From Clostridia bacterium (GTDB lineage Bacteria > Bacillota > Clostridia > DUPQ01): 64,000 bases of DNA. Where the stretch lies: assembly GCA_041678685.1 (NCBI GenBank), contig JBAYNV010000003.1, positions 24 to 64,023 on the forward strand. Direction: 5' to 3'. Each line of letters begins with the position of its first letter. Positions within the stretch are counted from its first letter, which is position 1. The translations under genes were made by a program, and so were the position numbers. The notes below the pieces were generated by a model. That model was not told where the DNA came from. It was given only the letters and a program-made list of their open reading frames with translations, and ran no database searches. Below are positions 1 through 64,000 of the stretch, piece after piece.

Positions 1-76
1 TGTAAAACAGTATTTTGTAGTATTTTATTCTCTTTTGTCTCTGTGCATCATATGTTGATTTGATTATTATCTATAT

Positions 77-304
77 ATGGAAAAATATAGCAATAAAAGC
101 AGACTCAAAGGTTCAGCCACAGTGGAAATGATCATAGTGTTTCCCATAATACTCATTCTGCTGATATCGGTCATATATCTGATGATCATTATCGGGAGCA
201 AAGAGATGATCCATGAGGAGTACAGATTCATGGAATACATAAGAGAAGCAGACAGTTTAGCAAGAAAGGCAGCTTTGGCAGATGAGATCATTACAAAAGA
301 ATAG
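77..304 (+). CDS. TadE-like Flp-pilus pseudopilin/assembly protein (75 aa)
   Basis: N-terminal motif KGSATVEMIIVFPIILILL, typical of the TadE/TadG N-terminal domain, with a single TM helix. It overlaps the next gene by 23 nt. Confidence 0.5.
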   Translation: MEKYSNKSRLKGSATVEMIIVFPIILILLISVIYLMIIIGSKEMIHEEYRFMEYIREADSLARKAALADEIITKE

Positions 305-2267
305 AAAAGGTTCTATTACAGTTTTCTGTGCAATAACGATACCGGCTGTGCTGATACTTTCAATGGTCCTATCGGATATATATATGTTAAGGTCTGCAAA
401 GGCATATACGCAAAAGGCATTGAAAGTCGCATGCGAATGCATCCTCTCTTCATATTCATCATATATGAAAGAAGCATATTCCATCTACGGTTATGAAATG
501 GATGAAGAAGAAAGTGAAACCGTAGTACGCGATATCCTTGCCAAATACTTTTCGGACAGCGGCATACTGTCTATCATTACTGAAGAGATCACAGTGGAAA
601 GAACAGATAAGCTTACCGATGCTAAAATACTGCAGGATCAGATATCAACAGTTATGAACGATGATATATATGCAGTGCTTTTAAAGGAAGTGAATGAAAG
701 GATCCGATCCATATCGACAATGAATGGAGTTTTTAAAGTGCTCAGAGTCAAGATGCAGATGGATGAAGTGATCAGCGGGATACAGAATATCAGAGCGGAA
801 TTCCAGATCATAACAGACAGTATAAACGGGATGACCGAATACATCGATCTTATGAATTATGTATATGAAGTACAGGTCATATATGCATCGATCATGGAAA
901 AAAAGAGCATGGAGCCGAGCGAACTCCTGGAAGAGGAAATAAAGTCGCTTACAAAACAGGCGTTGCGGATAATTGATGAAAATATTGAAAACATCATATA
1001 TGTGATGAAGGAATACAACAGAAAAGGATTGGAACTGCTTCAGGATATGTGCGAGGCCTATATCGACATCCACATGATCTCAGACAGCATGAATGAACTT
1101 ATAAATGAGATCAACGGTGTACCTGAATACCTTATATACATTTTAGAAGGATGCACTGAATTGCTTAACAAGACAGAAACCGCATTCTCAGACAGCGTAT
1201 TCGATATTATTAGAAGAACATTTAATAAAAATATAAATGAACTGGAGGATGTGTGCGATGATGTTTCAAAAGCCGTGACCGAGGGTTTTGTGGAAGATAT
1301 TGTGACTGTTTTTAATAATGCGCTGGGAGGTTATTGCGATATTGTATATGAAGATGCGGAGTTTGATGATTATCTGAATACCTATATCGACGGATTGGAA
1401 TATGACGATCCGAGGACCTTCTTTCAGAAAGTAGCCGAGGATGTGCTGAAAAGCATATCATTTGATGATGATATCATAGACGGTTTTGTTTATCTTATAT
1501 CCGATGACATTGCACGAAGGAACTGCAGTTTTTCCGTGGATACTACAGGAAATACATTAGAAGGTATACTGTCGCAGATGGATGAAATATCCATATCGCT
1601 TGAGGAATTGAGGGAAAGCATACTTCTCAATGAATTCATCCTGCTGTTTTTCAACAGCTATACTGACGATGACGTTAACAGGAACAGATATCTCGACAGT
1701 GAAGTGGAATACATCATTTTCGGAGACAGTGACGCAAATAGAAACCTTAAGTCAGCGAAAGCCTCTCTGATGGGCTTTCGCTTTCTGTCAAACATGCTTC
1801 ATGTGTATTCCGACATGGACAAGACTGTCCGGGCGAAATCGATCGCATCATATGTTGCAGGTTCATGGACATTCGGAGCGGGAACACCTATAGTTGAAAA
1901 TCTCATTCTTTGTTCATGGGCTCTTGGGGAGTCTGCATATGATGTGAACCAGCTTTTTAAAGGGAAAAGCTGTCCTCTGTATAAACTTGACGGTGACTGG
2001 CAGCTGGACATAGGGATAGAGCAAGGAACGGGTAAAACACCTGATTATCTTAAACTTGATTATGAAGATCATCTTCGCATACTGCTTGCAATAACGCCTA
2101 ATGAAACAAAGATACTTCGTATGCTTGACCTGATAGCTCTGAATGCTCCGGGTGACCTTGATATGTCAGATATGTACTGCGGCGTCTATATCCGGATCAC
2201 TGTATCTGTAAGAAGCATGTTTGGCCTTAAAAGATATATATCTATCGAGGTGACAGATGGATTCTAA
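282..2267 (+). CDS. TadG-like large Tad-pilus associated protein (661 aa, acidic, N-terminal TM)
   Basis: N-terminus KGSITVFCAITIPAVLILSMVLSDIYMLRSAKAY matches the TadE/G-like N-terminal domain. It is followed by a large D/E-rich domain. It sits between two TadE-like genes with 4-11 nt overlaps. Confidence 0.5.
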   Translation: MRSLQKNRKGSITVFCAITIPAVLILSMVLSDIYMLRSAKAYTQKALKVACECILSSYSSYMKEAYSIYGYEMDEEESETVVRDILAKYFSDSGILSIITEEITVERTDKLTDAKILQDQISTVMNDDIYAVLLKEVNERIRSISTMNGVFKVLRVKMQMDEVISGIQNIRAEFQIITDSINGMTEYIDLMNYVYEVQVIYASIMEKKSMEPSELLEEEIKSLTKQALRIIDENIENIIYVMKEYNRKGLELLQDMCEAYIDIHMISDSMNELINEINGVPEYLIYILEGCTELLNKTETAFSDSVFDIIRRTFNKNINELEDVCDDVSKAVTEGFVEDIVTVFNNALGGYCDIVYEDAEFDDYLNTYIDGLEYDDPRTFFQKVAEDVLKSISFDDDIIDGFVYLISDDIARRNCSFSVDTTGNTLEGILSQMDEISISLEELRESILLNEFILLFFNSYTDDDVNRNRYLDSEVEYIIFGDSDANRNLKSAKASLMGFRFLSNMLHVYSDMDKTVRAKSIASYVAGSWTFGAGTPIVENLILCSWALGESAYDVNQLFKGKSCPLYKLDGDWQLDIGIEQGTGKTPDYLKLDYEDHLRILLAITPNETKILRMLDLIALNAPGDLDMSDMYCGVYIRITVSVRSMFGLKRYISIEVTDGF

Positions 2268-3021
2268 AGGAAGCATTACTTTGGAAGCCTCAGTGTGTTC
2301 AGTCGTGTTCATTTTTCTTCTGATGTTTTTCATACATATCATAGGTTATGTCGATACTACAATGTTTCTCAAAAAAGAACTGGATAAGCGGCTCCTGGAT
2401 ACATCGCTTACTCATTACATGACAGGCGTATACTGGGTGGATGTCATGACATGTGATGATATCACAAATGTTAAAAACATAACCTTTTGCGCCTTACCGT
2501 ATGAAGACTGTTACACTATGAAAATTTCCGGTACATACTGCGGTATCCTTGCAGAACATGCCATTACCGTTGCATCGGTGATACCTGCATGGAAAGGCGA
2601 TGGTATAACTGAAACAGAGAACAGCATATGGGATGATGATCCGTGGCAGCGGGGGATCGAACTGCATTCGATGATGGGTTCCAACCTTGATCCGGATTTT
2701 CCTATACTCGATATTTACGATGAGTATACAGGTGAAGCGACGGCTATAATTTCTCTGAATACAACGGATGAGAGTTATCTTACAGGATATGACCTTAAAA
2801 AAAAGATCAAAACCTGTGTAGATGAACTTGACGGATATGAGACGACCACATATGGTGATCTGACTATAGAAGCAGCGGATATCGAGAAGAAGAAAGTGAT
2901 GCTTGTCATACCGAATGATCCTCTTAATGATCATCAGAGCAGGCAGATAGAACAGATGATACAGTATGCAGAAAATATGGGAATAGAACTGAAAGTGAAA
3001 AAGTATCAGAATGCTGATTAG
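2257..3021 (+). CDS. TadE-like pilus assembly protein (254 aa)
   Basis: N-terminus KGSITLEASVCSVVFIFLLMFF is a TadE-like motif followed by a TM helix. Confidence 0.45.
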   Translation: MDSKGSITLEASVCSVVFIFLLMFFIHIIGYVDTTMFLKKELDKRLLDTSLTHYMTGVYWVDVMTCDDITNVKNITFCALPYEDCYTMKISGTYCGILAEHAITVASVIPAWKGDGITETENSIWDDDPWQRGIELHSMMGSNLDPDFPILDIYDEYTGEATAIISLNTTDESYLTGYDLKKKIKTCVDELDGYETTTYGDLTIEAADIEKKKVMLVIPNDPLNDHQSRQIEQMIQYAENMGIELKVKKYQNAD

Positions 3022-3048
3022 GCATCTTAAATACATACCAGCCGGTAA

Positions 3049-4410
3049 TTGCAATACTTAATTGTAAATATATACTTTTATATATATAATTGTTGTAAGG
3101 ATGGTATAAAAGTGAAGTATCAGTTGGTCTTTGCCGGAGGCGGCGCAAAAGGCTCATATCAGATAGGGGTATGGAAAGCTTTAATAGAACTCAATATTGA
3201 GATAGACATGGTGATAGGTACATCGATTGGTTCCATAAACGGTGCGATAGTCGCATGCGGTGAATATGAAAAAGCGGAGCATTTATGGGAGACGCTTGAT
3301 ATGTCTGCATTATTCAATTTACCTTCCGAGAACGCCAAAGGCGAAGCGAATACCAGGGAATATTTCGAAAACATATTAAAAAACAGAGGGCTTGATACAT
3401 CATCCTTACGCTGTTATCTGAACGAGGTTATAAAAGAGGATATTTTCAGAAGATCACAGATCGATTTTGCGCTTGTTACATTTTCACTGTCTCAGATGAA
3501 ACCGCTCATACTTTTTAAAAAGGATATACCTGAAGGCAAACTGGTGGATTTTGTTCTTGCAAGCTCAGCTCTCCCCGGATTGATAAAACAGGAAATAGAA
3601 GGGACAGTTTATGTTGACGGCGGCATCTACGATAATATGCCCATAAATGTACTTATCGATCATGGATATAAAAACATTATCGCTGTAAGTAACTCAGCGA
3701 TCGGCATGTACAAAAAAACAAAGGAAACCGATGCGAATATCATAATTATCGAGAATAAATGCATTCTTGGCAGCATAATGGAATTCAATCCAAAAAATGC
3801 TCATAAAAACATCCTGCTTGGATACCTTGACGGGATGAAGGCTTTTGGCAAATACATCGGGAAGTCGTATTATATAAAAGAAAATAAGGAAAGTATTTTA
3901 TCTGCTCCTTTAAGTGAAAAAGAAATCGATATGCTGTACCTGAATCTGAAAAACAACAAGAAAACACTCGTCCCGCCCAGTTTGCTGCAATTCCAGCTTC
4001 TTAGAACGTTAAGGAACCATTCCGAAGGCTTCCTTACGGAGAAAAGAGCATTGATTGCGGCGATCGAGATCACAGCCGATGTACTCGGAATAGAAAAAAT
4101 ACATGAATACACGGTGGATGAACTCATACAGGCGGAATTGGATGCATACAACGTCATTAAAAAAGAAACACCGACAGCATCTGCAGTGGACAGAAAATTC
4201 TTTAATAACATCATCAGTAAGATCTGGGATCGTAAGAAATTAAGATTTAACGATGCTGCCATGAAAAAAATATATCTGGGGCAGGTCCTTATAGATAAAG
4301 ATGCAGTTTCTTTCGATGTCAATACTCCTACCGAATATCTGATAGCCAACCTTTTCATTTATCTGATGTTATGGAGGATGAAAAAGAATAAAGCAGTAGG
4401 AGAGAATTAA
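3049..4410 (+). CDS. Patatin-like phospholipase
   Basis: VFAGGGAKGSYQIGV oxyanion hole motif, GTSIGS (GXSXG) nucleophile elbow and a DGG motif. The real start may be the in-frame GTG at 3112, which is preceded by AAGGA. Confidence 0.8.
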   Translation: MQYLIVNIYFYIYNCCKDGIKVKYQLVFAGGGAKGSYQIGVWKALIELNIEIDMVIGTSIGSINGAIVACGEYEKAEHLWETLDMSALFNLPSENAKGEANTREYFENILKNRGLDTSSLRCYLNEVIKEDIFRRSQIDFALVTFSLSQMKPLILFKKDIPEGKLVDFVLASSALPGLIKQEIEGTVYVDGGIYDNMPINVLIDHGYKNIIAVSNSAIGMYKKTKETDANIIIIENKCILGSIMEFNPKNAHKNILLGYLDGMKAFGKYIGKSYYIKENKESILSAPLSEKEIDMLYLNLKNNKKTLVPPSLLQFQLLRTLRNHSEGFLTEKRALIAAIEITADVLGIEKIHEYTVDELIQAELDAYNVIKKETPTASAVDRKFFNNIISKIWDRKKLRFNDAAMKKIYLGQVLIDKDAVSFDVNTPTEYLIANLFIYLMLWRMKKNKAVGEN

Positions 4411-5187
4411 GTGAACGAGTATATTAAAAACAAAAAAGGTTTCATAATCGATATGGATGGCGTGTTATACCATGGTAACCATGTTCTTGACGGAGCAATA
4501 GAATTCGTCGCATGGCTGATGGCGAATGACAAGAAATATCTGTTTCTCACTAACAGTTCGGAAAGATCGCCTATGGAATTATCTCAGAAACTTGCCAGAC
4601 TTGGCATCATTGTTGATGAAAGGCATTTCTATACTTCCGCGATAGCTACTGCAAGTTTCCTCTCGAGCCAGAGTCCTCGTTGTTCTGCATATATAATAGG
4701 GGAACCGGGGCTGATGAACGCTTTATATAATGAAGGGATAACAATGAACGATGTGAATCCCGAATATGTAATAATAGGGGAGACACGCACATATAACTTT
4801 GAAAAGATCGAAAAAGCGGTCCAGCTCGTTGCTAAAGGGGCTAAACTGGTAGGAACAAATCCGGATAGAACAGGACCTACAGAAAAAGGTATAATGCCTG
4901 CAACAGGTGCTCTTGCGGTACCGATCGAAATAGCGACAGGAAAAAAGGCTTATTATATAGGTAAACCCAATCCCCTTATGATGAAGCATGCCATAAAGAA
5001 ACTGAACATTGACCCAAAGGATACTATCATCATAGGCGACAGGATGGATACAGACATTGTAGCCGGAATTGAAAGCGAGATCGATACCATACTTGTACTT
5101 AGCGGCGTTACCAACGAAGAAAACATCAGTAATTTTTCTTACAGGCCAAAATATATATATCCCAACATAGGAGAAATAGTAAAATGA
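4411..5187 (+). CDS. HAD-superfamily subfamily IIA hydrolase (NagD/p-nitrophenyl phosphatase-like)
   Basis: IIDMDGVLYHG motif I, LTNSS, a GKP motif and GDRMDTDI motif IV. It uses a GTG start. Confidence 0.8.
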   Translation: MNEYIKNKKGFIIDMDGVLYHGNHVLDGAIEFVAWLMANDKKYLFLTNSSERSPMELSQKLARLGIIVDERHFYTSAIATASFLSSQSPRCSAYIIGEPGLMNALYNEGITMNDVNPEYVIIGETRTYNFEKIEKAVQLVAKGAKLVGTNPDRTGPTEKGIMPATGALAVPIEIATGKKAYYIGKPNPLMMKHAIKKLNIDPKDTIIIGDRMDTDIVAGIESEIDTILVLSGVTNEENISNFSYRPKYIYPNIGEIVK

Positions 5188-5204
5188 AAATTTTTTAAAA
5201 ATGT

Positions 5205-5233
5205 TTGACAAATTTTCAATAGTATGATAATAT
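5205..5233 (+). promoter_or_regulatory. Putative sigma-A promoter for rho (TTGACA-17-TAATAT)
   Basis: TTGACA at 5205-5210, a 17-nt spacer, then TAATAT at 5228-5233, about 70 nt upstream of rho. Confidence 0.4.
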
Positions 5234-5304
5234 GCGTTTTCGATAAACATTTTTAATCAAACAATTATAAATTATTATCATAAAAAATTTAGTGAGGGTA
5301 TTTA

Positions 5305-6864
5305 ATGAATGAGGATGAGATTCTAAGGTCGAAATCCGTTGCGGATTTGCGGGTAATTGCGAAAACTTTGGGTGTTAAAAGCGTTACCATTATGAAAAAG
5401 GAAGACCTTATAAGAAGGATATTGGGAATTACTGCCACAGAAGTCAAGGAAACCGTAAAAGAACCTGAGCCTGTTTCAGTGCCTGTTGAAGTAGTACAGG
5501 ACATATTGGCGACTGTAACACAGGAAACGGTTAAAAAACCGCGTTATCTTCTATCGAAAATGGCTAAGGAGTCTGACGATGCAAAAGCTGCTCGTGAAGA
5601 GAAGAGAGCTAATGCTGTACGTAAATCTTTAGAAGAAGCCAATGCAAAGAAACTTGAAGACGAAGCGAATAAGCAGGTCTCGGAAGTGAAAGAGGATGTA
5701 CAGAAGGAAGAACAGGAACCGGCAGTTGAATCTGTACAGCTTGATGAGGTATGCGGAATTCTTGAGATACTGCCCGATGGGTATGGTTTCTTAAGAACAG
5801 ATAATTATACATATGGCCCAAAAGATGTATATGTGGCTCCTAATCAGATAAGAAAGTTTGGTATCAAGACTGGTGATAAGGTTCTGGGAGTCGGAAGACC
5901 AAAGAAAGAAAATGAGAAATTCCAGGCTTTGCAGAATGTCATATCGGTAAACGGCGAGGATCCTTCAAAAGTCTTCCTGCGCAGACCTTTTGATACGCTG
6001 ACTCCGATATTTCCTGAAGAAAGACTTACGCTTGAAAATAATCCAAAAGATTATTCCACAAGAATTATAGATCTGATCGCACCAATAGGTAAAGGACAGA
6101 GAGGTATGATAGTATCTCCTCCTAAAGCCGGTAAAACGGTTCTGTTGAAGAAGATCGCAAACAGTATTACAGCAAATCATCCCGACTGTGAACTCATAAT
6201 ATTACTTATAGATGAAAGACCCGAGGAAGTTACTGATATGCAGAGATCTGTTAAAGCTGATATCGTATTTTCCACATTCGATAAAGTACCTGAAAACCAT
6301 GTGAAAGTGGCAGAGATGGCACTTGAAAGAGCTCAGAGGCTTGTTGAGCAGGGAAAGGATGTCGTTATCCTTCTTGACAGTATAACAAGGCTTGCAAGAG
6401 CTCACAACCTTACCATAGCTCCGACCGGCAGGACCCTGTCAGGAGGACTGGATCCGGGCGCTCTGCATGCTCCAAAAAGGTTTTTCGGTTCAGCGCGTAA
6501 TATCGAATTCGGAGGAAGCCTTACGATAATAGCTACAGCACTGATAGAAACAGGAAGCAGAATGGATGATGTTATATTCGAGGAATTCAAGGGAACAGGC
6601 AATATGGAGCTTCATCTTGACAGAAAGCTTTCTGAAAAGAGAATATTCCCGGCAATAGACATAAATAAATCCGGTACAAGAAGAGAGGAACTGCTTCTTA
6701 ACAAAAAGGAATTGGAAAGCATCTGGACGATACGCCGCGCCATGAGCAATATGGGTACTGCTGAAGTCACAGAATGGATGATCGACAAACTGGTCAAGAC
6801 GAAAAACAACGCGGAATTCGTGAACAGTATAAATATAAAGCAATCTAACACGACTGAATATTAA
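5305..6864 (+). CDS. rho: Transcription termination factor Rho (519 aa, with K/E-rich N-terminal insertion)
   Basis: Rho_N region, CSD-like [13 protein letters not shown], Walker [16 protein letters not shown] and the Rho RecA domain. It has about 100 extra N-terminal residues relative to E. coli Rho. Confidence 0.95.
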
Positions 6865-6900
6865 CATTTTCAGCCTGAGAAAATTGTGTAAAAATATATA

Positions 6901-6929
6901 TTGAAATACCAAATATCGTGTGATATAAT
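6901..6929 (+). promoter_or_regulatory. Putative promoter for rpmE (TTGAAA-17-TATAAT with TG extended -10)
   Basis: TTGAAA at 6901-6906, a 17-nt spacer ending in gTGa, then TATAAT at 6924-6929. Confidence 0.45.
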
Positions 6930-6960
6930 GGCTTTCGCGTCGATTTAGGAGGTGAAAAGG

Positions 6961-7161
6961 ATGAAAAAAGATTTACATCCCAAGTATTATAAGACAACTG
7001 CAACTTGTGCATGCGGAAACGTATTTGAAATAGGTTCAACTAAAAAAGACATTAAAGTAGAAATTTGTTCAAATTGCCATCCGTACTTTACAGGAAAACA
7101 AAAACTTGTAGACTCTGGCGGTAGAGTTGATAAATTCAAAAAGAAATACGGCATTGCTTAA
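6961..7161 (+). CDS. rpmE: 50S ribosomal protein L31
   Basis: [10 protein letters not shown]...CACGN...[10 protein letters not shown] is the zinc-ribbon type L31. AGGAGG lies 9 nt upstream of the ATG at 6961. The ORF-track start at 6952 is probably too long. Confidence 0.9.
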
Positions 7162-7171
7162 TGCATGTTAC

Positions 7172-7203
7172 GGGTTGTGTAAAAAGCAACCCGATTTTTT
7201 TAT
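7172..7203 (+). terminator. Rho-independent terminator after rpmE
   Basis: GGGTTG...CAACCC stem followed by a T8 run. Confidence 0.6.
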
Positions 7204-8145
7204 GTGGGTATTATGAAAAAAACATCTATCGGAGGCTCTGCCTTATTAGAAGGCATAATGATGATAGGGCCTTATAAAAAAGCTATAGCTGTAAGAAAAC
7301 CAGACGGAGAGATGGATCTTTGCGTTGAGGATCTTCCTAAAAAAAATAAGATATCAAAAATACCTATATTCAGAGGGGCATACAACCTTATATATCAGAT
7401 GATAATAAGCATAAAAGCCCTGACATATGCTGCGTCTTTTTATGATCTGGAGGAAGAACCAAAGAAAGAACCCGAAGGAGAAGCAGTTCCAAAAGATGAT
7501 ACTATAAAAAAAGACAAAAAGAATGCAGAAACATTAGGGAAAGGGACTATATTCTTTTCACTTTTACTGTCTCTTGTTGTGACAGTAGGGTTGTTTATCC
7601 TGCTGCCGAATTTCCTTATCGGCCTTTTAGGCATAAAGAGCAATATCCTGAACAATCTGCTTGAAGGTGTCGTAAGGATCCTCATATTCACATTGTATCT
7701 GAAGCTTTGCTCTCTTATGAAAGATATCAAGAGAGTATGGATGTATCATGGCGCTGAACACAAGACTATAAGCTGTTACGAAGCAGCTGATGAACTCACA
7801 GTAGCGAATGTAAGGAAGTACAGCACAAAACACAGAAGATGCGGAACAAGCTTTATGTTCCTTGTGTTGATAGTATCTATCATTGTCTTTTCATTTGTGG
7901 GCTGGTATTCACCGCTGGTGAATATACTTTTCAGGATCGCTCTTATACCTCTTGTTGCCGGTATAGCATATGAAATAATCAGGATAACAGGAAAACATGA
8001 TAATATTGTGTCAAGAATCGTTTCCGCACCGGGAATGTGGTTTCAACGTCTTACTACGGCTGAGCCGGATGACGGAATGATAGAGTGTGCAATAGCTGCA
8101 TTCACCGCTGTTCTGCCGGAAAATGAAAATGATTCAAAATGGTGA
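7204..8145 (+). CDS. DUF1385 family membrane-associated protein (YqhQ-like)
   Basis: IGGSALLEGIMM N-terminus, a central TM hairpin and HGAEHK motifs. The rpmE-DUF1385-prmC synteny is conserved in Clostridia. The alternative ATG at 7213 is possible. Confidence 0.7.
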   Translation: MGIMKKTSIGGSALLEGIMMIGPYKKAIAVRKPDGEMDLCVEDLPKKNKISKIPIFRGAYNLIYQMIISIKALTYAASFYDLEEEPKKEPEGEAVPKDDTIKKDKKNAETLGKGTIFFSLLLSLVVTVGLFILLPNFLIGLLGIKSNILNNLLEGVVRILIFTLYLKLCSLMKDIKRVWMYHGAEHKTISCYEAADELTVANVRKYSTKHRRCGTSFMFLVLIVSIIVFSFVGWYSPLVNILFRIALIPLVAGIAYEIIRITGKHDNIVSRIVSAPGMWFQRLTTAEPDDGMIECAIAAFTAVLPENENDSKW

Positions 8146-8972
8146 TATCTGAGCTTGTCAGTCTTTATTCCAAAAGACTCGACGACAAAAAAGAACTGTA
8201 TTATTTTATGGGGGAGATATTCGATAAGGATATCTCATACTTTTATGCGCACGGCGATGAGACAGTAGATGATAAAAAAGTAAAAAAGCTGAACAGCTAT
8301 ATCGAAAGAAGGCTTAAAGGCGAACCTGTCGAGTATATTATCGGAAAAGCATATTTTATGTCATGTACATTCAAAGTCTCAAAAGGCATCCTTATACCCC
8401 GCAGTGATACTGAAACGGTCGCTGAGGAAGCGGTCAGGATACTGAGCCAGATGAAAAATAATCCATGGGTACTCGATATGTGCTGCGGTTCAGGATGTAT
8501 TGGCATATCAGTAGCGAAACTTGTAGATAATGCGCTTGTCACGCTTTGCGATGTGTCTGATATATGTATAGAGACGACTGAGAAAAATATTAAGCTGAAT
8601 AGGGTGGATGACAGGTGCCGTGCATTGAAAAGCGACCTTTTCAAGAGCATTCAAGGCAGATTTGATATCATAATATCCAATCCGCCTTATATACCGATGA
8701 ACGAATATGTGAGGCTTGACCACAGCGTGCTGGATTATGAACCTAAGGAAGCACTGCTCGGCGGTATGGAAGGTACAGAATATTATACGGATATAGCAGA
8801 TAAAGCGCTGAATTTTTTAAGTAAAGGCGGATACTTACTATTTGAAGTCGGCTATGATCAGGCAGAATATGTAGAAAAAATACTTCAGGATAAAGGATAT
8901 ACTCAGATCAGGCATGTGAAGGATCTGCAGGGCATAGACAGAGTCGTCTGTGCGCGGTATTATAGTAACTGA
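8139..8972 (+). CDS. prmC: Release factor glutamine N5-methyltransferase PrmC/HemK
   Basis: NPPY motif, a SAM-binding DMCCGSGCIG motif and a 4-nt ATGA overlap with the upstream gene. Confidence 0.85.
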   Translation: MVISELVSLYSKRLDDKKELYYFMGEIFDKDISYFYAHGDETVDDKKVKKLNSYIERRLKGEPVEYIIGKAYFMSCTFKVSKGILIPRSDTETVAEEAVRILSQMKNNPWVLDMCCGSGCIGISVAKLVDNALVTLCDVSDICIETTEKNIKLNRVDDRCRALKSDLFKSIQGRFDIIISNPPYIPMNEYVRLDHSVLDYEPKEALLGGMEGTEYYTDIADKALNFLSKGGYLLFEVGYDQAEYVEKILQDKGYTQIRHVKDLQGIDRVVCARYYSN

Positions 8973-8994
8973 TATTTTAAAAGGGTGAATATAA

Positions 8995-9771
8995 ATGGAA
9001 AAGAAATACACATTTTTGGATCTGGTGGACATTATGGAAAAGCTGAGAAGCGAGAACGGATGCCCCTGGGATAAAGAGCAGACGCACGGATCGCTTACCA
9101 AGTGCCTGATAGAAGAGGCTTATGAGGCCTGTGATGCGATAGAAGAGAACAGCAAAGACAAGACAGTAGAGGAACTTGGAGATGTTCTGCTTCAGGTTGT
9201 ATTCCATGCGCAGATAGGAAAAGAAGACAACGAATACACCATAGATGACATAACCACCGCTATATGCAAGAAGCTGATATACCGTCATCCCCATATCTTT
9301 TCGGATTGCAAGCTAAAAACATCGGATGAGGTTCTGACTAATTGGGAGAAGCTGAAAAACAGCGAAAAAGGATATGTAAGCGAGACTGACAGCATGAAGA
9401 AGATCCCAAGGAATTTCCCTGCACTTATGAGAGCGTTCAAGGTACAGGAGAAAGCGCACAGGATAGGTTTTGACTGGCCGGATGTGGAAGGTGCATTCCA
9501 AAAAGTGACTGAAGAGACAGGCGAGCTTTTTGAGGCTATGGAAAAAGAAGATGATGCAGGAAAAAAGGAAGAGATCGGCGATCTTCTCTTTGCAGTCGTA
9601 AATGTCTGCAGATTCCTTGACATCGATCCTGAGCAGTACCTGAACAAAGCGACCGATAAGTTCATAAAGAGATTTGAATATGTGGAAGGATCCTGTCTGA
9701 AAAACGGATCAAATATGAAGAATATGACAATCGATGAACTCGATCTGTTATGGAATGAGGCAAAAATATGA
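8995..9771 (+). CDS. mazG: Nucleoside triphosphate pyrophosphohydrolase MazG
   Basis: Tandem MazG domains (EEAYE, and EEIGDLLFAVVN). Confidence 0.85.
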   Translation: MEKKYTFLDLVDIMEKLRSENGCPWDKEQTHGSLTKCLIEEAYEACDAIEENSKDKTVEELGDVLLQVVFHAQIGKEDNEYTIDDITTAICKKLIYRHPHIFSDCKLKTSDEVLTNWEKLKNSEKGYVSETDSMKKIPRNFPALMRAFKVQEKAHRIGFDWPDVEGAFQKVTEETGELFEAMEKEDDAGKKEEIGDLLFAVVNVCRFLDIDPEQYLNKATDKFIKRFEYVEGSCLKNGSNMKNMTIDELDLLWNEAKI

Positions 9772-10010
9772 GAATAGATAAATTTTTAAAAGTAAGCAGG
9801 CTCATAAAACGACGTACAGTGGCGAATGAAGCATGTGAGGGTTCAAAAATATATGTGAACGGTAAGCCGGTAAAACCTTCGTATCAGGTAAATCAGGGCG
9901 ATATACTGGAAATACGTTTCCAGGGCAGCACTGTAAAGGTTAAGGTTCTCAACATACTGGAGAATGTCAGAAAAGCGGATGCTTCCGCTTTATATGACAT
10001 GATCCAGTAA
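9768..10010 (+). CDS. S4-domain RNA-binding protein (YabO/Hsp15-like)
   Basis: MRIDKFLKVSRLIKRRT S4 motif; 80 aa. Confidence 0.75.
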   Translation: MRIDKFLKVSRLIKRRTVANEACEGSKIYVNGKPVKPSYQVNQGDILEIRFQGSTVKVKVLNILENVRKADASALYDMIQ

Positions 10011-10018
10011 AAAAGTGT

Positions 10019-10175
10019 TTGACAATATATATATGATATGTTAATATGTCCTTCGGTAAGCAGAAGTAATCCCTTCTCACCCTCGAAGGCAGCATGCACT
10101 GAACGGGTAAACATATCAAGTAATGAAGTTATTTTATGTGGTCTTGCGGATTGATCTGCGGGACCATATTATTTT
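10019..10175 (+). promoter_or_regulatory. infC-rpmI-rplT promoter plus structured leader (likely L20-responsive attenuator)
   Basis: TTGACA (10019-10024), 17-nt spacer, TAATAT (10042-10047). The roughly 125-nt leader contains a hairpin at 10140-10165 (GGTCTTGCGG/CTGCGGGACC) followed by a U-rich tract just before the RBS. Confidence 0.45.
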
Positions 10176-10718
10176 ATGGAGGTAATAGAAATAGCTGCTC
10201 AGAAGAATACCAAAAGTCAATATAGGATAAATGAAGATATTACAGCGCCTGAAGTCAGATTGATCGGATCCGATGGCATAGTTATCGGAGTCATGTCATC
10301 CAAAGAGGCTTTAGGAAAGAGCATATCTGAAGGTCTGGACTTGGTAGAGATATCACCGAGTGCCACACCGCCGGTCTGTAAGATCATAGATTATGGCAAA
10401 TTCATGTTTGAGGTCACTAAGAGAGAAAAAGAAGCCAAAAAGAAGCAGAAGACGATGGAGCTTAAGGAAATATGGCTGAAGATGGGGATCGATGAACATG
10501 ATTTAAATTTTAAGATCAAAAATGCCTGTAAGTTTTTAGCTGATGGCGACAAGGTGAAGGCAAGTCTTTCATTCAGAGGAAGAGAAATGACTCGTACACA
10601 AATGGGTGAAGAAGTAATAAGCAAATTTGTGGAGGCATGCGCTGAATTCGGGACAGCTGAAAAGGCACCTAAGCTGGAAGGCAGACATATGATAGTGATA
10701 TTGGCACCGAAGAAATAA
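10176..10718 (+). CDS. infC: Translation initiation factor IF-3
   Basis: PEVRLIGSDG...EISPSATPPVCKIIDYGKF is an IF3 N+C domain signature. The annotated ATG overlaps the GGAGG. A true start at a non-AUG (ATA) codon at 10185 or 10191 is plausible. Confidence 0.9.
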   Translation: MEVIEIAAQKNTKSQYRINEDITAPEVRLIGSDGIVIGVMSSKEALGKSISEGLDLVEISPSATPPVCKIIDYGKFMFEVTKREKEAKKKQKTMELKEIWLKMGIDEHDLNFKIKNACKFLADGDKVKASLSFRGREMTRTQMGEEVISKFVEACAEFGTAEKAPKLEGRHMIVILAPKK

Positions 10719-10736
10719 AATCAGGAGGAAGAAGAA

Positions 10737-10934
10737 ATGCCGAAATTAAAATCACACAGTGCTTCAAAAAAAAGGTTCTCTGTAACCGGAAGCGGAAAAA
10801 TAAAAATGGGACATGCTTTCAGAAGACACAGACTGACAACCAAGTCTAAGAGAGCAAAGAGAGACAACAGAGATGCAGCATATGCATCAAAAACAGATGC
10901 AGCGACTATAAAAAAACTGATCCCATACAAATAA
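10737..10934 (+). CDS. rpmI: 50S ribosomal protein L35
   Basis: [14 protein letters not shown]; 65 aa, basic. Confidence 0.9.
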
Positions 10935-10948
10935 GGAGGAAATAAACC

Positions 10949-11293
10949 ATGGCAAGAGTAAAAAGCGGTGTTATAACCCGCAGAAGACATAAAAGAGTAT
11001 TAAAACTGGCAAAAGGCTATTTTGGAGCAAAGAGTAAGAATTTCAGGGTAGCAAAAGAAGCGGTAATGAAATCATTAGCGTATGCTTTTGGTGCCAGAAA
11101 AGCTAACAAACGTCATTACAGGACGTTATGGATAGCCAGGATCAATGCTGCATCAAGAGCTAACGGTATGACATATTCTGCGTTTATTACCGGACTTAAG
11201 AAGAATGGCATCGAACTAAACAGAAAAGTATTGGCTGATATGGCTTTGAACGATCCAGCAGGTTTTGCATCACTGATCAATTCGGTAAAGTAA
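10949..11293 (+). CDS. rplT: 50S ribosomal protein L20
   Basis: [26 protein letters not shown]. Confidence 0.95.
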
Positions 11294-11306
11294 GCTGAAA
11301 ATCGAG

Positions 11307-12077
11307 ATGAACCGCATAGAGTCGAAAGACAATCAAAAGATCAAGCGACTGAAAAGTTTAGATAAAAGAAAGGTTCGCGAACAGGAGAACCTTTTTTTTG
11401 TCGATGGTAAAAAGCTTGTTGACGAAGCATTTAGAAGTAAGGCGGAAATCACAGAGATTTATGTCTCTGATGATTTCTACCAGAAAAACATGTCTTATGT
11501 CGATAAACTTGATTGTGAAAACATATATCTGATAAGAGACGGTATACTTGATTCGTTATCATATATGTCCAATCCCGAGGGGATCCTGGCACTTGCAAAA
11601 CCACTTAAGTGGGATATACTGGATATCATTTTACAGGCAAAACCAGTCGTGATCCTGGACAGGGTATCTGATCCGAAAAATGCAGGCACGATCATACGAA
11701 GTGCAGAAGCTTTCGGTATGGGGTGCGTATTCGCATTGGAGGGTACGGCTGATCTGTATAATGAGAAAACCATAAGGGCAAGCATGGGTTCCATATTCAG
11801 AGTTCCATTCCTGAAAATAGGTGAAGATATATTCAGCATTCTCAAGAAGGCTGAGTATGAGATATATGCATTGGATATGCACGGTGAAAGCATGGAAAGC
11901 GTCAGGTTGTCAAAGAGATGCGCTATCATAGTAGGGAACGAATCATTGGGGATCGACAGAACTATTAAAAAATATGTATCAAAGTCACTTACTATACCTA
12001 TGCAGGGTATGACGGAATCATTAAACGCGGCTTGTGCAGCAGGCATAATGATGTATAAGATATCTCTTTTGCATTAA
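11307..12077 (+). CDS. TrmH/SpoU-family RNA 2'-O-methyltransferase (YsgA/RlmB-like)
   Basis: SPOUT motifs LDRVSDPKNAGTIIRSAEAFG and IVGNESLGI. A gene in this position downstream of rplT is also found in Bacillus. Confidence 0.8.
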   Translation: MNRIESKDNQKIKRLKSLDKRKVREQENLFFVDGKKLVDEAFRSKAEITEIYVSDDFYQKNMSYVDKLDCENIYLIRDGILDSLSYMSNPEGILALAKPLKWDILDIILQAKPVVILDRVSDPKNAGTIIRSAEAFGMGCVFALEGTADLYNEKTIRASMGSIFRVPFLKIGEDIFSILKKAEYEIYALDMHGESMESVRLSKRCAIIVGNESLGIDRTIKKYVSKSLTIPMQGMTESLNAACAAGIMMYKISLLH

Positions 12078-12183
12078 TGCATGCGCATGTAACAGGAAGC
12101 GGAGTTGAAAATATCATAAGATGATCTATAATATAAGTAATATGTCCATTGCAAACATGGATAATAAAACAGGTGAGAAACGG

Positions 12184-12927
12184 ATGCCGAAAACAGCTTT
12201 ACAGTTGTATTCGATAAGGGAGATAGCAGAGCAGGATTTTTATCATGCTCTTCATGTCGCTAAACAAGCCGGATATTCCGGTGTTGAGTTTGCCGGTTTT
12301 CAGGGAAAAGAAGCAGGCGAGACGAAAAAGTATATCAATGATCTGGGTCTAGAAGCTGCCGGCAGTCATTCAGGTCTGAGTTCTATAGTCGATAAGTTTA
12401 CGGAAACCATGGAATACAATGAGGAAATCGGTAACAAATATGTTGTGGTGCCGTATCTGTCGGATCAGTTCCATAACGTTGAAGGCATGAAAATAGCAGC
12501 TGAATATCTCAATATAGCAAGTGCTGACGCAAAGAAATACGGGATATCGATAGGATATCATAACCATGCATTTGAATTTGTAGAGGGACCGGACGGTATA
12601 AGGCTTTTTGATGTTCTTGCAGAGAACACTTCAAAAGACATAATACTGGAGATAGATACGTTTTGGGCGGTAAAAGGCGGAGTGGATCCAGTCGAGTACT
12701 GCAGAAAGTATGCAGACAGACTGAAACTGGTCCATTTTAAAGATATAACACCGGATGGCAACGATACGGAAGTGGGAAAAGGCTGTATAGATTTCAAATC
12801 GATACTTAAGAGTTCTGAAGTGATCGAATGGTGCATAATGGAACAGGAAAAATACAATATGCCCATGGAACAGAGTATTGCTATAAGCTGCGATTATATG
12901 AAAGGACTGTTATTTGACAGAGCTTAA
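12184..12927 (+). CDS. Sugar phosphate isomerase/epimerase (xylose isomerase-like TIM barrel)
   Basis: AP_endonuc_2-like TIM barrel pattern (GYSGVEF...GYHNH...EID). The start at 12184 is preceded by GGTGAG; the ORF-track start at 12121 is likely too long. Confidence 0.65.
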   Translation: MPKTALQLYSIREIAEQDFYHALHVAKQAGYSGVEFAGFQGKEAGETKKYINDLGLEAAGSHSGLSSIVDKFTETMEYNEEIGNKYVVVPYLSDQFHNVEGMKIAAEYLNIASADAKKYGISIGYHNHAFEFVEGPDGIRLFDVLAENTSKDIILEIDTFWAVKGGVDPVEYCRKYADRLKLVHFKDITPDGNDTEVGKGCIDFKSILKSSEVIEWCIMEQEKYNMPMEQSIAISCDYMKGLLFDRA

Positions 12928-13252
12928 ATACGACGAAGAAGGTCTGGTACCTGTCATATGTCAGGATGCGAACACACTGGAAGTGTTGATGCTTGCATAT
13001 GCTAAAAGAGAACAGATCATCAAAACGATTTCAACGAAACGGGCGACCTATTATTCACGCTCAAGAAAAAGCGAATGGATAAAAGGCGAAACCAGCGGGA
13101 ATACACAGGAAGTGATAAACGTCATGGTCGACTGTGATCTTGACGCCGTAATTTATCTGGTAAAACCAGCAGGACCTGCGTGCCATACTAATCACAGGTC
13201 ATGCTTTTACAGAAGCATAAATATAAACGGAGAATTAGAAGAAAATGAATGA
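12914..13252 (+). CDS. hisI: Phosphoribosyl-AMP cyclohydrolase
   Basis: LVPVICQD...YSRSR..W.KGETSGN...DCD.D motifs. Confidence 0.85.
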
Positions 13253-13523
13253 AATATTGAATGAATTATACGGAGTAATAGCTGATAGAAAATCCAACCC
13301 GAAAGAGGGCTCATACACATGTTACCTTTTTGATAAGGGATTGGACAAGATATTGAAAAAAGTAGGGGAGGAAGCATCGGAAACCATAATTGCCGCTAAA
13401 AACGACGGTAAAAGCGAACTGGTTTACGAAGTATCCGATCTGCTTTACCATCTGCTTGTTCTATTAGTTGAAAAAGGTGTAACTCTTGAAGATATTGAAA
13501 AAGAATTGAAGAGTAGAAGGTAA
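13245..13523 (+). CDS. hisE: Phosphoribosyl-ATP pyrophosphatase
   Basis: MazG-like HisE motifs (EEASE...[11 protein letters not shown]). It overlaps hisI by 8 nt. Confidence 0.85.
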
Positions 13524-13524
13524 A

Positions 13525-14856
13525 ATGGAAAGAGATAAGAAAGCAACATACAGAAACAGAAAACAAGGTTTTAATTTTAAGAACAACAGAGGAACAAACA
13601 GAAGATTTTCGAATGATACAGAAAAAGAATATGTATATAAGGAACCGACTAAATTCAGAGCAAAAAGCGTAGAAAATAAAGCTGAGAACAAGACGGTTGC
13701 AGCATACTCAGGCATAAAATTCTCCGATCTGCATCTAAGTGAAGGGATACTTAAAGCTCTTGAGAAGAAGCAATATGTATTTTCTTCCACCGTTCAGACG
13801 GACAGCATACCTCCATTGATGGAGTACAAGGATATAATAGCAAAAGCGCCGACAGGCACAGGAAAGACATTTGCTTTTGGGATACCTCTTCTTGAACAGC
13901 TGGATTATTCTCTGACAAATGTTCAGGCGCTCATACTTGCGCCTACACGTGAATTAGTCATGCAGATAGCTGACGATCTTAAAGAGCTGTCACAGTTCAT
14001 GCCTGATGTAAGAATAGAAGCCATTTATGGCGGTAAAGCTATTGATTATCAGATAAAAGCTTTAGCAAGGCATCCTCAGATAGTTGTCGCAACACCAGGT
14101 AGGCTCAAGGATCACATGGACAGGAAAACCATAGATATTTCGAAAGTAAGAACTGCGGTACTTGACGAAGCCGACAGGATGCTTGATATGGGGTTTATTG
14201 ATGAAGTGACAAAGATACTTGACTCAATGAAGAAACGCAGGAATCTGGCCCTTCTGTCAGCTACCCTGTCAATGGGAGTAATGGATATATCATGGCTGTA
14301 TCAGAGGGATGCTATTGAGATCAATGTTGAGGAAAATAATGAGAACAAACCTGACATCGATCAGTATTTCATTATGCTGCAGTCAACAAGGCATAAGATC
14401 AAGGCTGTTGCAGATATCATGGATAATAACGAGTTCTACAAAGTCCTGTGTTTCTGTAATACCGTGAACATGGTCAGAAGGCTGCATGAGGATCTGCGTG
14501 AAAAAGGTTATTCCGTAAACTGCATCTACGGCGGCAAGTCGCAGGCCGGCAGAGAAAAGACGATCAGAGCATTCAAAGAGGAAAAACTCAATATACTTGT
14601 AGCTACTGATGTTGCCGCAAGAGGATTGGATATAAACGATGTCGACGCAGTTATCAACTTTGATCTGCCCGATGACAAGGAACAGTATGTACACCGTATA
14701 GGCAGAACAGGCAGAGCGATGAAGAATGGGATATCGATCGCTTTGATCACTCCATTCGATCAGGCAAAAATGGATGATATAATAAAATTCACAAAAGCTG
14801 ATATAAAACAGCTTCAGAACGATAGTATTTTACATATTGCACAGAAAGAAGGATAG
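13525..14856 (+). CDS. DEAD-box ATP-dependent RNA helicase
   Basis: Q-motif, AKAPTGTGKT, DEAD, SAT, HRIGRTGR. The N-terminal start is ambiguous. Confidence 0.9.
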   Translation: MERDKKATYRNRKQGFNFKNNRGTNRRFSNDTEKEYVYKEPTKFRAKSVENKAENKTVAAYSGIKFSDLHLSEGILKALEKKQYVFSSTVQTDSIPPLMEYKDIIAKAPTGTGKTFAFGIPLLEQLDYSLTNVQALILAPTRELVMQIADDLKELSQFMPDVRIEAIYGGKAIDYQIKALARHPQIVVATPGRLKDHMDRKTIDISKVRTAVLDEADRMLDMGFIDEVTKILDSMKKRRNLALLSATLSMGVMDISWLYQRDAIEINVEENNENKPDIDQYFIMLQSTRHKIKAVADIMDNNEFYKVLCFCNTVNMVRRLHEDLREKGYSVNCIYGGKSQAGREKTIRAFKEEKLNILVATDVAARGLDINDVDAVINFDLPDDKEQYVHRIGRTGRAMKNGISIALITPFDQAKMDDIIKFTKADIKQLQNDSILHIAQKEG

Positions 14857-15724
14857 CAATATCATGATCATTGACGCTCATAACCATGCAGACTGGCATA
14901 AAACCGATATGAATGCATTCATAAAAAATATGGATGACAATAATATCGATGTAACATGGCTGTTGTCCTGGGAATGCCCAAGGAAAGAATACGAAAACAA
15001 TAACGGAGCATTATGCTCTTTTCTGGATCCGGGTCCTATTCCTTTTCAGGCAGGATTGGCATATAAGCATGCGCATCCTGACAGATTCGTCCTTGGATAC
15101 TGTCCGGATCCGCGGGATCCTGATGCGATCAATAATCTTAAAGCTGCCGTGTACATACACGGTGTACAGGTATGCGGCGAGCTCAAGGTCAGAATGATGT
15201 ATGACGACTTCGATGCTATAAGGCTTTTCAGATGCGCAGGCGAACTGGGACTTCCGGTAACGATGCATTATGACTATGAATTCAATAAAGCATGGACGAA
15301 TGCATGGCCTAATTTCTGGTATGGCGGAGCGATCGATACATTTGAAAGAGTCCTTAAAAAATGTCCGGAAACGATATTCCTTGGACATGCACCCGGATTC
15401 TGGGCACATATTTCGAATGACGACCTGTATGACAAACAGTCATATCCAAAAGGTCCTGTTATAAAAGGCGGAATGATACCTTATCTTCTTGATAATTATC
15501 CTAACCTGTATTGTGATATGTCTGCTGGAAGCGGGTGCAATGCATTCACGAGAGACCTTGACAATGCTGTTTGGTTCATGAACACCTATCAGGACAGGAT
15601 ACTGTACGCAAGGGACTGGTTCGATACAAGGCACAGGGAGCTTCTCGATTCACTGGATCTGAGTCAGGAAGTTAAAGATAAAATCTACTATAAAAACGCA
15701 TTGAAACTGGTTCCTTTGAAATGA
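14837..15724 (+). CDS. Amidohydrolase-2 family (TIM-barrel metal-dependent hydrolase)
   Basis: IIDAHNHADW metal-binding HxH motif and DxH late motifs. The start may be at 14864 (MIIDAH). Confidence 0.65.
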   Translation: MHRKKDSNIMIIDAHNHADWHKTDMNAFIKNMDDNNIDVTWLLSWECPRKEYENNNGALCSFLDPGPIPFQAGLAYKHAHPDRFVLGYCPDPRDPDAINNLKAAVYIHGVQVCGELKVRMMYDDFDAIRLFRCAGELGLPVTMHYDYEFNKAWTNAWPNFWYGGAIDTFERVLKKCPETIFLGHAPGFWAHISNDDLYDKQSYPKGPVIKGGMIPYLLDNYPNLYCDMSAGSGCNAFTRDLDNAVWFMNTYQDRILYARDWFDTRHRELLDSLDLSQEVKDKIYYKNALKLVPLK

Positions 15725-16278
15725 AGAGGATGCTTGTTTCCGGTTTTTCGAAATTCGCCGGTTTCAATGAGAATATTACAGAGAAACTGATCAGAAAACT
15801 ACCGGACCATATAGGTAAGCATGACATACATACGATCATATTACCTGTGGAGTACGAAAAAGGTTTTGATGTCATGAATGATGAAATAGACAGGTCAAAA
15901 CCGGATATCGTCATTGCAACAGGTATGGCATATTCGAGAAAGAAAATAAGTATAGAAAGATTAGCCGTGAATATCGATCATTCTGATACTGCGGATAATG
16001 CAGGAGTGATAAGAAAAGATCAGATAATCGATCCGAAAGGTGAGGCTGCATATTTTTCCACACTGGAATATGATATCAAAGCCTATTCATCTGGTTTTGT
16101 AACAAATTCGTATAGTGCAGGCACATATATCTGCAACGACCTTTTTTACAGATTGCTCAGCAGCAGAAAAGGGAAGGATGACCCAAAAATATCATTCATA
16201 CATTTTCCCGGAGAGGAAAATCTGGCATATGAAAAACAACTCAGTACCTTTATTGAAATACTGAGCTCTCTTGATTAG
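15721..16278 (+). CDS. pcp: Pyroglutamyl-peptidase I (peptidase C15)
   Basis: MKRMLVSGFSKF N-terminus, catalytic Cys in SAGTYICNDLFY, His in FIHFPG. Confidence 0.85.
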   Translation: MKRMLVSGFSKFAGFNENITEKLIRKLPDHIGKHDIHTIILPVEYEKGFDVMNDEIDRSKPDIVIATGMAYSRKKISIERLAVNIDHSDTADNAGVIRKDQIIDPKGEAAYFSTLEYDIKAYSSGFVTNSYSAGTYICNDLFYRLLSSRKGKDDPKISFIHFPGEENLAYEKQLSTFIEILSSLD

Positions 16279-16293
16279 TTATCTGTTTATCTT

Positions 16294-17196
16294 TTATATC
16301 CCGTACAGGTCCAATGCATTCAATTCATTGCTGACATTGTGTTTGGTGAGATTTGATTTCGCATAATGGAACACCTCAGCTATGACCGGATCGACCCATC
16401 CTTTGGCAAACAGTCTTTTTGCAAAACTCACGGCAAGATCATCGATATCGCCTTTATCAACGCACAGTTCAATATAATTCCAGAGAACATCGTTTGTCAG
16501 TTCCACTCCGTTCATCCTCTGGACCTCTATCTTGTCTCTTGCTTCAGCCAGATCGCTATTACACAGTGATGTAAAAAGAAGCAGGTTGATATAGTCGCGG
16601 TCAACAAACCTCGGTATCTTTGTAAACAGTGAGGCTATGGATGTGTCTTCCATCAGGGTCTTGTCGGTAACAGAAAGCTTTTCCAGTAGTTTCCAGCGGA
16701 ATTCATTATCCAGTGCTTTGTATTCCAGACACTGTTTAAGCATTTCCTCAGAATTATATGGACGTTTCCCAAGCACTGCATACCAATAGGAAAGCAGGAT
16801 CTGAGCAAGAAGATTCTTTTTATTGCCCAGATATATCTCGTTTGTCTTTTTCATTTTACCTGCCATTTTGAAGCCGGAAACATACCCTCTTACATACTTC
16901 TTGAGAAGGCTTGTCTCCCTCATAAGATGACCGGTAATCATCTCAACGAACATGTCCCTGTTGGTATCCGATCCGGTAAGGTATTCCTTATACTTTTCGT
17001 ATGCCTTCAACGCAGCCGGATATTTGGTCGAACAGGCATAAGAGGTTATAAGACCCATCGCTGATTTCTGCGGTTCGATGCCATGCTCCAGCAGGTATTT
17101 GAAACCTTTCTCAGCTTCGATATAGTCACCATCTCTAAGACATATGCCTGAGTATGAATAATATAACTTCAGATCTTTGAATTCGTTCTTTGCCAT
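16294..17196 (-). CDS. Soluble TPR-like helical protein, third gene of MotAB-like cassette (300 aa)
   Basis: No TM helices. TPR-like helical repeats (YIEAEKGFKYLLEHG..., AALKAYEKYKEY). Its ATG at 17196 lies 4 nt after an AGGAG that overlaps the MotB-like stop TAG, so the two are translationally coupled. Confidence 0.6.
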   Translation of the reverse strand: MAKNEFKDLKLYYSYSGICLRDGDYIEAEKGFKYLLEHGIEPQKSAMGLITSYACSTKYPAALKAYEKYKEYLTGSDTNRDMFVEMITGHLMRETSLLKKYVRGYVSGFKMAGKMKKTNEIYLGNKKNLLAQILLSYWYAVLGKRPYNSEEMLKQCLEYKALDNEFRWKLLEKLSVTDKTLMEDTSIASLFTKIPRFVDRDYINLLLFTSLCNSDLAEARDKIEVQRMNGVELTNDVLWNYIELCVDKGDIDDLAVSFAKRLFAKGWVDPVIAEVFHYAKSNLTKHNVSNELNALDLYGI

Positions 17197-17203
17197 GATG
17201 CTC

Positions 17204-18214
17204 CTATTCAGCCTTATCAAGATAATCCTGTATGATCTGCCCTGCATTGTCATCCTTCAATATTATAGAGAATTCTATACGTCTGTTCTGAGAAAGGATA
17301 ATTGATATCGGTCGTGATTCAGAATAGGCCATTGCTCCGAAATACTTCTGGTATTTGGTCTCAAGATCAGGATTGCTTTTCATAAGATATGCAAGAACCG
17401 CTTCTGCTCTATTTGATGAGTACATAAGATTTTCATAATAATCTCCATCTGCACTTGCATGACCTTCAACTACTATTGATTCTATATATGATCCCGATTC
17501 ATCGATAATATCTTCAAATGCTGCAGCAAGTTTATCCAGAAGAGCATATGCGCTTGGATTGATTACCCAACTTTTTGTTTCAAATAAAACCGCTTCGTTT
17601 ATCTGCAAATTGGCGTCATCAGTAATAGAGACCTTGCCCGGACCTAAGGCTTTATCTATAGCTGCCTTTACGGTTTCGAATATGGTCGCCTGTAATACGG
17701 CAACTGTCTGCAGCTGATCTCTCATGGATTCAAGTTCAATAGTGTTTAAAGCTATCAGTCCCAGAAGTTCTGATTTCTGAGCTTCCAGTTCAGCCTGTTG
17801 CTGTCCCAATATTATGATCAGGTTCTCAAGATTTGTCGCTTCCGCTTCAGACATATTCAATGCCTCCTGTTTGGCTTCCAGCTCTGTTTCAAGGTTTATA
17901 AGCTCGATCCCTTTGGCCTCAAGCGAGTTTTCCAGCATTATAAGTATCGAACGCTGTTCTTCAAGCTCCTGTTCAGTTTCAAGAAGAGCAAGCTCCTTGG
18001 CTGCAAGATCGTTCCTCGTGGTTTCCAGCTGAGTTCCCGTTGCAATATTAGTCGCTTCCTGCTCATCCAGGTTGATCGATATTATTATGTTTTTTATGAA
18101 AACGATCAAAACAAGAAACAGCATTATGAGCACCATTGTGGACATTACATCCGCAAAAGATGGCCAGTAATTTTCCGGTTCACTTCTTTTCATATAACTT
18201 ACTCTTTGTTTCAA
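17204..18214 (-). CDS. MotB-like protein: TM anchor with conserved Asp, long coiled coil, OmpA-like peptidoglycan-binding domain (336 aa)
   Basis: WPSFADVMSTMVLIMLFLV is a MotB/ExbD-type TM with the channel Asp. Residues 50-190 are heptad-rich (LETE.ELE.Q). The C-terminus IVVEGHASADG...NLMYSSNRAEAVLAYL is an OmpA/MotB_C signature. TTG start with an AGAGGTG RBS. Confidence 0.7.
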   Translation of the reverse strand: MKQRVSYMKRSEPENYWPSFADVMSTMVLIMLFLVLIVFIKNIIISINLDEQEATNIATGTQLETTRNDLAAKELALLETEQELEEQRSILIMLENSLEAKGIELINLETELEAKQEALNMSEAEATNLENLIIILGQQQAELEAQKSELLGLIALNTIELESMRDQLQTVAVLQATIFETVKAAIDKALGPGKVSITDDANLQINEAVLFETKSWVINPSAYALLDKLAAAFEDIIDESGSYIESIVVEGHASADGDYYENLMYSSNRAEAVLAYLMKSNPDLETKYQKYFGAMAYSESRPISIILSQNRRIEFSIILKDDNAGQIIQDYLDKAE

Positions 18215-18239
18215 ATCAATTCACCTCTTTTATCATCTG

Positions 18240-19700
18240 TCAGTCATTTTTGATTGCTTTTTCAATGTCATCAAGTTTCTTCTGTATTTTTCCTGCCGCT
18301 GATTTGTTGTAGATCATCGTCTGTTCAGGTAACGCTACTATGGTTTGTGCAAGGATCTTCTGATTGTTATTGAAAGCTTCGCTCATCTGTAATACTGTTG
18401 CAACGGATTTCTCCATTGTCGCTGAAGTCTTGGATGCAATTATCTCGCTGCTTTCTTGTAAGGCTTCTGCAAAAGCATTCTTAAGCTTTTCGCTGAGATC
18501 GCCTATTTCACCTGTTGTCGAGATGATAGCCTGTTTGAATGAATCGCTCATATCCAGTACAGTTGCTGCATTAGCATCCGAAGATACCTTCAATGCTGAT
18601 GACAGGTCACTTAGCGAGGTGACTGCTCTGTCGATCTGGCCTGTAAGAGTTGATAGCTCATCAATAGTTTCCTTATTATTTGAAGCCATCTGATTTGCAG
18701 CATCTTTGACGTCCTCTGAGAATCCGCGGATAGCATCGTAATTTTTCATTATGAGATTTGCTGAATCTGATAGCGATTCGCTCATCTGTATGAAGGAGAC
18801 ATCCATTTTACTGACATTTTCCTTAAGGTTAAGGTTGAAGTCAGACATATCCTTCATGGCTACCGCCAATGTGCTTATTGCAGAATCAAATCTCTCAACG
18901 GTATTATCGAGAGCCTGTGAGGAAACTGAAACATCCATGACCACATTGGTCAGTTTGTCGCCGAATGACTCGACAGTCTTCTTCAATGACTCTTCAATTT
19001 TGAGACCGAAATCAGTGAATGTATCTTTTAAAATACGGTTCATCATCGTGTATTCAGTTTCTTTATCCTTAGCGATGAGGACTGCGATGCTGTTATCAAG
19101 ATACTCTTCGATATCTATCATAAGCGAACGTTTTTCTTCTTCGCAGTCAAATATGATAAGGCTGAAGTTCAGGAAAACTGATCCGACCAAACCTACAAGG
19201 CTTGTTGAAAACGCAGCTCCCATTCCTTTTGCGGCTCCGGCAAGTCTGGTAAGTATCTCATTCCAGTCAAGGCTTGCAGACCCTATATCCTGAAGCAGAA
19301 CATTTACAAGTTCGCTAACAGAGATCGTAAGACCTACGAATGTACCTAAAAGGCCTAATGTGACCATGATCGACTGGCTTTTCCGTACGAAGATCTCGCC
19401 ATACGAGCACAACTTCATGTGATCGGTGAAATTCTTTTCAACTATTGCCTGAGTGTTTACATTATTATTATTTATTTCGCCAGCAACTTTATAGTCTTGA
19501 ACGATCTCGTTGAGCATATCATTCTTGAATGTGCCTGCGCGTCTGTTCTGACGGTTGTTGATCTGTCTGCTTATTTTCGCATATTGGGATCTTATCAGCA
19601 GGTTGATAACAAAAGCTGCTATGAAAACTATTACTATTGTGACTATCACCAGTTTCCCGGAAATGTCAATGGCCTTAAAAAGTGAAATTAGATTCTCCAT
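18240..19700 (-). CDS. MotA/TolQ/ExbB-family proton-channel protein with ~300-aa helical C-terminal tail (486 aa)
   Basis: Three TM helices. TM2 carries the MVTLGLLGTFVGL signature of the MotA/TolQ/ExbB family. The long S/D/A/K-rich predicted alpha-helical tail follows. The start at the second ATG is preceded by AAGGAGAA. Confidence 0.7.
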   Translation of the reverse strand: MENLISLFKAIDISGKLVIVTIVIVFIAAFVINLLIRSQYAKISRQINNRQNRRAGTFKNDMLNEIVQDYKVAGEINNNNVNTQAIVEKNFTDHMKLCSYGEIFVRKSQSIMVTLGLLGTFVGLTISVSELVNVLLQDIGSASLDWNEILTRLAGAAKGMGAAFSTSLVGLVGSVFLNFSLIIFDCEEEKRSLMIDIEEYLDNSIAVLIAKDKETEYTMMNRILKDTFTDFGLKIEESLKKTVESFGDKLTNVVMDVSVSSQALDNTVERFDSAISTLAVAMKDMSDFNLNLKENVSKMDVSFIQMSESLSDSANLIMKNYDAIRGFSEDVKDAANQMASNNKETIDELSTLTGQIDRAVTSLSDLSSALKVSSDANAATVLDMSDSFKQAIISTTGEIGDLSEKLKNAFAEALQESSEIIASKTSATMEKSVATVLQMSEAFNNNQKILAQTIVALPEQTMIYNKSAAGKIQKKLDDIEKAIKND

Positions 19701-19959
19701 AAATTCTCCTTGCATTGTAAATGCTTTAATGCTGCTATTTTATCACATAATCAAATGATTTAGTAATGTTCACACAATGTTTACATTATCAAGCCAAGTA
19801 TGCGGTGTTTATGTGAAAAAGAATAATTATTCAGATATTAAATGAATAAATACTACAATTTTCATCATTCAGCATCAGGCATTAGACGAAGGAATTAATA
19901 AAAAGTTCACATTTTAATCCCGCTGTGATATACTTTTTACGAGAGAGGGAAGTGGGTAA

Positions 19960-20421
19960 ATGCTAAAAAAATACGTCATAATGCCGGCATTGATAGCGGC
20001 TATATACTGTGCCCTTACGCTTATGTTCATGCCGATCAGTTTTGGCCCGGTGCAAGTCCGTATTGCCGAAGCGCTTACCATACTTCCATATTTCACTCCT
20101 TCAGCAATATATGGGTTGTTCATAGGATGCCTGCTGTCGAACATGATCGGCGGAGCCGGGATACTTGATATAGTGTTCGGTTCGCTTGCAACATTATTGG
20201 CAGCTTCACTCACACATGCATTAAAAAATAAATTTCTTGCTCCATGGCCTCCGGTAATAATAAACATGTTTGTAGTAGGATATATACTTAAAATATATTA
20301 TGGTATGGATTATTGGGTCGCAGTAGCTTCTGTCGGGCTTGGACAGATCATATCATGCTGCGGATTGGGTTATCTGCTTCTTTTCCAGTTGGATAAATAC
20401 AAGGACAGGTTATTCACATGA
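19960..20421 (+). CDS. Small polytopic membrane protein, possible QueT-family (queuosine precursor) / ECF S-component-like transporter
   Basis: 153 aa with 4-5 TM helices. PISFGPVQVRIAEALTILP resembles the QueT family from memory. I cannot verify this without a search. Confidence 0.4.
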   Translation: MLKKYVIMPALIAAIYCALTLMFMPISFGPVQVRIAEALTILPYFTPSAIYGLFIGCLLSNMIGGAGILDIVFGSLATLLAASLTHALKNKFLAPWPPVIINMFVVGYILKIYYGMDYWVAVASVGLGQIISCCGLGYLLLFQLDKYKDRLFT

Positions 20422-20678
20422 ATGGTGCGATAAATAAAAGGAATGTCATTGACTGGGTTTTGATCATTGTCTATTTCATTGCCAGCGCGTTCATAAATAA
20501 TGAAATATATAATAACTATCTGTTACTTGGATTGGCGATACTTGGTATCTGTATATCAGCCGCGATGCTTATTTTCAAAAAGGAAATGACCAAATCAGAG
20601 AACGTAAGGGAGATAATAGCGATATGTCTTTTAGTTTGTCTGGCTGTATATGCGATCATAAAAGTGACTGCGGCATAA
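20418..20678 (+). CDS. Small membrane protein (86 aa), hypothetical
   Basis: Two TM helices and a 4-nt overlap with the upstream gene. Confidence 0.4.
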   Translation: MNGAINKRNVIDWVLIIVYFIASAFINNEIYNNYLLLGLAILGICISAAMLIFKKEMTKSENVREIIAICLLVCLAVYAIIKVTAA

Positions 20679-20747
20679 CTATTGTGTTGAATTCCAAGTA
20701 TCGATATGTTATTATATCTTAGATATTTTAGTCACGGAGGTGTTCAG

Positions 20748-22007
20748 ATGGCGTCATTAAAAGGAGCTGCAATGTTCGGACAGTCAGGCGGTCCAACAGC
20801 AGTAATAAATGCAAGCGCATCGGGAGTTTTTCAGCAGGCGCTTAAAGAAAAAAGCATTACCGCGGTATATGGAGCGGCACATGGCATAAGAGGGATCCTG
20901 ACAGAGGAATTCTATGATATGTCTAAGGAAACTCAGGAACAGCTTGATCTTTTAAAGACAACTCCTTCTTCAGCATTAGGATCAGTGAGATATAAACTGA
21001 AAGACGCTGATGTAGAAGATACGGACTACAAGAGGCTTCTTGAGGTATTCAAAAAGTACAATATTAGGTATTTCTTCTATAACGGCGGGAATGACTCCAT
21101 GGATACGTGCAATAAGATAAGCAAATACATGGCAAGATCCGGTTATGAATGCAGAGTCATCGGTGTTCCAAAGACGATAGATAATGACCTTTCAGGAACA
21201 GATCACTGCCCGGGATACGGATCAGCGGCAAAATATGTTGCTACGACTATAATGGAAATATATCAGGATGCGAATGTATATGATACGCCCATGATAACGA
21301 TAATAGAGATAATGGGAAGGAATGCCGGATGGCTTACTGCTGCAAGCGTGCTTGCAGCATACAAAGGAGCAGGTCCGGACCTTATTTATCTTCCTGAAGT
21401 CCCGTTCACGATCGAAAAGTTCCTCTATGATGTTAAAAAAGTATATGACAGCAAAACAGATAAAAAAGTCATCGTAGCTGTATCGGAAGGATGCAAGAAC
21501 GCTGAAGGCAAGTATATTGCAGAGATGTCGCAGTCATCATTGGCAAAGGATGCTTTCGGACATGCACAACTTGGCGGTGCAGCTTCTGTACTTGGTGACA
21601 TAGTAAAAGATGCTTTCAAATGCAAAGTAAGATCTATAGAATTCAGCCTTATGCAGCGCTGCGGATCCCATGTGGGATCGCTTACAGATATAAATGAAGC
21701 CTTCCTGGCAGGTCAGGAAGCTGTTAAAGCTGCTGTCAGCGGTAAAACAGACTATATGGTAGCATTCGAAAGATCATACAGGAATGGACAATATGTGTGC
21801 AGCACAAAACTTATCGAGCTTTCTGCGGCTGCAAACACTGAGAAGACTGTTCCTATGGAATGGCTCAACGAGGAAAGAAACTTTCTTAAGAAAGAATTCG
21901 TTGATTATGCGCTTCCTCTTATACAGGGACCAAGCAATATGCCTCTTGAAGACGGACTGCCGAAATTTGCTAAATTGAATAAAGTATTGGTAAATAAAAA
22001 TATATAG
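20748..22007 (+). CDS. pfp: 6-phosphofructokinase, likely pyrophosphate-dependent (PFK group II/III)
   Basis: GGPTAVINAS, GGNDS, PKTIDND and MGRNAGW motifs. The start at 20748 is preceded by GGAGGTG. Confidence 0.85.
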   Translation: MASLKGAAMFGQSGGPTAVINASASGVFQQALKEKSITAVYGAAHGIRGILTEEFYDMSKETQEQLDLLKTTPSSALGSVRYKLKDADVEDTDYKRLLEVFKKYNIRYFFYNGGNDSMDTCNKISKYMARSGYECRVIGVPKTIDNDLSGTDHCPGYGSAAKYVATTIMEIYQDANVYDTPMITIIEIMGRNAGWLTAASVLAAYKGAGPDLIYLPEVPFTIEKFLYDVKKVYDSKTDKKVIVAVSEGCKNAEGKYIAEMSQSSLAKDAFGHAQLGGAASVLGDIVKDAFKCKVRSIEFSLMQRCGSHVGSLTDINEAFLAGQEAVKAAVSGKTDYMVAFERSYRNGQYVCSTKLIELSAAANTEKTVPMEWLNEERNFLKKEFVDYALPLIQGPSNMPLEDGLPKFAKLNKVLVNKNI

Positions 22008-22026
22008 TTAAAAAAGGAGATATATC

Positions 22027-22965
22027 ATGGCACTTATCACATCAAAGGTAATGTTCGAAAAAGCATACAAGGGTGGCTATGCCATCGGTGCTTTCAATGT
22101 AAACAATATGGAGATCATACAAGGAATAGTTGATGCGGCTAAAGAAGTTGATGCGCCGCTGATACTTCAGGTTTCAGCCGGAGCAAGAAAATATGCGAAG
22201 CATGTTTATCTTATGAAACTTGTAGAAGCTGCCGTTCTTGACACAGGTCTGCCTATATGCCTGCATCTTGACCACGGCGATGGATTCGACGTCTGCAAAT
22301 CATGCATAGACGGCGGATTCACATCTGTCATGATAGACGGATCACACTATACATTTGAAGAAAACATCAGAGAGACAAGAAGAGTTGTAGAATATGCCCA
22401 TGATAAGGGAGTTGTTGTTGAAGCTGAACTTGGCAGGCTTGCAGGTGTTGAAGATGCAGTCAATGTAAAAAAGGAAGATTCATCATATACAGATCCCGAC
22501 CAGGTAGAGGAGTTTGTTGCAAAGACCAATGTTGATTCTCTTGCGATCGCTATCGGAACAAGCCATGGCGCATATAAATTTGCAGGAACGCCAATGCTGA
22601 GATTTGACATACTTGAGGAAGTTCAGAAAAGACTTCCCGGGTTCCCGATAGTTCTTCACGGAGCATCGTCAGTCATTCCAGAATTTGTTGACACGATCAA
22701 CAAGTACGGCGGGAAGATGGCCGGAGCACAGGGAGTTCCTGAGGAAATGCTCAGAAAAGCTGCTGGCATGGCTGTATGCAAGATAAACATCGACTCAGAT
22801 CTCAGACTCGCCATGACTGCTGCAATAAGGGAGCACTTCTCGTTATATCCTGATCATTTCGACCCAAGACAGTATTTAGCTCCCGGAAGAGAGAATATTA
22901 AGAATATCGTAAAACATAAGCTTATCCATGTTCTCGGATGCAACAATACTGCAAAAGAATATTAA
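22027..22965 (+). CDS. fba: Class II fructose-1,6-bisphosphate aldolase
   Basis: AFNVNNMEIIQGIVDAA, LHLDHG, GTSHGAYKF motifs. Confidence 0.9.
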   Translation: MALITSKVMFEKAYKGGYAIGAFNVNNMEIIQGIVDAAKEVDAPLILQVSAGARKYAKHVYLMKLVEAAVLDTGLPICLHLDHGDGFDVCKSCIDGGFTSVMIDGSHYTFEENIRETRRVVEYAHDKGVVVEAELGRLAGVEDAVNVKKEDSSYTDPDQVEEFVAKTNVDSLAIAIGTSHGAYKFAGTPMLRFDILEEVQKRLPGFPIVLHGASSVIPEFVDTINKYGGKMAGAQGVPEEMLRKAAGMAVCKINIDSDLRLAMTAAIREHFSLYPDHFDPRQYLAPGRENIKNIVKHKLIHVLGCNNTAKEY

Positions 22966-23004
22966 GATGACGGAATAACGCCGCATTCATATGAATATTA
23001 TTAG

Positions 23005-23030
23005 AAAGCAGATAGCATCTGCTTTTTAAT
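23005..23030 (+). terminator. Rho-independent terminator after fba
   Basis: GCAGAT-agc-ATCTGC followed by TTTTTAATTT. Confidence 0.55.
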
Positions 23031-23052
23031 TTCTAAAGATTAGTATATAATA

Positions 23053-23664
23053 GTGAAAATAAGGAGCGGTAAATTGTTAGTAAAGAATTCTGAATACGTG
23101 ACCAGTGCGGTCGATATGGAGCAGTGTCCGGCTGATGATCTTCCTGAAGCGGTATTTTCAGGTAAATCAAATGTTGGGAAATCCAGTCTTATAAATGCTT
23201 TATGCAATAAGAAAAAACTTGCATATGTGGGGAATACTCCGGGTAAGACCAGGATGCTGAATTTCTTTTTGCTCAATGGCAATATGCGTTTTGTAGATCT
23301 TCCCGGTTATGGATTCGCAAAGGTATCAAAGGAAAAAAGAAGCTCATACAGCGGTCTTGCTGAAGAATTCATGCAGAAAAGAAAAAACATAAAGATCGTC
23401 ATACAGCTTCTCGATATCCGTCATGAACCATCTGAAGATGATATACAGATGATAGACTTTTTGAATCAGACCCAAATACCTTTTCTCATATCTGTCAGCA
23501 AGTGTGATAAGCTTTCTAAAGCGCAGTATATGAAAAGAGCAGGAGAGATCGTGGAAAAACTTCGCATAGACCCGGATACCCCTTTCATATTAACATCATC
23601 AGAAACAGGCCAGGGGATAGAAGAGATCTGGGATGCTATAGAATTTTATTGTTTTGGCGGGTGA
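23053..23664 (+). CDS. engB: Ribosome biogenesis GTPase YsxC/EngB
   Basis: GKSNVGKSSLIN (G1), DLPGYG (G3), SKCDK (G4). Confidence 0.85.
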   Translation: MKIRSGKLLVKNSEYVTSAVDMEQCPADDLPEAVFSGKSNVGKSSLINALCNKKKLAYVGNTPGKTRMLNFFLLNGNMRFVDLPGYGFAKVSKEKRSSYSGLAEEFMQKRKNIKIVIQLLDIRHEPSEDDIQMIDFLNQTQIPFLISVSKCDKLSKAQYMKRAGEIVEKLRIDPDTPFILTSSETGQGIEEIWDAIEFYCFGG

Positions 23665-23754
23665 TATGGCAATTTTCACAATATATTCACATTACAGGTG
23701 TAAAATAGGATAAATCAGGATCTAATAAAAATAAACGTAAAGGTTTGGATTAAA

Positions 23755-24813
23755 ATGAAGAATAACAAAATTGGTAAAGTACTGACGATCATAATGACAG
23801 CTTCAATGATACTGTCCCTTGGCGCATGCAGTAATGGCAGTTATGCAAACAGCAAATACATAACGCTGGCAAAATACGAAGGCGTTCAGATCCAGAATGC
23901 TGATATCGCAGTAACAGATGAAGAGCTTGCGGGTGAAATAGAATATATACTTAATGATTATGCTGAGAATGTCAAATATACTGAAGGTATAGTACAGGAC
24001 GGGGATGTAGCGAATATAGATTATGTAGGTACTGTAGATGGCGAAGCATTTTCTGGCGGAGCGGATACGGATTCTGATCTTGAAATAGGTTCCGGTTCAT
24101 TTATTGACGGATTTGAAGATGGGCTTATAGGCGTACAGGTAGGCGACACTGTCTCACTAGAACTGACGTTCCCGACTAATTACGCAGATTCAGATGGTAA
24201 TCTGTCTGATCTTGCAGGAAAAAATGCGGTATTTACTGTTACTGTGAACTATATCACAAGAGCGGTCGCTCCGGAATTTACGGATGAATTTGTTATAAGC
24301 CTGTCCCTGTCTTATACAACAACAGCTGAATATGAATCATATATTAAAGATGAATTATACCAATACAAGCTTAATAACGCAGTATGGGAAAAGATCATTG
24401 CAGAAACGGTACTTATTAATTATCCCGACAGCCTACAGGAAAAGATCGATACCGTAAGAGAATATTATGAATATTATCAGACATATTACGGATATGCAAC
24501 TTTCAATGAATTTACCGTAGCCGCACTTGACCAGACTGAAGAAGAATTCGATGCATGGAATCTTGCACAGAATCAGGAATATGTTATGCAGGAAATGATC
24601 TCGCAATCGATCGCCGAACTTGAGGATCTTTCACTGACCGAAGAGGAGATACAGGCAGGATATGAAAACTACGCTTCCTATTACGGATATGAAACTGTTG
24701 ATGAATTGCTTGAAGCATATGAAGAAGATTCCATCCAGGCCAATCTGCTGATAAACAAAGTACAGGAATATGTTACGGGAAAAGCTGTCGTCATCAATGT
24801 TGAAGGCGAGTAA
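23755..24813 (+). CDS. Lipoprotein with trigger-factor-like FKBP PPIase and C-terminal chaperone domain
   Basis: Lipobox LSLGAC. IDYVGTVDGEAFSGG...FIDGFEDGLIGVQVGDTVSLELTFP matches the trigger factor PPIase domain. The C-terminal half is helical and rich in Y/E/Q. Confidence 0.6.
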   Translation: MKNNKIGKVLTIIMTASMILSLGACSNGSYANSKYITLAKYEGVQIQNADIAVTDEELAGEIEYILNDYAENVKYTEGIVQDGDVANIDYVGTVDGEAFSGGADTDSDLEIGSGSFIDGFEDGLIGVQVGDTVSLELTFPTNYADSDGNLSDLAGKNAVFTVTVNYITRAVAPEFTDEFVISLSLSYTTTAEYESYIKDELYQYKLNNAVWEKIIAETVLINYPDSLQEKIDTVREYYEYYQTYYGYATFNEFTVAALDQTEEEFDAWNLAQNQEYVMQEMISQSIAELEDLSLTEEEIQAGYENYASYYGYETVDELLEAYEEDSIQANLLINKVQEYVTGKAVVINVEGE

Positions 24814-24843
24814 GCATCATTACCGCTAAAATCATAGTAAACA

Positions 24844-24872
24844 AAAAAATCCGTGAAAACGGATTTTTGTTT
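24844..24872. terminator. Bidirectional rho-independent terminator between convergent genes
   Basis: AAAAATCCG-tgaaaa-CGGATTTTT. Confidence 0.55.
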
Positions 24873-24904
24873 ATATATCAACCGGTCGTTATCGGATAGA
24901 TCTG

Positions 24905-25975
24905 TTACTCTACTTCCACCATCCAGTTGAACTTATCGGCAAGCCTGCCATACTGTGTGCCTGTCAGTGTGTCATAAAGTTTCTGAGAAACTGATCCTAT
25001 CATGTTGTTGTTTATGGTATATTTTTTGTCTTTGTAAATGAGTTCACCGACAGGAGAAATGACTGCAGCTGTCCCTGTCCCGAAACATTCCTGCATCCTG
25101 TTTTCCTTGAGGGCTTCGATCACATCATCTATCGATATCTTTTTTTCGTCAACTTCATAACCTAATGACTTCGCTATTTCCAGAGTGCTTTTTCTGGTTA
25201 TCCCAGGCAGGATGCTTCCTGAAAGTGCAGGAGTCACCACCTTATGGTCTATGACAAAGAAAACATTCATTGCGCCTACTTCCTCAATGTATTTGCTGTC
25301 ATGTGCATCCAGCCATAATGTCTGGATGCAATTCAGATTCAGGGCTTTTTCCTGAGCGATAAGGCTTGCAGCATAATTACCCATTGTCTTTACATGTCCC
25401 ATTCCGCCTTTTGAAGCTCTTTTATAAAAATCCTCGACATAGATGCTTGTAGGGTTGATACCGGTCGGATAATAAGCTCCTGACGGGCTCAATATTATGA
25501 TAAACATATATGTAGCTGAAGGATGTACTCCTAAGAACGGATCTGTTGATATAATGAAAGGACGGATATACAGGGAAGCTCCGGGAGCCCTTGGCACCCA
25601 GTCCTGATCGACTTTCACGGTCTCGATTATCGCCTGCACTATATCATCTTCAGGGATCTGCGGGATACAGAGCCTTTCACAGGATGACTGCATTCTTTTC
25701 GCATTCTCGGAAGGTCTGAAGAGAAGTATTTTGTTTTCTTTCGTCCTGTAGGCTTTAAGACCTTCAAATACACCCTGCCCATAGTGCAGTACATTAGTAG
25801 AGGGTTCCAATGATAAAGGTCCGTACGGTACTATCCTGGCGTCATGCCAGCCCTTATCCTTCGAATAATCCATTATAAACATGTGGTCAGAGAAATTTTT
25901 CCCGAATGCCAGTTTCGATTCATCGGGCCTTACTTTAGGATTTTTTGTTAACGTAACAGAAATATTCATATTCAT
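24905..25975 (-). CDS. ilvE: Branched-chain amino acid aminotransferase
   Basis: Class IV aminotransferase. GQGVFEGLKAYR and the catalytic Lys region are present. Confidence 0.9.
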   Translation of the reverse strand: MNMNISVTLTKNPKVRPDESKLAFGKNFSDHMFIMDYSKDKGWHDARIVPYGPLSLEPSTNVLHYGQGVFEGLKAYRTKENKILLFRPSENAKRMQSSCERLCIPQIPEDDIVQAIIETVKVDQDWVPRAPGASLYIRPFIISTDPFLGVHPSATYMFIIILSPSGAYYPTGINPTSIYVEDFYKRASKGGMGHVKTMGNYAASLIAQEKALNLNCIQTLWLDAHDSKYIEEVGAMNVFFVIDHKVVTPALSGSILPGITRKSTLEIAKSLGYEVDEKKISIDDVIEALKENRMQECFGTGTAAVISPVGELIYKDKKYTINNNMIGSVSQKLYDTLTGTQYGRLADKFNWMVEVE

Positions 25976-26064
25976 ATCCTTGCCTTAGACTTATTTTCAG
26001 TATATTATACTAAAATAGAAATGCAATTACAAATATAATTGCGATTATTTTTTAAGGCAGGACG

Positions 26065-26568
26065 ATGTACAGATTTTTACCTGATTATATGTCTGAAAGC
26101 ATATTAAAAATCGATTATGATACCCTATATGATATGGGTTATAGAGGCCTGTGTTTCGATATAGACAATACTCTTACCGAAATGAATACCACTGATGTAA
26201 AAGATGAAACCATTGCCCTTATAAGTTCCTTGAAGGAAAAGGGATTCAGAATATGCATATTATCAAATGCAGTAAGAAGAAGGACAGTTGAAGTAGCATT
26301 AAAACTTGATGTGGAATATGTACATATGGCGTTTAAACCCTTAAAAAAAGGATATATAAAGGCTATGGTCCTGTTAGGATTACCAGGTGGCAGCTGTGTT
26401 ATGATAGGGGATCAGTTATTTACTGATATAAAAGGCGGAAAAAAAGCAGGTTTTCTCACTATACTGACCAGTATCCTGAATGAAAAAGAATCAGCGGATA
26501 TAAGGTTTCGGAGGATATTTGAAAGGATCATAATAGAAAAATATGGAAGGGAGATCAAGGCGATATGA
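26065..26568 (+). CDS. HAD-IIIA phosphatase YqeG-like
   Basis: LCFDIDNTL motif I, ILSN, and GDQLFTDIKGGKKAG. Confidence 0.7.
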   Translation: MYRFLPDYMSESILKIDYDTLYDMGYRGLCFDIDNTLTEMNTTDVKDETIALISSLKEKGFRICILSNAVRRRTVEVALKLDVEYVHMAFKPLKKGYIKAMVLLGLPGGSCVMIGDQLFTDIKGGKKAGFLTILTSILNEKESADIRFRRIFERIIIEKYGREIKAI

Positions 26569-27410
26569 TACGATTCGGACCGGCAGGGAACGAAACATCA
26601 TTTTATGATGAGGGATATAAAAGCACATTCCAGGCAATGGAATGGCTTTCGAAGAAAGGCCTGGAGGCATACGAATACCAGTGCGGCAGAGGTGTCATGA
26701 TCGGAAGTTCAGCTGCATCACAGATACAGAAAGAAGCTGTTAAATACCACATACAGCTTTCCCTGCACGCTCCATATTTTATAAATATGGCGACTCTTGA
26801 ACCGGATAAAGTCATAAGTTCAAAAATGCATATGCAGAAATCATATGAAGCCGCTAAAATGCTTGGAGCCACAAGGGTATGCGTGCATCCGGGTTCATTC
26901 ATGGGGGATACGAGAGAAAATGCTACGAAAAGAGCGCACCTGTTCCTAAAGGATTTTCTAGATGAGATCAATGATGAGTCAGTCAGATTCTGCCCTGAGG
27001 TCATGGGTAAAATAAACCAGCTCGGCGATCTTGACGAGGTCATATATTTGTGCAGGAACGATGAAAGGATATTGCCTACTGTCGATTTCGGACATCTCAA
27101 CGCACGTACGCACGGAAGTCTTAAAACAACAGAGGATTTCGAAAAAGTCATCATGCATATGGAAAACGGCATAGGGACCGAACGTACGAGAATGATGCAT
27201 ATACACTTCAGTCAGATAGAATATACTGCAGGCGGCGAGAAAAAGCATCTTACATTCGAGGATACGGAATTCGGCCCTTACTTCATCAGATTCGTACCTG
27301 TCCTTATAAAACACAAAATGGAACCCGTGATAATATGTGAATCAGACGGCTCAATGGCAGCTGATGCTTTGAGATGCCGGGATATGTATTATGATCAATT
27401 GAAAAAATAA
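26565..27410 (+). CDS. Xylose isomerase-like TIM barrel / AP endonuclease family 2 protein
   Basis: TIM-barrel pattern with H/E/D metal ligands (LHAPYF, VHPGS, DFGHLN). Exact function unclear. Confidence 0.5.
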   Translation: MIRFGPAGNETSFYDEGYKSTFQAMEWLSKKGLEAYEYQCGRGVMIGSSAASQIQKEAVKYHIQLSLHAPYFINMATLEPDKVISSKMHMQKSYEAAKMLGATRVCVHPGSFMGDTRENATKRAHLFLKDFLDEINDESVRFCPEVMGKINQLGDLDEVIYLCRNDERILPTVDFGHLNARTHGSLKTTEDFEKVIMHMENGIGTERTRMMHIHFSQIEYTAGGEKKHLTFEDTEFGPYFIRFVPVLIKHKMEPVIICESDGSMAADALRCRDMYYDQLKK

Positions 27411-27429
27411 GCATTGGAGGAGACTTTGT

Positions 27430-28506
27430 ATGATAGATAAAAGAATAACTGAATTAAGAAAAATAATGGCTGTGAAAAATCTTGCCGGGGTTGTAATTAC
27501 ATCCAGGGAAAACCAGAGATATCTGTCTGATTTTTCCGGTATGGATAGTATATTGACTCTGACAAGGGACAATGCGTATTTCGGTACAGATTTCCGATAT
27601 ATCGAGGTTTGTCAGGAGTTAAAGAAACGCGGCTATAAAATAGTACTTCTCGAAAACGGTGCGAAAAGCATAGTCGAAATGTTTCAAGGCATCTATCCTC
27701 AAAAAGGTCTTAGAATAGGTTATGAAGGCGCGGCACCTGTGGCATATTTTCAGAATCTTCAGAAGGCATTCGATGAAGCGGTATATGTCGATGTTGCTGA
27801 GGATCTTCTACGCATCAGGTCTTTAAAGGATGAAGGTGAAATAGAAAAAATGCAGAAAGCCGCTTCGATAGCGGATATGGCTTTCACGCATATTTTAAAA
27901 GTGATCAAAGTAGGCATGACGGAAATGGAAGTTGCGGCAGAGCTCGAATATGTGATGAAGAAGAATGGTTCATCATATCCTTCATTCGATACCATAGCTA
28001 TAAGCGGTAAAAAAACCAGTATGCCTCACGGAGAACCGAGCAGTAAGATAATAGAAAACCATGATACCGTAACATTGGATTTCGGTGCCAACTATATGGG
28101 ATACTGCTCTGACATGACAAGAACATTTTTTATGGGGCATCCAATTGCTGAAATGGAAAAGATATACAAGATAGTATACAGGGCTCAGAAAGAAGCGCAG
28201 GACTATATCAAAGCCGGAGTGACAGGATTCGAAGCAGATAAAGTAGCAAGGGATATCATAACCAAAGAAGGGTATGGCAGCTGCTTTGGCCACAGCACAG
28301 GGCATGGAGTAGGCCTTCTTATACATGAGGAACCGCGGCTGTCAACAAAAAGCACGGCTGTATTGATGAGTAACATGGCTGTCACTGTCGAACCGGGAAT
28401 ATATGTGAGTGATCTGGGAGGAGTAAGGATCGAAAATACGGTCATAGTCACTGAGACAGGAGCGATACCATTAAATCATTCAAATAAGGAAATGCTGGTA
28501 ATCTGA
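27430..28506 (+). CDS. Xaa-Pro aminopeptidase/dipeptidase (M24B)
   Basis: Creatinase N-domain plus M24 metal ligands (DFGANYMGYCSDMTRT, HSTGHGVGL, EPG). Confidence 0.85.
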   Translation: MIDKRITELRKIMAVKNLAGVVITSRENQRYLSDFSGMDSILTLTRDNAYFGTDFRYIEVCQELKKRGYKIVLLENGAKSIVEMFQGIYPQKGLRIGYEGAAPVAYFQNLQKAFDEAVYVDVAEDLLRIRSLKDEGEIEKMQKAASIADMAFTHILKVIKVGMTEMEVAAELEYVMKKNGSSYPSFDTIAISGKKTSMPHGEPSSKIIENHDTVTLDFGANYMGYCSDMTRTFFMGHPIAEMEKIYKIVYRAQKEAQDYIKAGVTGFEADKVARDIITKEGYGSCFGHSTGHGVGLLIHEEPRLSTKSTAVLMSNMAVTVEPGIYVSDLGGVRIENTVIVTETGAIPLNHSNKEMLVI

Positions 28507-28961
28507 TGGAAATAAAATACTGTGAACTGCAGCTTAGTGATTTTGATATGTTATATGATCTGAGGACGGGGAGAAAAAACAGCCATCCTATTAAAGACAG
28601 ATATAACAGGATCAAAAACGGTACGGACAGCTGTTATGTTGCAGTTTTTGAAGGGCGGATCTTAGGTGATATAACAGTCACGTACATATCCAAAGATGAA
28701 TATGCGACAGTCAGGGATGAGCGGGCGTATATATCAGGTCTGCTTATCAAAGATGGATACAGGAACAAGGGTATAGGATCCGCACTTTTAAAGTACGCTA
28801 CTGATGAGATGAAAAGAAAAAAATATCATGAAGCGACCGTTCTTGTCGATGCTGAAAATATTACAGCAAAAAAGTTATATATTAAGAACGGATTTATACT
28901 ATACAAAGAGTATTATTTAGGTGATACTAAGTATGAGCTTTTGCTGTATGACATGAGATAA
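28506..28961 (+). CDS. GNAT family N-acetyltransferase
   Basis: YRNKGIGSALLKYA acetyl-CoA binding motif. Confidence 0.75.
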   Translation: MEIKYCELQLSDFDMLYDLRTGRKNSHPIKDRYNRIKNGTDSCYVAVFEGRILGDITVTYISKDEYATVRDERAYISGLLIKDGYRNKGIGSALLKYATDEMKRKKYHEATVLVDAENITAKKLYIKNGFILYKEYYLGDTKYELLLYDMR

Positions 28962-28998
28962 TGTATTTGCTCGTATGGCTAAAATCACTTAAGCGATC

Positions 28999-30372
28999 AT
29001 GAAAGGAAACAAGCATATGAACAGGAAGCAGTTAGTACTTGATGCAATACTGAATAAAGAAACAGAAAGGACCCCGTGGGTCCCGTTTATAGGCTGTCAC
29101 GCCGCATCTCTTTTAGACGGTGTCACAGCAGAGCAGTTTTTTAAGAGCAGGGACCTGATAGTACAGGGAGTAAAAAAGGCACATGAGCTTTATGAACCGG
29201 ACGGTATACCAGTTCTGTTCGATCTTCAGCTTGAGGCTGAAGCATTAGGCTGCCAGCTCAGATATGCCAATGATAATCCTCCGTCAGTAGCTACACATCC
29301 TCTTGAAGAAGGCGTTAAACTGAGCGATCTCAAAGTACCTACCGTAAAGGACGGAAGATACCCTCTTGTAATGGCTGCCACAAAGGAATTGTGCAGGGAT
29401 CTTGGGGATAATACAGCTATGTACGGACTTATAACAGGACCCTTCACATTAGCTCTTCATCTTATGGGAACTGAGATATTTTACGAGATGATAGATGATC
29501 CTGACCATATAAAAGAAGTCATGGAATTCTGTAAAAAGGTATGCATCGCAACAGCTGATATGTATATGGATGCAGGATGCGATGTCATAGCAGTCGTGGA
29601 TCCCATGACGAGCCAGATCTCACCTGACAGTTTCCTTGAATTCATTACGGATCCTGTATCCGACATTTTCTCGCATATCAGAAATAAGGGGAAGCTCTGT
29701 TCATTGTTTGTATGCGGTGACGCTAAGAGAAATATCGAAGTGATGAGCAAATCGGGATGTGACAATCTGTCCATCGATGAAAACATTCCTCTTGATTATG
29801 TTATAGACATATGCCATAAGAATAATGTATCAGTAGGCGGAAATATAAAGCTTACCGTGACTATGCTTTTTGGTACACCTCAGGATAATATAAACGATGC
29901 ACTGAACTGTATGGCAATTGGTGGCAAAAAAGGATATATCTTATCTCCGGGTTGTGATATGCCATATGCGACACCTAAGGAAAATGTTCTTGCCATAAGC
30001 AATACCGTGCATGGTAACATAGCAAAATCGGTTACAGGCGAAAGCATCCTTGCAGGTATAAAATATGACCTTCCTGATTATGCACATGAAAAGAAAGTCA
30101 TTATCGATGTTATAACGCTGGATTCAGCGTCATGCGCAGCATGTCAGTATATGATGGAAGCTGTAAAACAAGCCTGTGACGGATTGTCAGACAAGGTGCA
30201 GTATATAGAACACAGCATCAAATTGAAAGAGTCTGTCGTATGTATGATGAAGCTTGGAGTGACGAATGTTCCTACGATCGTAATAGACGGCAGGATCTCA
30301 TATGTCAGTATAGTGCCAAGCATACAGGAATTGAAAGCAGCGATAGAAAGAGCCATAGAAGAGAAAAAATAA
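28999..30372 (+). CDS. Uroporphyrinogen decarboxylase (URO-D/MtaA-like) family protein fused to C-terminal thioredoxin-fold (CxxC) domain
   Basis: URO-D-like TIM barrel (RTPWVPFIGCHAASL...). The last roughly 85 aa (SASCAACQYMMEAV...NVPTIVIDG) have a glutaredoxin/thioredoxin-like fold. Confidence 0.6.
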   Translation: MKGNKHMNRKQLVLDAILNKETERTPWVPFIGCHAASLLDGVTAEQFFKSRDLIVQGVKKAHELYEPDGIPVLFDLQLEAEALGCQLRYANDNPPSVATHPLEEGVKLSDLKVPTVKDGRYPLVMAATKELCRDLGDNTAMYGLITGPFTLALHLMGTEIFYEMIDDPDHIKEVMEFCKKVCIATADMYMDAGCDVIAVVDPMTSQISPDSFLEFITDPVSDIFSHIRNKGKLCSLFVCGDAKRNIEVMSKSGCDNLSIDENIPLDYVIDICHKNNVSVGGNIKLTVTMLFGTPQDNINDALNCMAIGGKKGYILSPGCDMPYATPKENVLAISNTVHGNIAKSVTGESILAGIKYDLPDYAHEKKVIIDVITLDSASCAACQYMMEAVKQACDGLSDKVQYIEHSIKLKESVVCMMKLGVTNVPTIVIDGRISYVSIVPSIQELKAAIERAIEEKK

Positions 30373-30642
30373 ATGGTCGTCAAGCTGATAACAATGAAAA
30401 ATCCATGTCAGGCATGTATGATCACAAGCGATCTGATGGTAGGATTGTTTGAAAAGATCAGTGCAAATTACAATGATGTGGATTTTTCCGTTGTAATACT
30501 TGAAAGAACTGAGGAACTGTGTAAAACACCCGGACTGGTAATGGAAAAACTGCCTGCTGTGATCATAAACGATGAGCAGGTTTCATGCGGGAATGTACTG
30601 CATAGAAGGCAGCTTAAGGAATACATAGAAATACGGAGATAA
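30373..30642 (+). CDS. Small thioredoxin/glutaredoxin-like protein (CQAC motif)
   Basis: 89 aa. NPCQAC near the N-terminus and LPAVIIND are like a Trx-fold protein. It is directly adjacent to the next gene (stop 30642, next ATG 30644). Confidence 0.5.
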   Translation: MVVKLITMKNPCQACMITSDLMVGLFEKISANYNDVDFSVVILERTEELCKTPGLVMEKLPAVIINDEQVSCGNVLHRRQLKEYIEIRR

Positions 30643-30643
30643 A

Positions 30644-31741
30644 ATGGATAAAACAATTATCGCTATAATTGGGGGATTTTTAGGATCCGGTAAGACAACT
30701 GTCATCCTTGAATTGGCAAAGAAATATATCAAAGACGGGTATAGGGTAGGTATCGTGGCAAATGATCAGGGGAGCCAGCTCGTTGATAAGGAATACCTTA
30801 TATCCCAGGGTCTGGATGTGCTTTCAGTAGAGGGAGGCTGTTTCTGCTGCAGATTCGGCGATCTTATGGACAGGGTGGTGGAACATGGTAAGAAAAATGT
30901 TGCAGACATTCTGTTACTTGAACCTGTAGGATCGTGCACTGATCTTGTGTCAACCGTGTTTAGGCCTTTCTTAAATAACAGAAACAAAATGCTGCCGGTT
31001 TTCAATGATAAATTCATACTTGCACCGCTTGCGGTAATGGCAGATCCAAAGAGGGTGAAGCTTCTTATGCAGTGCGATGCAGAACCGAAATTCAATACGG
31101 AAGTGACATATCTGTTTTCAAAACAACTCGAAGAAGCAAATATAATACTGCTTAATAAATGTGATACTATAACTGAAGTGGAAAAGGATATGCTTATCGG
31201 ATATCTCAGTAAAAAGTATAAAGGCGTTGATGTGAGAGGCATATCAGCTTCTATCGGAACAGGGATAGATGGACTCAAGGTAACCCTGCTGATGCAGGCA
31301 TTCACCGACAGGGGCAGGATCGATGTGGATTATGGTATATACGGAGCAGCTGAAGCAAAAATGGGATGGTTCAATACAGGCATATTCGTCCAATACGAAA
31401 AACCGGTCGATTTCAATTTCCTGATGCAAAGATATATGGATGATGTCAGGAAGGAATTCATTGAAAAGGGATGTTCTATAGCGCACATGAAATGCTATGC
31501 AGTTGCTGAAGGAGATCACTTCAAAGCAAGCATAACAGATAATTTCGAAGAGATATCTGTAAATTCACTTATGGCAAACGATCACAGCGAAGCAAATATA
31601 ATAATAAATGCAAGGGTCATTTCGGATGCCGGATTACTTAAGCGGATATGTGAAAAGCATATCGTAGATGTTTTTGGCGTAAGTGATATGGATACGAACT
31701 GCTTCTCCCCGGGATTTCCAAAACCTGCATACAGAGAATAA
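30644..31741 (+). CDS. COG0523 (CobW/ZNG1-like) G3E-family metallochaperone GTPase
   Basis: Walker A GGFLGSGKTT, the GCFCC (CxCC) metal motif, NKCD (G4), and a C-terminal CobW_C-like domain. Confidence 0.8.
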   Translation: MDKTIIAIIGGFLGSGKTTVILELAKKYIKDGYRVGIVANDQGSQLVDKEYLISQGLDVLSVEGGCFCCRFGDLMDRVVEHGKKNVADILLLEPVGSCTDLVSTVFRPFLNNRNKMLPVFNDKFILAPLAVMADPKRVKLLMQCDAEPKFNTEVTYLFSKQLEEANIILLNKCDTITEVEKDMLIGYLSKKYKGVDVRGISASIGTGIDGLKVTLLMQAFTDRGRIDVDYGIYGAAEAKMGWFNTGIFVQYEKPVDFNFLMQRYMDDVRKEFIEKGCSIAHMKCYAVAEGDHFKASITDNFEEISVNSLMANDHSEANIIINARVISDAGLLKRICEKHIVDVFGVSDMDTNCFSPGFPKPAYRE

Positions 31742-31812
31742 GATGCCTGCGATCAACAGAAATGTTGAATTATCTTTTCATAAAACATATAATAACATAA
31801 GAGGTAAAACTG

Positions 31813-32202
31813 ATGAGTGAGGATGCAGTTAAATTCAACGGTCTTTCGACTGATTTGGGTGAACTGAAAGTGACCAATGAGGTCATTGCTATACTCGCAG
31901 GTATCGCCGCGATGGAGGAAGACGGGGTCTATGCCATGAGCGGAGGAATCACAGGAGAGATAGCGCAGGCACTGGGCATAAGAAATCTATCAAAAGGTGT
32001 AAAAATCGAGACAGATGAACAAGGTATACACGTTAATATTTACGTTATTGTCGAACTTGGCGTAAGAATACCTGATGTTGCCTGGAGTATACAGGAGAAA
32101 GTGAAATCCATGGTTGAAAAGATGACAGGAAGTAAAGTCATTGAAGTGAATATACATGTTCAGGGAGTCAATATATTCAGAAACAAGGAGGAGTTGGAAT
32201 GA
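31813..32202 (+). CDS. Asp23/Gls24 family alkaline shock protein
   Basis: Asp23 signature (VIAILAGIAAMEEDGVYAM...). Confidence 0.8.
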   Translation: MSEDAVKFNGLSTDLGELKVTNEVIAILAGIAAMEEDGVYAMSGGITGEIAQALGIRNLSKGVKIETDEQGIHVNIYVIVELGVRIPDVAWSIQEKVKSMVEKMTGSKVIEVNIHVQGVNIFRNKEELE

Positions 32203-32741
32203 AGGTAATTAAAAAGGCCAGAAAACTGGTGATTGGCATAAATATCGTTCTGGTCGTGATCATGTGCGTTGTTACAGCATTTGCGACCCTAGCTCCTCTG
32301 CAATTTGAAAAAGCATTTGAAGATTTCGTAGATGCCGGTTTTTTTTCTTTAAACCGGGGCATATTGTTTCTTGTTGTCATGCTAATACTTGCCCTTGATG
32401 TGTTTTTTATCATATCACTGTTTGAAAAGGATGAGAAAGTCACTGAATCGGTCACAATAAATAACGGAGCCGGACAGATAAGCATAGCTGTTTATTCACT
32501 TGAAGCTTTAGCGATAATGGAAGTCAAGCAATATGAAAAAGTATCGGATATAAGAGCAAAAGTGATAATGAAGGAAAATGATGTCAGCATGGATATTTAT
32601 GTCAAGGTACTGCCTACCGTACTGATACCTCAGCTTTCATCCGAGATCCAGGCAAAAGTGAAAGAGAAAATACAGACAGGAACAGGAATAGAACTGAAGC
32701 AGGTAAGAGTTTTTGTTGACGGTATTGCTGAAATAAGTTAG
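32199..32741 (+). CDS. Asp23-associated membrane anchor AmaP-like protein
   Basis: N-terminal TM helices, 4-nt overlap with the asp23-like gene, and the typical Asp23-AmaP arrangement. Confidence 0.5.
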   Translation: MKVIKKARKLVIGINIVLVVIMCVVTAFATLAPLQFEKAFEDFVDAGFFSLNRGILFLVVMLILALDVFFIISLFEKDEKVTESVTINNGAGQISIAVYSLEALAIMEVKQYEKVSDIRAKVIMKENDVSMDIYVKVLPTVLIPQLSSEIQAKVKEKIQTGTGIELKQVRVFVDGIAEIS

Positions 32742-32752
32742 AATGTGATGCT

Positions 32753-33157
32753 ATGGGAAGAAGAAAATCAAGGGAACACGCTTTCAAGCTTGTTTACCAG
32801 GTACAAATCAATAACGACGATGTGAAGGAACAGACGGATCAATACTTTCTCGATAATGATATAGATGAGGAAGCGCAGCAATATATCCGTGATGCTGTCC
32901 TGTATATACATGCCAATTCTATGGATATAGATAAGGAATTATCAAAATATCTGGCAAAAAAATGGACTGTAGAAAGATTGCCGAAAGTTGAGCTGGCCAT
33001 AATGAGGCTGGCATATTACGAGATAATGAATGTAGCTGATGTACCTAAGTCTGTTGCCATCAATGAAGCAGTTGAACTGGCCAAGACTTATGGTGATGAG
33101 GATGCCGGAAAATATATCAATGCCGTGTTGGCTAATATCCATAACGGAGAGGATTAA
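32753..33157 (+). CDS. nusB: Transcription antitermination factor NusB
   Basis: MGRRKSREHAFKLVYQ N-terminus; NusB fold. Confidence 0.9.
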   Translation: MGRRKSREHAFKLVYQVQINNDDVKEQTDQYFLDNDIDEEAQQYIRDAVLYIHANSMDIDKELSKYLAKKWTVERLPKVELAIMRLAYYEIMNVADVPKSVAINEAVELAKTYGDEDAGKYINAVLANIHNGED

Positions 33158-34353
33158 TGGAAAAGGCGTTATCAGTTTCGCAGTTAAATGAATATATCAA
33201 AAATCTGATAGCCTCTGACGATATACTTGAAAATCTTACGGTCGAAGGAGAGATTTCGAACTGTACTCTTCACTATTCAGGACATATATATTTTTCTATA
33301 AAGGATAAAGATTCATCCATAAGGTGCGTCATGTTTGCGGGAAGCACGAAAAATCTTAAATTCAAACCTGAAGACGGGATCAAGGTATGCGTATTCGGAT
33401 ACCTGTCTTTTTATGAAAAAAGCGGGCAGTGTCAGATCATAGTCACGGCTATGTTGAAATCAGGAGCAGGCGATCTGTTTGTGAAGTTCGAAGAGCTTAA
33501 GGCGAAACTGCTGGCTGAAGGTTTATTTGATAATACTCATAAGAAACCGATACCTTATTTGCCGGAGACAATCGGCGTAATCACATCAAAAACAGGCGCG
33601 GTGCTTCAGGATATAAGGAACGTGCTTGGCAGGCGTTTTGACAACTACAGCATCATACTATATCCTTCACAGGTGCAGGGTAAAGATGCGCATAAAACTA
33701 TAATAAAAGGTATCGAATACTTTAACGGGCATAATAATGTTGATGTCATAATAATAGCAAGAGGCGGCGGATCTGCAGAGGATCTGTGGCCTTTTAATGA
33801 AGAGGAACTGGCATATGCGATTTTTAAGAGCGAAATACCTATAATATCGGCGATCGGCCATGAAGTGGATTTTACGATAGCTGATTTTGTCAGCGATCTT
33901 CGTGCTCCGACACCATCTGCAGCAGCCGAACTCGTATTGCCTGACAAGGTCTCACTTAAAAAGGATATCGCGATACAAAAGGATATGCTTGACAGCGGAT
34001 ACAGGAAGCTTATTACCTCCTTATATGAAAAAGTAAAGAATATCCAGAACAGGCCGGTTATGAAAAGACCGGAGGAATACACAAATATTCTCGTCATGAA
34101 CCTCGATAATATGGCTTCAAGATTAATAACGGCTGGGCATACATATTTGGACCACAGGATATCGCAATATGATAATATGAGCAAAAGGCTTGAAGCCCTT
34201 TGTCCTATGAATGTATTAAAAAGAGGTTACAGTATAACAACAGACAGTTATGGTCATGTGATAACAAGGAGTTCAATGGTTTCGAAAGGAACAATGATAT
34301 ATACGGAGACGGGAAAGGGCAGCATACAGAGTGTTGTTGAAAAGGCATATTAA
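33157..34353 (+). CDS. xseA: Exodeoxyribonuclease VII large subunit
   Basis: OB-fold N-terminus plus the catalytic core (ARGGGSAEDLWPFNEE). Confidence 0.9.
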   Translation: MEKALSVSQLNEYIKNLIASDDILENLTVEGEISNCTLHYSGHIYFSIKDKDSSIRCVMFAGSTKNLKFKPEDGIKVCVFGYLSFYEKSGQCQIIVTAMLKSGAGDLFVKFEELKAKLLAEGLFDNTHKKPIPYLPETIGVITSKTGAVLQDIRNVLGRRFDNYSIILYPSQVQGKDAHKTIIKGIEYFNGHNNVDVIIIARGGGSAEDLWPFNEEELAYAIFKSEIPIISAIGHEVDFTIADFVSDLRAPTPSAAAELVLPDKVSLKKDIAIQKDMLDSGYRKLITSLYEKVKNIQNRPVMKRPEEYTNILVMNLDNMASRLITAGHTYLDHRISQYDNMSKRLEALCPMNVLKRGYSITTDSYGHVITRSSMVSKGTMIYTETGKGSIQSVVEKAY

Positions 34354-34557
34354 ATGAGTGAAAAGAATTTCAACGAATTGTATAAGGAACTGGAAAAAAA
34401 GGTCGAGCTTTTGGAAAAAGGCGAACTGCTTCTTGAAGAAGCCGTGAAAGTATATACTGAAGGCAATGTCATTATCAAAATGCTCAATGAGAAACTTGAT
34501 AAAGCAAGGGAAAAGATGACCGTTGTGGATTCCGGGATCAATGAAGAGGATAAGTGA
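34354..34557 (+). CDS. xseB: Exodeoxyribonuclease VII small subunit
   Basis: 67 aa helical protein (FEELYKELEKKVELLEKGEL) immediately after xseA. Confidence 0.85.
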   Translation: MSEKNFNELYKELEKKVELLEKGELLLEEAVKVYTEGNVIIKMLNEKLDKAREKMTVVDSGINEEDK

Positions 34558-35429
34558 TGAACGGGATAATAGAAAGCAGACTTCAAGAGTATAATACTAT
34601 GGTCACAGAGTATATTAATAATGTGATCGATGGTTACGATGCTCCAAAGGATCTTAAGGAGGCATGCGCATACAGTATCAATGCAGGCGGCAAGAGGATA
34701 AGGCCGGCATTGTTTTTAATGACTCTTGAGGCTTTCGAAAAGACAATCTGTGACAAAGAGACAGCGTTCGCATCATCTTTGGAGATGATACATACATATT
34801 CACTAATCCATGATGACCTTCCTGCGATGGACAATGACGATTACAGAAGAGGTAAACTCACAAGCCACAAGGTATTCGGGGAAGCGATGGCAATACTGAC
34901 AGGTGATACCCTTTTGAATATGGCATTTGAAACAATGCTGAAAAACTCCGTAAGCAAAAACGATATTCGCGCAATGTATGAGATAGCAAAAGCAAGCGGC
35001 AGCTCAGGAATGGTAGGCGGTCAGGTACTTGATATCAACTCTTGTGCAACCGTCAGGGAGATAATGCATATGTATGCATTGAAGACTGGCGCACTGTTCA
35101 AAGCATCAGTGCTCTCTGCGGCGATTTTATCCGGGTGCGGTAAAAGAAAATTAAAGCATCTTGACGATTATACGATGCATCTTGGAATAGCATTCCAGCT
35201 GAGGGATGATATAATCGACAGGACAAAAATAAATCCGCTCACCGGTAAACCCAAGAACAGTGATGAAAAAAACAATAAATCAACATATATATCAAGAAGA
35301 GGTTTGGAAAATTCGAAAAAAAAGCTGCATGAACATACGCGGAATGCGGTAGATGCGTTAAAAACATTCCCTAAGAGTTTTGACATATTGAGGGAATGCG
35401 CGTTATATCTTGACGACAGGAGCAATTAA
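34554..35429 (+). CDS. ispA: Farnesyl/geranyl diphosphate synthase
   Basis: First (LIHDDLPAMDNDDYRRG) and second (FQLRDDIID) aspartate-rich motifs. Confidence 0.9.
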   Translation: MMNGIIESRLQEYNTMVTEYINNVIDGYDAPKDLKEACAYSINAGGKRIRPALFLMTLEAFEKTICDKETAFASSLEMIHTYSLIHDDLPAMDNDDYRRGKLTSHKVFGEAMAILTGDTLLNMAFETMLKNSVSKNDIRAMYEIAKASGSSGMVGGQVLDINSCATVREIMHMYALKTGALFKASVLSAAILSGCGKRKLKHLDDYTMHLGIAFQLRDDIIDRTKINPLTGKPKNSDEKNNKSTYISRRGLENSKKKLHEHTRNAVDALKTFPKSFDILRECALYLDDRSN

Positions 35430-35432
35430 AGA

Positions 35433-37280
35433 ATGTTAGATCGGATCAGGGTATCCGGAGATATAAAGGGTATCGAAAAAGAGAATATCGCAGCATTATG
35501 CCAGGAGATACGTGATATGCTGGTAAATGTCGTTACCGTCAACGGGGGGCATCTTGCAAGCAATCTGGGTGTTGTCGAGCTTACAGTAGCGCTTCACAGA
35601 TGCTTTGATCTTGAGAAGGATGCAATAATCTTTGATGTAGGGCACCAGAGCTATGTGCATAAGATACTGACAGGCCGTAAGGATCTGATGATCACGATGG
35701 GAAAACCGGGAGGTCTTAACTGCTTTCCTGATGAAGCGGAAAGCAGATATGACGCTTTCAACACAGGACATGCAAGCACATCCATTTCTGCGGCTCTTGG
35801 TATGGAAAAGGCCGGCAAATTGAAGGGTTTGGATGGTGCAACGGTCGTAGTGATAGGTGACGGCGCGCTTGCAGGCGGCATGGTGTATGAAGCTTTGAAC
35901 AATGCTGCGGATGACGATTCCGATATACTTATAATCCTTAATGACAATGAAATGAGTATCAGCAAAAATGTCGGAGCGATGTCACGTTATCTTTCAAAAC
36001 TCAGACTAAAGAGATCATATATCGAAACGAACACAAACGTGAAAAACTTTGTAAGCAAGCTTCCCGGAGGAGGCAAAGGTCTAATAAGGTTCGTACAGAA
36101 AACAAAGAGAAGCTTGAAATCATTTGTCGGACAGAAAATGTTCTTTGAGGATCTGGATATCAAATACCTCGGACCAGTCGACGGGCATGACGAACAGGAG
36201 CTTGAAGATATACTCAACCGGGCGAAAAATGTAAAAGGACCAAAACTTCTGCATGTGATAACGACAAAAGGCAAAGGATATATAAAAGCTGAGAATGATC
36301 CTGTCATGTTCCATGGCATCAAAAGCTCAGCATCGCTTGGCATGCATAAAACAAATCCTACATATACAGAAGAAGCTGGCAAAGCACTGATAAGAATAGC
36401 AGGGAAAGATAATAATCTCGTATGTGTCTGTCCTGCCATGACTGAAGGTTCAGGATTACAGGAATTCAGCAGGATATATAAGAACAGGTATTTTGATGTC
36501 GGCATAACAGAGCAGCATGCAATAACGTTTGCGGCCGGTCTGGCTAAAAACGGTATAAAACCGGTCACTGTTATATATTCATCATTTTTACAGAGAGCTT
36601 ATGATCAGATACTGCACGATGTATGCCTGACAGGGAAAAAAGTAGTCATATGCGTGGACAAAGCAGGTGTCAACGAAAGATACGGAAAAACGCATCAGGG
36701 GATATATGATCTGTCTTTCCTTTCTTCCATGCCTAATATGACGATCCTTGCACCAGGATCAAAAGAGGATGTATACGAATCGATCCATTGCGCTCTATAT
36801 GATATAAGCGGATGCGTGGCCATCAGATACCCGAGCGATGAGATCATGGACTTTACAGGTTATTCCGGATCAGAAGATGATAACATACTCGCACCTGTGG
36901 AATATAACATCAGCGGTGAAAAAAAAGATACTGCCATACTGGCTTATGGCAGAATGTTAACGATAGCGATGAACGCATCAGCAAAATGCGGTTGCGCTGT
37001 CATAAAAATAAGGAAGCTGTATCCTTTGGATCATGAAAGGCTTTATGGCATTCTTAAGAATTACAGGAGAGTATTCTGTACTGAGGACGTCATATATAAC
37101 GGAAGCGTGACACAGAATATGGAGTCATGGATGTATAGGCAGAATATTAAGAATCTCATATTCAAAGGTATAAATATTAAAGAGAATGCCTCGATGCAGG
37201 GATCGGTCGACGAAATACTGTCTGAAAACGGCCTTTCAGCTGATAATCTTGCAGATATGATAAACGATGACAAGGCTTGA
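35433..37280 (+). CDS. dxs: 1-deoxy-D-xylulose-5-phosphate synthase
   Basis: TPP-binding GDG...N motif and transketolase-like domains (GHQSYVHKILTGR). Confidence 0.95.
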   Translation: MLDRIRVSGDIKGIEKENIAALCQEIRDMLVNVVTVNGGHLASNLGVVELTVALHRCFDLEKDAIIFDVGHQSYVHKILTGRKDLMITMGKPGGLNCFPDEAESRYDAFNTGHASTSISAALGMEKAGKLKGLDGATVVVIGDGALAGGMVYEALNNAADDDSDILIILNDNEMSISKNVGAMSRYLSKLRLKRSYIETNTNVKNFVSKLPGGGKGLIRFVQKTKRSLKSFVGQKMFFEDLDIKYLGPVDGHDEQELEDILNRAKNVKGPKLLHVITTKGKGYIKAENDPVMFHGIKSSASLGMHKTNPTYTEEAGKALIRIAGKDNNLVCVCPAMTEGSGLQEFSRIYKNRYFDVGITEQHAITFAAGLAKNGIKPVTVIYSSFLQRAYDQILHDVCLTGKKVVICVDKAGVNERYGKTHQGIYDLSFLSSMPNMTILAPGSKEDVYESIHCALYDISGCVAIRYPSDEIMDFTGYSGSEDDNILAPVEYNISGEKKDTAILAYGRMLTIAMNASAKCGCAVIKIRKLYPLDHERLYGILKNYRRVFCTEDVIYNGSVTQNMESWMYRQNIKNLIFKGINIKENASMQGSVDEILSENGLSADNLADMINDDKA

Positions 37281-37992
37281 TATCGCGCTTTCTGATAAAG
37301 GTCTTTGTAAAAGCAGATCGCATGCAAAGGAAGCTATCTTAAAAGGTAATGTACTTGTCAATGACCGCGCTGTCCAAAAACCTTCATTTGAAATAAATGA
37401 TAATGATAATATAAAAGTGATAAATCCGGATAATTATGTAGGAAGAGGCGCATATAAGCTTCTTCAGGCTTTTGATGATTTTAATATCGATGTCAGTGAT
37501 AAGGTCGTTATGGATATAGGCGCATCGACAGGCGGATTTACCCAGGTGCTTTTGGAAAAGGGCGTAAAAAAAGCGTATGCCATTGATGTCGGGCATGATC
37601 AGCTCGATCCGATCATAAAAAACGATGCAAGGGTAGTCGTGATGGAAGGTACTGACATCCGCAATTTGAAGCCTTCCGATATCCCTGATGTGATCGGATT
37701 CATAACCTGTGACGTATCATTCATTTCACTTAAAAAAATTGCAAAAGAGATCGCCGGTTTCATGTATGTTGGAAGCAAGGCGCTGTTCCTTATAAAACCG
37801 CAGTTTGAAGCGGGACGCGAGAACATAGATAAAAACGGGATCGTAAAAAACAGTGAGATAAGAATGAAAAGCGTAAAAAGCACTGAAGCTTTCATTAATG
37901 GACAGGGGATCAGGACTCTGGGTCTTCGGGAATGCCTTACAAGAGGTAAGGAAGGTAACATTGAATTCCTGCTTTATGCAGAAAAATCATAA
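37267..37992 (+). CDS. tlyA: TlyA-family rRNA 2'-O-methyltransferase (S4 + FtsJ domains)
   Basis: N-terminal S4 (RLDIALSDKGLCKSRSHAKEAI) and an FtsJ SAM-MTase with GASTGGFTQVLL. Confidence 0.85.
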   Translation: MTRLDIALSDKGLCKSRSHAKEAILKGNVLVNDRAVQKPSFEINDNDNIKVINPDNYVGRGAYKLLQAFDDFNIDVSDKVVMDIGASTGGFTQVLLEKGVKKAYAIDVGHDQLDPIIKNDARVVVMEGTDIRNLKPSDIPDVIGFITCDVSFISLKKIAKEIAGFMYVGSKALFLIKPQFEAGRENIDKNGIVKNSEIRMKSVKSTEAFINGQGIRTLGLRECLTRGKEGNIEFLLYAEKS

Positions 37993-37995
37993 ATC

Positions 37996-39387
37996 TTAGA
38001 CGGAGAAAGCATACAGATCCGTACTGTGCATCACGAAATGTATCCTGTATGTCTGGTCTTTCAGATCTTTCAGATCGGAACTGCCTTTCCATGATACTGT
38101 CTGCCATACTTTACCGCTTAGAAGCTTGTCGCATGATGATAGATCATATCCGGTAACAGGTACATAACTGTTTTTGTCGACTATCTCAGCTTTTACATAC
38201 GCGCCTTCCGGTATGCTCGCATTTATAGCAAGAACATCCTGACTGATATCCAGCTTGATAGTATAGAAATCGCCTTCATCATCTGAAGATAACGATGTGA
38301 ATCCGTCTTCGCGTATGACAGCTCTGCGGTAACACCCTCCGGGCTTTGTGCGGTTCTCTGGGACCGTATTATGCCCGTCTTTGCACGAATGCACATAAAA
38401 GGACCATGTGCCGTCTTCATTGTCTATTATGCCCTTTGTAGAACTGATCATCATTTCATGTGAAAACCCCGGGGTTTCATTATCTATGTATGCATCCTGG
38501 CCCATAGGCCTGTACCATATAGCTCCGTCGCGGCTTGTAAGAAAGTATATTTCAAACTTGTCACATGTCCTCTTATACATATCCATCATCATGATATGTG
38601 CATTTTCCGCTCCGGGCCACTTATGATAACCTGAAGTATAATAGTCCCAGTCAGGAGGATCAGAGGGATCATTATTGAGGATCATGACAGGATCAGGAAA
38701 ATGCGTAAAATCCTTGCTTGAAGTCCTTGATATGCTCCTTCTTGGCAGAGCATATCCTTTGATCTGTCTTGTATATATCACATATTCACCTTTTTCATCG
38801 TCATGATCCAATACATTCTGCGTATCGCCAGGATTGTTCAGCAGAGGTTCACCCATGTCATGCCAGTTGATGCCGTCAGCTGACATGGAACCGTATAAAG
38901 CACATGCTGTCGCCCATGGTTTTGATCTGTCATAATGGACCCATATAAGCTTGTATCTTTCACATTCAGGCGCATTTGTATCATAGAACACGCATGTACC
39001 ATGTATGTTTTTCAGCAGATTGTTATTATATGAACCGTAGAAAGGGAATATATTCAATACTGGTTTCACAAAATGTATCCCGTCATCAGATTCAGCATAT
39101 GCAAGATTACATTTCATGTCATCAAGTTTCATATCATCAGCTGCAGTGAATGTTTCATACCATACCTGGATCCTGCTATTGATTTTAATGAAAGTCGCAT
39201 AAGCGTTCACTCTTGAACTCTCCCATGGCTTGTCAGGCAATATAACAGGGGATGGATCTATGACAGGTCTGTGTACTTTTATGTGTATGCCTTTTGGAGA
39301 AACAACCGGAAGACCGGAGTATGGCCATACTGTTCCGTAACCAGGTTCAACATTGGACCAATCAATGAAAACATATTTACTTATCAT
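37996..39387 (-). CDS. Cytoplasmic hypothetical protein, possibly beta-propeller glycoside-hydrolase-like (463 aa)
   Basis: A long, clean ORF with no signal peptide, rich in W, Y and D, with repeated motifs suggestive of a GH32/43/130-type beta-propeller. Family not resolved from sequence alone. Confidence 0.3.
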   Translation of the reverse strand: MISKYVFIDWSNVEPGYGTVWPYSGLPVVSPKGIHIKVHRPVIDPSPVILPDKPWESSRVNAYATFIKINSRIQVWYETFTAADDMKLDDMKCNLAYAESDDGIHFVKPVLNIFPFYGSYNNNLLKNIHGTCVFYDTNAPECERYKLIWVHYDRSKPWATACALYGSMSADGINWHDMGEPLLNNPGDTQNVLDHDDEKGEYVIYTRQIKGYALPRRSISRTSSKDFTHFPDPVMILNNDPSDPPDWDYYTSGYHKWPGAENAHIMMMDMYKRTCDKFEIYFLTSRDGAIWYRPMGQDAYIDNETPGFSHEMMISSTKGIIDNEDGTWSFYVHSCKDGHNTVPENRTKPGGCYRRAVIREDGFTSLSSDDEGDFYTIKLDISQDVLAINASIPEGAYVKAEIVDKNSYVPVTGYDLSSCDKLLSGKVWQTVSWKGSSDLKDLKDQTYRIHFVMHSTDLYAFSV

Positions 39388-39516
39388 CAGGTACCTCCGG
39401 CTTACACAAATAAAATCATATCAAAAGCAAAAACATATTGCAATTACTTAATACTGATATATATAATATACTAAACGGATATGATCTGTAGATCATGGAT
39501 GAATCAGAGGATATAT

Positions 39517-39867
39517 ATGTTATTTAAAGAAGACGGGCACAAGGTATCTTACAAAGAAAACATGAGGGGCGGTAATGGAACCATTATGTTCAGTGAATTG
39601 ATACCCCAGGGGCTGCTCAATGAGAAGGGAAGGCTTTTTTCCAGGATCATGATAGAACCGGGTTGCTCGATCGGCTTTCATACTCATGAAGGCGAATATG
39701 AGATATATTACGTTCTTGAAGGCGAATTGATATATAACGAGAATAACGAAAAGGAATATATAATTGCGAAAGGGGATTGCACATACAATCCTGCCGGAAC
39801 AGGCCACGGAGTAAAAAACAACAGCAATAAACAGGCAGAAGTTATTGCTGTTATATTATTCGAGTAA
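39517..39867 (+). CDS. Cupin domain protein
   Basis: GCSIGFHTHEGEYEIYYVLEGE and GTGHG cupin motifs. The start at 39517 is preceded by GAGGA. Confidence 0.7.
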   Translation: MLFKEDGHKVSYKENMRGGNGTIMFSELIPQGLLNEKGRLFSRIMIEPGCSIGFHTHEGEYEIYYVLEGELIYNENNEKEYIIAKGDCTYNPAGTGHGVKNNSNKQAEVIAVILFE

Positions 39868-39882
39868 AGAAAAAGGGGTAGC

Positions 39883-40587
39883 ATGGGGTTTAACGGTAAG
39901 GTGGTAAAGGGTATTGTTTTTGACATGGACGGAGTGCTTATCGATTCAGAGCAGTTGATGAGCCTATCCGCGATCGAAGCTTTGAAGGAATTCGGTGTAG
40001 AGGCACAGCCTCAGGATTTCATACCCTATATGGGGCAGGGAGAGAACAGTTTTATAGGTAATGTATCAAGAAAGTACGGTGTTGAATATGAATATGCCAT
40101 GAAATACAGAGCATATGAAATATACGACTCGCTTGTTGAAACAAAAGCTAAATTTTTCCCGAATGTTAAAGAAACGATCATGGAACTCAAAAGGAGAGGT
40201 TACAGGATATCATTGGCTTCAGGAGCTGATCTTATGAAAGTAACCTCAAATATCCGGGCTATCGGTTTGGATAACAGTATTTTCAATGCTCTGGTAACAG
40301 GTAATGATGTAACGCTCGGAAAGCCAAATCCATACATATTTTTACTGGCAGCTGAAAAGATGAAGATGAATGCTGCTTACTGTATGGTATGTGAGGATAC
40401 GATAAGCGGTATAAAAGCCGCGAAAGCTGCGGGAATGCAGTGCTTAGGCATAACAAGTTCGCTTGAGAGTAAAGTGCTCATCAACTGCGGAGCGGATATG
40501 ACTTCTGAGAACATACAGATATTGCTTGATCATCTGTTACCATTAAAACCTGCGCAGCCTGCAGTGAATAAGAAACGTCAGCTGTAA
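39883..40587 (+). CDS. HAD-IA hydrolase (beta-phosphoglucomutase/phosphatase-like)
   Basis: IVFDMDGVLIDSE motif I, SGA, K, and EDTISGIKAAKAAG. Confidence 0.75.
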   Translation: MGFNGKVVKGIVFDMDGVLIDSEQLMSLSAIEALKEFGVEAQPQDFIPYMGQGENSFIGNVSRKYGVEYEYAMKYRAYEIYDSLVETKAKFFPNVKETIMELKRRGYRISLASGADLMKVTSNIRAIGLDNSIFNALVTGNDVTLGKPNPYIFLLAAEKMKMNAAYCMVCEDTISGIKAAKAAGMQCLGITSSLESKVLINCGADMTSENIQILLDHLLPLKPAQPAVNKKRQL

Positions 40588-40599
40588 TTTATTTTGTTA

Positions 40600-40628
40600 T
40601 TGACAGTAAAAGCAGAAGTTTATATAAT
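40600..40628 (+). promoter_or_regulatory. Consensus sigma-A promoter (TTGACA-17-TATAAT) for tRNA-Trp
   Basis: TTGACA 40600-40605, a 17-nt spacer, TATAAT 40623-40628, about 18 nt upstream of the tRNA 5' end. Confidence 0.55.
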
Positions 40629-40646
40629 TCCTTTTACCGGCTATTT

Positions 40647-40722
40647 AGGGAAGTAGTTCAATTGGTAGAGCAGCGGTCTCCAAAACCGTTTGTTGCGGGT
40701 TCAAATCCTGTCTTCCCTGCCA
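40647..40722 (+). tRNA. tRNA-Trp (anticodon CCA)
   Basis: Cloverleaf: acceptor AGGGAAG/CUUCCCU, anticodon loop CUCCAAA, T-loop UUCAAAU, encoded CCA end. Close to B. subtilis tRNA-Trp. Confidence 0.85.
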
Positions 40723-40727
40723 GGAAA

Positions 40728-40762
40728 AAGCTCTTTTGTCATAAGGACAAGAGAGTTTTTCT
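40728..40762 (+). terminator. Rho-independent terminator after tRNA-Trp
   Basis: CTCTTTTGTC-ataag-GACAAGAGAG followed by TTTTT. Confidence 0.55.
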
Positions 40763-40922
40763 ATATAAAGCAGTTCTCTTATCCTGGATTTTTATTTACA
40801 TTGATTTTTATAAAGAAACATATATGGATTCTGTTATAATATTCATATAAATGATGAATTAACAGAACCTTTATATGATCAGAACAGTCTAATTGCTTGA
40901 TTATGCTTAATGGAGAATTGAT

Positions 40923-41468
40923 ATGAGAAAAATGATTTGTGTACTGATAGTATGTATAATGCTCGTAACCATGACAGGATGCGGGAATGACTTGAAGCAG
41001 TATCATGTGGATGATGATATAGTATTCATCTGTGTATACAGGAATGCGGCATGGGGTTTCCAATTCAGGGGGACAGCAATATATGACAACGGGCATATAG
41101 TAAGTTTTGCCCTGACTGAGAATAAGTATGACAGTATGACAGCGGACAAGGATGAAAACACCCAGGAATTCAACAAAGAACTGCTGGAATATGTCAGTTC
41201 GCGTCCTGTAGACAACACGGTAACATTGAATGCGGCTGATGTGGCCAGTAATTACCTGATTTTTCTTAAGGTAGATCCGAACGCTGAATTTACAAGCGAG
41301 CAGAACCGTTACGATTACGGGCAGAACACATATTACGGCGTGATATATGACGAGAAAGGCAATGGCGAATTCATAGAGATATATTCATTCGGAGACTACA
41401 TTCGTACCATGCAGGATACAAATGCCCAGAAAGTCGCCAAATGGATGGTAAATTCAATAGGTGAATGA
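40923..41468 (+). CDS. Lipoprotein, hypothetical (181 aa)
   Basis: Signal peptide with lipobox VTMTGC. No recognisable domain. Confidence 0.5.
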   Translation: MRKMICVLIVCIMLVTMTGCGNDLKQYHVDDDIVFICVYRNAAWGFQFRGTAIYDNGHIVSFALTENKYDSMTADKDENTQEFNKELLEYVSSRPVDNTVTLNAADVASNYLIFLKVDPNAEFTSEQNRYDYGQNTYYGVIYDEKGNGEFIEIYSFGDYIRTMQDTNAQKVAKWMVNSIGE

Positions 41469-41543
41469 CCCTATATATACAAGATTGTATTTTGTAGTAT
41501 AATATGGTCTGATAAAGTTCAGCATCAGATTAGGAGAACATAT

Positions 41544-42254
41544 ATGCTAAAAATAGATAACCTTTCCAAAACATACAAGAATGCAGTAAAAGCTGTAGAT
41601 GGCATATCGCTGGAGATCATGGCGGGGGATATATTTGGTTTTATAGGCCCGAACGGAGCAGGGAAGACGACAACGCTCAAATGCGTTGCAGGTATCCTGA
41701 ACTTCGAAAGCGGTCTTATATTGATAAACGGTAAAAACATTAAAGAAGACCCAGTAGGATGCAAGGCTGACATAGCCTACATACCTGATAATCCTGATAT
41801 ATATGAATCCCTTACAGGAGTACAGTATCTGAATTTCATCGCTGATATATTCAAGGTCTCAAAAGCGGACAGAGAGAGATTGGCAGAATATTATGCAACG
41901 AAACTGTCTTTCAATGATGCTCTTGGGGATGTGATCTCATCTTATTCGCATGGAATGAAGCAGAAACTGGTCATAATATCTGCTTTGATACACAGTCCGA
42001 AGCTTTTGATATTGGATGAACCTTTTACAGGACTGGATCCTCAGGCTGCATTTACGGTAAAAGAAATAATGCATACTATGTGTAAGGAAGGCGGAGCTGT
42101 TTTCTTTTCCACACATATTCTTGATGTAGCTGAGAAGATATGCAATAAAGTTGCTATTATAAAGTCAGGCAGGATAGTCGCATCGGGTGATCTGGATAGC
42201 GTAAAGGGAGACCAGTCCCTCGAAGGAATATTTATGGAGCTTGCTGCAAAATGA
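41544..42254 (+). CDS. ABC transporter ATP-binding protein
   Basis: Walker A GPNGAGKTT, the LSGGMKQ-like signature (YSHGMKQK), and Walker B LLILDEP. Confidence 0.85.
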   Translation: MLKIDNLSKTYKNAVKAVDGISLEIMAGDIFGFIGPNGAGKTTTLKCVAGILNFESGLILINGKNIKEDPVGCKADIAYIPDNPDIYESLTGVQYLNFIADIFKVSKADRERLAEYYATKLSFNDALGDVISSYSHGMKQKLVIISALIHSPKLLILDEPFTGLDPQAAFTVKEIMHTMCKEGGAVFFSTHILDVAEKICNKVAIIKSGRIVASGDLDSVKGDQSLEGIFMELAAK

Positions 42255-43858
42255 ATATTTTATCATCTCTTTTAAAAGCGGATCTCGTGAATTCATTTGC
42301 TTTGAATGAACTAAAAAACAAAAACAACAGAAAAAAAGCTGTTGGTATGATAGCAGTATCCCTTCTTGTTGTTTTAATGTGTTTTATATATATAGGCGGA
42401 GCGTCATGGTTCATATCCGATATCCTTTTAAAAATGGGAATGCTGGATATATTACTGGTATTTTCTTTTATCATGCCTTTTATGATACTCTTTCTGATGG
42501 ATATATATAAAATGCCGTCTCATCTTTTTTCATTCAAGGATTATGATCTTCTGATGTCATTACCTATCAGGGATAATACGGTCCTGACCGCTAAGGTCTT
42601 AAGGATAATGACAGAAAGTTATGTATGGGAATTCCTTGTGAGTTTCCCCATATTTCTGGTTTATTGTATAAAATGTCCCGACCTTGGTATTATGACCGTG
42701 TTGCTCTATATCCTCATGTTCATCGCCATACCTGCCCTGCCAATGAGCATAGGAGCGGTTTTTGCATTGCTTATCGCTAAGATATCCATAAAAATGAGGA
42801 ATAAGAATGTAGTAATAATAATAGGATCATTTGCACTCCTTATACTGATAATGGGTCTGTCATTTTCCATACAGAGCATCATGAATGAGCAAGTGATCAT
42901 GAATGCAATGGAGCAGTTTGGTAACCTTGTTAAAAGCTTTTTCATGTTTGATCTGTATCTGAAAGCTGTTGTCGGACACGATATTGTATCAACGCTGATT
43001 TTACTTGCGATCCTTATCGTTCCATTTTTCGTATTCATAAACATTTTCGGAAAATCATTCAAACACATCAACTCAGCTATGATGGAGACAAAAGCCCAAA
43101 GAAGCATCAAGGGTATAAAATTTATTTCGGATTCACCGGTAATTGCCATAGCAAAAAAGGAGATCAATTTTTATACACACTGCATAATATATATAACTAA
43201 CACAATGTTTGGCATGGTATTGCTTTTTATAGGCAGTATTGCGGCCGCTGTGATGGGCGATAAAGTCGATGTATTCATAGCGACATACAGCGTGTTCGGA
43301 TTTACTGAAGCAGATACCAAAATGATGGTGATTTCGGTCGTAATAACCTATTGCATGATCTTATGCTCGCCATGCTCTGCCTCTATATCGCTTGAAGGTA
43401 AGAATCTATGGATACTCAAATCCATGCCTGTGGATGAAAAAACGATATTTAAAGGAAAACTGGGTCTCGGACTGGTCGTGACTATTCCTATCGGTGTCCT
43501 CAGTTCTATAATAATATATATCGCCCTTGGCCTTACATTCGTGCAATGGCTCGTGGTACTGCTGCTCACCATTTCCTGTGGCATACTTGCATCAATGCTT
43601 GGTTTATTTGTAAATCTGTTGTTCCCTAAAATGGAGTTCAAATCTCCGACAGAAGTCGTAAAACAATCAGCTGCATCAGGGATAAGCATTTTTGCCGGAA
43701 TGTTCATAGTGATAGCTACGATCATTATAGGTTCATTGCTAAAAACCCAGAATATAACTTTATTCGTTTTGTTCGCAGGTATCGCATATCTGCTGTTATC
43801 CGCAGCTTTCTGGTATTTCATCACTCATAAAGGCGTAAGGATATTCAGAGGTCTGTAA
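42251..43858 (+). CDS. ABC-2-type multi-pass permease (535 aa)
   Basis: About 10-12 TM helices and a 4-nt overlap with the ATPase gene. Confidence 0.55.
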   Translation: MNILSSLLKADLVNSFALNELKNKNNRKKAVGMIAVSLLVVLMCFIYIGGASWFISDILLKMGMLDILLVFSFIMPFMILFLMDIYKMPSHLFSFKDYDLLMSLPIRDNTVLTAKVLRIMTESYVWEFLVSFPIFLVYCIKCPDLGIMTVLLYILMFIAIPALPMSIGAVFALLIAKISIKMRNKNVVIIIGSFALLILIMGLSFSIQSIMNEQVIMNAMEQFGNLVKSFFMFDLYLKAVVGHDIVSTLILLAILIVPFFVFINIFGKSFKHINSAMMETKAQRSIKGIKFISDSPVIAIAKKEINFYTHCIIYITNTMFGMVLLFIGSIAAAVMGDKVDVFIATYSVFGFTEADTKMMVISVVITYCMILCSPCSASISLEGKNLWILKSMPVDEKTIFKGKLGLGLVVTIPIGVLSSIIIYIALGLTFVQWLVVLLLTISCGILASMLGLFVNLLFPKMEFKSPTEVVKQSAASGISIFAGMFIVIATIIIGSLLKTQNITLFVLFAGIAYLLLSAAFWYFITHKGVRIFRGL

Positions 43859-43954
43859 AAATGTCGTATCAATAAATCACTTGATATTTGAAGGCTATAT
43901 TATATAATTAGGATAATACAAAAGATAAGGCAGATATGATTGAAAGGGAAACTT

Positions 43955-45550
43955 ATGAGTAAAACAAAAAGAACAAAAATTTCATTGATGCTGGCGATTA
44001 TCTGCATCTTTTCTTTTTCCTGTATAAATATAGCTGATGCGACCATATATGCTCCGTTATATCTGCAGGTAGGTCTGTTTTTTGGAACTACGGCCAAAGA
44101 TTCATATACAGTAAAAAGCTCATATGGCCTGAATATGACTATAAATATAGGCGGCGCGGATATAGCTTTTGCCACATCATATGAAAATATGGAAGTCGCT
44201 AAAGATACGGGAACATATTCCTATCATATAATCCGGGACGATAATTACAGCACATACCAGCAGGCTCTTGATGTATCAAATGCAATGAAAAATGCAGGGT
44301 GTTCTTCTTTCCCGGTATATGCGGCGTCCGGTTACTTTCAGGTCTGGATAGGGAGCTATACATCAAGCACATCGGCTTCGAACGGTGTAGCGGGAGTAGC
44401 TGCAAAATACCCTGGTGCATATTCCACCGTAGCTTATCCGTCCAGCGCAAGGATACTGGTAAGGGATTCAGCTACAGCTGTCATACTTTTTGCATGTGAT
44501 AATCCTCTTGCCCCTGTTATCGCAAAAACCGTTAATACCGGAACGGATTCATATATGCTGATAGACGGAAAGGCATACAGAGGCAATCTGGAATTCTCCA
44601 TCTTTTTCTCCAGCGAGCTCTGCGTGTTGAATAACCTCATTCTTGAGTACTATGTATACGGTGTCGTTGCTTTGGAGATAGGAAGCGGCAGCTCGATGGA
44701 AGCGCTCAAGGCGCAGGCTGTGTGCGCAAGAACATATGCGTTATGCCAGCAGAAGCATCAGTCATACGGCTTCGATGTGTGCAGTACAACATGCTGTCAG
44801 GTGTATGGAGGATATTATGCTGAGACTTCAAGGACCAATCAGGCCACTAACGAGACATACGGAAAAGTCGTCACATATAACGGATCATTGATAACGCCTT
44901 ACTATTTCAGTTCTTCAGGAGGATACACAGAGAATTCGGAAAATGTCTGGGTCTCGACTGTATCGTATCTGAAATCCGTTGTGGATACATATGATATAAA
45001 CAGGACATGGAGTTATACGTTTACACAGAAGCAGATGACGGAGTATATGTACAAATGCGGATACAATATAGGCGATGTTCTTAAAGTGATCATTGATTCC
45101 AGTTCATATACGGGAAGAGTACTGTCTATGACCGTCAATGGTTCCACGGGATCGCACACATTCCTGAAATCCAACGTCAGAGGGGCTTTCCCGACTTATC
45201 TTCCAAGCCAGATGTTCGTACTTGGAGGACAGGCGCAGGTCGCGGTTGCTGACGGCAGCGGGACAGTGACAAACAGGACATTGGACGGAGCAAGTATAAT
45301 GGGTAAATACAACACATCGCTGATAAGTTCAAAATCGATAGGCATCCAGACAATGACAGGGATAGAGACTATTTCGATAGTGGTAGCGGATAACAGCACG
45401 GATATATCGGTTTCAGGCAGAGGAAGCGGACATGGAGTAGGCATGGCACAGTATGGAGCCATAAACATGGCGGCGGCCGGTTATACATACCAGCAGATAA
45501 TCAAATACTTCTATAAAGGAGTGGAGATAGAATCGGTAACATTAAGATAA
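43955..45550 (+). CDS. SpoIID/LytB domain protein (secreted)
   Basis: Signal peptide. YYVYGVVALEIGSGSSMEALKAQAVCARTYAL is the SpoIID/LytB core. The start at 43955 is preferred. Confidence 0.75.
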   Translation: MSKTKRTKISLMLAIICIFSFSCINIADATIYAPLYLQVGLFFGTTAKDSYTVKSSYGLNMTINIGGADIAFATSYENMEVAKDTGTYSYHIIRDDNYSTYQQALDVSNAMKNAGCSSFPVYAASGYFQVWIGSYTSSTSASNGVAGVAAKYPGAYSTVAYPSSARILVRDSATAVILFACDNPLAPVIAKTVNTGTDSYMLIDGKAYRGNLEFSIFFSSELCVLNNLILEYYVYGVVALEIGSGSSMEALKAQAVCARTYALCQQKHQSYGFDVCSTTCCQVYGGYYAETSRTNQATNETYGKVVTYNGSLITPYYFSSSGGYTENSENVWVSTVSYLKSVVDTYDINRTWSYTFTQKQMTEYMYKCGYNIGDVLKVIIDSSSYTGRVLSMTVNGSTGSHTFLKSNVRGAFPTYLPSQMFVLGGQAQVAVADGSGTVTNRTLDGASIMGKYNTSLISSKSIGIQTMTGIETISIVVADNSTDISVSGRGSGHGVGMAQYGAINMAAAGYTYQQIIKYFYKGVEIESVTLR

Positions 45551-46588
45551 ATGAAAAAAAGTGATTTTTATTATGATCTTCCGCAGGAACTGATCGCACA
45601 GCATCCTTTAAATATAAGAGATTCATCAAGGCTTCTGGTCGTAGACAGGTGTACAGGGGAATTCGAACATAAGACATTTAAGGATATATATGATTATATG
45701 GATGCGGGTGACTGTCTTGTCCTCAATGAAACGAAAGTAATACCTGCAAGACTTATTGGTCTTCGGGAAGATTCTCTGACGAGTAAAATCGAATTCCTTT
45801 TGTTAAAGAGAATAAATGATACCGACTGGGAAGTGTTGACCAAGCCGGGTAAAAAAGCAGGTATCGGGAAAAGATTCATATTCGGCGACGGTGCATTAAA
45901 ATCGACCGTACTTGAAATAACTGACTTTGGCAACAGGATAGTCAGATTCGAATTCAACGGTATATTCGAAGAAATACTTGACCAGGTCGGGCTTGTCCCT
46001 CTTCCTCCGTATATTACGGAAAAACTGGAAGACAAAAGCAGATATCAGACCGTTTATGCCAAGGAAAATGGTTCATCTGCAGCTCCTACCGCAGGGCTTC
46101 ACTTCACGCCGGAACTGTTGAAATCTATATCAGATAAAGGTATCAATATAGTGAAAGTAACACTTCATGTCGGTATGGGAACGTTCAGACCTGTAAAGGA
46201 AGATAACGTAGAAGATCATAAAATGCATTCCGAGTACTTCAGGATAAGCAAGGAAGTAGCCGGCATCATAAATAACACTAAGAAAAGCGGGAAAAAGGTG
46301 ATATGCTGCGGTACTACCAGCTTAAGAACGGTTGAAGGAGCCTCTGATGAAAACGGGCATCTTGAAGAGAAGTCAGGCAATACGGAGATATTTATATATC
46401 CAGGATATAAGTTCAAGGTAGCGGATGAACTGATAACGAATTTCCATCTTCCTGAATCTACTCTTATAATGCTTGTTTCGGCTATGGCCGGAAGAGAAAA
46501 CATACTGGAAGCATATAGGGAAGCAATAAGGGAAAAATACAGGTTTTTTTCATTTGGAGATGCAATGTTCATAAGAGATACTAAGTAG
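45551..46588 (+). CDS. queA: S-adenosylmethionine:tRNA ribosyltransferase-isomerase
   Basis: [20 protein letters not shown]-terminus and [10 protein letters not shown] motif. Confidence 0.9.
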
Positions 46589-46596
46589 CCCTTTAA

Positions 46597-47781
<1,185 letters not shown>

Positions 47782-47795
47782 TTGGAGGCTAAAAA

Positions 47796-48155
47796 ATGTT
47801 TAATATGTTTAAGTTACTTGCTGAAACAACAGCTGACACCGGAACAACTAACTATACATCCCTTATACTTATCGTTGTAGTATTTGTAGTAATGTATGCA
47901 GTGATACTTATTCCGCAAAGAAAGAAAGACAAGAAATTAAAGAAGATGCTTGCAGAACTTAAAGCAGGTGATTCGATCTGCACAATAGGCGGCATAACAG
48001 GAAAAATAATCAATGTCAGAGATGACGAGCTCACTATCGAAACAAGTATTGAAAGATCACAGATACAGATTAAGAAATGGGCAATAAGAAATGTTGAAGA
48101 AGTAAATGAAGAATCTGTTTCCGAACAGCCTACAGGAGAGATCGAGAAGAAATAG
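47796..48155 (+). CDS. yajC: Preprotein translocase subunit YajC
   Basis: Single TM plus LKAGDSICTIGGITGKI. Confidence 0.8.
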   Translation: MFNMFKLLAETTADTGTTNYTSLILIVVVFVVMYAVILIPQRKKDKKLKKMLAELKAGDSICTIGGITGKIINVRDDELTIETSIERSQIQIKKWAIRNVEEVNEESVSEQPTGEIEKK

Positions 48156-48187
48156 TAATAATATTGATCAATATTATATTAACGATA

Positions 48188-48218
48188 AAAAAAGCCTTTG
48201 ATGGGCTTTTTTTTATTT
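48188..48218 (+). terminator. Rho-independent terminator after yajC
   Basis: AAAGCC-tttgatg-GGCTTT followed by TTTTTT. Confidence 0.5.
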
Positions 48219-48241
48219 AGAGAATAGTTTATTATCAGTAT

Positions 48242-49006
48242 ATGAACGAAAACAGGAAAGTAAGGTTGTATTTACTTGATGAGATACGCGGATTCCTAAT
48301 CTATGGGGTTATTATCTCACATACGCTTTTTGACCTGCGATTCATATTCGGATACAGCATACCCTGGGTCGGATCTGCTTTTATACAGACATTGTTCGAG
48401 ACGGGAGCATGCCTGTTCATACTTATATCGGGCATGGTTTCAAAATATTCCAGAGACAATCTTGGCAGAGGATTCAAACTGTTGGCTATAGCAATGACGA
48501 TTACTCTTCTTACCGATATTTTTATGCCTGACATGGTGATGTATCTTGGCATACTGCATCATCTTGCATTTGCGATCATAATAAGCGAGCTTCTTATGCC
48601 GGTATTTAAAAAGATACCCAGTGTGATAGGTATAATATTTAATTTATTGATATTTATCTTGACATGGGATATATATAACCGTGTCCTTAGCTTCTTCGGA
48701 CTGTTTAAAATAACTATACCTCCTGATATGTTTGACGGTGGCCTTTCGTATCTGCTTGGTTTTCACATACAGGGCATACAGCTTTCGTCGGACTATTATC
48801 CTATTCTGCCATGGATGATGATGTTTTTTCTTGGCATATTCCTGATCAACTACATAGAAAAAGAGCCTTTAAAGACTTTCTTCAGTAAATCCAGATGCGT
48901 ATTTCTTCAGAAAAGCGGAAGGGTATCTTTATGGATATACCTCGTTCATCAGCCTTTGGTATATGGAATAATATATCTGCTGAAGAATATACTGAAGATC
49001 ATATAA
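48242..49006 (+). CDS. DUF1624/acyltransferase-3-like polytopic membrane protein
   Basis: RLYLLDEIRGFLIYGVIISH N-terminal motif and about 8 TM helices. Confidence 0.5.
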   Translation: MNENRKVRLYLLDEIRGFLIYGVIISHTLFDLRFIFGYSIPWVGSAFIQTLFETGACLFILISGMVSKYSRDNLGRGFKLLAIAMTITLLTDIFMPDMVMYLGILHHLAFAIIISELLMPVFKKIPSVIGIIFNLLIFILTWDIYNRVLSFFGLFKITIPPDMFDGGLSYLLGFHIQGIQLSSDYYPILPWMMMFFLGIFLINYIEKEPLKTFFSKSRCVFLQKSGRVSLWIYLVHQPLVYGIIYLLKNILKII

Positions 49007-49016
49007 CTGTAACTGA

Positions 49017-50261
49017 TCAATGGATATATAGAAAAGCAGTGAACAGTTCCATATACGCTTTATCCGCCGAGTTGCGAATATCCACGGTCGTAACGGTGAC
49101 ACCGTTTGATGCAAAATATTTTTTGTCCATGTAGTAACCGGGCGTATCATGAAGTATGTAATATTTCTGGTCATACTTGCCTATATACAGCATGACATGA
49201 CCGTCCATGAATATCATAGTGCCTGCAGGTAAGCCATCCAACTGAACCTGCTTTTCATTTATACTTAATGAACCAACAGAGATGTTTTCCGGTGACATCG
49301 TTTCCTGCTGATCGGTGTTTCTCCTGAGTTTTATACCCATCGACCTGTATATGTCCATCATCAATGATGAGCAGTCCCTGTAACCGTTCATGCCGCCCCA
49401 GCTGTATGGTTCGCCTATGAACTTGCTCGCCTGCGTGAGTACATTCTTCTGGGTATATGGAAGATAACCGATAGACGCATCATCTTTTTTTATGTATCCA
49501 AAAGAGAAAGTCAGGCAGCCGTTGTTATCTTTCTGAGGGCACAGTACGGTATATGTTTCCTCATTTATACTTACCAATGGAAATTCGATACCCATATCCA
49601 GTTCTCTGTCAGAGTAAAGCATATATGCTTTTGGTTCCTGTATAACAATGAAATTCATGTTCGATTCATACAGATCAATGATATCTTTAGAAGTCAGTGC
49701 GACATTCTCTTTTTTGATCCAACCTTCATAATTGTACATCTTTATAAACAACCATTTTCCGTCTGTACTGGTATGAAGCACTGCTACGGGTTCAAAGGGA
49801 AGCACTACGGATTCCTGAAATCTGTCATATGGTGAAGTAACGCTGGAAAACAACACATCGTCGGTCGGAAATGTCCTTAGCGGGCTTCTGGAAATCACGA
49901 TCCCGTATGATATCTCATTCTTTTCACTTATACTGTTGATATTGAGACTTTTACGTAATGCAGTATAGTATTCAGGTCTCACTTCAGATCTTGTCCCGTT
50001 AACATTTGCCACATATCTGGGGCCCGACGGTATCATACTGATAGCGAATATTTTTTCCTTAAGCTGGCCGTAACTGAGAACTGAAGAGGAAATATGTATG
50101 CTGTCATTCTGTCCGTTCCATTTTTCTATCTGATCCTCCGTCATGATGACCGAATCAGATGAATCAGTGACAGCGCGACCGATGATATCATCAGTTGCAC
50201 TGACGCTTAGTAAAAGAAACAGGAAAAATATAGCGGATATTGTTGCAACATGCTTTTTCAT
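49017..50261 (-). CDS. Secreted NlpC/P60 (C40) family cell-wall peptidase
   Basis: Signal peptide, and the C-terminal GEPYSWGG...RDCSSLMMDIY...GHVMLYIG Cys-His pattern. The start at 50261 (MKKHVATIS) is preferred. Confidence 0.7.
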   Translation of the reverse strand: MKKHVATISAIFFLFLLLSVSATDDIIGRAVTDSSDSVIMTEDQIEKWNGQNDSIHISSSVLSYGQLKEKIFAISMIPSGPRYVANVNGTRSEVRPEYYTALRKSLNINSISEKNEISYGIVISRSPLRTFPTDDVLFSSVTSPYDRFQESVVLPFEPVAVLHTSTDGKWLFIKMYNYEGWIKKENVALTSKDIIDLYESNMNFIVIQEPKAYMLYSDRELDMGIEFPLVSINEETYTVLCPQKDNNGCLTFSFGYIKKDDASIGYLPYTQKNVLTQASKFIGEPYSWGGMNGYRDCSSLMMDIYRSMGIKLRRNTDQQETMSPENISVGSLSINEKQVQLDGLPAGTMIFMDGHVMLYIGKYDQKYYILHDTPGYYMDKKYFASNGVTVTTVDIRNSADKAYMELFTAFLYIH

Positions 50262-50356
50262 GTTATGATTATAACATCGTAAAGAACAAAAAACTTTTAA
50301 AAATACGTTATTATACAGTATAATATCCATAAGGATCATGGATTCGGAGGAAAGAT

Positions 50357-50806
50357 ATGAAAGTAATACTTGCAGAAGATATTAAAGAACTCGGTAAAAA
50401 GAACCAGATGGTGGAAGTCAGCGAGGGTTATGCAAGAAATTTTCTTTTTAAGAAAAAGCTTGCAATAATGGCGGACGTTAAGAATGTCAATATAATGAAA
50501 GATAAGATGCAGTCTGATAACAGCAGAAAAGAAAGAGATCTTATCGAAGCTAATATACTAAAGTCCAAACTCGCAGATAAGGCAGTCGATATATTTGTAC
50601 GTGCAGGAGAAAATGGAAGGCTGTTCGGATCCATAACATCGCAGGATATCGCAGATGCGATCAGGCAACAGCTCAAATCCGATATAGACAAGAGAAAGAT
50701 CATACTTCCTGATTCAATAAAAAATATAGGTACAGCTACTGTAACTATCAAAATACACAGTGAAGTGTCGGTCAATATCAATGTCAATGTGAAAGAGAAG
50801 GAATAA
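50357..50806 (+). CDS. rplI: 50S ribosomal protein L9
   Basis: MKVILAEDIKELGKKNQMVEVSEGYARNFL. Confidence 0.9.
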   Translation: MKVILAEDIKELGKKNQMVEVSEGYARNFLFKKKLAIMADVKNVNIMKDKMQSDNSRKERDLIEANILKSKLADKAVDIFVRAGENGRLFGSITSQDIADAIRQQLKSDIDKRKIILPDSIKNIGTATVTIKIHSEVSVNINVNVKEKE

Positions 50807-50808
50807 AC

Positions 50809-52134
50809 ATGGCAGAAAATCTGACAAGGATACCTCCGCATAATGAAGAAGCCGAGCAGTATGTTTTAGGCTGTCTGCTGCTTGACAGTTCAGCTTTTGA
50901 AGTGATACAGAAAAAGATAACAGCGGACAAATTTTACAGTAAGCAGAACGGAGATATTTTTGATGCACTGCAAAGCGTGTTTATAAGCGGTATACCTGTG
51001 GATATAATCACCGTGTCAGAAGAACTCAAGAAGAAAGGTACTTTTGATTCCACAGGAGGTATAAAGTATCTGACAAGACTGACTTCACAGGTTGTCTCAT
51101 CTTCAAGTGCAGAATATTATGCGAATATAATATTCGATAAATACGTAGCCCGTTCGCTGATAAGCGTATGCGGGGAAGTTTTCGAAGAAGGATACAAGGA
51201 CAGTAAAGATGCAAAGGAACTGCTGGATTATGCACAGCAGACGCTTTTTGATCTTTCGGAGCAGAACGACACCGAAGGAGTCAAGAAAATAAGCGAACTT
51301 ATAGTTCAGAGGATGACTCATTTCAGGGAAATAAGCAAAACAAAGAAGATGCCTGAAAGAATAGAAACCGGTTTTCCTGATCTTGATCAGCTAATACTCG
51401 GTTTCCAGCCCGGCGACTTTGTCCTTATAGCTGCAAGACCGTCTGTAGGTAAATCCACTCTGGCAATGAATATGGCTCAGAACATGGCGATAAGGAAAGG
51501 GAAGAACGTACTCTTTCTCAGCCTGGAAATGTCAAACGATCAGCTGACAGACAGAATAATCGCTTCCGAAGCCAGGGTTTCTAACAGTAGGCTGAACAGA
51601 GGAGAAGCAGATCAGGATGAGTGGGCAAAAGTAACTGCAAGTGCAGGCATCATACATGAGTGTAACCTTTTTATTGATGATACATCATCGATAACAGTAG
51701 CAGATATCCGTTCAAAATGCAGAAGATTCAGGAGCGCGGAGCATCTTGATATAGTTTTCATAGACTATATGCAACTTATAGGAAGTGCAGTGAAAAAGGA
51801 AAGCAGGCAGCAGGAAATAACTGAAATATCCAGGCAGTTGAAAATACTTGCCAAAGACATGCATATCCCTGTAGTGGCTCTATCGCAGCTGTCAAGAGCA
51901 TCTGAGCAACGGTCCGAACACAGGCCTCAGCTTTCCGACCTGCGTGAATCAGGAGCTATCGAACAGGATGCAGATATAGTAATGTTTTTATATAAACAGT
52001 CACAGTATGATAAAGCGGCAAATTCAAATGTGGTCGAACTGATAATTGCAAAAAACAGAAACGGTTCTGTTGGATCCGTAAGACTCGCATGGCAGGATCA
52101 GATAGTCAAGTTTGACAGCTTTAAGAAAGACTGA
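50809..52134 (+). CDS. dnaB: Replicative DNA helicase DnaB
   Basis: PPHNEEAEQYVLGCLL N-terminus, Walker A ARPSVGKST, and RecA-like fold motifs. Confidence 0.95.
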   Translation: MAENLTRIPPHNEEAEQYVLGCLLLDSSAFEVIQKKITADKFYSKQNGDIFDALQSVFISGIPVDIITVSEELKKKGTFDSTGGIKYLTRLTSQVVSSSSAEYYANIIFDKYVARSLISVCGEVFEEGYKDSKDAKELLDYAQQTLFDLSEQNDTEGVKKISELIVQRMTHFREISKTKKMPERIETGFPDLDQLILGFQPGDFVLIAARPSVGKSTLAMNMAQNMAIRKGKNVLFLSLEMSNDQLTDRIIASEARVSNSRLNRGEADQDEWAKVTASAGIIHECNLFIDDTSSITVADIRSKCRRFRSAEHLDIVFIDYMQLIGSAVKKESRQQEITEISRQLKILAKDMHIPVVALSQLSRASEQRSEHRPQLSDLRESGAIEQDADIVMFLYKQSQYDKAANSNVVELIIAKNRNGSVGSVRLAWQDQIVKFDSFKKD

Positions 52135-52136
52135 TA

Positions 52137-53492
52137 ATGATTAAGCTTGATATGGAGGAAAAACTTATTATAACAAGGGATTGGTATGTGGCATTTTCCG
52201 GCGGACCGGATTCCACCTGCCTTATAACTTTACTTAAGAAAAAGAAAGAAGAAATACTAGAAAAATACGATAAAGATATAAAACTATCCGCTATACATGT
52301 GAACCATAATTTAAGAGACCAGGACAGCATAAGGGACATGAAGTTCTGTGAATGTTTCTGTAAAAACAATAATATCGATTTTATACCATATAGTATTGAT
52401 GTAACATCATATGCAGCTAGAAACAAACAGACGATAGAACAGGCCGCAAGGGAAATGAGGTATGATATATTTTCCAGATATGCGGATGCATTTGTCTTCC
52501 TTGGACATAATAAGGACGACAATGCAGAAACTATATTCATGAACATTATAAGAGGAACAGGATTGAAAGGGCTTACAGGGATAGATAGTATTTCAGGCAA
52601 TTATGTCCGGCCTTTACTTGCATATTCAAAAAAAGAGATCATGGATTGGGATGACAAAAACGGGATAGAATACGTCATTGACAGAACCAACCTTGAAAGC
52701 CATTATCTCAGAAATTACATAAGAAACGAGATATTCCCTTTGCTTAATGAAAAAACGGGTAAGGATGTTGTACATAATATTGTAAATATGTCATCCATTA
52801 TATGTGAGGTAAACAGTCATATAGAAAACGAAATAGATGAACATTTCGATAAGTGCGCAGATTTTGCGAACGGTTCCGTGATCATCGATCTTACTTATAT
52901 TGCAAAACTGGATAATACATTGAAAAGCGGTGTCATCCGTAAAGGCATAGAAGCGGTGAAAGGCATACTCAAGGATGTTGAAAGAAAACATATGAACAGC
53001 ATACTGCAGCTTTGTGAAAAAAATATGGCAGGTTCTTCCCTGGACATCGGGGATCTGATCAGTGTCCTGGTGCTCCAGAATAACAGATTGAAGATATACA
53101 GAAAAACAGAGATAAAGGAAATATCCGGTATAAGTATAGCTGTGCCCGGGGTGACAGAAGCAGAGGGCATCACCGTTACGGCAGTGGTTTGCAGATATGA
53201 CGAGATAGATAAGAACAGACAATACATATGGCTTGACCATGGATCGGTAAAAACCGGCCTGACGCTTAGGAGAAGATCATCCGGGGATACGATATACCCT
53301 TCAAAAGGCAACGGTACGAAAACCCTTAAGAAATATCTGATCGATAAAAAGGTAGACAGCGACCTGAGAAACGGACTATTTGTCCTTGCGGTGGAAAATG
53401 AGATAGTGTATATTGAAAATATGGACACGGGAAAAAAATTCCTTCCCAAAAAAGGGAAAGATGTCCTGAGATTGGAGTTCAGCAGAATATGA
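52137..53492 (+). CDS. tilS: tRNA(Ile)-lysidine synthetase
   Basis: PP-loop SGGPDSTCL. Confidence 0.85.
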   Translation: MIKLDMEEKLIITRDWYVAFSGGPDSTCLITLLKKKKEEILEKYDKDIKLSAIHVNHNLRDQDSIRDMKFCECFCKNNNIDFIPYSIDVTSYAARNKQTIEQAAREMRYDIFSRYADAFVFLGHNKDDNAETIFMNIIRGTGLKGLTGIDSISGNYVRPLLAYSKKEIMDWDDKNGIEYVIDRTNLESHYLRNYIRNEIFPLLNEKTGKDVVHNIVNMSSIICEVNSHIENEIDEHFDKCADFANGSVIIDLTYIAKLDNTLKSGVIRKGIEAVKGILKDVERKHMNSILQLCEKNMAGSSLDIGDLISVLVLQNNRLKIYRKTEIKEISGISIAVPGVTEAEGITVTAVVCRYDEIDKNRQYIWLDHGSVKTGLTLRRRSSGDTIYPSKGNGTKTLKKYLIDKKVDSDLRNGLFVLAVENEIVYIENMDTGKKFLPKKGKDVLRLEFSRI

Positions 53493-54034
53493 GCAGTATG
53501 TATAATGATGTCAGTGAGGTACTGATACCAAGAGAAAAATTGAATGAGATATGCGAAGGACTCGGGGAAAAGATATCGCAGGATTATGCAGGCAAAAAGC
53601 TGGTTCTTGTAGGTGTCATGAAAGGCGGCCTTATATTCCTTTCGGATCTACTGAGGAAAATCACCATCCCTTTGGAATTCGGTACGATAACTGCTTCAAG
53701 CTACGGTTCTGGTACAAGTTCAAGCGGTCAGGTAACTATACTCCAGGATATCGATATGGATATCAAAGGCAAAGACATCCTTATAGTTGAGGATCTTATT
53801 GATACCGGTCACACATTGAAATATCTGCAGAATTTCTTCACTTTAAGAGGACCTGACAGTGTTAAGATATGCTGTATGCTTGACAAACCCTCAAGGCGTA
53901 AAAAGGCAATAAAAGTTGATTATGTGGGTCAGGAAATACCAGACAAATTTGTGGTAGGTTATGGAATGGATTTTAATGAAAAATACAGAAATCTGCCTGA
54001 TGTCTGTGTTTTAAAGGAAGAAATGTACAAATAA
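53489..54034 (+). CDS. hpt: Hypoxanthine-guanine phosphoribosyltransferase
   Basis: PRPP-binding ILIVEDLIDTGHTL. Confidence 0.9.
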   Translation: MSSMYNDVSEVLIPREKLNEICEGLGEKISQDYAGKKLVLVGVMKGGLIFLSDLLRKITIPLEFGTITASSYGSGTSSSGQVTILQDIDMDIKGKDILIVEDLIDTGHTLKYLQNFFTLRGPDSVKICCMLDKPSRRKKAIKVDYVGQEIPDKFVVGYGMDFNEKYRNLPDVCVLKEEMYK

Positions 54035-54121
54035 GGCGCTTTATATGAAGTTACTGTGAACTTCATTGCATTTTCAAGGTGCTTATGCTATTATAAATTA
54101 TTAGGAAAAGGAGTTTGACTT

Positions 54122-55957
54122 TTGAAATACTATAAAAATATAAGCTTTTATATAATAGTCTTCGTAATAATAATAATTCTCGTATCATTCTTTTCAAAAC
54201 AGGATACCGTGAAAGAACTTGGTTATTCCGAGTTTCTGAATCAGCTTGATAAACAGAATGTATCTGAAGTAGTCATAAGCACTTCAACGCTTACGGTAAC
54301 GCTTAAAGAACCGATCAAGGATAATACATCAGTCTTTTATGTCCAGGTCGAAAATCTTGATACTCTTGAGGATATTCTTAATACAGCACGTTCCGCAGAT
54401 CCGGATCTTTCATATACATGGGATCCTGAGACCACTTCATGGTGGGTATCATTACTTCCGTCATTGATAATACTGATAGTGATAATAGTAATATTCTTTG
54501 TATTCATGTCAAAGCAGGCAGGAGCCAATAACTCAGCCATGTCGTTCGGAAAGAGCAGGGCTAGAGAATACAATGTAAAAGATAAGAAAGTGACATTCCT
54601 GGATGTCGCAGGTGCAGATGAGGAAAAGGCGGAACTTGAGGAAGTCGTTGACTTTCTAAAGGAACCGGAAAAATACAAAAAACTCGGGGCAAGGATCCCT
54701 AAGGGCATGCTTATCGTGGGCCCTCCGGGAACAGGAAAGACATTACTTGCAAGAGCTGTTGCAGGTGAAGCGGGAGTACCCTTTTTCAGCATAAGCGGAT
54801 CCGACTTCGTGGAAATGTTCGTAGGCGTAGGCGCGTCAAGAGTAAGGGATCTCTTTACTCAGGCTAAGGCCAAAGCTCCATGCATCATATTCATAGATGA
54901 AATAGACGCAGTAGGCAGGCACAGGGGTGCAGGTTTAGGCGGAGGAAATGATGAAAGGGAACAGACACTTAATCAGTTGCTCGTAGAGATGGACGGATTC
55001 ACAATAGATCAGGGAGTCATCATTCTGGCTGCTACCAACAGACCTGACATACTTGATCCGGCATTATTGCGTCCGGGCAGATTTGACAGAAGGGTCAATG
55101 TCAGTTATCCCGATGCTAGAGGCAGATATGAAATACTGCTCGTACACACCAGAAACAAAAAACTTGCATCTGATGTGGATCTGCATGAGATCTCGAAAAT
55201 AACCACAATGTTTACAGGTGCTGATATAGAGAACCTTATGAATGAAGCAGCGATCTCTGCGGCAAAGAAAAATAAAGACAGCATTTCCATGGATGAGATC
55301 ACGGAATCCATATATAAAGTGACGATGGGTCCTGAGAAGAAAAGCAGAGTCGTATCAGATACTGAAAGAAAACTTACTGCTTATCATGAGTCCGGACATG
55401 CTATCGCTATGCGTGCAGTTTCATCGACTGCAAAAGTGCAGAGGGTGTCGATAATACCTGTCGGGGAGGCCGGAGGATACACTATGCCTATGGCAAATGA
55501 AGACAAATATTTCTATACGGAAAAGCAGCTTAAAGAGGAAATAATATCCTTGCTTGGCGGCAGGGCTGCAGAGGAATTATCTTTAGGCGAAATAAGCACC
55601 GGAGCATCAAATGACCTTATGAGGGCAAACAAGATAGCGCGTAATATGATAGTGAAATATGGCATGAGCAAGTCCCTTACGAACATAGTATTCCAGGAAG
55701 ATGATGAAGTATTCATAGGTAAAGACTATTCTAAAGTAAAAGGTTATTCCGATAATGTTGCGAACAAGATCGATGTTGAAACAAAGAATATAATCGATGA
55801 ATGCTATAAAAAAGTACAGGATATTTTAGAGAGCAAGAAGGATATACTGGCGAAATTGGCAGAAACCCTGTTACAGAAAGAAAGAGTAGATGCCGTGGAG
55901 TTTGAAACGATATTCGGGGGAAGCGTTATGCTTCCTGCAGACGGACTGAATGTATAA
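54122..55957 (+). CDS. ftsH: ATP-dependent zinc metalloprotease FtsH
   Basis: Two TM helices, AAA+ GPPGTGKT, second region of homology, HEAGH zinc site (HESGHAI). TTG start with an AAAGGAG RBS. Confidence 0.95.
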
Positions 55958-56029
55958 AATGAGTATCAGGTGATATCAGGACTTATTAAAGTCAGATAAA
56001 CCTGGATATCATACAATTGAATATGTACG

Positions 56030-56145
56030 AACTTATCAAGAGTGGCTGAGAGAATGGCTCAATGACGCCCGGCAACCTGCACAGAGCGAGGTGCCAATTC
56101 CATATAGATGAGGTTAAAGGTCTCGTCATGAGACCTTTTTTTATA
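56030..56145 (+). promoter_or_regulatory. SAM-I (S-box) riboswitch with intrinsic terminator, upstream of metK
   Basis: CTTATCAAGAG...GGC...GCCCGGCAACC...GAGGTGCCAATTCC...AGATGAG matches the S-box conserved blocks. The terminator is GGTCTCGTCATGAGACC plus T7 at 56119-56143. Confidence 0.8.
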
Positions 56146-56183
56146 CGATGAAAGGAGAGTATGCGGAGCATACGAGAGAGAAA

Positions 56184-57341
56184 ATGAAGAAAATATTTAC
56201 GTCAGAATCAGTGACAGAGGGGCATCCGGATAAACTATGTGACCAGATATCCGATGCGATACTGGATGCGATATTTAAGAAGGATATAAATGCAAGAGTG
56301 GCATGTGAGACAACAGTGACGACAGGACTTATACATGTCATGGGTGAAATAACGACCGAGTGTTATGTTGATATAGCGAAAATCGCACGGAATACGGTAT
56401 TGGATGCCGGTTACACGAGAGCAAAATACGGATTTGATGGTGAAACATGCGGAGTTATAACATCCATAAATGAACAGTCTCCTGACATATCTATGGGAGT
56501 AGACAGTTCCTTTGATATAGCAGGTGATCAGGGAGCAGGAGATCAGGGAATGATGTTCGGATATGCATGCGATGAGACGCCTCAGCTTATGCCTTATCCT
56601 ATACAGGCAGCGCATACACTTGCAAAAAGGCTTGCATGCGTAAGAAAAGAAACGCGCGGATCATTTCTAAGACCTGACGGAAAGACTCAGGTCACGGTAG
56701 AATACGACGGGAATACTCCAAAGAGGATAGACACCATAGTCGTTTCATCCCAGCATAGTGATGATGTGTCCATTGAGGAATTGAGAAAATATATAAAAGA
56801 AGCAGTTATATTACCTGTAATGGATCCGAAAATGTTAGATGATGATACTAAAATATTTATTAATCCTACCGGCAGATTTGTTGTAGGCGGTCCTAAAGCT
56901 GATTCAGGTCTTACCGGAAGGAAGATAATAGTTGACACATACGGAGGAATGGGAAGGCATGGAGGCGGTTCATTTTCCGGTAAGGATCCGTCAAAAGTCG
57001 ACAGATCAGCGGCTTATGCTGCAAGGTATGTAGCAAAAAACATCGTTGCAGCCGGAATAGCAAAGAGATGCGAAATACAGATAGCTTATGCTATTGGCGT
57101 TGCGAGACCTGTTTCAATAGATATCAATACATTCGGTACATCTAAAGTCAATGATGAGAAGATAGCAAAAGCAGTAGGTCACGCATTCGACCTGAGGCCT
57201 TATGCGATAATTGAAACTCTCGGTCTTAAAGCTCCTATTTACAGACAGACTGCAACATACGGGCACTTTGGAAGAGATGATCTTGACCTCTCATGGGAAA
57301 AGACCGATAAGGCAGACGAGTTAAGAGACCTGTTAAAGTAA
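56184..57341 (+). CDS. metK: S-adenosylmethionine synthetase
   Basis: [25 protein letters not shown]-terminus and the [20 protein letters not shown]-loop. Confidence 0.95.
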
Positions 57342-57370
57342 ATAAATAAAACTCATACAAGTTATTTCCG

Positions 57371-57398
57371 ATCGCATATCACAATATGCGATTTTTTT
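57371..57398 (+). terminator. Rho-independent terminator after metK
   Basis: CGCATAT-caca-ATATGCG followed by ATTTTTTT. Confidence 0.6.
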
Positions 57399-57427
57399 GC
57401 TTGACACTAAATTACTATTGATATATA

Positions 57428-58042
57428 TTGTCAATAATGAGTAACCAGTTCATATCAGAAATACTGCAATATATTTTCCCAAATGAGAAATCCGCTAATA
57501 TAGAGAAACTGGATCTGAAATTACATATACGCAACAACCACATATATTTTATGGAACACAATGAGGAAATAGGTTCCATAATAAAATATGCAAAATATAC
57601 AAACCATCCGAATTCGTTCAGGGAAATAGGGAAAAGAATAGGCAGCCTCCTTATCAGTGAGAACACAGGATGCGATATGGTAATTCCCGTACCTATGCAT
57701 GATATAGATCAGAATAAGAGAGGATATAACCAATCACTTATACTTGCATCACAAATTGCCGTATATACCGGTTTGGAGTGTTCAGCTAAAGCATTAAGAA
57801 AAATACGGCAGACACATAAACAAGCCGGCATGAATGTGTATCAGCGAAAACGAAATGTAGCAGATGTATTTAAAGCACATGATGATATCGTAACAGGTAA
57901 AACTATATTGCTTGTTGATGATATTTATACAACAGGATCCACATTAAAGGAGTGCGAAAAAGAACTTTTGTCAAAAGGTGCTGTGAAAGTTATTTTCCTG
58001 ACGGTCACATTTAACAGAAAAAAATCTGATAATGAAAAATAA
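57428..58042 (+). CDS. ComF-family phosphoribosyltransferase-like protein (lacks N-terminal zinc finger)
   Basis: PRTase type-I PRPP motif ILLVDDIYTTGSTL and a ComFC-like core. There are no N-terminal CxxC pairs. Confidence 0.65.
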   Translation: MSIMSNQFISEILQYIFPNEKSANIEKLDLKLHIRNNHIYFMEHNEEIGSIIKYAKYTNHPNSFREIGKRIGSLLISENTGCDMVIPVPMHDIDQNKRGYNQSLILASQIAVYTGLECSAKALRKIRQTHKQAGMNVYQRKRNVADVFKAHDDIVTGKTILLVDDIYTTGSTLKECEKELLSKGAVKVIFLTVTFNRKKSDNEK

Positions 58043-58107
58043 TACAAAATGTATGTTGACATTAAATGGAAATATTATATAGTTGAAATACACAATTTGG
58101 AGGTAAT

Positions 58108-59463
58108 ATGTTTGTCAGTCAGAGATACAAGATATTAAAAGCTTTGAACGAGAAAGGAAGGGAGAAAAAATACCTTGTATTTGATGATGAGGAAAAACAG
58201 AGAAGAGTTATAAAAGAAGTTAAAAAAGATGCAGCCGGTAATATGGGTATACTGCAGAGTATCGGACATGCAGGTCTTCCAAAAGTATATGATGTTTTCT
58301 ATAACAGTGATGATACATGCATAGTGACTGAATATATCGAAGGAGAAAATCTATATGAATATATACAGAACAGAGGTGTGATGTCATGGTGGGATGCTCT
58401 TGATGTATTCATAAGGATCTCGTATATCATCAGGTATCTGCACTGTCTCAAACCTGACCGAATGATCCATGGTAGCGTACATCCTGAAAATATAATTTTT
58501 AAAGACGGAAATATATATCTGGTCGATTACGGTATAAGCGATGAAAAGAACACGGCTTATATGGCTCCTGAGCTCCTTGCAGGATTGGATACATCAAAGG
58601 AAAGTGATATATATGCCCTCGGTATGGTGCTCAACTATATGGTATATGGAAAAGATAAAAGGATGCTTTATTCCAAAGAAAATGAAAATGACCTTAACAG
58701 ACTGATAAGAAGATGTACTGCACTAAACATGAAAAACAGGATCTGCGATGTGAACATGGTCCTAAATGAAGCTGAAAGGATCAAAAAAAGACTGGAGCTC
58801 GATAAAAAAGGTGAAATCATAACAAAGGTCACAACACTGGCCGGTCCATTAGATTGCGCGTATTTACTGGCCGATTCATATTCCCGTAAATTTAGTAAAA
58901 AAGTACTTCTGATAGATACTGATATACTTCATGCTTCGTTTACTGCAGATAAGAAAAATTTGAATCCTGATCTGCAGACATTATTGGAAAAGGATGAAGT
59001 ATGTGATTCTCTGCACAGTGTTGCAGAGAATAAGGGTCTGTATATAATACCATGCGCGCTGGAAATTGAAGGATATGAGAATGTTATCTACTCAAAACTG
59101 GAAATACTGTTATCAAAACTTACTGATGATTTTCCTGTCATATTCATACACTGTACGGATTTTATATATGATTCTTTGTTCATGAACTGCATATTGATGA
59201 GTGATCATGTCCTTTTCTGCCTTGATAATGTACTGAAGGATCTAAAACTGTTCAATCAGATCGCGACATATCTGTGTAATAAACATGGAACGGATCCGGA
59301 CAGGTATAATTACTGCATTTATGAAAACAGGGATGAAAAGATACATATAAATGGCGTCGACTGCCATATTTGTGGCAGATTCATCGGTACCATCAGAAGC
59401 AGGCGTCGTTTTGCAGATAAGGATTGTGAAAAAATATTATCAGTGTTATATGGGAAGGATTGA
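58108..59463 (+). CDS. TadZ/CpaE-like protein with N-terminal Hanks-type pseudokinase domain and degenerate ParA/MinD-like domain
   Basis: Kinase subdomains are present but the catalytic residues are lost: YKILKALNEKGREKKYLV (G-loop lost), VIKEV, HGSVHPEN in place of HRDLKPEN, DYG, YMAPE, DIYALGMV. The C-terminal half aligns to the CpaE ATPase (KKVLLIDTD), but Walker A is replaced by LAGPLDCAY. Confidence 0.55.
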   Translation: MFVSQRYKILKALNEKGREKKYLVFDDEEKQRRVIKEVKKDAAGNMGILQSIGHAGLPKVYDVFYNSDDTCIVTEYIEGENLYEYIQNRGVMSWWDALDVFIRISYIIRYLHCLKPDRMIHGSVHPENIIFKDGNIYLVDYGISDEKNTAYMAPELLAGLDTSKESDIYALGMVLNYMVYGKDKRMLYSKENENDLNRLIRRCTALNMKNRICDVNMVLNEAERIKKRLELDKKGEIITKVTTLAGPLDCAYLLADSYSRKFSKKVLLIDTDILHASFTADKKNLNPDLQTLLEKDEVCDSLHSVAENKGLYIIPCALEIEGYENVIYSKLEILLSKLTDDFPVIFIHCTDFIYDSLFMNCILMSDHVLFCLDNVLKDLKLFNQIATYLCNKHGTDPDRYNYCIYENRDEKIHINGVDCHICGRFIGTIRSRRRFADKDCEKILSVLYGKD

Positions 59464-60650
59464 CTATGGCAGTACTAAAAAGATTATGTGAATATAATGA
59501 AACAAACACGAATATGAAGTATGCAAAAGGCGACTACCCTTTAGGAGAAGTCGTTATAGATATCGTCAGTGAAATACTGGAGACATCTCCCGAACTCGTT
59601 ATAGATGCATATACCGATAAAAAAAGACGTCAGATGCTTGAAAGCAGAATAATAAAAATACTGGAGAAAGAGGAATACTTTGCTATCGGCTCAAAAATGG
59701 AAATGATCAAAAAAGTATTTGATTTTATGTTTGGATATGGGCAGCTTCAGGAATATATCGATGATGAGGATATCTCTGACATAGACGGAGTCAGGTATAA
59801 CCGGTTTTCGATAAAGAAAAAAGGTATACGTTATCCCATAGAACTGGATTTTGGCAATGAAATGAATTACCTGGTTTATTGCAAACTCATAGCTCTTAGA
59901 AACGGAGGGATACTGAACGATAACGACAGTCATTGCAGGGTAGCGGATGTCGAACGTAAACTGAGAATAAACATATCTATTTACCCCAGGAATATTTCAG
60001 GATCTGCAATATGCATACGAAAACACAGAAATAACGCATATACGATAAATGACCTTGTGACGCTTGGCATGCTGGACTGTAAAAACAAGGACCTGATCAT
60101 GCAGACTGCAGAAAACCGCAAAACAATGATCATATGCGGCAAAGGCGGCAGCGGAAAAACAACATTATTACGGGCTATAATAAACAGTTTACCTGACATG
60201 GAGAGGGTATTGATCGTCGAATCAGATGCGGAACTGTATCCGAAGAAGGACTTCTGTATCGAACAAAGAGTGAAGAGAAGTAATGAAGGGGGCAATCCGA
60301 TCACACTTGATATGCTTATAAAAGATGGTCTGACAATGTCATTGGATACATACTGCATCGGAGAGATCATAGGCAGCGAGGCCATAGATTTCATAGATGC
60401 CTGCTGTTCCGGACACCGCTTTTTTACTACCATGCATGCCGATAAAGCGCAAGACTGTGCAAATCGCATCGTTGCATTGGCAAAATCCTCTGACAAGCAG
60501 AGAGATGAATCCATGCTTGCAAGAATGTTCGCAGATGGAGTCGATATGGTCATACATATGGAGGATTTCAAAGTCGATGAGATATTGAATGTGAAATATT
60601 ACGATACCACTAAAAACGAGATCATATATGAAAGGATATACAGCCAATGA
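59460..60650 (+). CDS. cpaF: CpaF/TadA-family pilus assembly ATPase
   Basis: Walker A MIICGKGGSGKTTLLRAI, Asp and His boxes of the T2SS-E/VirB11 family, and a 4-nt overlap with the upstream gene. Confidence 0.85.
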   Translation: MTMAVLKRLCEYNETNTNMKYAKGDYPLGEVVIDIVSEILETSPELVIDAYTDKKRRQMLESRIIKILEKEEYFAIGSKMEMIKKVFDFMFGYGQLQEYIDDEDISDIDGVRYNRFSIKKKGIRYPIELDFGNEMNYLVYCKLIALRNGGILNDNDSHCRVADVERKLRINISIYPRNISGSAICIRKHRNNAYTINDLVTLGMLDCKNKDLIMQTAENRKTMIICGKGGSGKTTLLRAIINSLPDMERVLIVESDAELYPKKDFCIEQRVKRSNEGGNPITLDMLIKDGLTMSLDTYCIGEIIGSEAIDFIDACCSGHRFFTTMHADKAQDCANRIVALAKSSDKQRDESMLARMFADGVDMVIHMEDFKVDEILNVKYYDTTKNEIIYERIYSQ

Positions 60651-61432
60651 CAATACTGATAATAAACTCAGTAACAGCTGTTTTGCTTGCTTATCTTATA
60701 ACCAAAAGCGATCAACCTGATACTGTATATGATAAATTAAAATATCTCACCGGTTTCATATCGGTAACATTGCTTTTATTTACAGCAGTAATAGTGAACA
60801 GAAAAATAGACTACATACTGACATCCGTTTCGGTTGCGCTTATGCCTGCTGTATTGCCATATGTCGTACATGATGTATATAAAAATGTTATGTATGCAAG
60901 GGAACAGAAAAGCATCGTAGACCTGCTGCTTCTCATGAGCAAGTGGAGCGCAGTAAAGAATGATGTGGTTTTCTGCCTTAACAAAGCTGACAGATCTGAT
61001 CTTAAACAACCTGTAAAGAGGCTTATAAATGATGCATGCAACAGGATAGGAAGAGGTATGGGAGTAAGCGATGCTTTATCTATTTTCGAAAAAGAAGCAC
61101 AAAGTGAGGAACTGAGATATGTAATGATGAACATACGGTATGCATATGAAAAAGGAGGCGATCTTTACAGTATATTTAAGAGCATGGAAAATCAGTTTTT
61201 CAAACTGGATGAAGAAATATATAAAAGGAAGATCTCCACTTCAAAAGACAGATATGCGGTATATGCGACTATTCTGCTTGTCCTTATCACATTTTACTAC
61301 TTCGTGTTTAAGAATGAATCAGTCAAAGCTTTCTATCTGTCTACTGATAGCGGTAAGCTATATCTTGCACTGTTCGCATTTCTGTTCTTTATTGGAACCA
61401 TAACAACCATAAGCGCTGTGAAGCAGAATTAG
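60647..61432 (+). CDS. tadB: TadB-like (T2SS-F domain) inner-membrane platform protein
   Basis: N- and C-terminal TM segments flank a T2SSF-like cytoplasmic domain. It sits immediately after cpaF. Confidence 0.6.
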   Translation: MTILIINSVTAVLLAYLITKSDQPDTVYDKLKYLTGFISVTLLLFTAVIVNRKIDYILTSVSVALMPAVLPYVVHDVYKNVMYAREQKSIVDLLLLMSKWSAVKNDVVFCLNKADRSDLKQPVKRLINDACNRIGRGMGVSDALSIFEKEAQSEELRYVMMNIRYAYEKGGDLYSIFKSMENQFFKLDEEIYKRKISTSKDRYAVYATILLVLITFYYFVFKNESVKAFYLSTDSGKLYLALFAFLFFIGTITTISAVKQN

Positions 61433-61440
61433 GAGGCCTA

Positions 61441-62232
61441 ATGGAAAATGTGGTCATTATCTCACTGTACATATTGAATCTTTCAGCAGGCTTACTGTTT
61501 GCCACACATTATTCCGCAAAAAAGATCGGAACATATTTAGGTGTAAACAGAAATAAGAAGATATCGGCATTAAAAGAATTGGTAGGCAGAAAGTATGAAA
61601 AGATACTGAATATAGATAAGAGATACATCAATGACTACATCATCCTAACCGTAGTTTTCATCATTATAGGGGTTATCACCGGGATCTATGCCGGTATATT
61701 AAAAGGATCGCTTATCATATCTTCAGGCGCAGTATTTATGATAAGCAGGAAAAATATACAGGAAAATGAAATCGGGGATATATTTAAAAAAAATGCATAT
61801 AAGCTGTACAGATACCTTGTCTCTCAGATACAGGCAGGAGTAAAGCCTAAGGATGTTATAACAAATATGTATAAGGTGACTGAAGATAAGAAGCTGTATG
61901 ACATATTAGCCGAGGCATCAGGCACATATTCTATTACCCTTGATGGCAGATCATATGCTGAGTGTCTCAAAAAACATATCAAAACAACTGATTGCGAACA
62001 CTTCGCAATGATACTGGAGGAGGACCTCCTTTATACAAAGAATGACATGCTTCTGTCCAGGATGGAGGAGATGATGTTTAACAGATACTTTTCTTACCAG
62101 CAGAAGAAAACAGACCGCATAAAGCAGAGGTGTCTGGCCTCTGTATGCATATTCGTACTGATCATTATGATAATGATTTCAATACCGCTCATCGCGGACC
62201 TTGAGGAAGCGCTAAAAAATATATTTATATAA
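61441..62232 (+). CDS. tadC: TadC-like (T2SS-F domain) inner-membrane platform protein
   Basis: Topology is similar to TadB; it is the second platform paralogue. Confidence 0.55.
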   Translation: MENVVIISLYILNLSAGLLFATHYSAKKIGTYLGVNRNKKISALKELVGRKYEKILNIDKRYINDYIILTVVFIIIGVITGIYAGILKGSLIISSGAVFMISRKNIQENEIGDIFKKNAYKLYRYLVSQIQAGVKPKDVITNMYKVTEDKKLYDILAEASGTYSITLDGRSYAECLKKHIKTTDCEHFAMILEEDLLYTKNDMLLSRMEEMMFNRYFSYQQKKTDRIKQRCLASVCIFVLIIMIMISIPLIADLEEALKNIFI

Positions 62233-62244
62233 AGGAGAAAAGAA

Positions 62245-62451
62245 ATGAATGAACTGACAGGATCGGACAGAAAAAGAGGTTTCGGTATATCCGAAATAAT
62301 AGGGATAGCAGTGGTGCTTCTGATCGCCGCCATAATAGTAATCCCGGGATTAAAAAATATTTCCCTTGATATCATGACAAAATTACGTACTTGGGTCGAT
62401 GGTATACTACCACAGATATTCGATGCAAGTCCGACACCTGCATTTCAATGA
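62245..62451 (+). CDS. flp: Flp/type IVb-like prepilin (68 aa)
   Basis: Leader MNELTGSDRKRG, then FGISEIIGIAVVLLIAAIIV. There is a Gly at -1, Phe at +1 and Glu at +5 relative to the predicted prepilin-peptidase cleavage site, followed by a hydrophobic helix. Confidence 0.55.
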   Translation: MNELTGSDRKRGFGISEIIGIAVVLLIAAIIVIPGLKNISLDIMTKLRTWVDGILPQIFDASPTPAFQ

Positions 62452-62459
62452 GGTAGAGC

Positions 62460-62834
62460 ATGGCTGAAAGGATAATAGTCTCCGTTGTGGTCCTGATGTT
62501 GATACTGTGTATATTCGTATCAATAGTGGATGTTTTAGCGCTGATATCCAAAAACCTTGAATTCCGGGACATCTGCAGGACCTATATGATCATTACTGAG
62601 CAGGATTCAGGCCTTAGCGGCAGTTACAGGGAAAACCTTGAAAATGACCTTCTATCCTGTGGGTTTAGCGATATCGTCATTAATATACCGTACTCGATCA
62701 GATATGGGTCTGTATTCAGTTTCACTGTATCGGCATACTACAGCATCAATACCATCACAGACTTGTTTGTACGATCTGATGAACAGCATATCATGAGATA
62801 TGACCAGTTACTTACCGCAAGAAGGATCGGGTAG
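62460..62834 (+). CDS. TadE-like pseudopilin
   Basis: N-terminal TM IIVSVVVLMLILCIFVSIV after a short leader; 124 aa. Confidence 0.5.
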   Translation: MAERIIVSVVVLMLILCIFVSIVDVLALISKNLEFRDICRTYMIITEQDSGLSGSYRENLENDLLSCGFSDIVINIPYSIRYGSVFSFTVSAYYSINTITDLFVRSDEQHIMRYDQLLTARRIG

Positions 62835-62835
62835 A

Positions 62836-63309
62836 ATGAAAGAAGGAATGGATAATAAAAGAGGCAGCGGTGCAGCAGCGGCAGTGATAGCAGTATCTGT
62901 CGTGATATATGTGATATTGCCTTTATTCACATCAATCATACAGAAAGCGATAATATATCATGAGACTGCAAGAATAAAGGATGTTATAGAGTTTGCTGTA
63001 ATGAGTCTGGCAACATGTAATGACACGTTATCATTTTCAGAAAAGGATCTTGTTTTCTACACAGAGGAATATGATCTTACAGGTATTGTATATGATCAGG
63101 TATCAGTACAGCTGAAGGATATGGTCGATTTGAATAAAGAAGACATCAAAGCGGTCGTATGTGCGAAAGGCACGCCATGCATATGTGGATATATTTCAGT
63201 ACATCTCCTAATATATGTTGATATTGATGCGACACTGAAATTTCCCGGTATTTATCGGAATTCACATGCTTTTTCGGTCCATTTCCACATAGAACTGCCG
63301 GTCACATAA
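62836..63309 (+). CDS. TadE/TadF-like pseudopilin
   Basis: GSGAAAAVIAVSVVIYVILPLF N-terminal segment. The start at 62836 is preferred. Confidence 0.45.
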   Translation: MKEGMDNKRGSGAAAAVIAVSVVIYVILPLFTSIIQKAIIYHETARIKDVIEFAVMSLATCNDTLSFSEKDLVFYTEEYDLTGIVYDQVSVQLKDMVDLNKEDIKAVVCAKGTPCICGYISVHLLIYVDIDATLKFPGIYRNSHAFSVHFHIELPVT

Positions 63310-63322
63310 TGAAAGGAATGAA

Positions 63323-63949
63323 ATGACAAAAAGAAAGTACTTTATTTTAGCACTGGTGATAGCGGTGCTTCTGACAGCTGTCCAGATCGCGATATCAAAA
63401 TATGCGGTCAAAAGTGATGAAGGATATATTTATGTTGCAAACAGGGAAATACAAAAAGGCGATACCGTAACGGTATCGGATCTGCAGAAAATAACCGTAT
63501 ACGGTTACACCGGTGAAATTATTTTTACGGATAACATGTTTTCTTTATTGGATATAAGAAAAGGTGACGTTGTAAATACAAGTTGTTTTGACAATGCTAT
63601 GTATACGGATAAAGACAGAATGATATCTGTTACGGTTGATGCTGACAGATCAAACGGCGGGAATATAAGAGGTAATGAAACAGTAGATATATATGTGATC
63701 CCCGATATGACAGATTTTCAACCATATGAAATGAAATGGCTTGAAGAAGTACTTTCAAGTATAGATATAGCATATCTATCTGATAAAGATGTCGGATTCA
63801 TGCTTAATGATGTATGGGTGGACGATGTGATCACACAGAATGCAGGATCGTCTATAGTGAGCCTCAGAGTGGCTTCTCCGACAGATATACTGCTTTCTTT
63901 TCTTAAAAATAAATGTGATATAGAGTTCATTGTTACAGTAGAACATTGA
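63323..63949 (+). CDS. cpaB: CpaB/RcpC-like Flp pilus assembly protein (SAF domain)
   Basis: N-terminal TM, then YIYVANREIQKGDTVTVSDL as a SAF-domain signature. Confidence 0.6.
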   Translation: MTKRKYFILALVIAVLLTAVQIAISKYAVKSDEGYIYVANREIQKGDTVTVSDLQKITVYGYTGEIIFTDNMFSLLDIRKGDVVNTSCFDNAMYTDKDRMISVTVDADRSNGGNIRGNETVDIYVIPDMTDFQPYEMKWLEEVLSSIDIAYLSDKDVGFMLNDVWVDDVITQNAGSSIVSLRVASPTDILLSFLKNKCDIEFIVTVEH

Positions 63950-64000
63950 TATAGAATAATAAAAGCCTTTATGATATAATTAGTGCGTTAGTTTTATCAT

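What the first reader, a model, noticed from the sequence alone, without database searches (positions are those of the whole stretch)
16294..19959. Compact MotA/ExbB-like + MotB/OmpA-like + TPR-like three-gene cassette with long coiled-coil extensions and no flagellar context (Zorya-like or novel stator-driven system)
**Gene 1 (19700->18240, minus strand)**
- It has the MotA/TolQ/ExbB channel signature MVTLGLLGTFVGL in a 3-TM core.
- It carries a roughly 300-aa S/D/A/K-rich predicted alpha-helical cytoplasmic tail.

**Gene 2 (18214->17204)**
- It has the MotB/ExbD-type TM with the conserved channel Asp (WPSFADVMSTMVLIMLF).
- It carries a roughly 140-aa heptad-rich coiled coil.
- Its C-terminus is an OmpA/MotB-C peptidoglycan-binding signature (GHASADG...NLMYSSNRAEAVLAYL).

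**Gene 3 (17196->16294)**
- It encodes a soluble TPR-like protein.

**Operon structure and context**
- The three genes form one tight operon: a 25-nt gap, then a stop codon overlapping the RBS.
- They are wedged on the opposite strand between pcp and a transporter gene, in an otherwise + strand housekeeping block.
- No fli/flg/che genes occur anywhere in the 64 kb, and the only surface organelle here is a Tad pilus.

**Interpretation**
- A MotAB-type ion-driven stator whose A subunit has a long helical tail, plus cytoplasmic partner genes, is the architecture of the Zorya anti-phage system (ZorA/ZorB).
- The third gene, however, shows no nuclease or EH-domain motif. This may be a divergent Zorya-like variant or an uncharacterised proton-motive signal-transducing system.
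- The long coiled coil in the B subunit could span the thick Gram-positive wall.
Basis: partly seen in the sequence, partly recalled or inferred. Interest (0 to 1): 0.85.

Follow-up and report, generated by a model that had tools for sequence, protein, structure and literature searches.

The report
ZorAB-like wall-anchored motor with TPR partner
Three tightly packed genes encode a Zorya-like, ion-driven membrane motor tied to the cell wall by a long coiled-coil stalk, plus a helical-repeat partner protein; the set is uncharacterised, is inherited vertically in many Clostridia, and shows none of the genomic hallmarks of a phage-defence island.

Summary
**Observation.** It is confirmed exactly. 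Three co-oriented minus-strand genes are present:
- A, 19700→18240, 486 aa
- B, 18214→17204, 336 aa
- C, 17196→16294, 300 aa

**What the proteins are.**
- A has an ExbB/TolQ/ZorA-type 3-TM fold and a ~300-aa all-helical cytoplasmic tail.
- B has the MotB/ZorB transmembrane Asp, a leucine-zipper stalk and an OmpA-like peptidoglycan-binding domain.
- C is a confidently modelled TPR-like solenoid with no catalytic motif.
- By sequence, ZorA and ZorB are the closest solved relatives of A and B. Scores are far below membership level, and no Zorya effector is present.

**Distribution.**
- The cassette is a co-evolving unit in about 50 Clostridial species.
- It sits among housekeeping genes, and synteny is retained in related lineages.
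- No relatives were found on plasmids, phages or viral contigs, and defence genes are not enriched among its neighbours.
- A short-tailed A+B form lacking C occurs in other Clostridia. C is present in 48/48 long-tail loci and 0/18 short-tail loci, so C probably works with the distal tail.
- B stalk length varies only in steps of 7 or 11 residues, as expected for a length-tuned coiled coil.

**Verdict.** This is a new variant of the ZorAB-like 5:2 motor family. It is most likely an envelope-to-cytoplasm transducer. A defence role is possible but unsupported.

The parts
18240..19700 (-). Gene A: ZorA/ExbB-like channel subunit, 486 aa, stop codon included
   Evidence: - ORF; start ATG 19700 preceded by AAGGAG.
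- Foldseek matches to ExbB, TolQ and ZorA.
- PDB profile hit to ZorA 8vvn_C, E 2.6e-5.
- PADLOC ZorA models hit in 43/43 family members.
19143..19649 (-). A residues 18-186: TM1 (18-36), a K/R-rich cytoplasmic loop with the invariant VNTQA motif, TM2 (~110-135, LGLLGTFxGLT) and TM3 (~165-186, AFxTSLxG)
   Evidence: - Hydropathy analysis.
- Invariant columns in the alignments.
- pLDDT 70-87 in the AlphaFold model.
- About 230 residues align to ExbB/TolQ.
18243..19133 (-). A residues 190-486: all-helical cytoplasmic tail. The proximal part (195-345) is the most conserved part of the protein. The distal part (346-486) is present only where gene C is present.
   Evidence: - Helices 186-253, 264-373 and 378-485.
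- Hydrophobic periodicity of 3.55-3.65 residues.
- Conservation profile along the protein.
- C present in 48/48 long-tail loci and 0/18 short-tail loci.
17204..18214 (-). Gene B: ZorB/MotB-like subunit, 336 aa, TTG start, stop codon included
   Evidence: - ORF; start context.
- Pfam OmpA, E 2e-10.
- PADLOC ZorB1, E 3.8e-25.
- PDB profile best hit ZorB 8vvn_B, E 2.2e-19.
18080..18166 (-). B residues 17-45: transmembrane helix with invariant W17, P18, F20 and D22 (the channel Asp, codon 18149-18151)
   Evidence: - Alignment of 22 homologues.
- The transmembrane segment aligns to the ZorB transmembrane segment.
17720..18079 (-). B residues 46-165: extracytoplasmic leucine-zipper coiled-coil stalk
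   Evidence: - Heptad layout of the stalk sequence.
- The D22→R165 distance in 73 homologues takes only the values 87, 94, 101, 108, 115, 129, 143 or 105, 112.
17255..17617 (-). B residues ~200-320: OmpA-like peptidoglycan-binding domain (invariant N262, S266, R269, V273 and the NRRIE motif)
   Evidence: - Pfam OmpA match.
- Invariant columns in the alignment.
- PDB matches to the ZorB, MotS, MotB and Pal peptidoglycan-binding domains.
16294..17196 (-). Gene C: cytoplasmic TPR-like helical-repeat protein, 300 aa, stop codon included
   Evidence: - Start site.
- AlphaFold model with pLDDT 91 and pTM 0.83, 18 helices.
- Some homologues carry Pfam TPR hits.
- Invariant residues are mostly aromatic or structural.
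19737..19745 (-). Candidate extended -10 element, TGATAAAAT, for the operon
   Evidence: - TGnTA(A/G)AAT is conserved in the window and L001-L006.
- This is inferred and not experimentally tested.
19768..19789 (-). Conserved upstream block ATAATGTAAACATTGTGTGAAC, containing the palindrome AATGTAAACATT (19776-19787); possibly an operator
   Evidence: - Conserved in the window and L001-L005, and partly in L006.
- Its function is unknown.

Best explanation
The three genes encode a non-flagellar member of the MotAB/ExbBD/ZorAB '5:2' ion-driven motor superfamily whose closest characterised relatives are ZorA and ZorB.

**Proposed mechanism**
- B dimerises through a long extracytoplasmic leucine-zipper stalk. 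Its OmpA-like head is fixed in the peptidoglycan.
- B's transmembrane Asp22 sits inside a ring of A subunits. This is presumed to be A5B2, by homology.
- Ion flow past Asp22 and the invariant TM2/TM3 Thr residues of A turns, or conformationally drives, the A ring.
- The bundled, ~300-residue helical cytoplasmic tails of A move with the ring.
- The distal third of the tail, together with the TPR-like protein C, forms an add-on output or adaptor module that engages an unknown cytoplasmic partner.
- The stalk length is lineage-specific and changes only in register-preserving steps. This suggests it is matched to the membrane-to-wall distance.

**Biological role**
- The cassette is a vertically inherited chromosomal unit in core-genome surroundings.
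- Its role is therefore more likely envelope-state sensing or force transduction than a mobile anti-phage system.

**Shown versus inferred**
- Shown: domain folds, homology, conservation, co-inheritance, phyletic coupling of C with the distal tail, quantised stalk lengths and genomic context.
- Inferred: 5:2 stoichiometry, rotation, C-tail binding and physiological role.
For: **Gene structure**
-.

**Protein A**
- The N-terminal ~210 residues are modelled at pLDDT 70-87, and the tail is all-helical.
- Foldseek finds ExbB, TolQ, ZorA and PomA.
- The only 5:2-motor hit in the PDB sequence search is ZorA, E 2.6e-5.
- 43/43 members match ZorA models and 20/43 match Pfam MotA_ExbB.
- G119-T120-F121, T166-S167 and other channel residues are invariant.

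**Protein B**
- W17, P18, F20 and D22 are invariant, as are the OmpA-domain motifs.
- The best PDB hit is ZorB, with both the transmembrane segment and the peptidoglycan-binding domain aligned.
- Stalk lengths are quantised in steps of 7 or 11 residues in 73/73 homologues, and the heptad pattern is clear.

**Protein C**
- The model is confident (pLDDT 91) and TPR-like.
- No enzyme family matches.

**The cassette as a unit**
- Pairwise identities of A, B and C are correlated, Spearman 0.79-0.89 over 49 cassettes.
- C accompanies 48/48 long-tail A genes and 0/18 short-tail A genes.

**Genomic context**
- Synteny is conserved in the window, L001-L006, L081 and L082. It is partly conserved (pcp and amidohydrolase nearby) at 52% A identity.
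- Neighbours are housekeeping genes.
- No PADLOC family recurs in more than 2 of 133 neighbours.
- Nothing was found on plasmids, phages or IMG/VR contigs.
- GC content matches the flanks.
Against: - No multimer model or experiment supports the 5:2 stoichiometry or rotation.
- The tail is modelled at low confidence as a monomer (pLDDT 33-65).
- C-tail binding rests only on phyletic co-occurrence.
- No partner or output is identified, so the physiological role is conjecture.
- Core-like context does not exclude defence. The nearest characterised relatives are defence proteins.
- C is the fastest-evolving component, at a median pairwise identity of 27%.
- One species, Acetivibrio straminisolvens, has lost B, so the system is dispensable there.
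- Presence or absence across complete genomes of a clade could not be measured.
Confidence: 0.55

Rival explanations
1. A new Zorya subtype: an anti-phage system of monoderm Clostridia. The ZorAB-like sensor detects envelope perturbation during phage entry, and its tail recruits the TPR protein C. C in turn recruits or activates a nuclease or other effector encoded elsewhere.
For: - ZorA and ZorB are the nearest characterised relatives of A and B.
- The three-gene layout and the size of A (486 aa) resemble type II Zorya. ZorA2 model lengths are 420-590.
- The long helical tail is conserved, as in all Zorya types (PMC11946911).
- C evolves fastest among the three proteins.
- B has been lost in one species.
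Against: - No ZorC, ZorD, ZorE, ZorF or ZorG equivalent is present. C has no PADLOC hit and no conserved catalytic residues.
- Scores are far below family level.
- The A model has no cytoplasmic beta-sheet. That sheet is described as typical of Zorya proteins (PMC12505986).
- Synteny is conserved and the neighbours are housekeeping genes.
- Defence genes are not enriched among neighbours.
- The family is absent from plasmids, phages and viral contigs.
- Zorya is under-represented in monoderms (PMC11946911).
Confidence: 0.2
2. A static or gated envelope device rather than a rotary motor. This would be a peptidoglycan-to-membrane tether, or a wall-tension-gated ion channel, in which the A tail is merely a scaffold.
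For: - The peptidoglycan-binding head sits on a rigid stalk of tuned length.
- The short A+B form works without C.
- No output enzyme is encoded.
Against: - The channel Asp and the TM2/TM3 Thr/Gly motifs typical of active 5:2 motors are strictly invariant.
- The proximal tail is the most conserved region of A. This argues for a specific functional interface.
Confidence: 0.12
3. A motility stator. This would be an alternative flagellar stator, or a motor for gliding or for the Tad/type IV pilus.
For: - The proteins belong to the MotA/MotB superfamily.
- A Tad-like locus lies in the same window.
- Several host genera are motile (own knowledge).
Against: - A has an ExbB-type 3-TM topology, not the 4-TM MotA topology with a FliG-binding loop.
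- NCBIfam MotB, MotS and MotD matches score 16-27 bits against cut-offs of 250-283, and cover only the OmpA domain.
- No flagellar, chemotaxis or pilus gene lies next to the cassette in any locus examined.
- The Tad genes are about 40 kb away.
- There is no convincing sigma-D-type promoter. The 9 matches found are about what chance would give.
Confidence: 0.05
4. A relic or analogue of the Ton/Tol energisers (ExbBD/TolQR) that powers an envelope transport or division process. In this reading C plays a CpoB/YbgF-like TPR role.
For: - ExbB and TolQ are the best structural matches for the A core.
- Ton-like remnants have been reported in some Clostridia (PMC12204202).
Against: - B carries an OmpA-like domain and a coiled coil, not an ExbD/TolR fold.
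- No TonB, TolA, TolB or Pal gene was seen in the neighbours checked.
- C has no signal peptide, so it is cytoplasmic, unlike the periplasmic CpoB.
- The A tail has no counterpart in ExbB or TolQ.
Confidence: 0.05

Closest known systems
Zorya ZorA/ZorB (types I-III; structures 8qyd and 8vvn)
   Same: - The A subunit has an ExbB-like 3-TM core plus a long helical cytoplasmic tail.
- The B subunit has a transmembrane Asp and an OmpA-like peptidoglycan-binding domain.
- Gene order is A then B, followed by a soluble partner.
- These are the closest solved relatives by sequence.
   Different: - No ZorC, ZorD, ZorE, ZorF or ZorG is present. The partner is a non-enzymatic TPR-like protein.
- Similarity is only weak: 25-50 bits for A and 37 bits for B against the 400-bit ZorB1 cut-off.
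- The A model has no cytoplasmic beta-sheet.
- B has a 60-120-residue coiled-coil stalk.
- Hosts are monoderm, the context is vertically inherited core genome, and there is no defence-island association.
ExbB-ExbD / TolQ-TolR
   Same: - These are the best structural matches to the A core: about 230 residues aligned and TM-score normalised to the target up to 0.61.
- A carries the same TM2 'GLxGT' and TM3 Thr motifs.
   Different: - B is of the MotB/OmpA type, not the ExbD/TolR type.
- There is no TonB or TolA.
- A has a 300-residue tail.
- The hosts have no outer membrane.
Flagellar stators MotAB / MotPS / PomAB
   Same: - The B architecture is similar: N-terminal transmembrane Asp followed by an OmpA-like peptidoglycan anchor.
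- The principle is an ion-driven 5:2 motor.
   Different: - A has 3 rather than 4 transmembrane helices, and no FliG-interacting loop.
- There is no flagellar gene context.
- Scores are far below the NCBIfam cut-offs.
PRK09039-type 'peptidoglycan-binding protein' (NCBIfam NF006543-6): TM + coiled coil + OmpA
   Same: - B matches its N-terminal transmembrane and coiled-coil part (residues 15-172, E 5e-12) and its OmpA-like part.
- The overall architecture is the same.
   Different: - The score is 46 bits against a cut-off of 305.
- That family is itself uncharacterised.
Short-form A+B pairs of other Clostridia (Wukongibacter, Natronincola, Marinisporobacter, Thermohalobacter and others; L058-L080)
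   Same: - The A core and proximal tail are the same (34-39% identity over residues 1-~340).
- B is the same, including the quantised stalk.
   Different: - They lack the distal tail (346-486) and gene C.

Membership tests
Zorya anti-phage system (types I-III) | A ZorA-type subunit: MotA/ExbB-like core plus a long cytoplasmic tail, matching ZorA profiles at family level | tested here: inconclusive
   - The architecture is met.
- ZorA models are hit by 43/43 members, but only weakly: best E 1e-14, and 31.5 bits for the window protein.
- No NCBIfam ZorA match was found.
Zorya anti-phage system (types I-III) | A ZorB-type subunit with a transmembrane Asp and a peptidoglycan-binding domain, at family-level score | tested here: not met
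   - The architecture is met.
- PADLOC ZorB1 scores 86.8 bits.
- NCBIfam ZorB1 scores 36.7 bits and ZorB2 25.3 bits, each against a 400-bit cut-off.
- B also has an extra coiled-coil stalk.
Zorya anti-phage system (types I-III) | Adjacent type-specific effector genes (ZorC+ZorD, ZorE, or ZorF+ZorG) | tested here: not met
   - Gene C has no PADLOC, Pfam or NCBIfam hit.
- Its fold is TPR-like only.
- The neighbours are pcp and QueT.
Zorya anti-phage system (types I-III) | Protection against phage infection | not testable with these tools
   This needs a phage challenge of a strain expressing the cassette.
Zorya anti-phage system (types I-III) | Defence-island or mobile, patchy genomic distribution (typical of the family, not strictly defining) | tested here: not met
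   - Synteny is conserved in 9/9 near relatives, including the window.
- Neighbours are housekeeping genes.
- No PADLOC family occurs in more than 2 of 133 neighbours.
- There are no plasmid, phage or IMG/VR relatives.
MotA/TolQ/ExbB-MotB/ExbD 5:2 ion-driven motor superfamily | The A subunit has the ExbB/MotA channel fold with conserved TM2/TM3 motifs | tested here: met
   - Foldseek finds ExbB, TolQ, ZorA and PomA at probability 0.99-1.00.
- Pfam MotA_ExbB is hit by 20/43 members.
- The LGLLGTFxGLT and AFxTSLxG motifs are invariant.
MotA/TolQ/ExbB-MotB/ExbD 5:2 ion-driven motor superfamily | The B subunit has a single N-terminal transmembrane helix carrying the essential Asp | tested here: met
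   - D22 is invariant in 22/22 aligned homologues and serves as the anchor column in 74/74.
- The transmembrane segment aligns to that of ZorB.
MotA/TolQ/ExbB-MotB/ExbD 5:2 ion-driven motor superfamily | A5B2 stoichiometry and ion-driven rotation | not testable with these tools
   - No multimer prediction tool was available.
Flagellar stator (MotAB/MotPS/PomAB) | A 4-TM MotA with a FliG-interacting cytoplasmic loop, together with flagellar gene context | tested here: not met
   - A has three transmembrane segments in an ExbB-like topology.
- MotB, MotS and MotD models score 16-27 bits against cut-offs of 250-283.
- No flagellar neighbours were seen.
Ton/Tol systems (ExbBD-TonB, TolQRA-Pal) | An ExbD/TolR-type B subunit and a TonB/TolA partner | tested here: not met
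   - B is OmpA/MotB-like.
- No TonB or TolA domain was found among the neighbours checked.
TPR repeat proteins (gene C) | A helix-turn-helix repeat solenoid that matches TPR structures or profiles | tested here: met
   - The AlphaFold model has pLDDT 91 and 18 helices.
- Pfam TPR families are recorded on some homologues.
- The window protein itself has no Pfam TPR hit, and its C-terminal half matches no specific family.

The most novel reading that the evidence does not exclude
This may be a previously unrecognised class of ZorAB-like motor, specific to monoderm Clostridia.

- A heptad-tunable coiled-coil stalk acts as a molecular ruler between the membrane and the wall.
- Changes in that distance or in wall integrity (growth, damage or phage entry) gate ion flow.
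- The signal is transmitted by movement of the pentameric A tail to a dedicated TPR adaptor.
- The system would be either a fourth, effector-less type of Zorya immunity or a new wall-homeostasis signalling machine.
Probability: 0.25. Interest if true: 0.8.

Novelty: new variant of a known kind. Interest (0 to 1): 0.58.

Why it matters
Ion-driven 5:2 motors are known to power flagella, Ton/Tol, gliding/T9SS and Zorya immunity. All the well-studied non-flagellar cases are in diderm bacteria.

This cassette would be a conserved, non-flagellar, ZorAB-like motor in single-membrane bacteria. It has three unusual features:
- a wall anchor on a stalk whose length is tuned in heptad steps;
- a strongly conserved cytoplasmic tail;
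- a modular TPR partner that appears and disappears together with the distal tail.

This gives a tractable system for two questions:
- What do ZorAB-type tails signal to when no nuclease is attached?
- How does a membrane motor reach the peptidoglycan of a Gram-positive envelope?

If the system turned out to be defensive, it would extend Zorya into a group where it is considered rare.

Tried and rejected
**Function-specific families**
- Pfam, NCBIfam and PADLOC were scanned for gene C. Nothing was found.

**Literature**
- Searches for a described Clostridial MotA/OmpA/TPR cassette, or for a TPR-containing Zorya type, found nothing.

**Mobility**
- tblastn of A against plasmids and phages, and a scan of IMG/VR, gave no relatives.

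**Presence/absence test**
- A scan of metagenome contigs with the adjacent QueT gene found only two close relatives. Both carry the cassette, so the test is weak.

**Regulon clues**
- k-mer and sigma-D searches of 75 upstream regions gave only sigma-A-like extended -10 elements. The number of sigma-D-like matches was at chance level.
- Rfam found no riboswitch at the locus.

**Structure comparison**
- The fold search of C against AFDB50 could not be run, because that library was unavailable.

**Explanations rejected**
- Flagellar stator, Ton/Tol relic and Tad-pilus motor were considered and rejected on topology, scores and context.

**Defence neighbours**
- The few PADLOC hits among neighbours (mad3, AriA, DrmC, DolB, TRIP13 and others) were not traced individually.
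- Some probably reflect generic ATPase, PLD or ligase homology. For example, a cardiolipin-synthase-like PLD and ClpB-like proteins were seen. This attribution is an inference.

Full report
**1. Observation**

ORF listing shows three consecutive minus-strand ORFs between pcp (15721-16278, +) and a QueT transporter gene (19960-20421, +).

- A starts at ATG 19700, seven bases after AAGGAG. It is 486 aa, the length of nearly all homologues.
- B starts at TTG 18214, after AGAGGTGA and 25 nt past the A stop codon.
- C starts at ATG 17196, and its GGAG overlaps the B stop codon (TAGGAG).

Other checks:
- pcp and C converge with a 15-nt gap.
- All four quoted peptide motifs are present at A112, B17, B251 and B262.
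- GC content (0.39-0.41) matches the flanks. Only the strand skews flip.
- The window proteins that were scanned are housekeeping proteins.
- A Tad-like ATPase/T2SSF pair lies about 40 kb away.

**2. Protein A**

Topology:
- Hydropathy gives three transmembrane segments at 18-36, ~110-135 and ~165-186.
- A K/R-rich loop follows TM1. This gives an N-out, tail-in topology like ExbB, TolQ and ZorA.

Structure, from an AlphaFold model built on 43 homologues:
- The first ~210 residues are modelled at pLDDT 70-87.
- The rest forms three long helices (186-253, 264-373, 378-485) at low confidence, as expected for a monomer of an oligomeric bundle.
- No beta-strand is predicted.

Relatives:
- Foldseek against the PDB returns ExbB and TolQ first (E from 6e-5, about 230 aligned residues), then ZorA (8vvn, 8qyd) and PomA.
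- By sequence profile, the only 5:2-motor chain found in the PDB is type I ZorA 8vvn_C (E 2.6e-5). The other hits are apolipoprotein-like helical repeats matching the tail.
- All 43 family members hit PADLOC ZorA models, but weakly (best E 1e-14; 31.5 bits for the window protein). 20 of 43 hit Pfam MotA_ExbB.

Conservation:
- The TM2 motif LGLLGTFxGLT and the TM3 motif AFxTSLxG are invariant.
- The proximal tail (195-345) is the most conserved part of the protein. It carries the motifs IEEYLDN, DKETEY and MDVSF.
- Residues 360-440 are the least conserved, and residues 441-470 are conserved again.
- The tail has strong amphipathic periodicity of 3.55-3.65 residues.

**3. Protein B**

An alignment of 22 diverse homologues shows the following:
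- W17, P18, F20 and D22 in the transmembrane helix are invariant.
- The middle segment is variable in length and rich in Glu, Leu and Ala.
- The OmpA-like domain is conserved, with invariant N262, S266, R269, V273 and the NRRIE motif.

Family matches:
- Pfam OmpA, E 2e-10.
- PADLOC ZorB1, E 3.8e-25.
- NCBIfam matches are all far below cut-off: ZorB1 at 36.7 bits against 400, MotS at 26.8 against 264, and PRK09039 'peptidoglycan-binding protein' at 46 against 305.
- The best solved relative by profile is ZorB 8vvn_B (E 2.2e-19). Both the transmembrane segment and the peptidoglycan-binding domain align. MotS and MotB come next.

The stalk:
- It reads as a leucine zipper in a constant register for about 13 heptads.
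- Across 73 homologues, the distance from the channel Asp to the invariant Arg165 takes only the values 87, 94, 101, 108, 115, 129 and 143 (58 proteins) or 105 and 112 (15 proteins).
- Every difference is therefore built from steps of 7 or 11 residues. These are the indels that preserve coiled-coil register.
- This is direct evolutionary evidence for a continuous coiled coil whose length is tuned between lineages.
- At about 0.15 nm per residue (own knowledge), the stalk between the membrane and the OmpA-like domain spans roughly 9-18 nm. It is longest in the window's clade.

**4. Protein C**

- With 30 homologues, the model is confident (pLDDT 91, pTM 0.83) and consists of 18 helices.
- Some homologues carry Pfam TPR hits. 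The window protein has none.
- The sequence has no signal peptide or transmembrane segment.
- The invariant residues are Y, F, W, G, A, P, N128 and R167. No Asp/Glu/His/Cys/Ser/Lys constellation suggests catalysis.
- C is best read as a cytoplasmic protein-binding adaptor.

**5. Distribution and context**

Occurrence:
- Homologues of A are confined to Clostridia in the searches run. They include many digester MAGs and Acetivibrio, Herbivorax, Thermoclostridium and Ruminiclostridium.
- 296 GTDB species genomes encode a relative, of which the best 80 were examined.

Two forms exist:
- The long form has A of ~480-530 aa, followed by B and C.
- The short form has A of 317-377 aa, matching residues 1-~340, followed by B only. 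It is found in Wukongibacter, Natronincola, Marinisporobacter, Thermohalobacter, Paramaledivibacter and others.
- With a profile HMM for C, 48/48 long-form loci with enough downstream sequence have C. 0/18 short-form loci have it anywhere within ±8 kb.
- The distal tail and C therefore form one evolutionary module.

Inheritance:
- Pairwise identities of A, B and C are correlated across 49 cassettes (Spearman 0.79-0.89). C evolves fastest, at a median of 27%.
- The window's gene order (DEAD helicase, amidohydrolase, pcp | C-B-A | QueT, PFK, FBA) is retained in L001-L006, L081 and L082. In those loci A identity is 65-78% and the housekeeping flanks are 46-87% identical.
- At 52% A identity, pcp and the amidohydrolase are still nearby.
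- Other clades have their own conserved housekeeping flanks. These include HAD hydrolase, homocysteine synthesis, peptidases, aldolase, ApbE, ClpB-like, YunB and LigA.

Tests for a defence or mobile context:
- Of 133 neighbouring proteins from 28 loci, no PADLOC family recurs in more than two.
- No relative of A is found in 72,556 plasmids, 50,697 phage records or 2.9 million viral contigs.
- In Acetivibrio straminisolvens, B is cleanly deleted and C is frameshifted.

Wider family:
- In the 50%-clustered library, 3050 proteins match the A profile at E ≤ 1e-3 and 100 at E ≤ 1e-30.
- More distant long-tailed relatives also give only weak ZorA matches.
- The cassette therefore sits in a large, mostly unstudied ZorA-like region of the superfamily.

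**6. Mechanism**

Homology to solved ExbBD, MotAB and ZorAB complexes supports the following model. It is inferred by homology and was not tested here.
- B2 is anchored in the peptidoglycan through the OmpA-like heads at the end of a dimeric coiled coil.
- The two Asp22 helices sit inside an A5 ring.
- Ion flow drives rotation or cycling of the ring and of the bundled tails.

The strict invariance of the channel residues argues that the ion pathway is active.

The phyletic coupling argues that C docks on the distal tail. The high conservation of the proximal tail, even in the short form, points to an additional unknown conserved partner.

Core-genome context, vertical inheritance and the lack of any effector favour an envelope-sensing or force-transducing role over a mobile defence system. 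However, the nearest characterised relatives are defence proteins, so that reading keeps about 0.2 probability.

**7. Comparison and novelty**

- The cassette fails the Zorya membership tests on effectors, profile scores and context.
- It fails the flagellar-stator tests on topology, scores and context.
- It fails the Ton/Tol tests on the type of B subunit and the absence of TonB or TolA.
- It passes the superfamily tests that could be run.
- No paper in the searchable library describes it. Hu et al. note that Zorya is under-represented in monoderms (PMC11946911).
- I rate it a new variant of a known kind.
- It is of moderate-to-good interest for three reasons: the quantised stalk, the modular tail-plus-TPR output, and the chance to study a ZorAB-type motor without a nuclease in a Gram-positive envelope.

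Noticed in passing
window 17720-18079 (B stalk); L001-L080: The B stalk length (Asp22 to Arg165) in 73 homologues takes only nine values. All differences are built from steps of 7 or 11 residues. The window's clade has the longest stalk, at 143 residues.
   Followed up: yes
L058-L080 (e.g. L065 8016-10087, Wukongibacter baidiensis): A short-form subfamily exists: A of 317-377 aa plus B, without the distal tail and without gene C. Its neighbours are variable and include SLH-domain proteins, LysM-CAP, a GGDEF response regulator and a Na:Ala symporter.
   Followed up: partly
L054 7944-10491 (Acetivibrio straminisolvens JCM 21531): The cassette is degenerate. A is intact, B is absent (57-nt gap between A and C), and C is split by a frameshift. 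This could be real decay or a draft-assembly error.
   Followed up: partly
window 19768-19789 (-): A conserved upstream block, ATAATGTAAACATTGTGTGAAC, contains the perfect palindrome AATGTAAACATT. It lies upstream of a conserved extended -10 element (TGATAAAAT, 19737-19745). It is shared with L001-L005, and no regulator has been identified.
   Followed up: partly
window 19906-19934 (+): The divergent QueT gene has a conserved TTCACA-17-TATACT promoter-like site with a TG extension. No preQ1 riboswitch was detected upstream of it by Rfam.
   Followed up: no
window 56030-56114 (+): A SAM (S-box) riboswitch at 68 bits lies upstream of the ORF at 56148-57341.
   Followed up: no
window 58108-61432 (+) and 282-2267 (+): A Ser/Thr protein kinase gene is directly followed by a Tad-like secretion ATPase (T2SSE) and a T2SSF membrane protein. 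A DUF5702 protein lies at the other end of the window.
   Followed up: no
L048, L050, L064 (e.g. L050 7200-13412): In one clade the cassette is flanked on the same strand by the sporulation gene yunB upstream and by the NAD-dependent DNA ligase gene ligA downstream.
   Followed up: no
one search hit table (P0019, P0060, P0102, P0111, P0118): Some A homologues carry precomputed hits to very recent Pfam families (PF28175, PF28082, PF28544). These did not appear in the local Pfam scans, and their identity could not be checked.
   Followed up: no

Follow-up and report, generated by a model that had tools for sequence, protein, structure and literature searches.

A predicted pseudokinase fused to a P-loop-less MinD/ParA-like domain heads a Tad-like pilus locus in uncultured Clostridia

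Results

Genomic Context of the Fusion Gene

Within the 64-kb stretch of DNA analyzed here (hereafter the window), a + strand open reading frame (58108..59463) encodes a 451-aa protein in which a predicted pseudokinase domain is followed by a MinD/ParA-like domain devoid of a P-loop. These boundaries are exactly those given in the original prediction, whose quoted motifs are all present in the protein. A GGAGG ribosome-binding site lies 3 nt 5' of the ATG at 58108, and a consensus scan placed a promoter-like site (TTGACA-16 nt-TATAGT, 58056..58083, + strand; 11/12 matches, and as such a consensus match only) in the 65-bp gap 3' of comF. No transmembrane segment was found in the fusion protein, whose maximum Kyte–Doolittle 19-residue mean is 1.3.

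The gene had been proposed to open a Tad locus, and it does directly precede, as the first gene of a Tad-like operon, a gene for a TadA/CpaF-like secretion ATPase (59466..60650, + strand; T2SSE E 7e-24, TIGR03819 E 2.4e-36) with an intact Walker A motif (GKGGSGKTT). The probable start of this tadA-like gene is the ATG at 59466, 2 nt past the TGA of the fusion gene (orthologues begin MAVLK), and its ribosome-binding site, GGAAGGA, is located within the 3' end of the fusion gene. Downstream on the + strand come a TadB-like inner-membrane platform protein (60647..61432; T2SSF E 2.1e-7) and a second, TadC-like platform protein (61441..62232), whose T2SSF match is sub-threshold (E 0.053) and whose position is conserved in all related loci. 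The locus hence holds the TadA-type ATPase and the two TadB/TadC platform genes expected of Tad/Flp (type IVc) systems.

The remaining genes, also on the + strand, are small. A putative 68-aa, Flp-sized prepilin (62245..62451), recognized from its sequence and from a motif conserved in orthologues, is predicted to be cleaved after the first Gly of KRG/FGISEIIGIAVVLLIAAII (the slash marks the cleavage), which would leave Phe at +1 and Glu at +5; the product reads RG/FGISE and then continues into a hydrophobic helix, with no Flp profile match and no Tyr at +6. It is followed by a 124-aa protein (62460..62834) with an N-terminal hydrophobic segment and a sub-threshold match to DUF4320 (E 0.059); in a Thermoanaerobacterium Tad-like locus, the corresponding slot is filled by a DUF4320 gene. 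Next comes a 157-aa protein (62836..63309, counted from the ATG at 62836 within a longest open reading frame from 62800) without a family match, whose N-terminal KRGSG-hydrophobic segment suggests that it may be a minor pilin. The final gene of the locus encodes a 208-aa CpaB/RcpC-like protein with a SAF-type region (63323..63949), for which the matches to RcpC (E 0.003) and TIGR03177 cpaB (E 6.9e-5) are both sub-threshold; in relatives, this position yields a weak SAF match, and in one related locus (L020) it is occupied by an annotated SAF-domain protein.

We found no prepilin peptidase (TadV) in the locus, among the called genes at 3.5–20 kb or among the open reading frames of at least 200 aa at 20–48 kb, and no second MinD-like gene either across the window or within the eight-gene loci. 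The original prediction had also called for a search for a cognate active Hanks kinase or PP2C phosphatase, and none turned up within the 64-kb window: the family kinase profile retrieved no cognate kinase from the six-frame open reading frames of at least 80 aa across the window, and Pfam detected no kinase, PP2C phosphatase or FHA protein among the open reading frames of at least 200 aa at 20–48 kb and the gene calls at 3.5–20 kb. Since these searches for signaling genes and for the peptidase spanned 64 kb of genome, such absences say little.

A Hanks-Type Kinase Fold with a Degenerate Active Site

The N-terminal domain (58108..58791, + strand; residues 1 to about 228), delimited with Pfam, the family alignment, a motif table and Foldseek, is a Hanks-type kinase fold, as had been claimed, and this assignment stands far above chance. 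The Pfam Pkinase model matches residues 35–203 with 83.5 bits (E 2.2e-23), against a cut-off of 31.7 bits, kinases of the PDB match the fusion protein to E 2e-11, and Foldseek on the AlphaFold model returned Staphylococcus aureus Stk1/PknB and Mycobacterium tuberculosis PknB as the best folds (E 1e-14).

Several motifs of the fold are present: VIKEV at residues 34–38, with K36 as the beta-3 Lys, the segment TEYIEGENLYEY at residues 74–85, DYG in place of DFG at residues 140–142, YMAPE at residues 151–155 (with APE at 153–155) and DIYALGMV at residues 167–174, in which the DIYALG motif is kept. The activation segment is very short (DYGISDEKNTAYMAPE), with 10 residues between DYG and APE. The catalytic elements are another matter. 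The Gly-rich loop, NEKGRE at residues 14–19, has a single Gly where GxGxxG is expected and is degenerate throughout the clade; the position aligned with the alphaC Glu has no conserved Glu; and HGSVHPEN, at residues 121–128, replaces HRDxKxxN, so that the catalytic Asp has become S123 and the catalytic-loop Lys H125, while N128 is kept. The original prediction of a pseudokinase, drawn from the NEKGRE loop and from the lack of the catalytic Asp in HGSVHPEN, is well supported, and judging from its sequence the kinase half is catalytically degenerate.

Could this half nonetheless be an active, atypical kinase that relies on noncanonical residues and phosphorylates TadA or pilus components to switch assembly? 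The window protein keeps K36, N128 and D140, together with an intact C-lobe (APE, DIYALG), and with these three residues the kinase half may still bind ATP. Moreover, the catalytic motifs are complete in the majority of distant fusion relatives, which suggests that the ancestral fusions probably acted through phosphorylation. Within the pseudokinase clade, however, the catalytic loop is HG[SN] throughout, the catalytic base being Ser or Asn in every member; beyond the changes in the catalytic-loop Lys, the Gly-rich loop and the alphaC Glu described above, the beta-3 Lys is a Ser in P0003–P0006 and the DFG Asp an Asn in P0122. Such variation among catalytic residues implies that selection in this clade does not maintain what phosphotransfer requires, and we therefore regard present-day kinase activity of the window protein as improbable.

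A MinD/ParA Fold without a P-Loop

The C-terminal domain (58789..59460, + strand; residues 228–451) was characterized with AlphaFold, Foldseek, a family profile and hhalign. As a single sequence, it matches AAA_31 at E 0.002 and minD_arch at E 3.5e-5, neither of which reaches its cut-off, and single-sequence and 7-sequence profiles searched against PDB and Pfam gave sub-threshold or chance-level matches only, so that its assignment to the MinD/ParA fold required a structure model and a broader profile. The AlphaFold model of residues 228–451 has a pLDDT of 74 and a pTM of 0.77 (the two AlphaFold models, with pLDDT of 69 and 74, were built from a 7-sequence alignment and are both of moderate confidence), and with this model Foldseek returned MinD, FleN and ParA with E values between 3e-8 and 1e-5 and TM of 0.6–0.73. 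The 32-sequence family profile in turn matches ParA 3EA0 (E 1.9e-7) and MinD 4V03 (E 4.4e-7). At the level of the model and of the family profile, a MinD/ParA fold is thus solidly predicted.

What this fold has lost is its P-loop. The deviant Walker A motif KGGxGK[ST] is absent from the domain, LAGPLDCAY at residues 244–252 (TLAGPLDCAY) occupies the position of xKGGxGKT, and hhalign against a P-loop-bearing ATPase opens a 6-residue gap opposite PKAGAG(KS), which upholds the proposed loss of Walker A. Other landmarks are kept: KKVLLIDTD at residues 264–272, whose LLIDTD (listed at 266–272) corresponds to the switch-I/Walker A' region, the Walker B-like strand IFIHCTDFIYD (IFIHCTD at residues 345–351), LYIIP and a family-specific EGYEN motif.

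Orthologues and the Wider Loop-less Family

The original prediction raised the prospect that the same fusion heads Tad loci in relatives, and this is what we observe: orthologues 33–41% identical to the fusion protein, from different metagenome-assembled genomes (MAGs) and many independent contigs, share both its fused architecture and its synteny. The close relatives all come from uncultured organisms. Among orthologues, identity reaches 43–45% in the kinase half versus 36–38% in the C-terminal half, the former being conserved no less than the latter, and the residues that are invariant in the family alignment are distributed across both halves.

These data bear on the suspicion that the gene might be a decaying relic, or an assembly or frameshift artefact merging two unrelated genes. 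Both enzymatic sites are indeed destroyed, and the source is itself a MAG. The open reading frame is nevertheless uninterrupted, an identical protein exists on a contig of another metagenome assembly (ERZ27247350), the architecture recurs at the above level of identity in different MAGs and on at least 24 contigs (the number on which P0004 is present) and, more distantly, in about 40 clusters, and both halves are conserved with invariant motifs. Conservation across independent contigs rules out the joining of two genes by assembly error or frameshift, which the original prediction had named as its own possible undoing, and both the artefact and the pseudogene readings were rejected as effectively refuted. 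Since orthologues with the same synteny occur in many independent assemblies, the fusion is a single conserved gene product.

The family extends well beyond these orthologues. A profile search retrieved about 170 clusters with the loop-less domain, almost none of which carries a Walker A motif: the pattern occurs in 2 of about 153 scanned proteins, and only in P0266 does it fall where the domain begins. About a quarter of the clusters (some 40) have an N-terminal kinase, in most cases with intact H-x-D-x-K-P-x-N and DFG motifs. In all eight wider-family contexts examined, the family member heads the same kind of Tad-like locus, and in every context examined it lies directly upstream of the TadA-like gene, in the same layout, whether its N-terminus is a pseudokinase (window, L001–L008), an HGD-type kinase (L004, L009), a kinase with all catalytic motifs (L012, L019) or not a kinase (L013, L014, L018, L020). 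Among individual family proteins, P0007 is of the HGD type, and P0190 and P0174 retain every catalytic motif. The nonkinase relatives carry instead an N-terminal domain of about 150 aa (SQP...W...GIR), for which neither a PDB profile search nor Pfam nor NCBIfam gave a match. Related loci recur beside comF, beside recD2 and a pilin-like gene, and beside genes for a PC4-like ssDNA-binding protein, SSB and recR.

The pseudokinases form a single clade nested within fusions having intact catalytic loops, and on this sequence evidence the dead-kinase clade of the window is one derived branch of a larger loop-less family. No Pfam or NCBIfam model covering the kinase plus loop-less MinD/ParA architecture was found, nor did we find a description of it in the literature searched; current annotation names family members only "protein kinase" or "hypothetical protein," a cluster look-up yielded no names, and the 11 proteins returned by a further search with the family profile bore no informative ones. 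The architecture therefore appears to be undescribed, as first suggested. The gene is not a one-off, though: it belongs to a large P-loop-less family whose kinase fusions mostly have intact catalytic motifs, and it is this family at the head of pilus operons, apparently intact-kinase fusions included, that is undescribed.

Is the Fusion Protein a TadZ?

In canonical tad loci, TadZ/CpaE is encoded directly upstream of the motor ATPase, and the original prediction held that a TadZ/CpaE-like factor had here been replaced by the fusion. Of its reading of the C-terminal half as a CpaE/MinD-type ATPase, the MinD/ParA fold stands, from Foldseek and the family profile, whereas a TadZ/CpaE-specific signal is lacking and Pfam AAA_31 stays below its cut-off. 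With hhalign, the family C-domain profile scores 84.6% (E 7e-6) against an annotated TadZ/CpaE, 97.2% (E 3e-11) against an archaeal MinD and 97.6% (E 4e-12) against a Clostridial P-loop ATPase from the TadZ slot, and the TadZ structure of the PDB was absent among the matches listed in the PDB profile and Foldseek searches of the C-domain. Replacement of TadZ is consequently not established, the profile being no nearer TadZ than MinD, and since the domain lacks a TadZ-specific sequence signal, equivalence with TadZ rests on gene position. Two distant tblastn matches from the species-genome scan provide no link between the domain and TadZ: L010 proved to be a co-polymerase of the Wzz/BY-kinase type, and L011 is a MinD from an archaeon.

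The fusion protein might instead regulate the machine or act as an adaptor without being a counterpart of TadZ, its loop-less domain being a separate MinD/BY-kinase offshoot, much like BY pseudokinases or anti-activators of the FleN type. In that case it would modulate the machine or couple its operation with a different process, for example the uptake of DNA, and the compact loci would either do without a TadZ function or receive it from elsewhere in the genome. Besides the missing TadZ signal, this possibility draws on the nearest single-sequence database matches, which include BY-kinase models and a Wzz/BY-kinase protein, on the family motif DxDLLxPS, similar to the Walker A' region of BY-kinases, and on the plasmid pVpro of the culturable Vallitalea pronyensis, where a stand-alone family member, WP_212699016.1, adjoins a separate protein with receiver-like and degenerate NTPase domains. 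That co-occurrence implies that the loop-less family need not be a TadZ orthologue, and the Vallitalea protein with the receiver-like domain may be the real TadZ equivalent there. Yet the gene without exception sits just before that for TadA, in tight coupling with it, as TadZ canonically does; of the features of BY-kinases, only the A'-like motif is present, with no Tyr cluster at the C-terminus of the protein and no gene for a polysaccharide co-polymerase in the locus; and neither the window nor the eight-gene loci offer another MinD-like gene. Overall, we give this regulator or adaptor role some weight while considering it rather unlikely.

Discussion

Among known systems, TadZ/CpaE offers a close parallel. 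Both proteins contain a ParA/MinD-fold domain, the genes of both directly precede that of the TadA/CpaF motor ATPase within an operon of the tad type, and the expected role of both is that of a cytoplasmic assembly or localization hub, as described for TadZ (PMC11407121; PMC6668835). They differ in that a Hanks-kinase fold stands in the fusion protein where TadZ has an atypical receiver domain, and in that the fusion protein, whose sequence resembles TadZ no more than it does MinD, has no counterpart of the Walker-A-like consensus of TadZ, K/RGGXGXS/T (bioRxiv 10.64898/2026.07.08.737194). The Bdellovibrio TadZA protein, a TadZ–TadA fusion without a receiver domain (bioRxiv 10.64898/2026.07.08.737194), illustrates that the N-terminal module of TadZ is dispensable or exchangeable and that the MinD-like part works when physically united with TadA; its partner is, however, TadA itself and its Walker-A-like motif is kept, whereas the fusion protein has a pseudokinase partner, no P-loop and a separate TadA.

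Dead enzyme folds also have precedents as structural components of envelope machines. EssB/YukC, a pseudokinase that forms part of the type VIIb secretion system (T7SSb; PMC11217815), likewise uses a noncatalytic kinase fold as a structural or interaction module in a Gram-positive envelope machine, but it is a membrane protein with an extracellular domain and no MinD-like domain, serves another machine and has no detectable sequence relationship to the fusion protein. EcpK is a bacterial tyrosine (BY) pseudokinase whose P-loop NTPase fold, related to MinD/ParA, no longer has its catalytic residues, and for which a role as phosphorylation-independent scaffold of an envelope machine was proposed by its authors (PMC12004946); its partner is a polysaccharide co-polymerase rather than a pilus motor, and it has no Hanks-kinase fusion. 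Finally, it is PASTA-type Hanks kinases (PknB, Stk1, PrkC) that the N-terminal domain matches best, by structure as well as by profile, but the fusion protein has neither a transmembrane segment nor PASTA repeats, no longer has a Gly-rich loop, the catalytic Asp or the Lys of the catalytic loop, and has a very short activation segment. One source labels an orthologue PrkC.

A kinase half deprived of its catalytic base, catalytic-loop Lys and Gly-rich loop, joined to a MinD/ParA half deprived of its P-loop, most likely makes a nucleotide-independent scaffold, and we accordingly favor, with a probability of roughly 60%, the view that the fusion protein is a nucleotide-independent cytoplasmic accessory scaffold of a compact, monoderm-type Tad-like pilus machine. 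Binding to TadA, a scaffolding or gating role and the lack of nucleotide binding are what we infer from the observations above. The loop-less MinD-like domain would dock on the TadA hexamer and/or the TadB/TadC platform, and the pseudokinase domain would offer a surface for protein–protein contacts through which the machine is recruited, positioned or gated, and might also be a substrate or partner of the real Ser/Thr kinases of the cell. The phospho-signaling scaffold controlling pilus assembly, as put forward in the original prediction, is likewise hypothetical. The ancestor would have been an apparently active Hanks kinase fused to the loop-less domain, in which catalysis would have been lost once, in the lineage of the window, while the structural role was retained.

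A bolder scenario, which we consider speculative and doubtful, is that uncultured Bacillota possess a distinct class of Tad-like machine, built on a P-loop-less MinD-like scaffold and a Hanks kinase, whose assembly is phospho-switched at the motor, and in which the pseudokinase of the window lineage would have become an allosteric receiver or docking site for a PrkC-type kinase. With regard to what such a pilus might do, the recurrence of these loci beside DNA-handling genes suggests that it may serve DNA uptake rather than adhesion.

Tad pili support adhesion, biofilm formation and predation, and some Gram-positives also take up DNA with them; to our knowledge, how the assembly of these pili is positioned and switched has been worked out only in a few proteobacteria, where it proceeds via TadZ/CpaE. 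In many uncultured Clostridia, the TadZ slot is instead taken by a MinD-like domain that is predicted to be unable to bind ATP and that often comes as a fusion with a Ser/Thr kinase; in one lineage, this loop-less domain is joined to a kinase that appears dead. Pilus-detection models that demand TadZ are likely to miss or misclassify the loci of this family. The family further offers, on one scaffold, a natural series that runs from active through non-RD kinases to pseudokinases, which helps ask what pseudokinases retain, and it points to a testable, direct link between Hanks-type signaling and the assembly of type IV filaments.

A conserved fusion gene heads a compact Tad-like operon

The plus-strand ORF at 58108–59463 encodes a 451-aa protein in which all motifs quoted in the original prediction are found, in the order and at the positions claimed. 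Upstream, a promoter-like site (TTGACA-16 nt-TATAGT, 58056–58083; 11/12 match to consensus) sits in the 65-bp gap that separates this fusion gene from a comF-family gene, and is followed by a GGAGG ribosome-binding site. The TGA stop (59461–59463, +) directly precedes the ATG (59466, +) of a TadA/CpaF-like ATPase gene, whose ribosome-binding site (GGAAGGA) is embedded in the 3′ end of the fusion gene and whose product shares its MAVLK start with orthologous TadA proteins. Then come a TadB-like platform protein, a second, TadC-like platform protein, a putative 68-aa prepilin (KRG/FGISE then a hydrophobic helix), two small proteins each with an N-terminal hydrophobic segment and, lastly, a CpaB/RcpC-like protein. 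Since the locus stops at the CpaB/RcpC-like gene on longer relative contigs, where housekeeping genes follow (mtnN-like, ahcY, alaS), we consider it a compact eight-gene Tad-like operon. A secretin gene is absent, in keeping with a monoderm cell, and so is a prepilin peptidase gene. The Tad-like locus (58001–64000) has a G+C content of 0.357–0.383 versus ~0.39–0.42 in most of the window, and still keeps its synteny among relatives only 40% identical.

Searching related Clostridia for the same fusion at the head of Tad loci returned full-length relatives (33–41% identity) in other Clostridia/Bacillota MAGs, with a shared synteny running dnaB, tilS, hpt, ftsH, metK, comF, fusion, tadA and onward. 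One fusion orthologue is present on at least 24 contigs, an identical copy of the window protein occurs on a contig of another metagenome assembly, and the kinase half (43–45% identity) is no less well conserved than the C-terminal half (36–38%). Conserved architecture and synteny, recurrence on many contigs and conservation in both halves rule out assembly artefact and pseudogene decay, and that the gene is a relic or artefact is accordingly very improbable.

Elsewhere in the window, a 463-aa minus-strand ORF without a Pfam match at E 1e-5 (37996–39387) lies amid housekeeping genes (dxs, FtsJ-type methyltransferase, HAD hydrolase), and a three-gene minus-strand block (16294–19715), in which an OmpA-family protein stands between two proteins without a Pfam match on record, breaks the otherwise plus-strand orientation; GC skew inverts at this block.

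Both halves of the protein keep a fold and have lost key motifs of its nucleotide site

The prediction of a pseudokinase is borne out. The N-terminal half matches Pfam Pkinase above the gathering score (E 2.2e-23), the PASTA kinase family scores best among NCBIfam models, and PDB kinases match at E 2e-11; its AlphaFold model (pLDDT 69, pTM 0.70) is nearest to S. aureus Stk1/PknB and M. tuberculosis PknB (E ~1e-14). In the family alignment, HGS or HGN stands in place of HRD, His replaces the catalytic-loop Lys, the glycines of the Gly-rich loop are gone and the alphaC position has no conserved Glu. The beta-3 Lys is K36 in the window protein and Ser in relatives P0003–P0006, the DFG Asp is retained as DYG and is Asn in relative P0122, and only 10 residues separate DYG from APE in the activation segment. 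This variation indicates that catalytic residues are not under selection in the clade carrying HG[SN], which justifies the label; the Hanks-kinase fold is thus predicted to be incapable of phosphotransfer catalysis, although that of the window protein might still bind ATP.

Taken as a single sequence, the C-terminal half gave sub-threshold matches (AAA_31, E 0.002; minD_arch, E 3.5e-5), and a 7-sequence profile of this domain had no significant match in the PDB. The model of residues 228–451 (pLDDT 74, pTM 0.77) resembles MinD, FleN, ParA and nitrogenase Fe protein (Foldseek E from 3e-8, TM up to 0.73), and a 32-sequence wider-family profile reached ParA 3EA0 (E 1.9e-7) as well as several MinDs (from E 4e-7) and, more weakly, BY-kinases (about E 1e-4), the P-loop "GKT(T)" aligning to the family "GNpEF". 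Against the Clostridial P-loop ATPase in the TadZ slot of Thermoanaerobacterium pMU3262 (hhalign 97.6%, E 4e-12), a 6-residue gap falls exactly on PKAGAG. Profiles and model together support the predicted Walker A loss and describe this half as a MinD/ParA fold minus its P-loop.

A sizeable family, some of whose kinases look intact

An exhaustive profile search with the C-terminal domain retrieved 170 cluster representatives at E ≤ 1e-3. Among the 150 top-scoring representatives and the close family, a Walker A pattern occurs in two proteins, and at the domain start in only one; 39 members carry an N-terminal kinase domain, 43 a 130–180-aa N-terminal domain of no assigned family, 34 are essentially stand-alone and the remainder have other extensions. 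The family signature is [VI]WGNxEF, DxDLLxPSxD, NYEYY and FIYDA[FY]T; no Pfam or NCBIfam model covers it, and members are labelled "protein kinase", "PrkC" or "hypothetical protein". The domain shared by non-kinase members (SQP...W...G[IV]R), for which sequence searches of Pfam, NCBIfam and the PDB gave no match, spans residues 1 to ~150 of P0144, P0149, P0167, P0172 and about 40 other clusters.

Of 40 kinase fusions, almost every distant one retains H/Y-x-D-[ILM]-K-P-x-N and DFG; several of them combine these with a Gly-rich loop of GxGGxS type and match Pkinase strongly (P0190, 163 bits; P0161, 148 bits). In a quick neighbour-joining tree without bootstrap, HG[SN] proteins form one clade, which has an HGD-IKPEN clade as its sister and is surrounded by YRD and HLD fusions. 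This topology fits a single loss of catalytic residues, as a derived state, the ancestral state probably being an active kinase tethered to the pilus motor; residual atypical kinase activity in the window protein itself seems improbable.

The association with pilus genes extends across the family. In P0190 and P0174, kinase members with all motifs, the fusion heads a T2SSE gene, two platform genes, a small pilin, two small genes and a SAF-type gene; the non-kinase P0274/P0144 heads a locus matching in gene order and sizes, with a Pfam match for the T2SSE gene only. TadA-like genes come next after the non-kinase P0149 and P0167, that after P0167 being 39% identical to the window TadA (E 2e-73). 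On the plasmid pVpro of the cultured Vallitalea pronyensis, the stand-alone WP_212699016.1, which matches the family (hhalign 100%, E 1e-39), lies immediately upstream of a TadA that shares 38.6% identity with the window TadA, in a related locus at 1319–13117. The gene before the stand-alone member codes for 427 aa, in which a weak receiver-like domain is joined to a degenerate region resembling an NTPase; farther upstream are an M23 peptidase and a protein whose N-terminus has sub-threshold similarity to a T4SS pilin.

An HD-domain phosphohydrolase gene is located among the pilus genes or immediately behind them in both plasmid-borne Clostridial loci (pVpro, 13358–13897; L021, 9717–10301), and the non-kinase L018 locus has a 504-aa response-regulator protein downstream and two HDOD/HD proteins upstream. 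On the P0007 contig (L004, 14789–16813), the locus ends at a 60-aa gene, followed on the opposite strand by a phage-type integrase and an HTH regulator; an integrated element has apparently taken the place of its last two genes, which the related L009 still has. DNA-handling genes repeatedly flank these loci: comF upstream in the window clade (57428–58042, +); a pilin-like N_methyl protein (L004), RecD2 and comF in the HGD clade (L004, 6473–9855; L009, 912–3707); a PC4-like ssDNA-binding protein downstream of the P0190 and P0174 loci (L012, 14914–15150; L019, 7843–8094); dnaX-ybaB-recR upstream of non-kinase members (L013/L018); and an SSB gene adjoining a stand-alone member (L015, 846–1232). 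An N-terminal Cys motif is present in the L009 ComF and not in the window ComF. Such neighbours could hint at a DNA-uptake role of the pilus, or could be due to chance.

A candidate scaffold in the TadZ position

The claim that TadZ had been replaced draws support from gene position but not from sequence. The window protein occupies the TadZ position, directly upstream of the TadA-like gene; however, canonical TadZ has an atypical receiver domain and a Walker-A-like motif (bioRxiv 10.64898/2026.07.08.737194; PMC6668835), and the window protein has neither. In hhalign comparisons of the C-terminal domain family, an archaeal MinD control equalled the Clostridial TadZ-slot ATPase, annotated proteobacterial TadZ/CpaE scored lower and no TadZ-specific signal was found; nor was a PDB TadZ among the matches listed in PDB profile and Foldseek searches. 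On these grounds, the protein belongs with TadZ by position and not by defining features: it is a P-loop-less MinD/ParA-superfamily protein in the TadZ position, not a TadZ family member. That it acts as a regulator, and not as a TadZ equivalent, is a rather unlikely alternative, albeit a weightier one than residual kinase activity.

With both nucleotide sites lost although both domains are conserved, and with tight coupling to an intact motor ATPase, the simplest reading is that the fusion protein would serve the pilus machine as a nucleotide-independent scaffold, whose MinD-like domain would bind the TadA hexamer or the platform and whose pseudokinase domain would supply an interaction or regulatory surface. 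Precedents include EssB/YukC, the pseudokinase of T7SSb (PMC11217815), EcpK, a BY pseudokinase called a scaffold by its authors (PMC12004946), and a Bdellovibrio TadZ–TadA fusion without receiver domain (bioRxiv 10.64898/2026.07.08.737194). As originally supposed, the literature searched yielded no account of a TadZ-position protein with a kinase or pseudokinase attached, and none is mentioned in an earlier survey of Gram-positive tad loci (PMC3244431).

Overall, the fusion is a variant of a Tad accessory factor from a sizeable unannotated family, with a function that we infer and close relatives that are all uncultured. The V. pronyensis pVpro locus offers a possible experimental entry point, and this surprising architecture opens kinase control of Tad assembly to testing.
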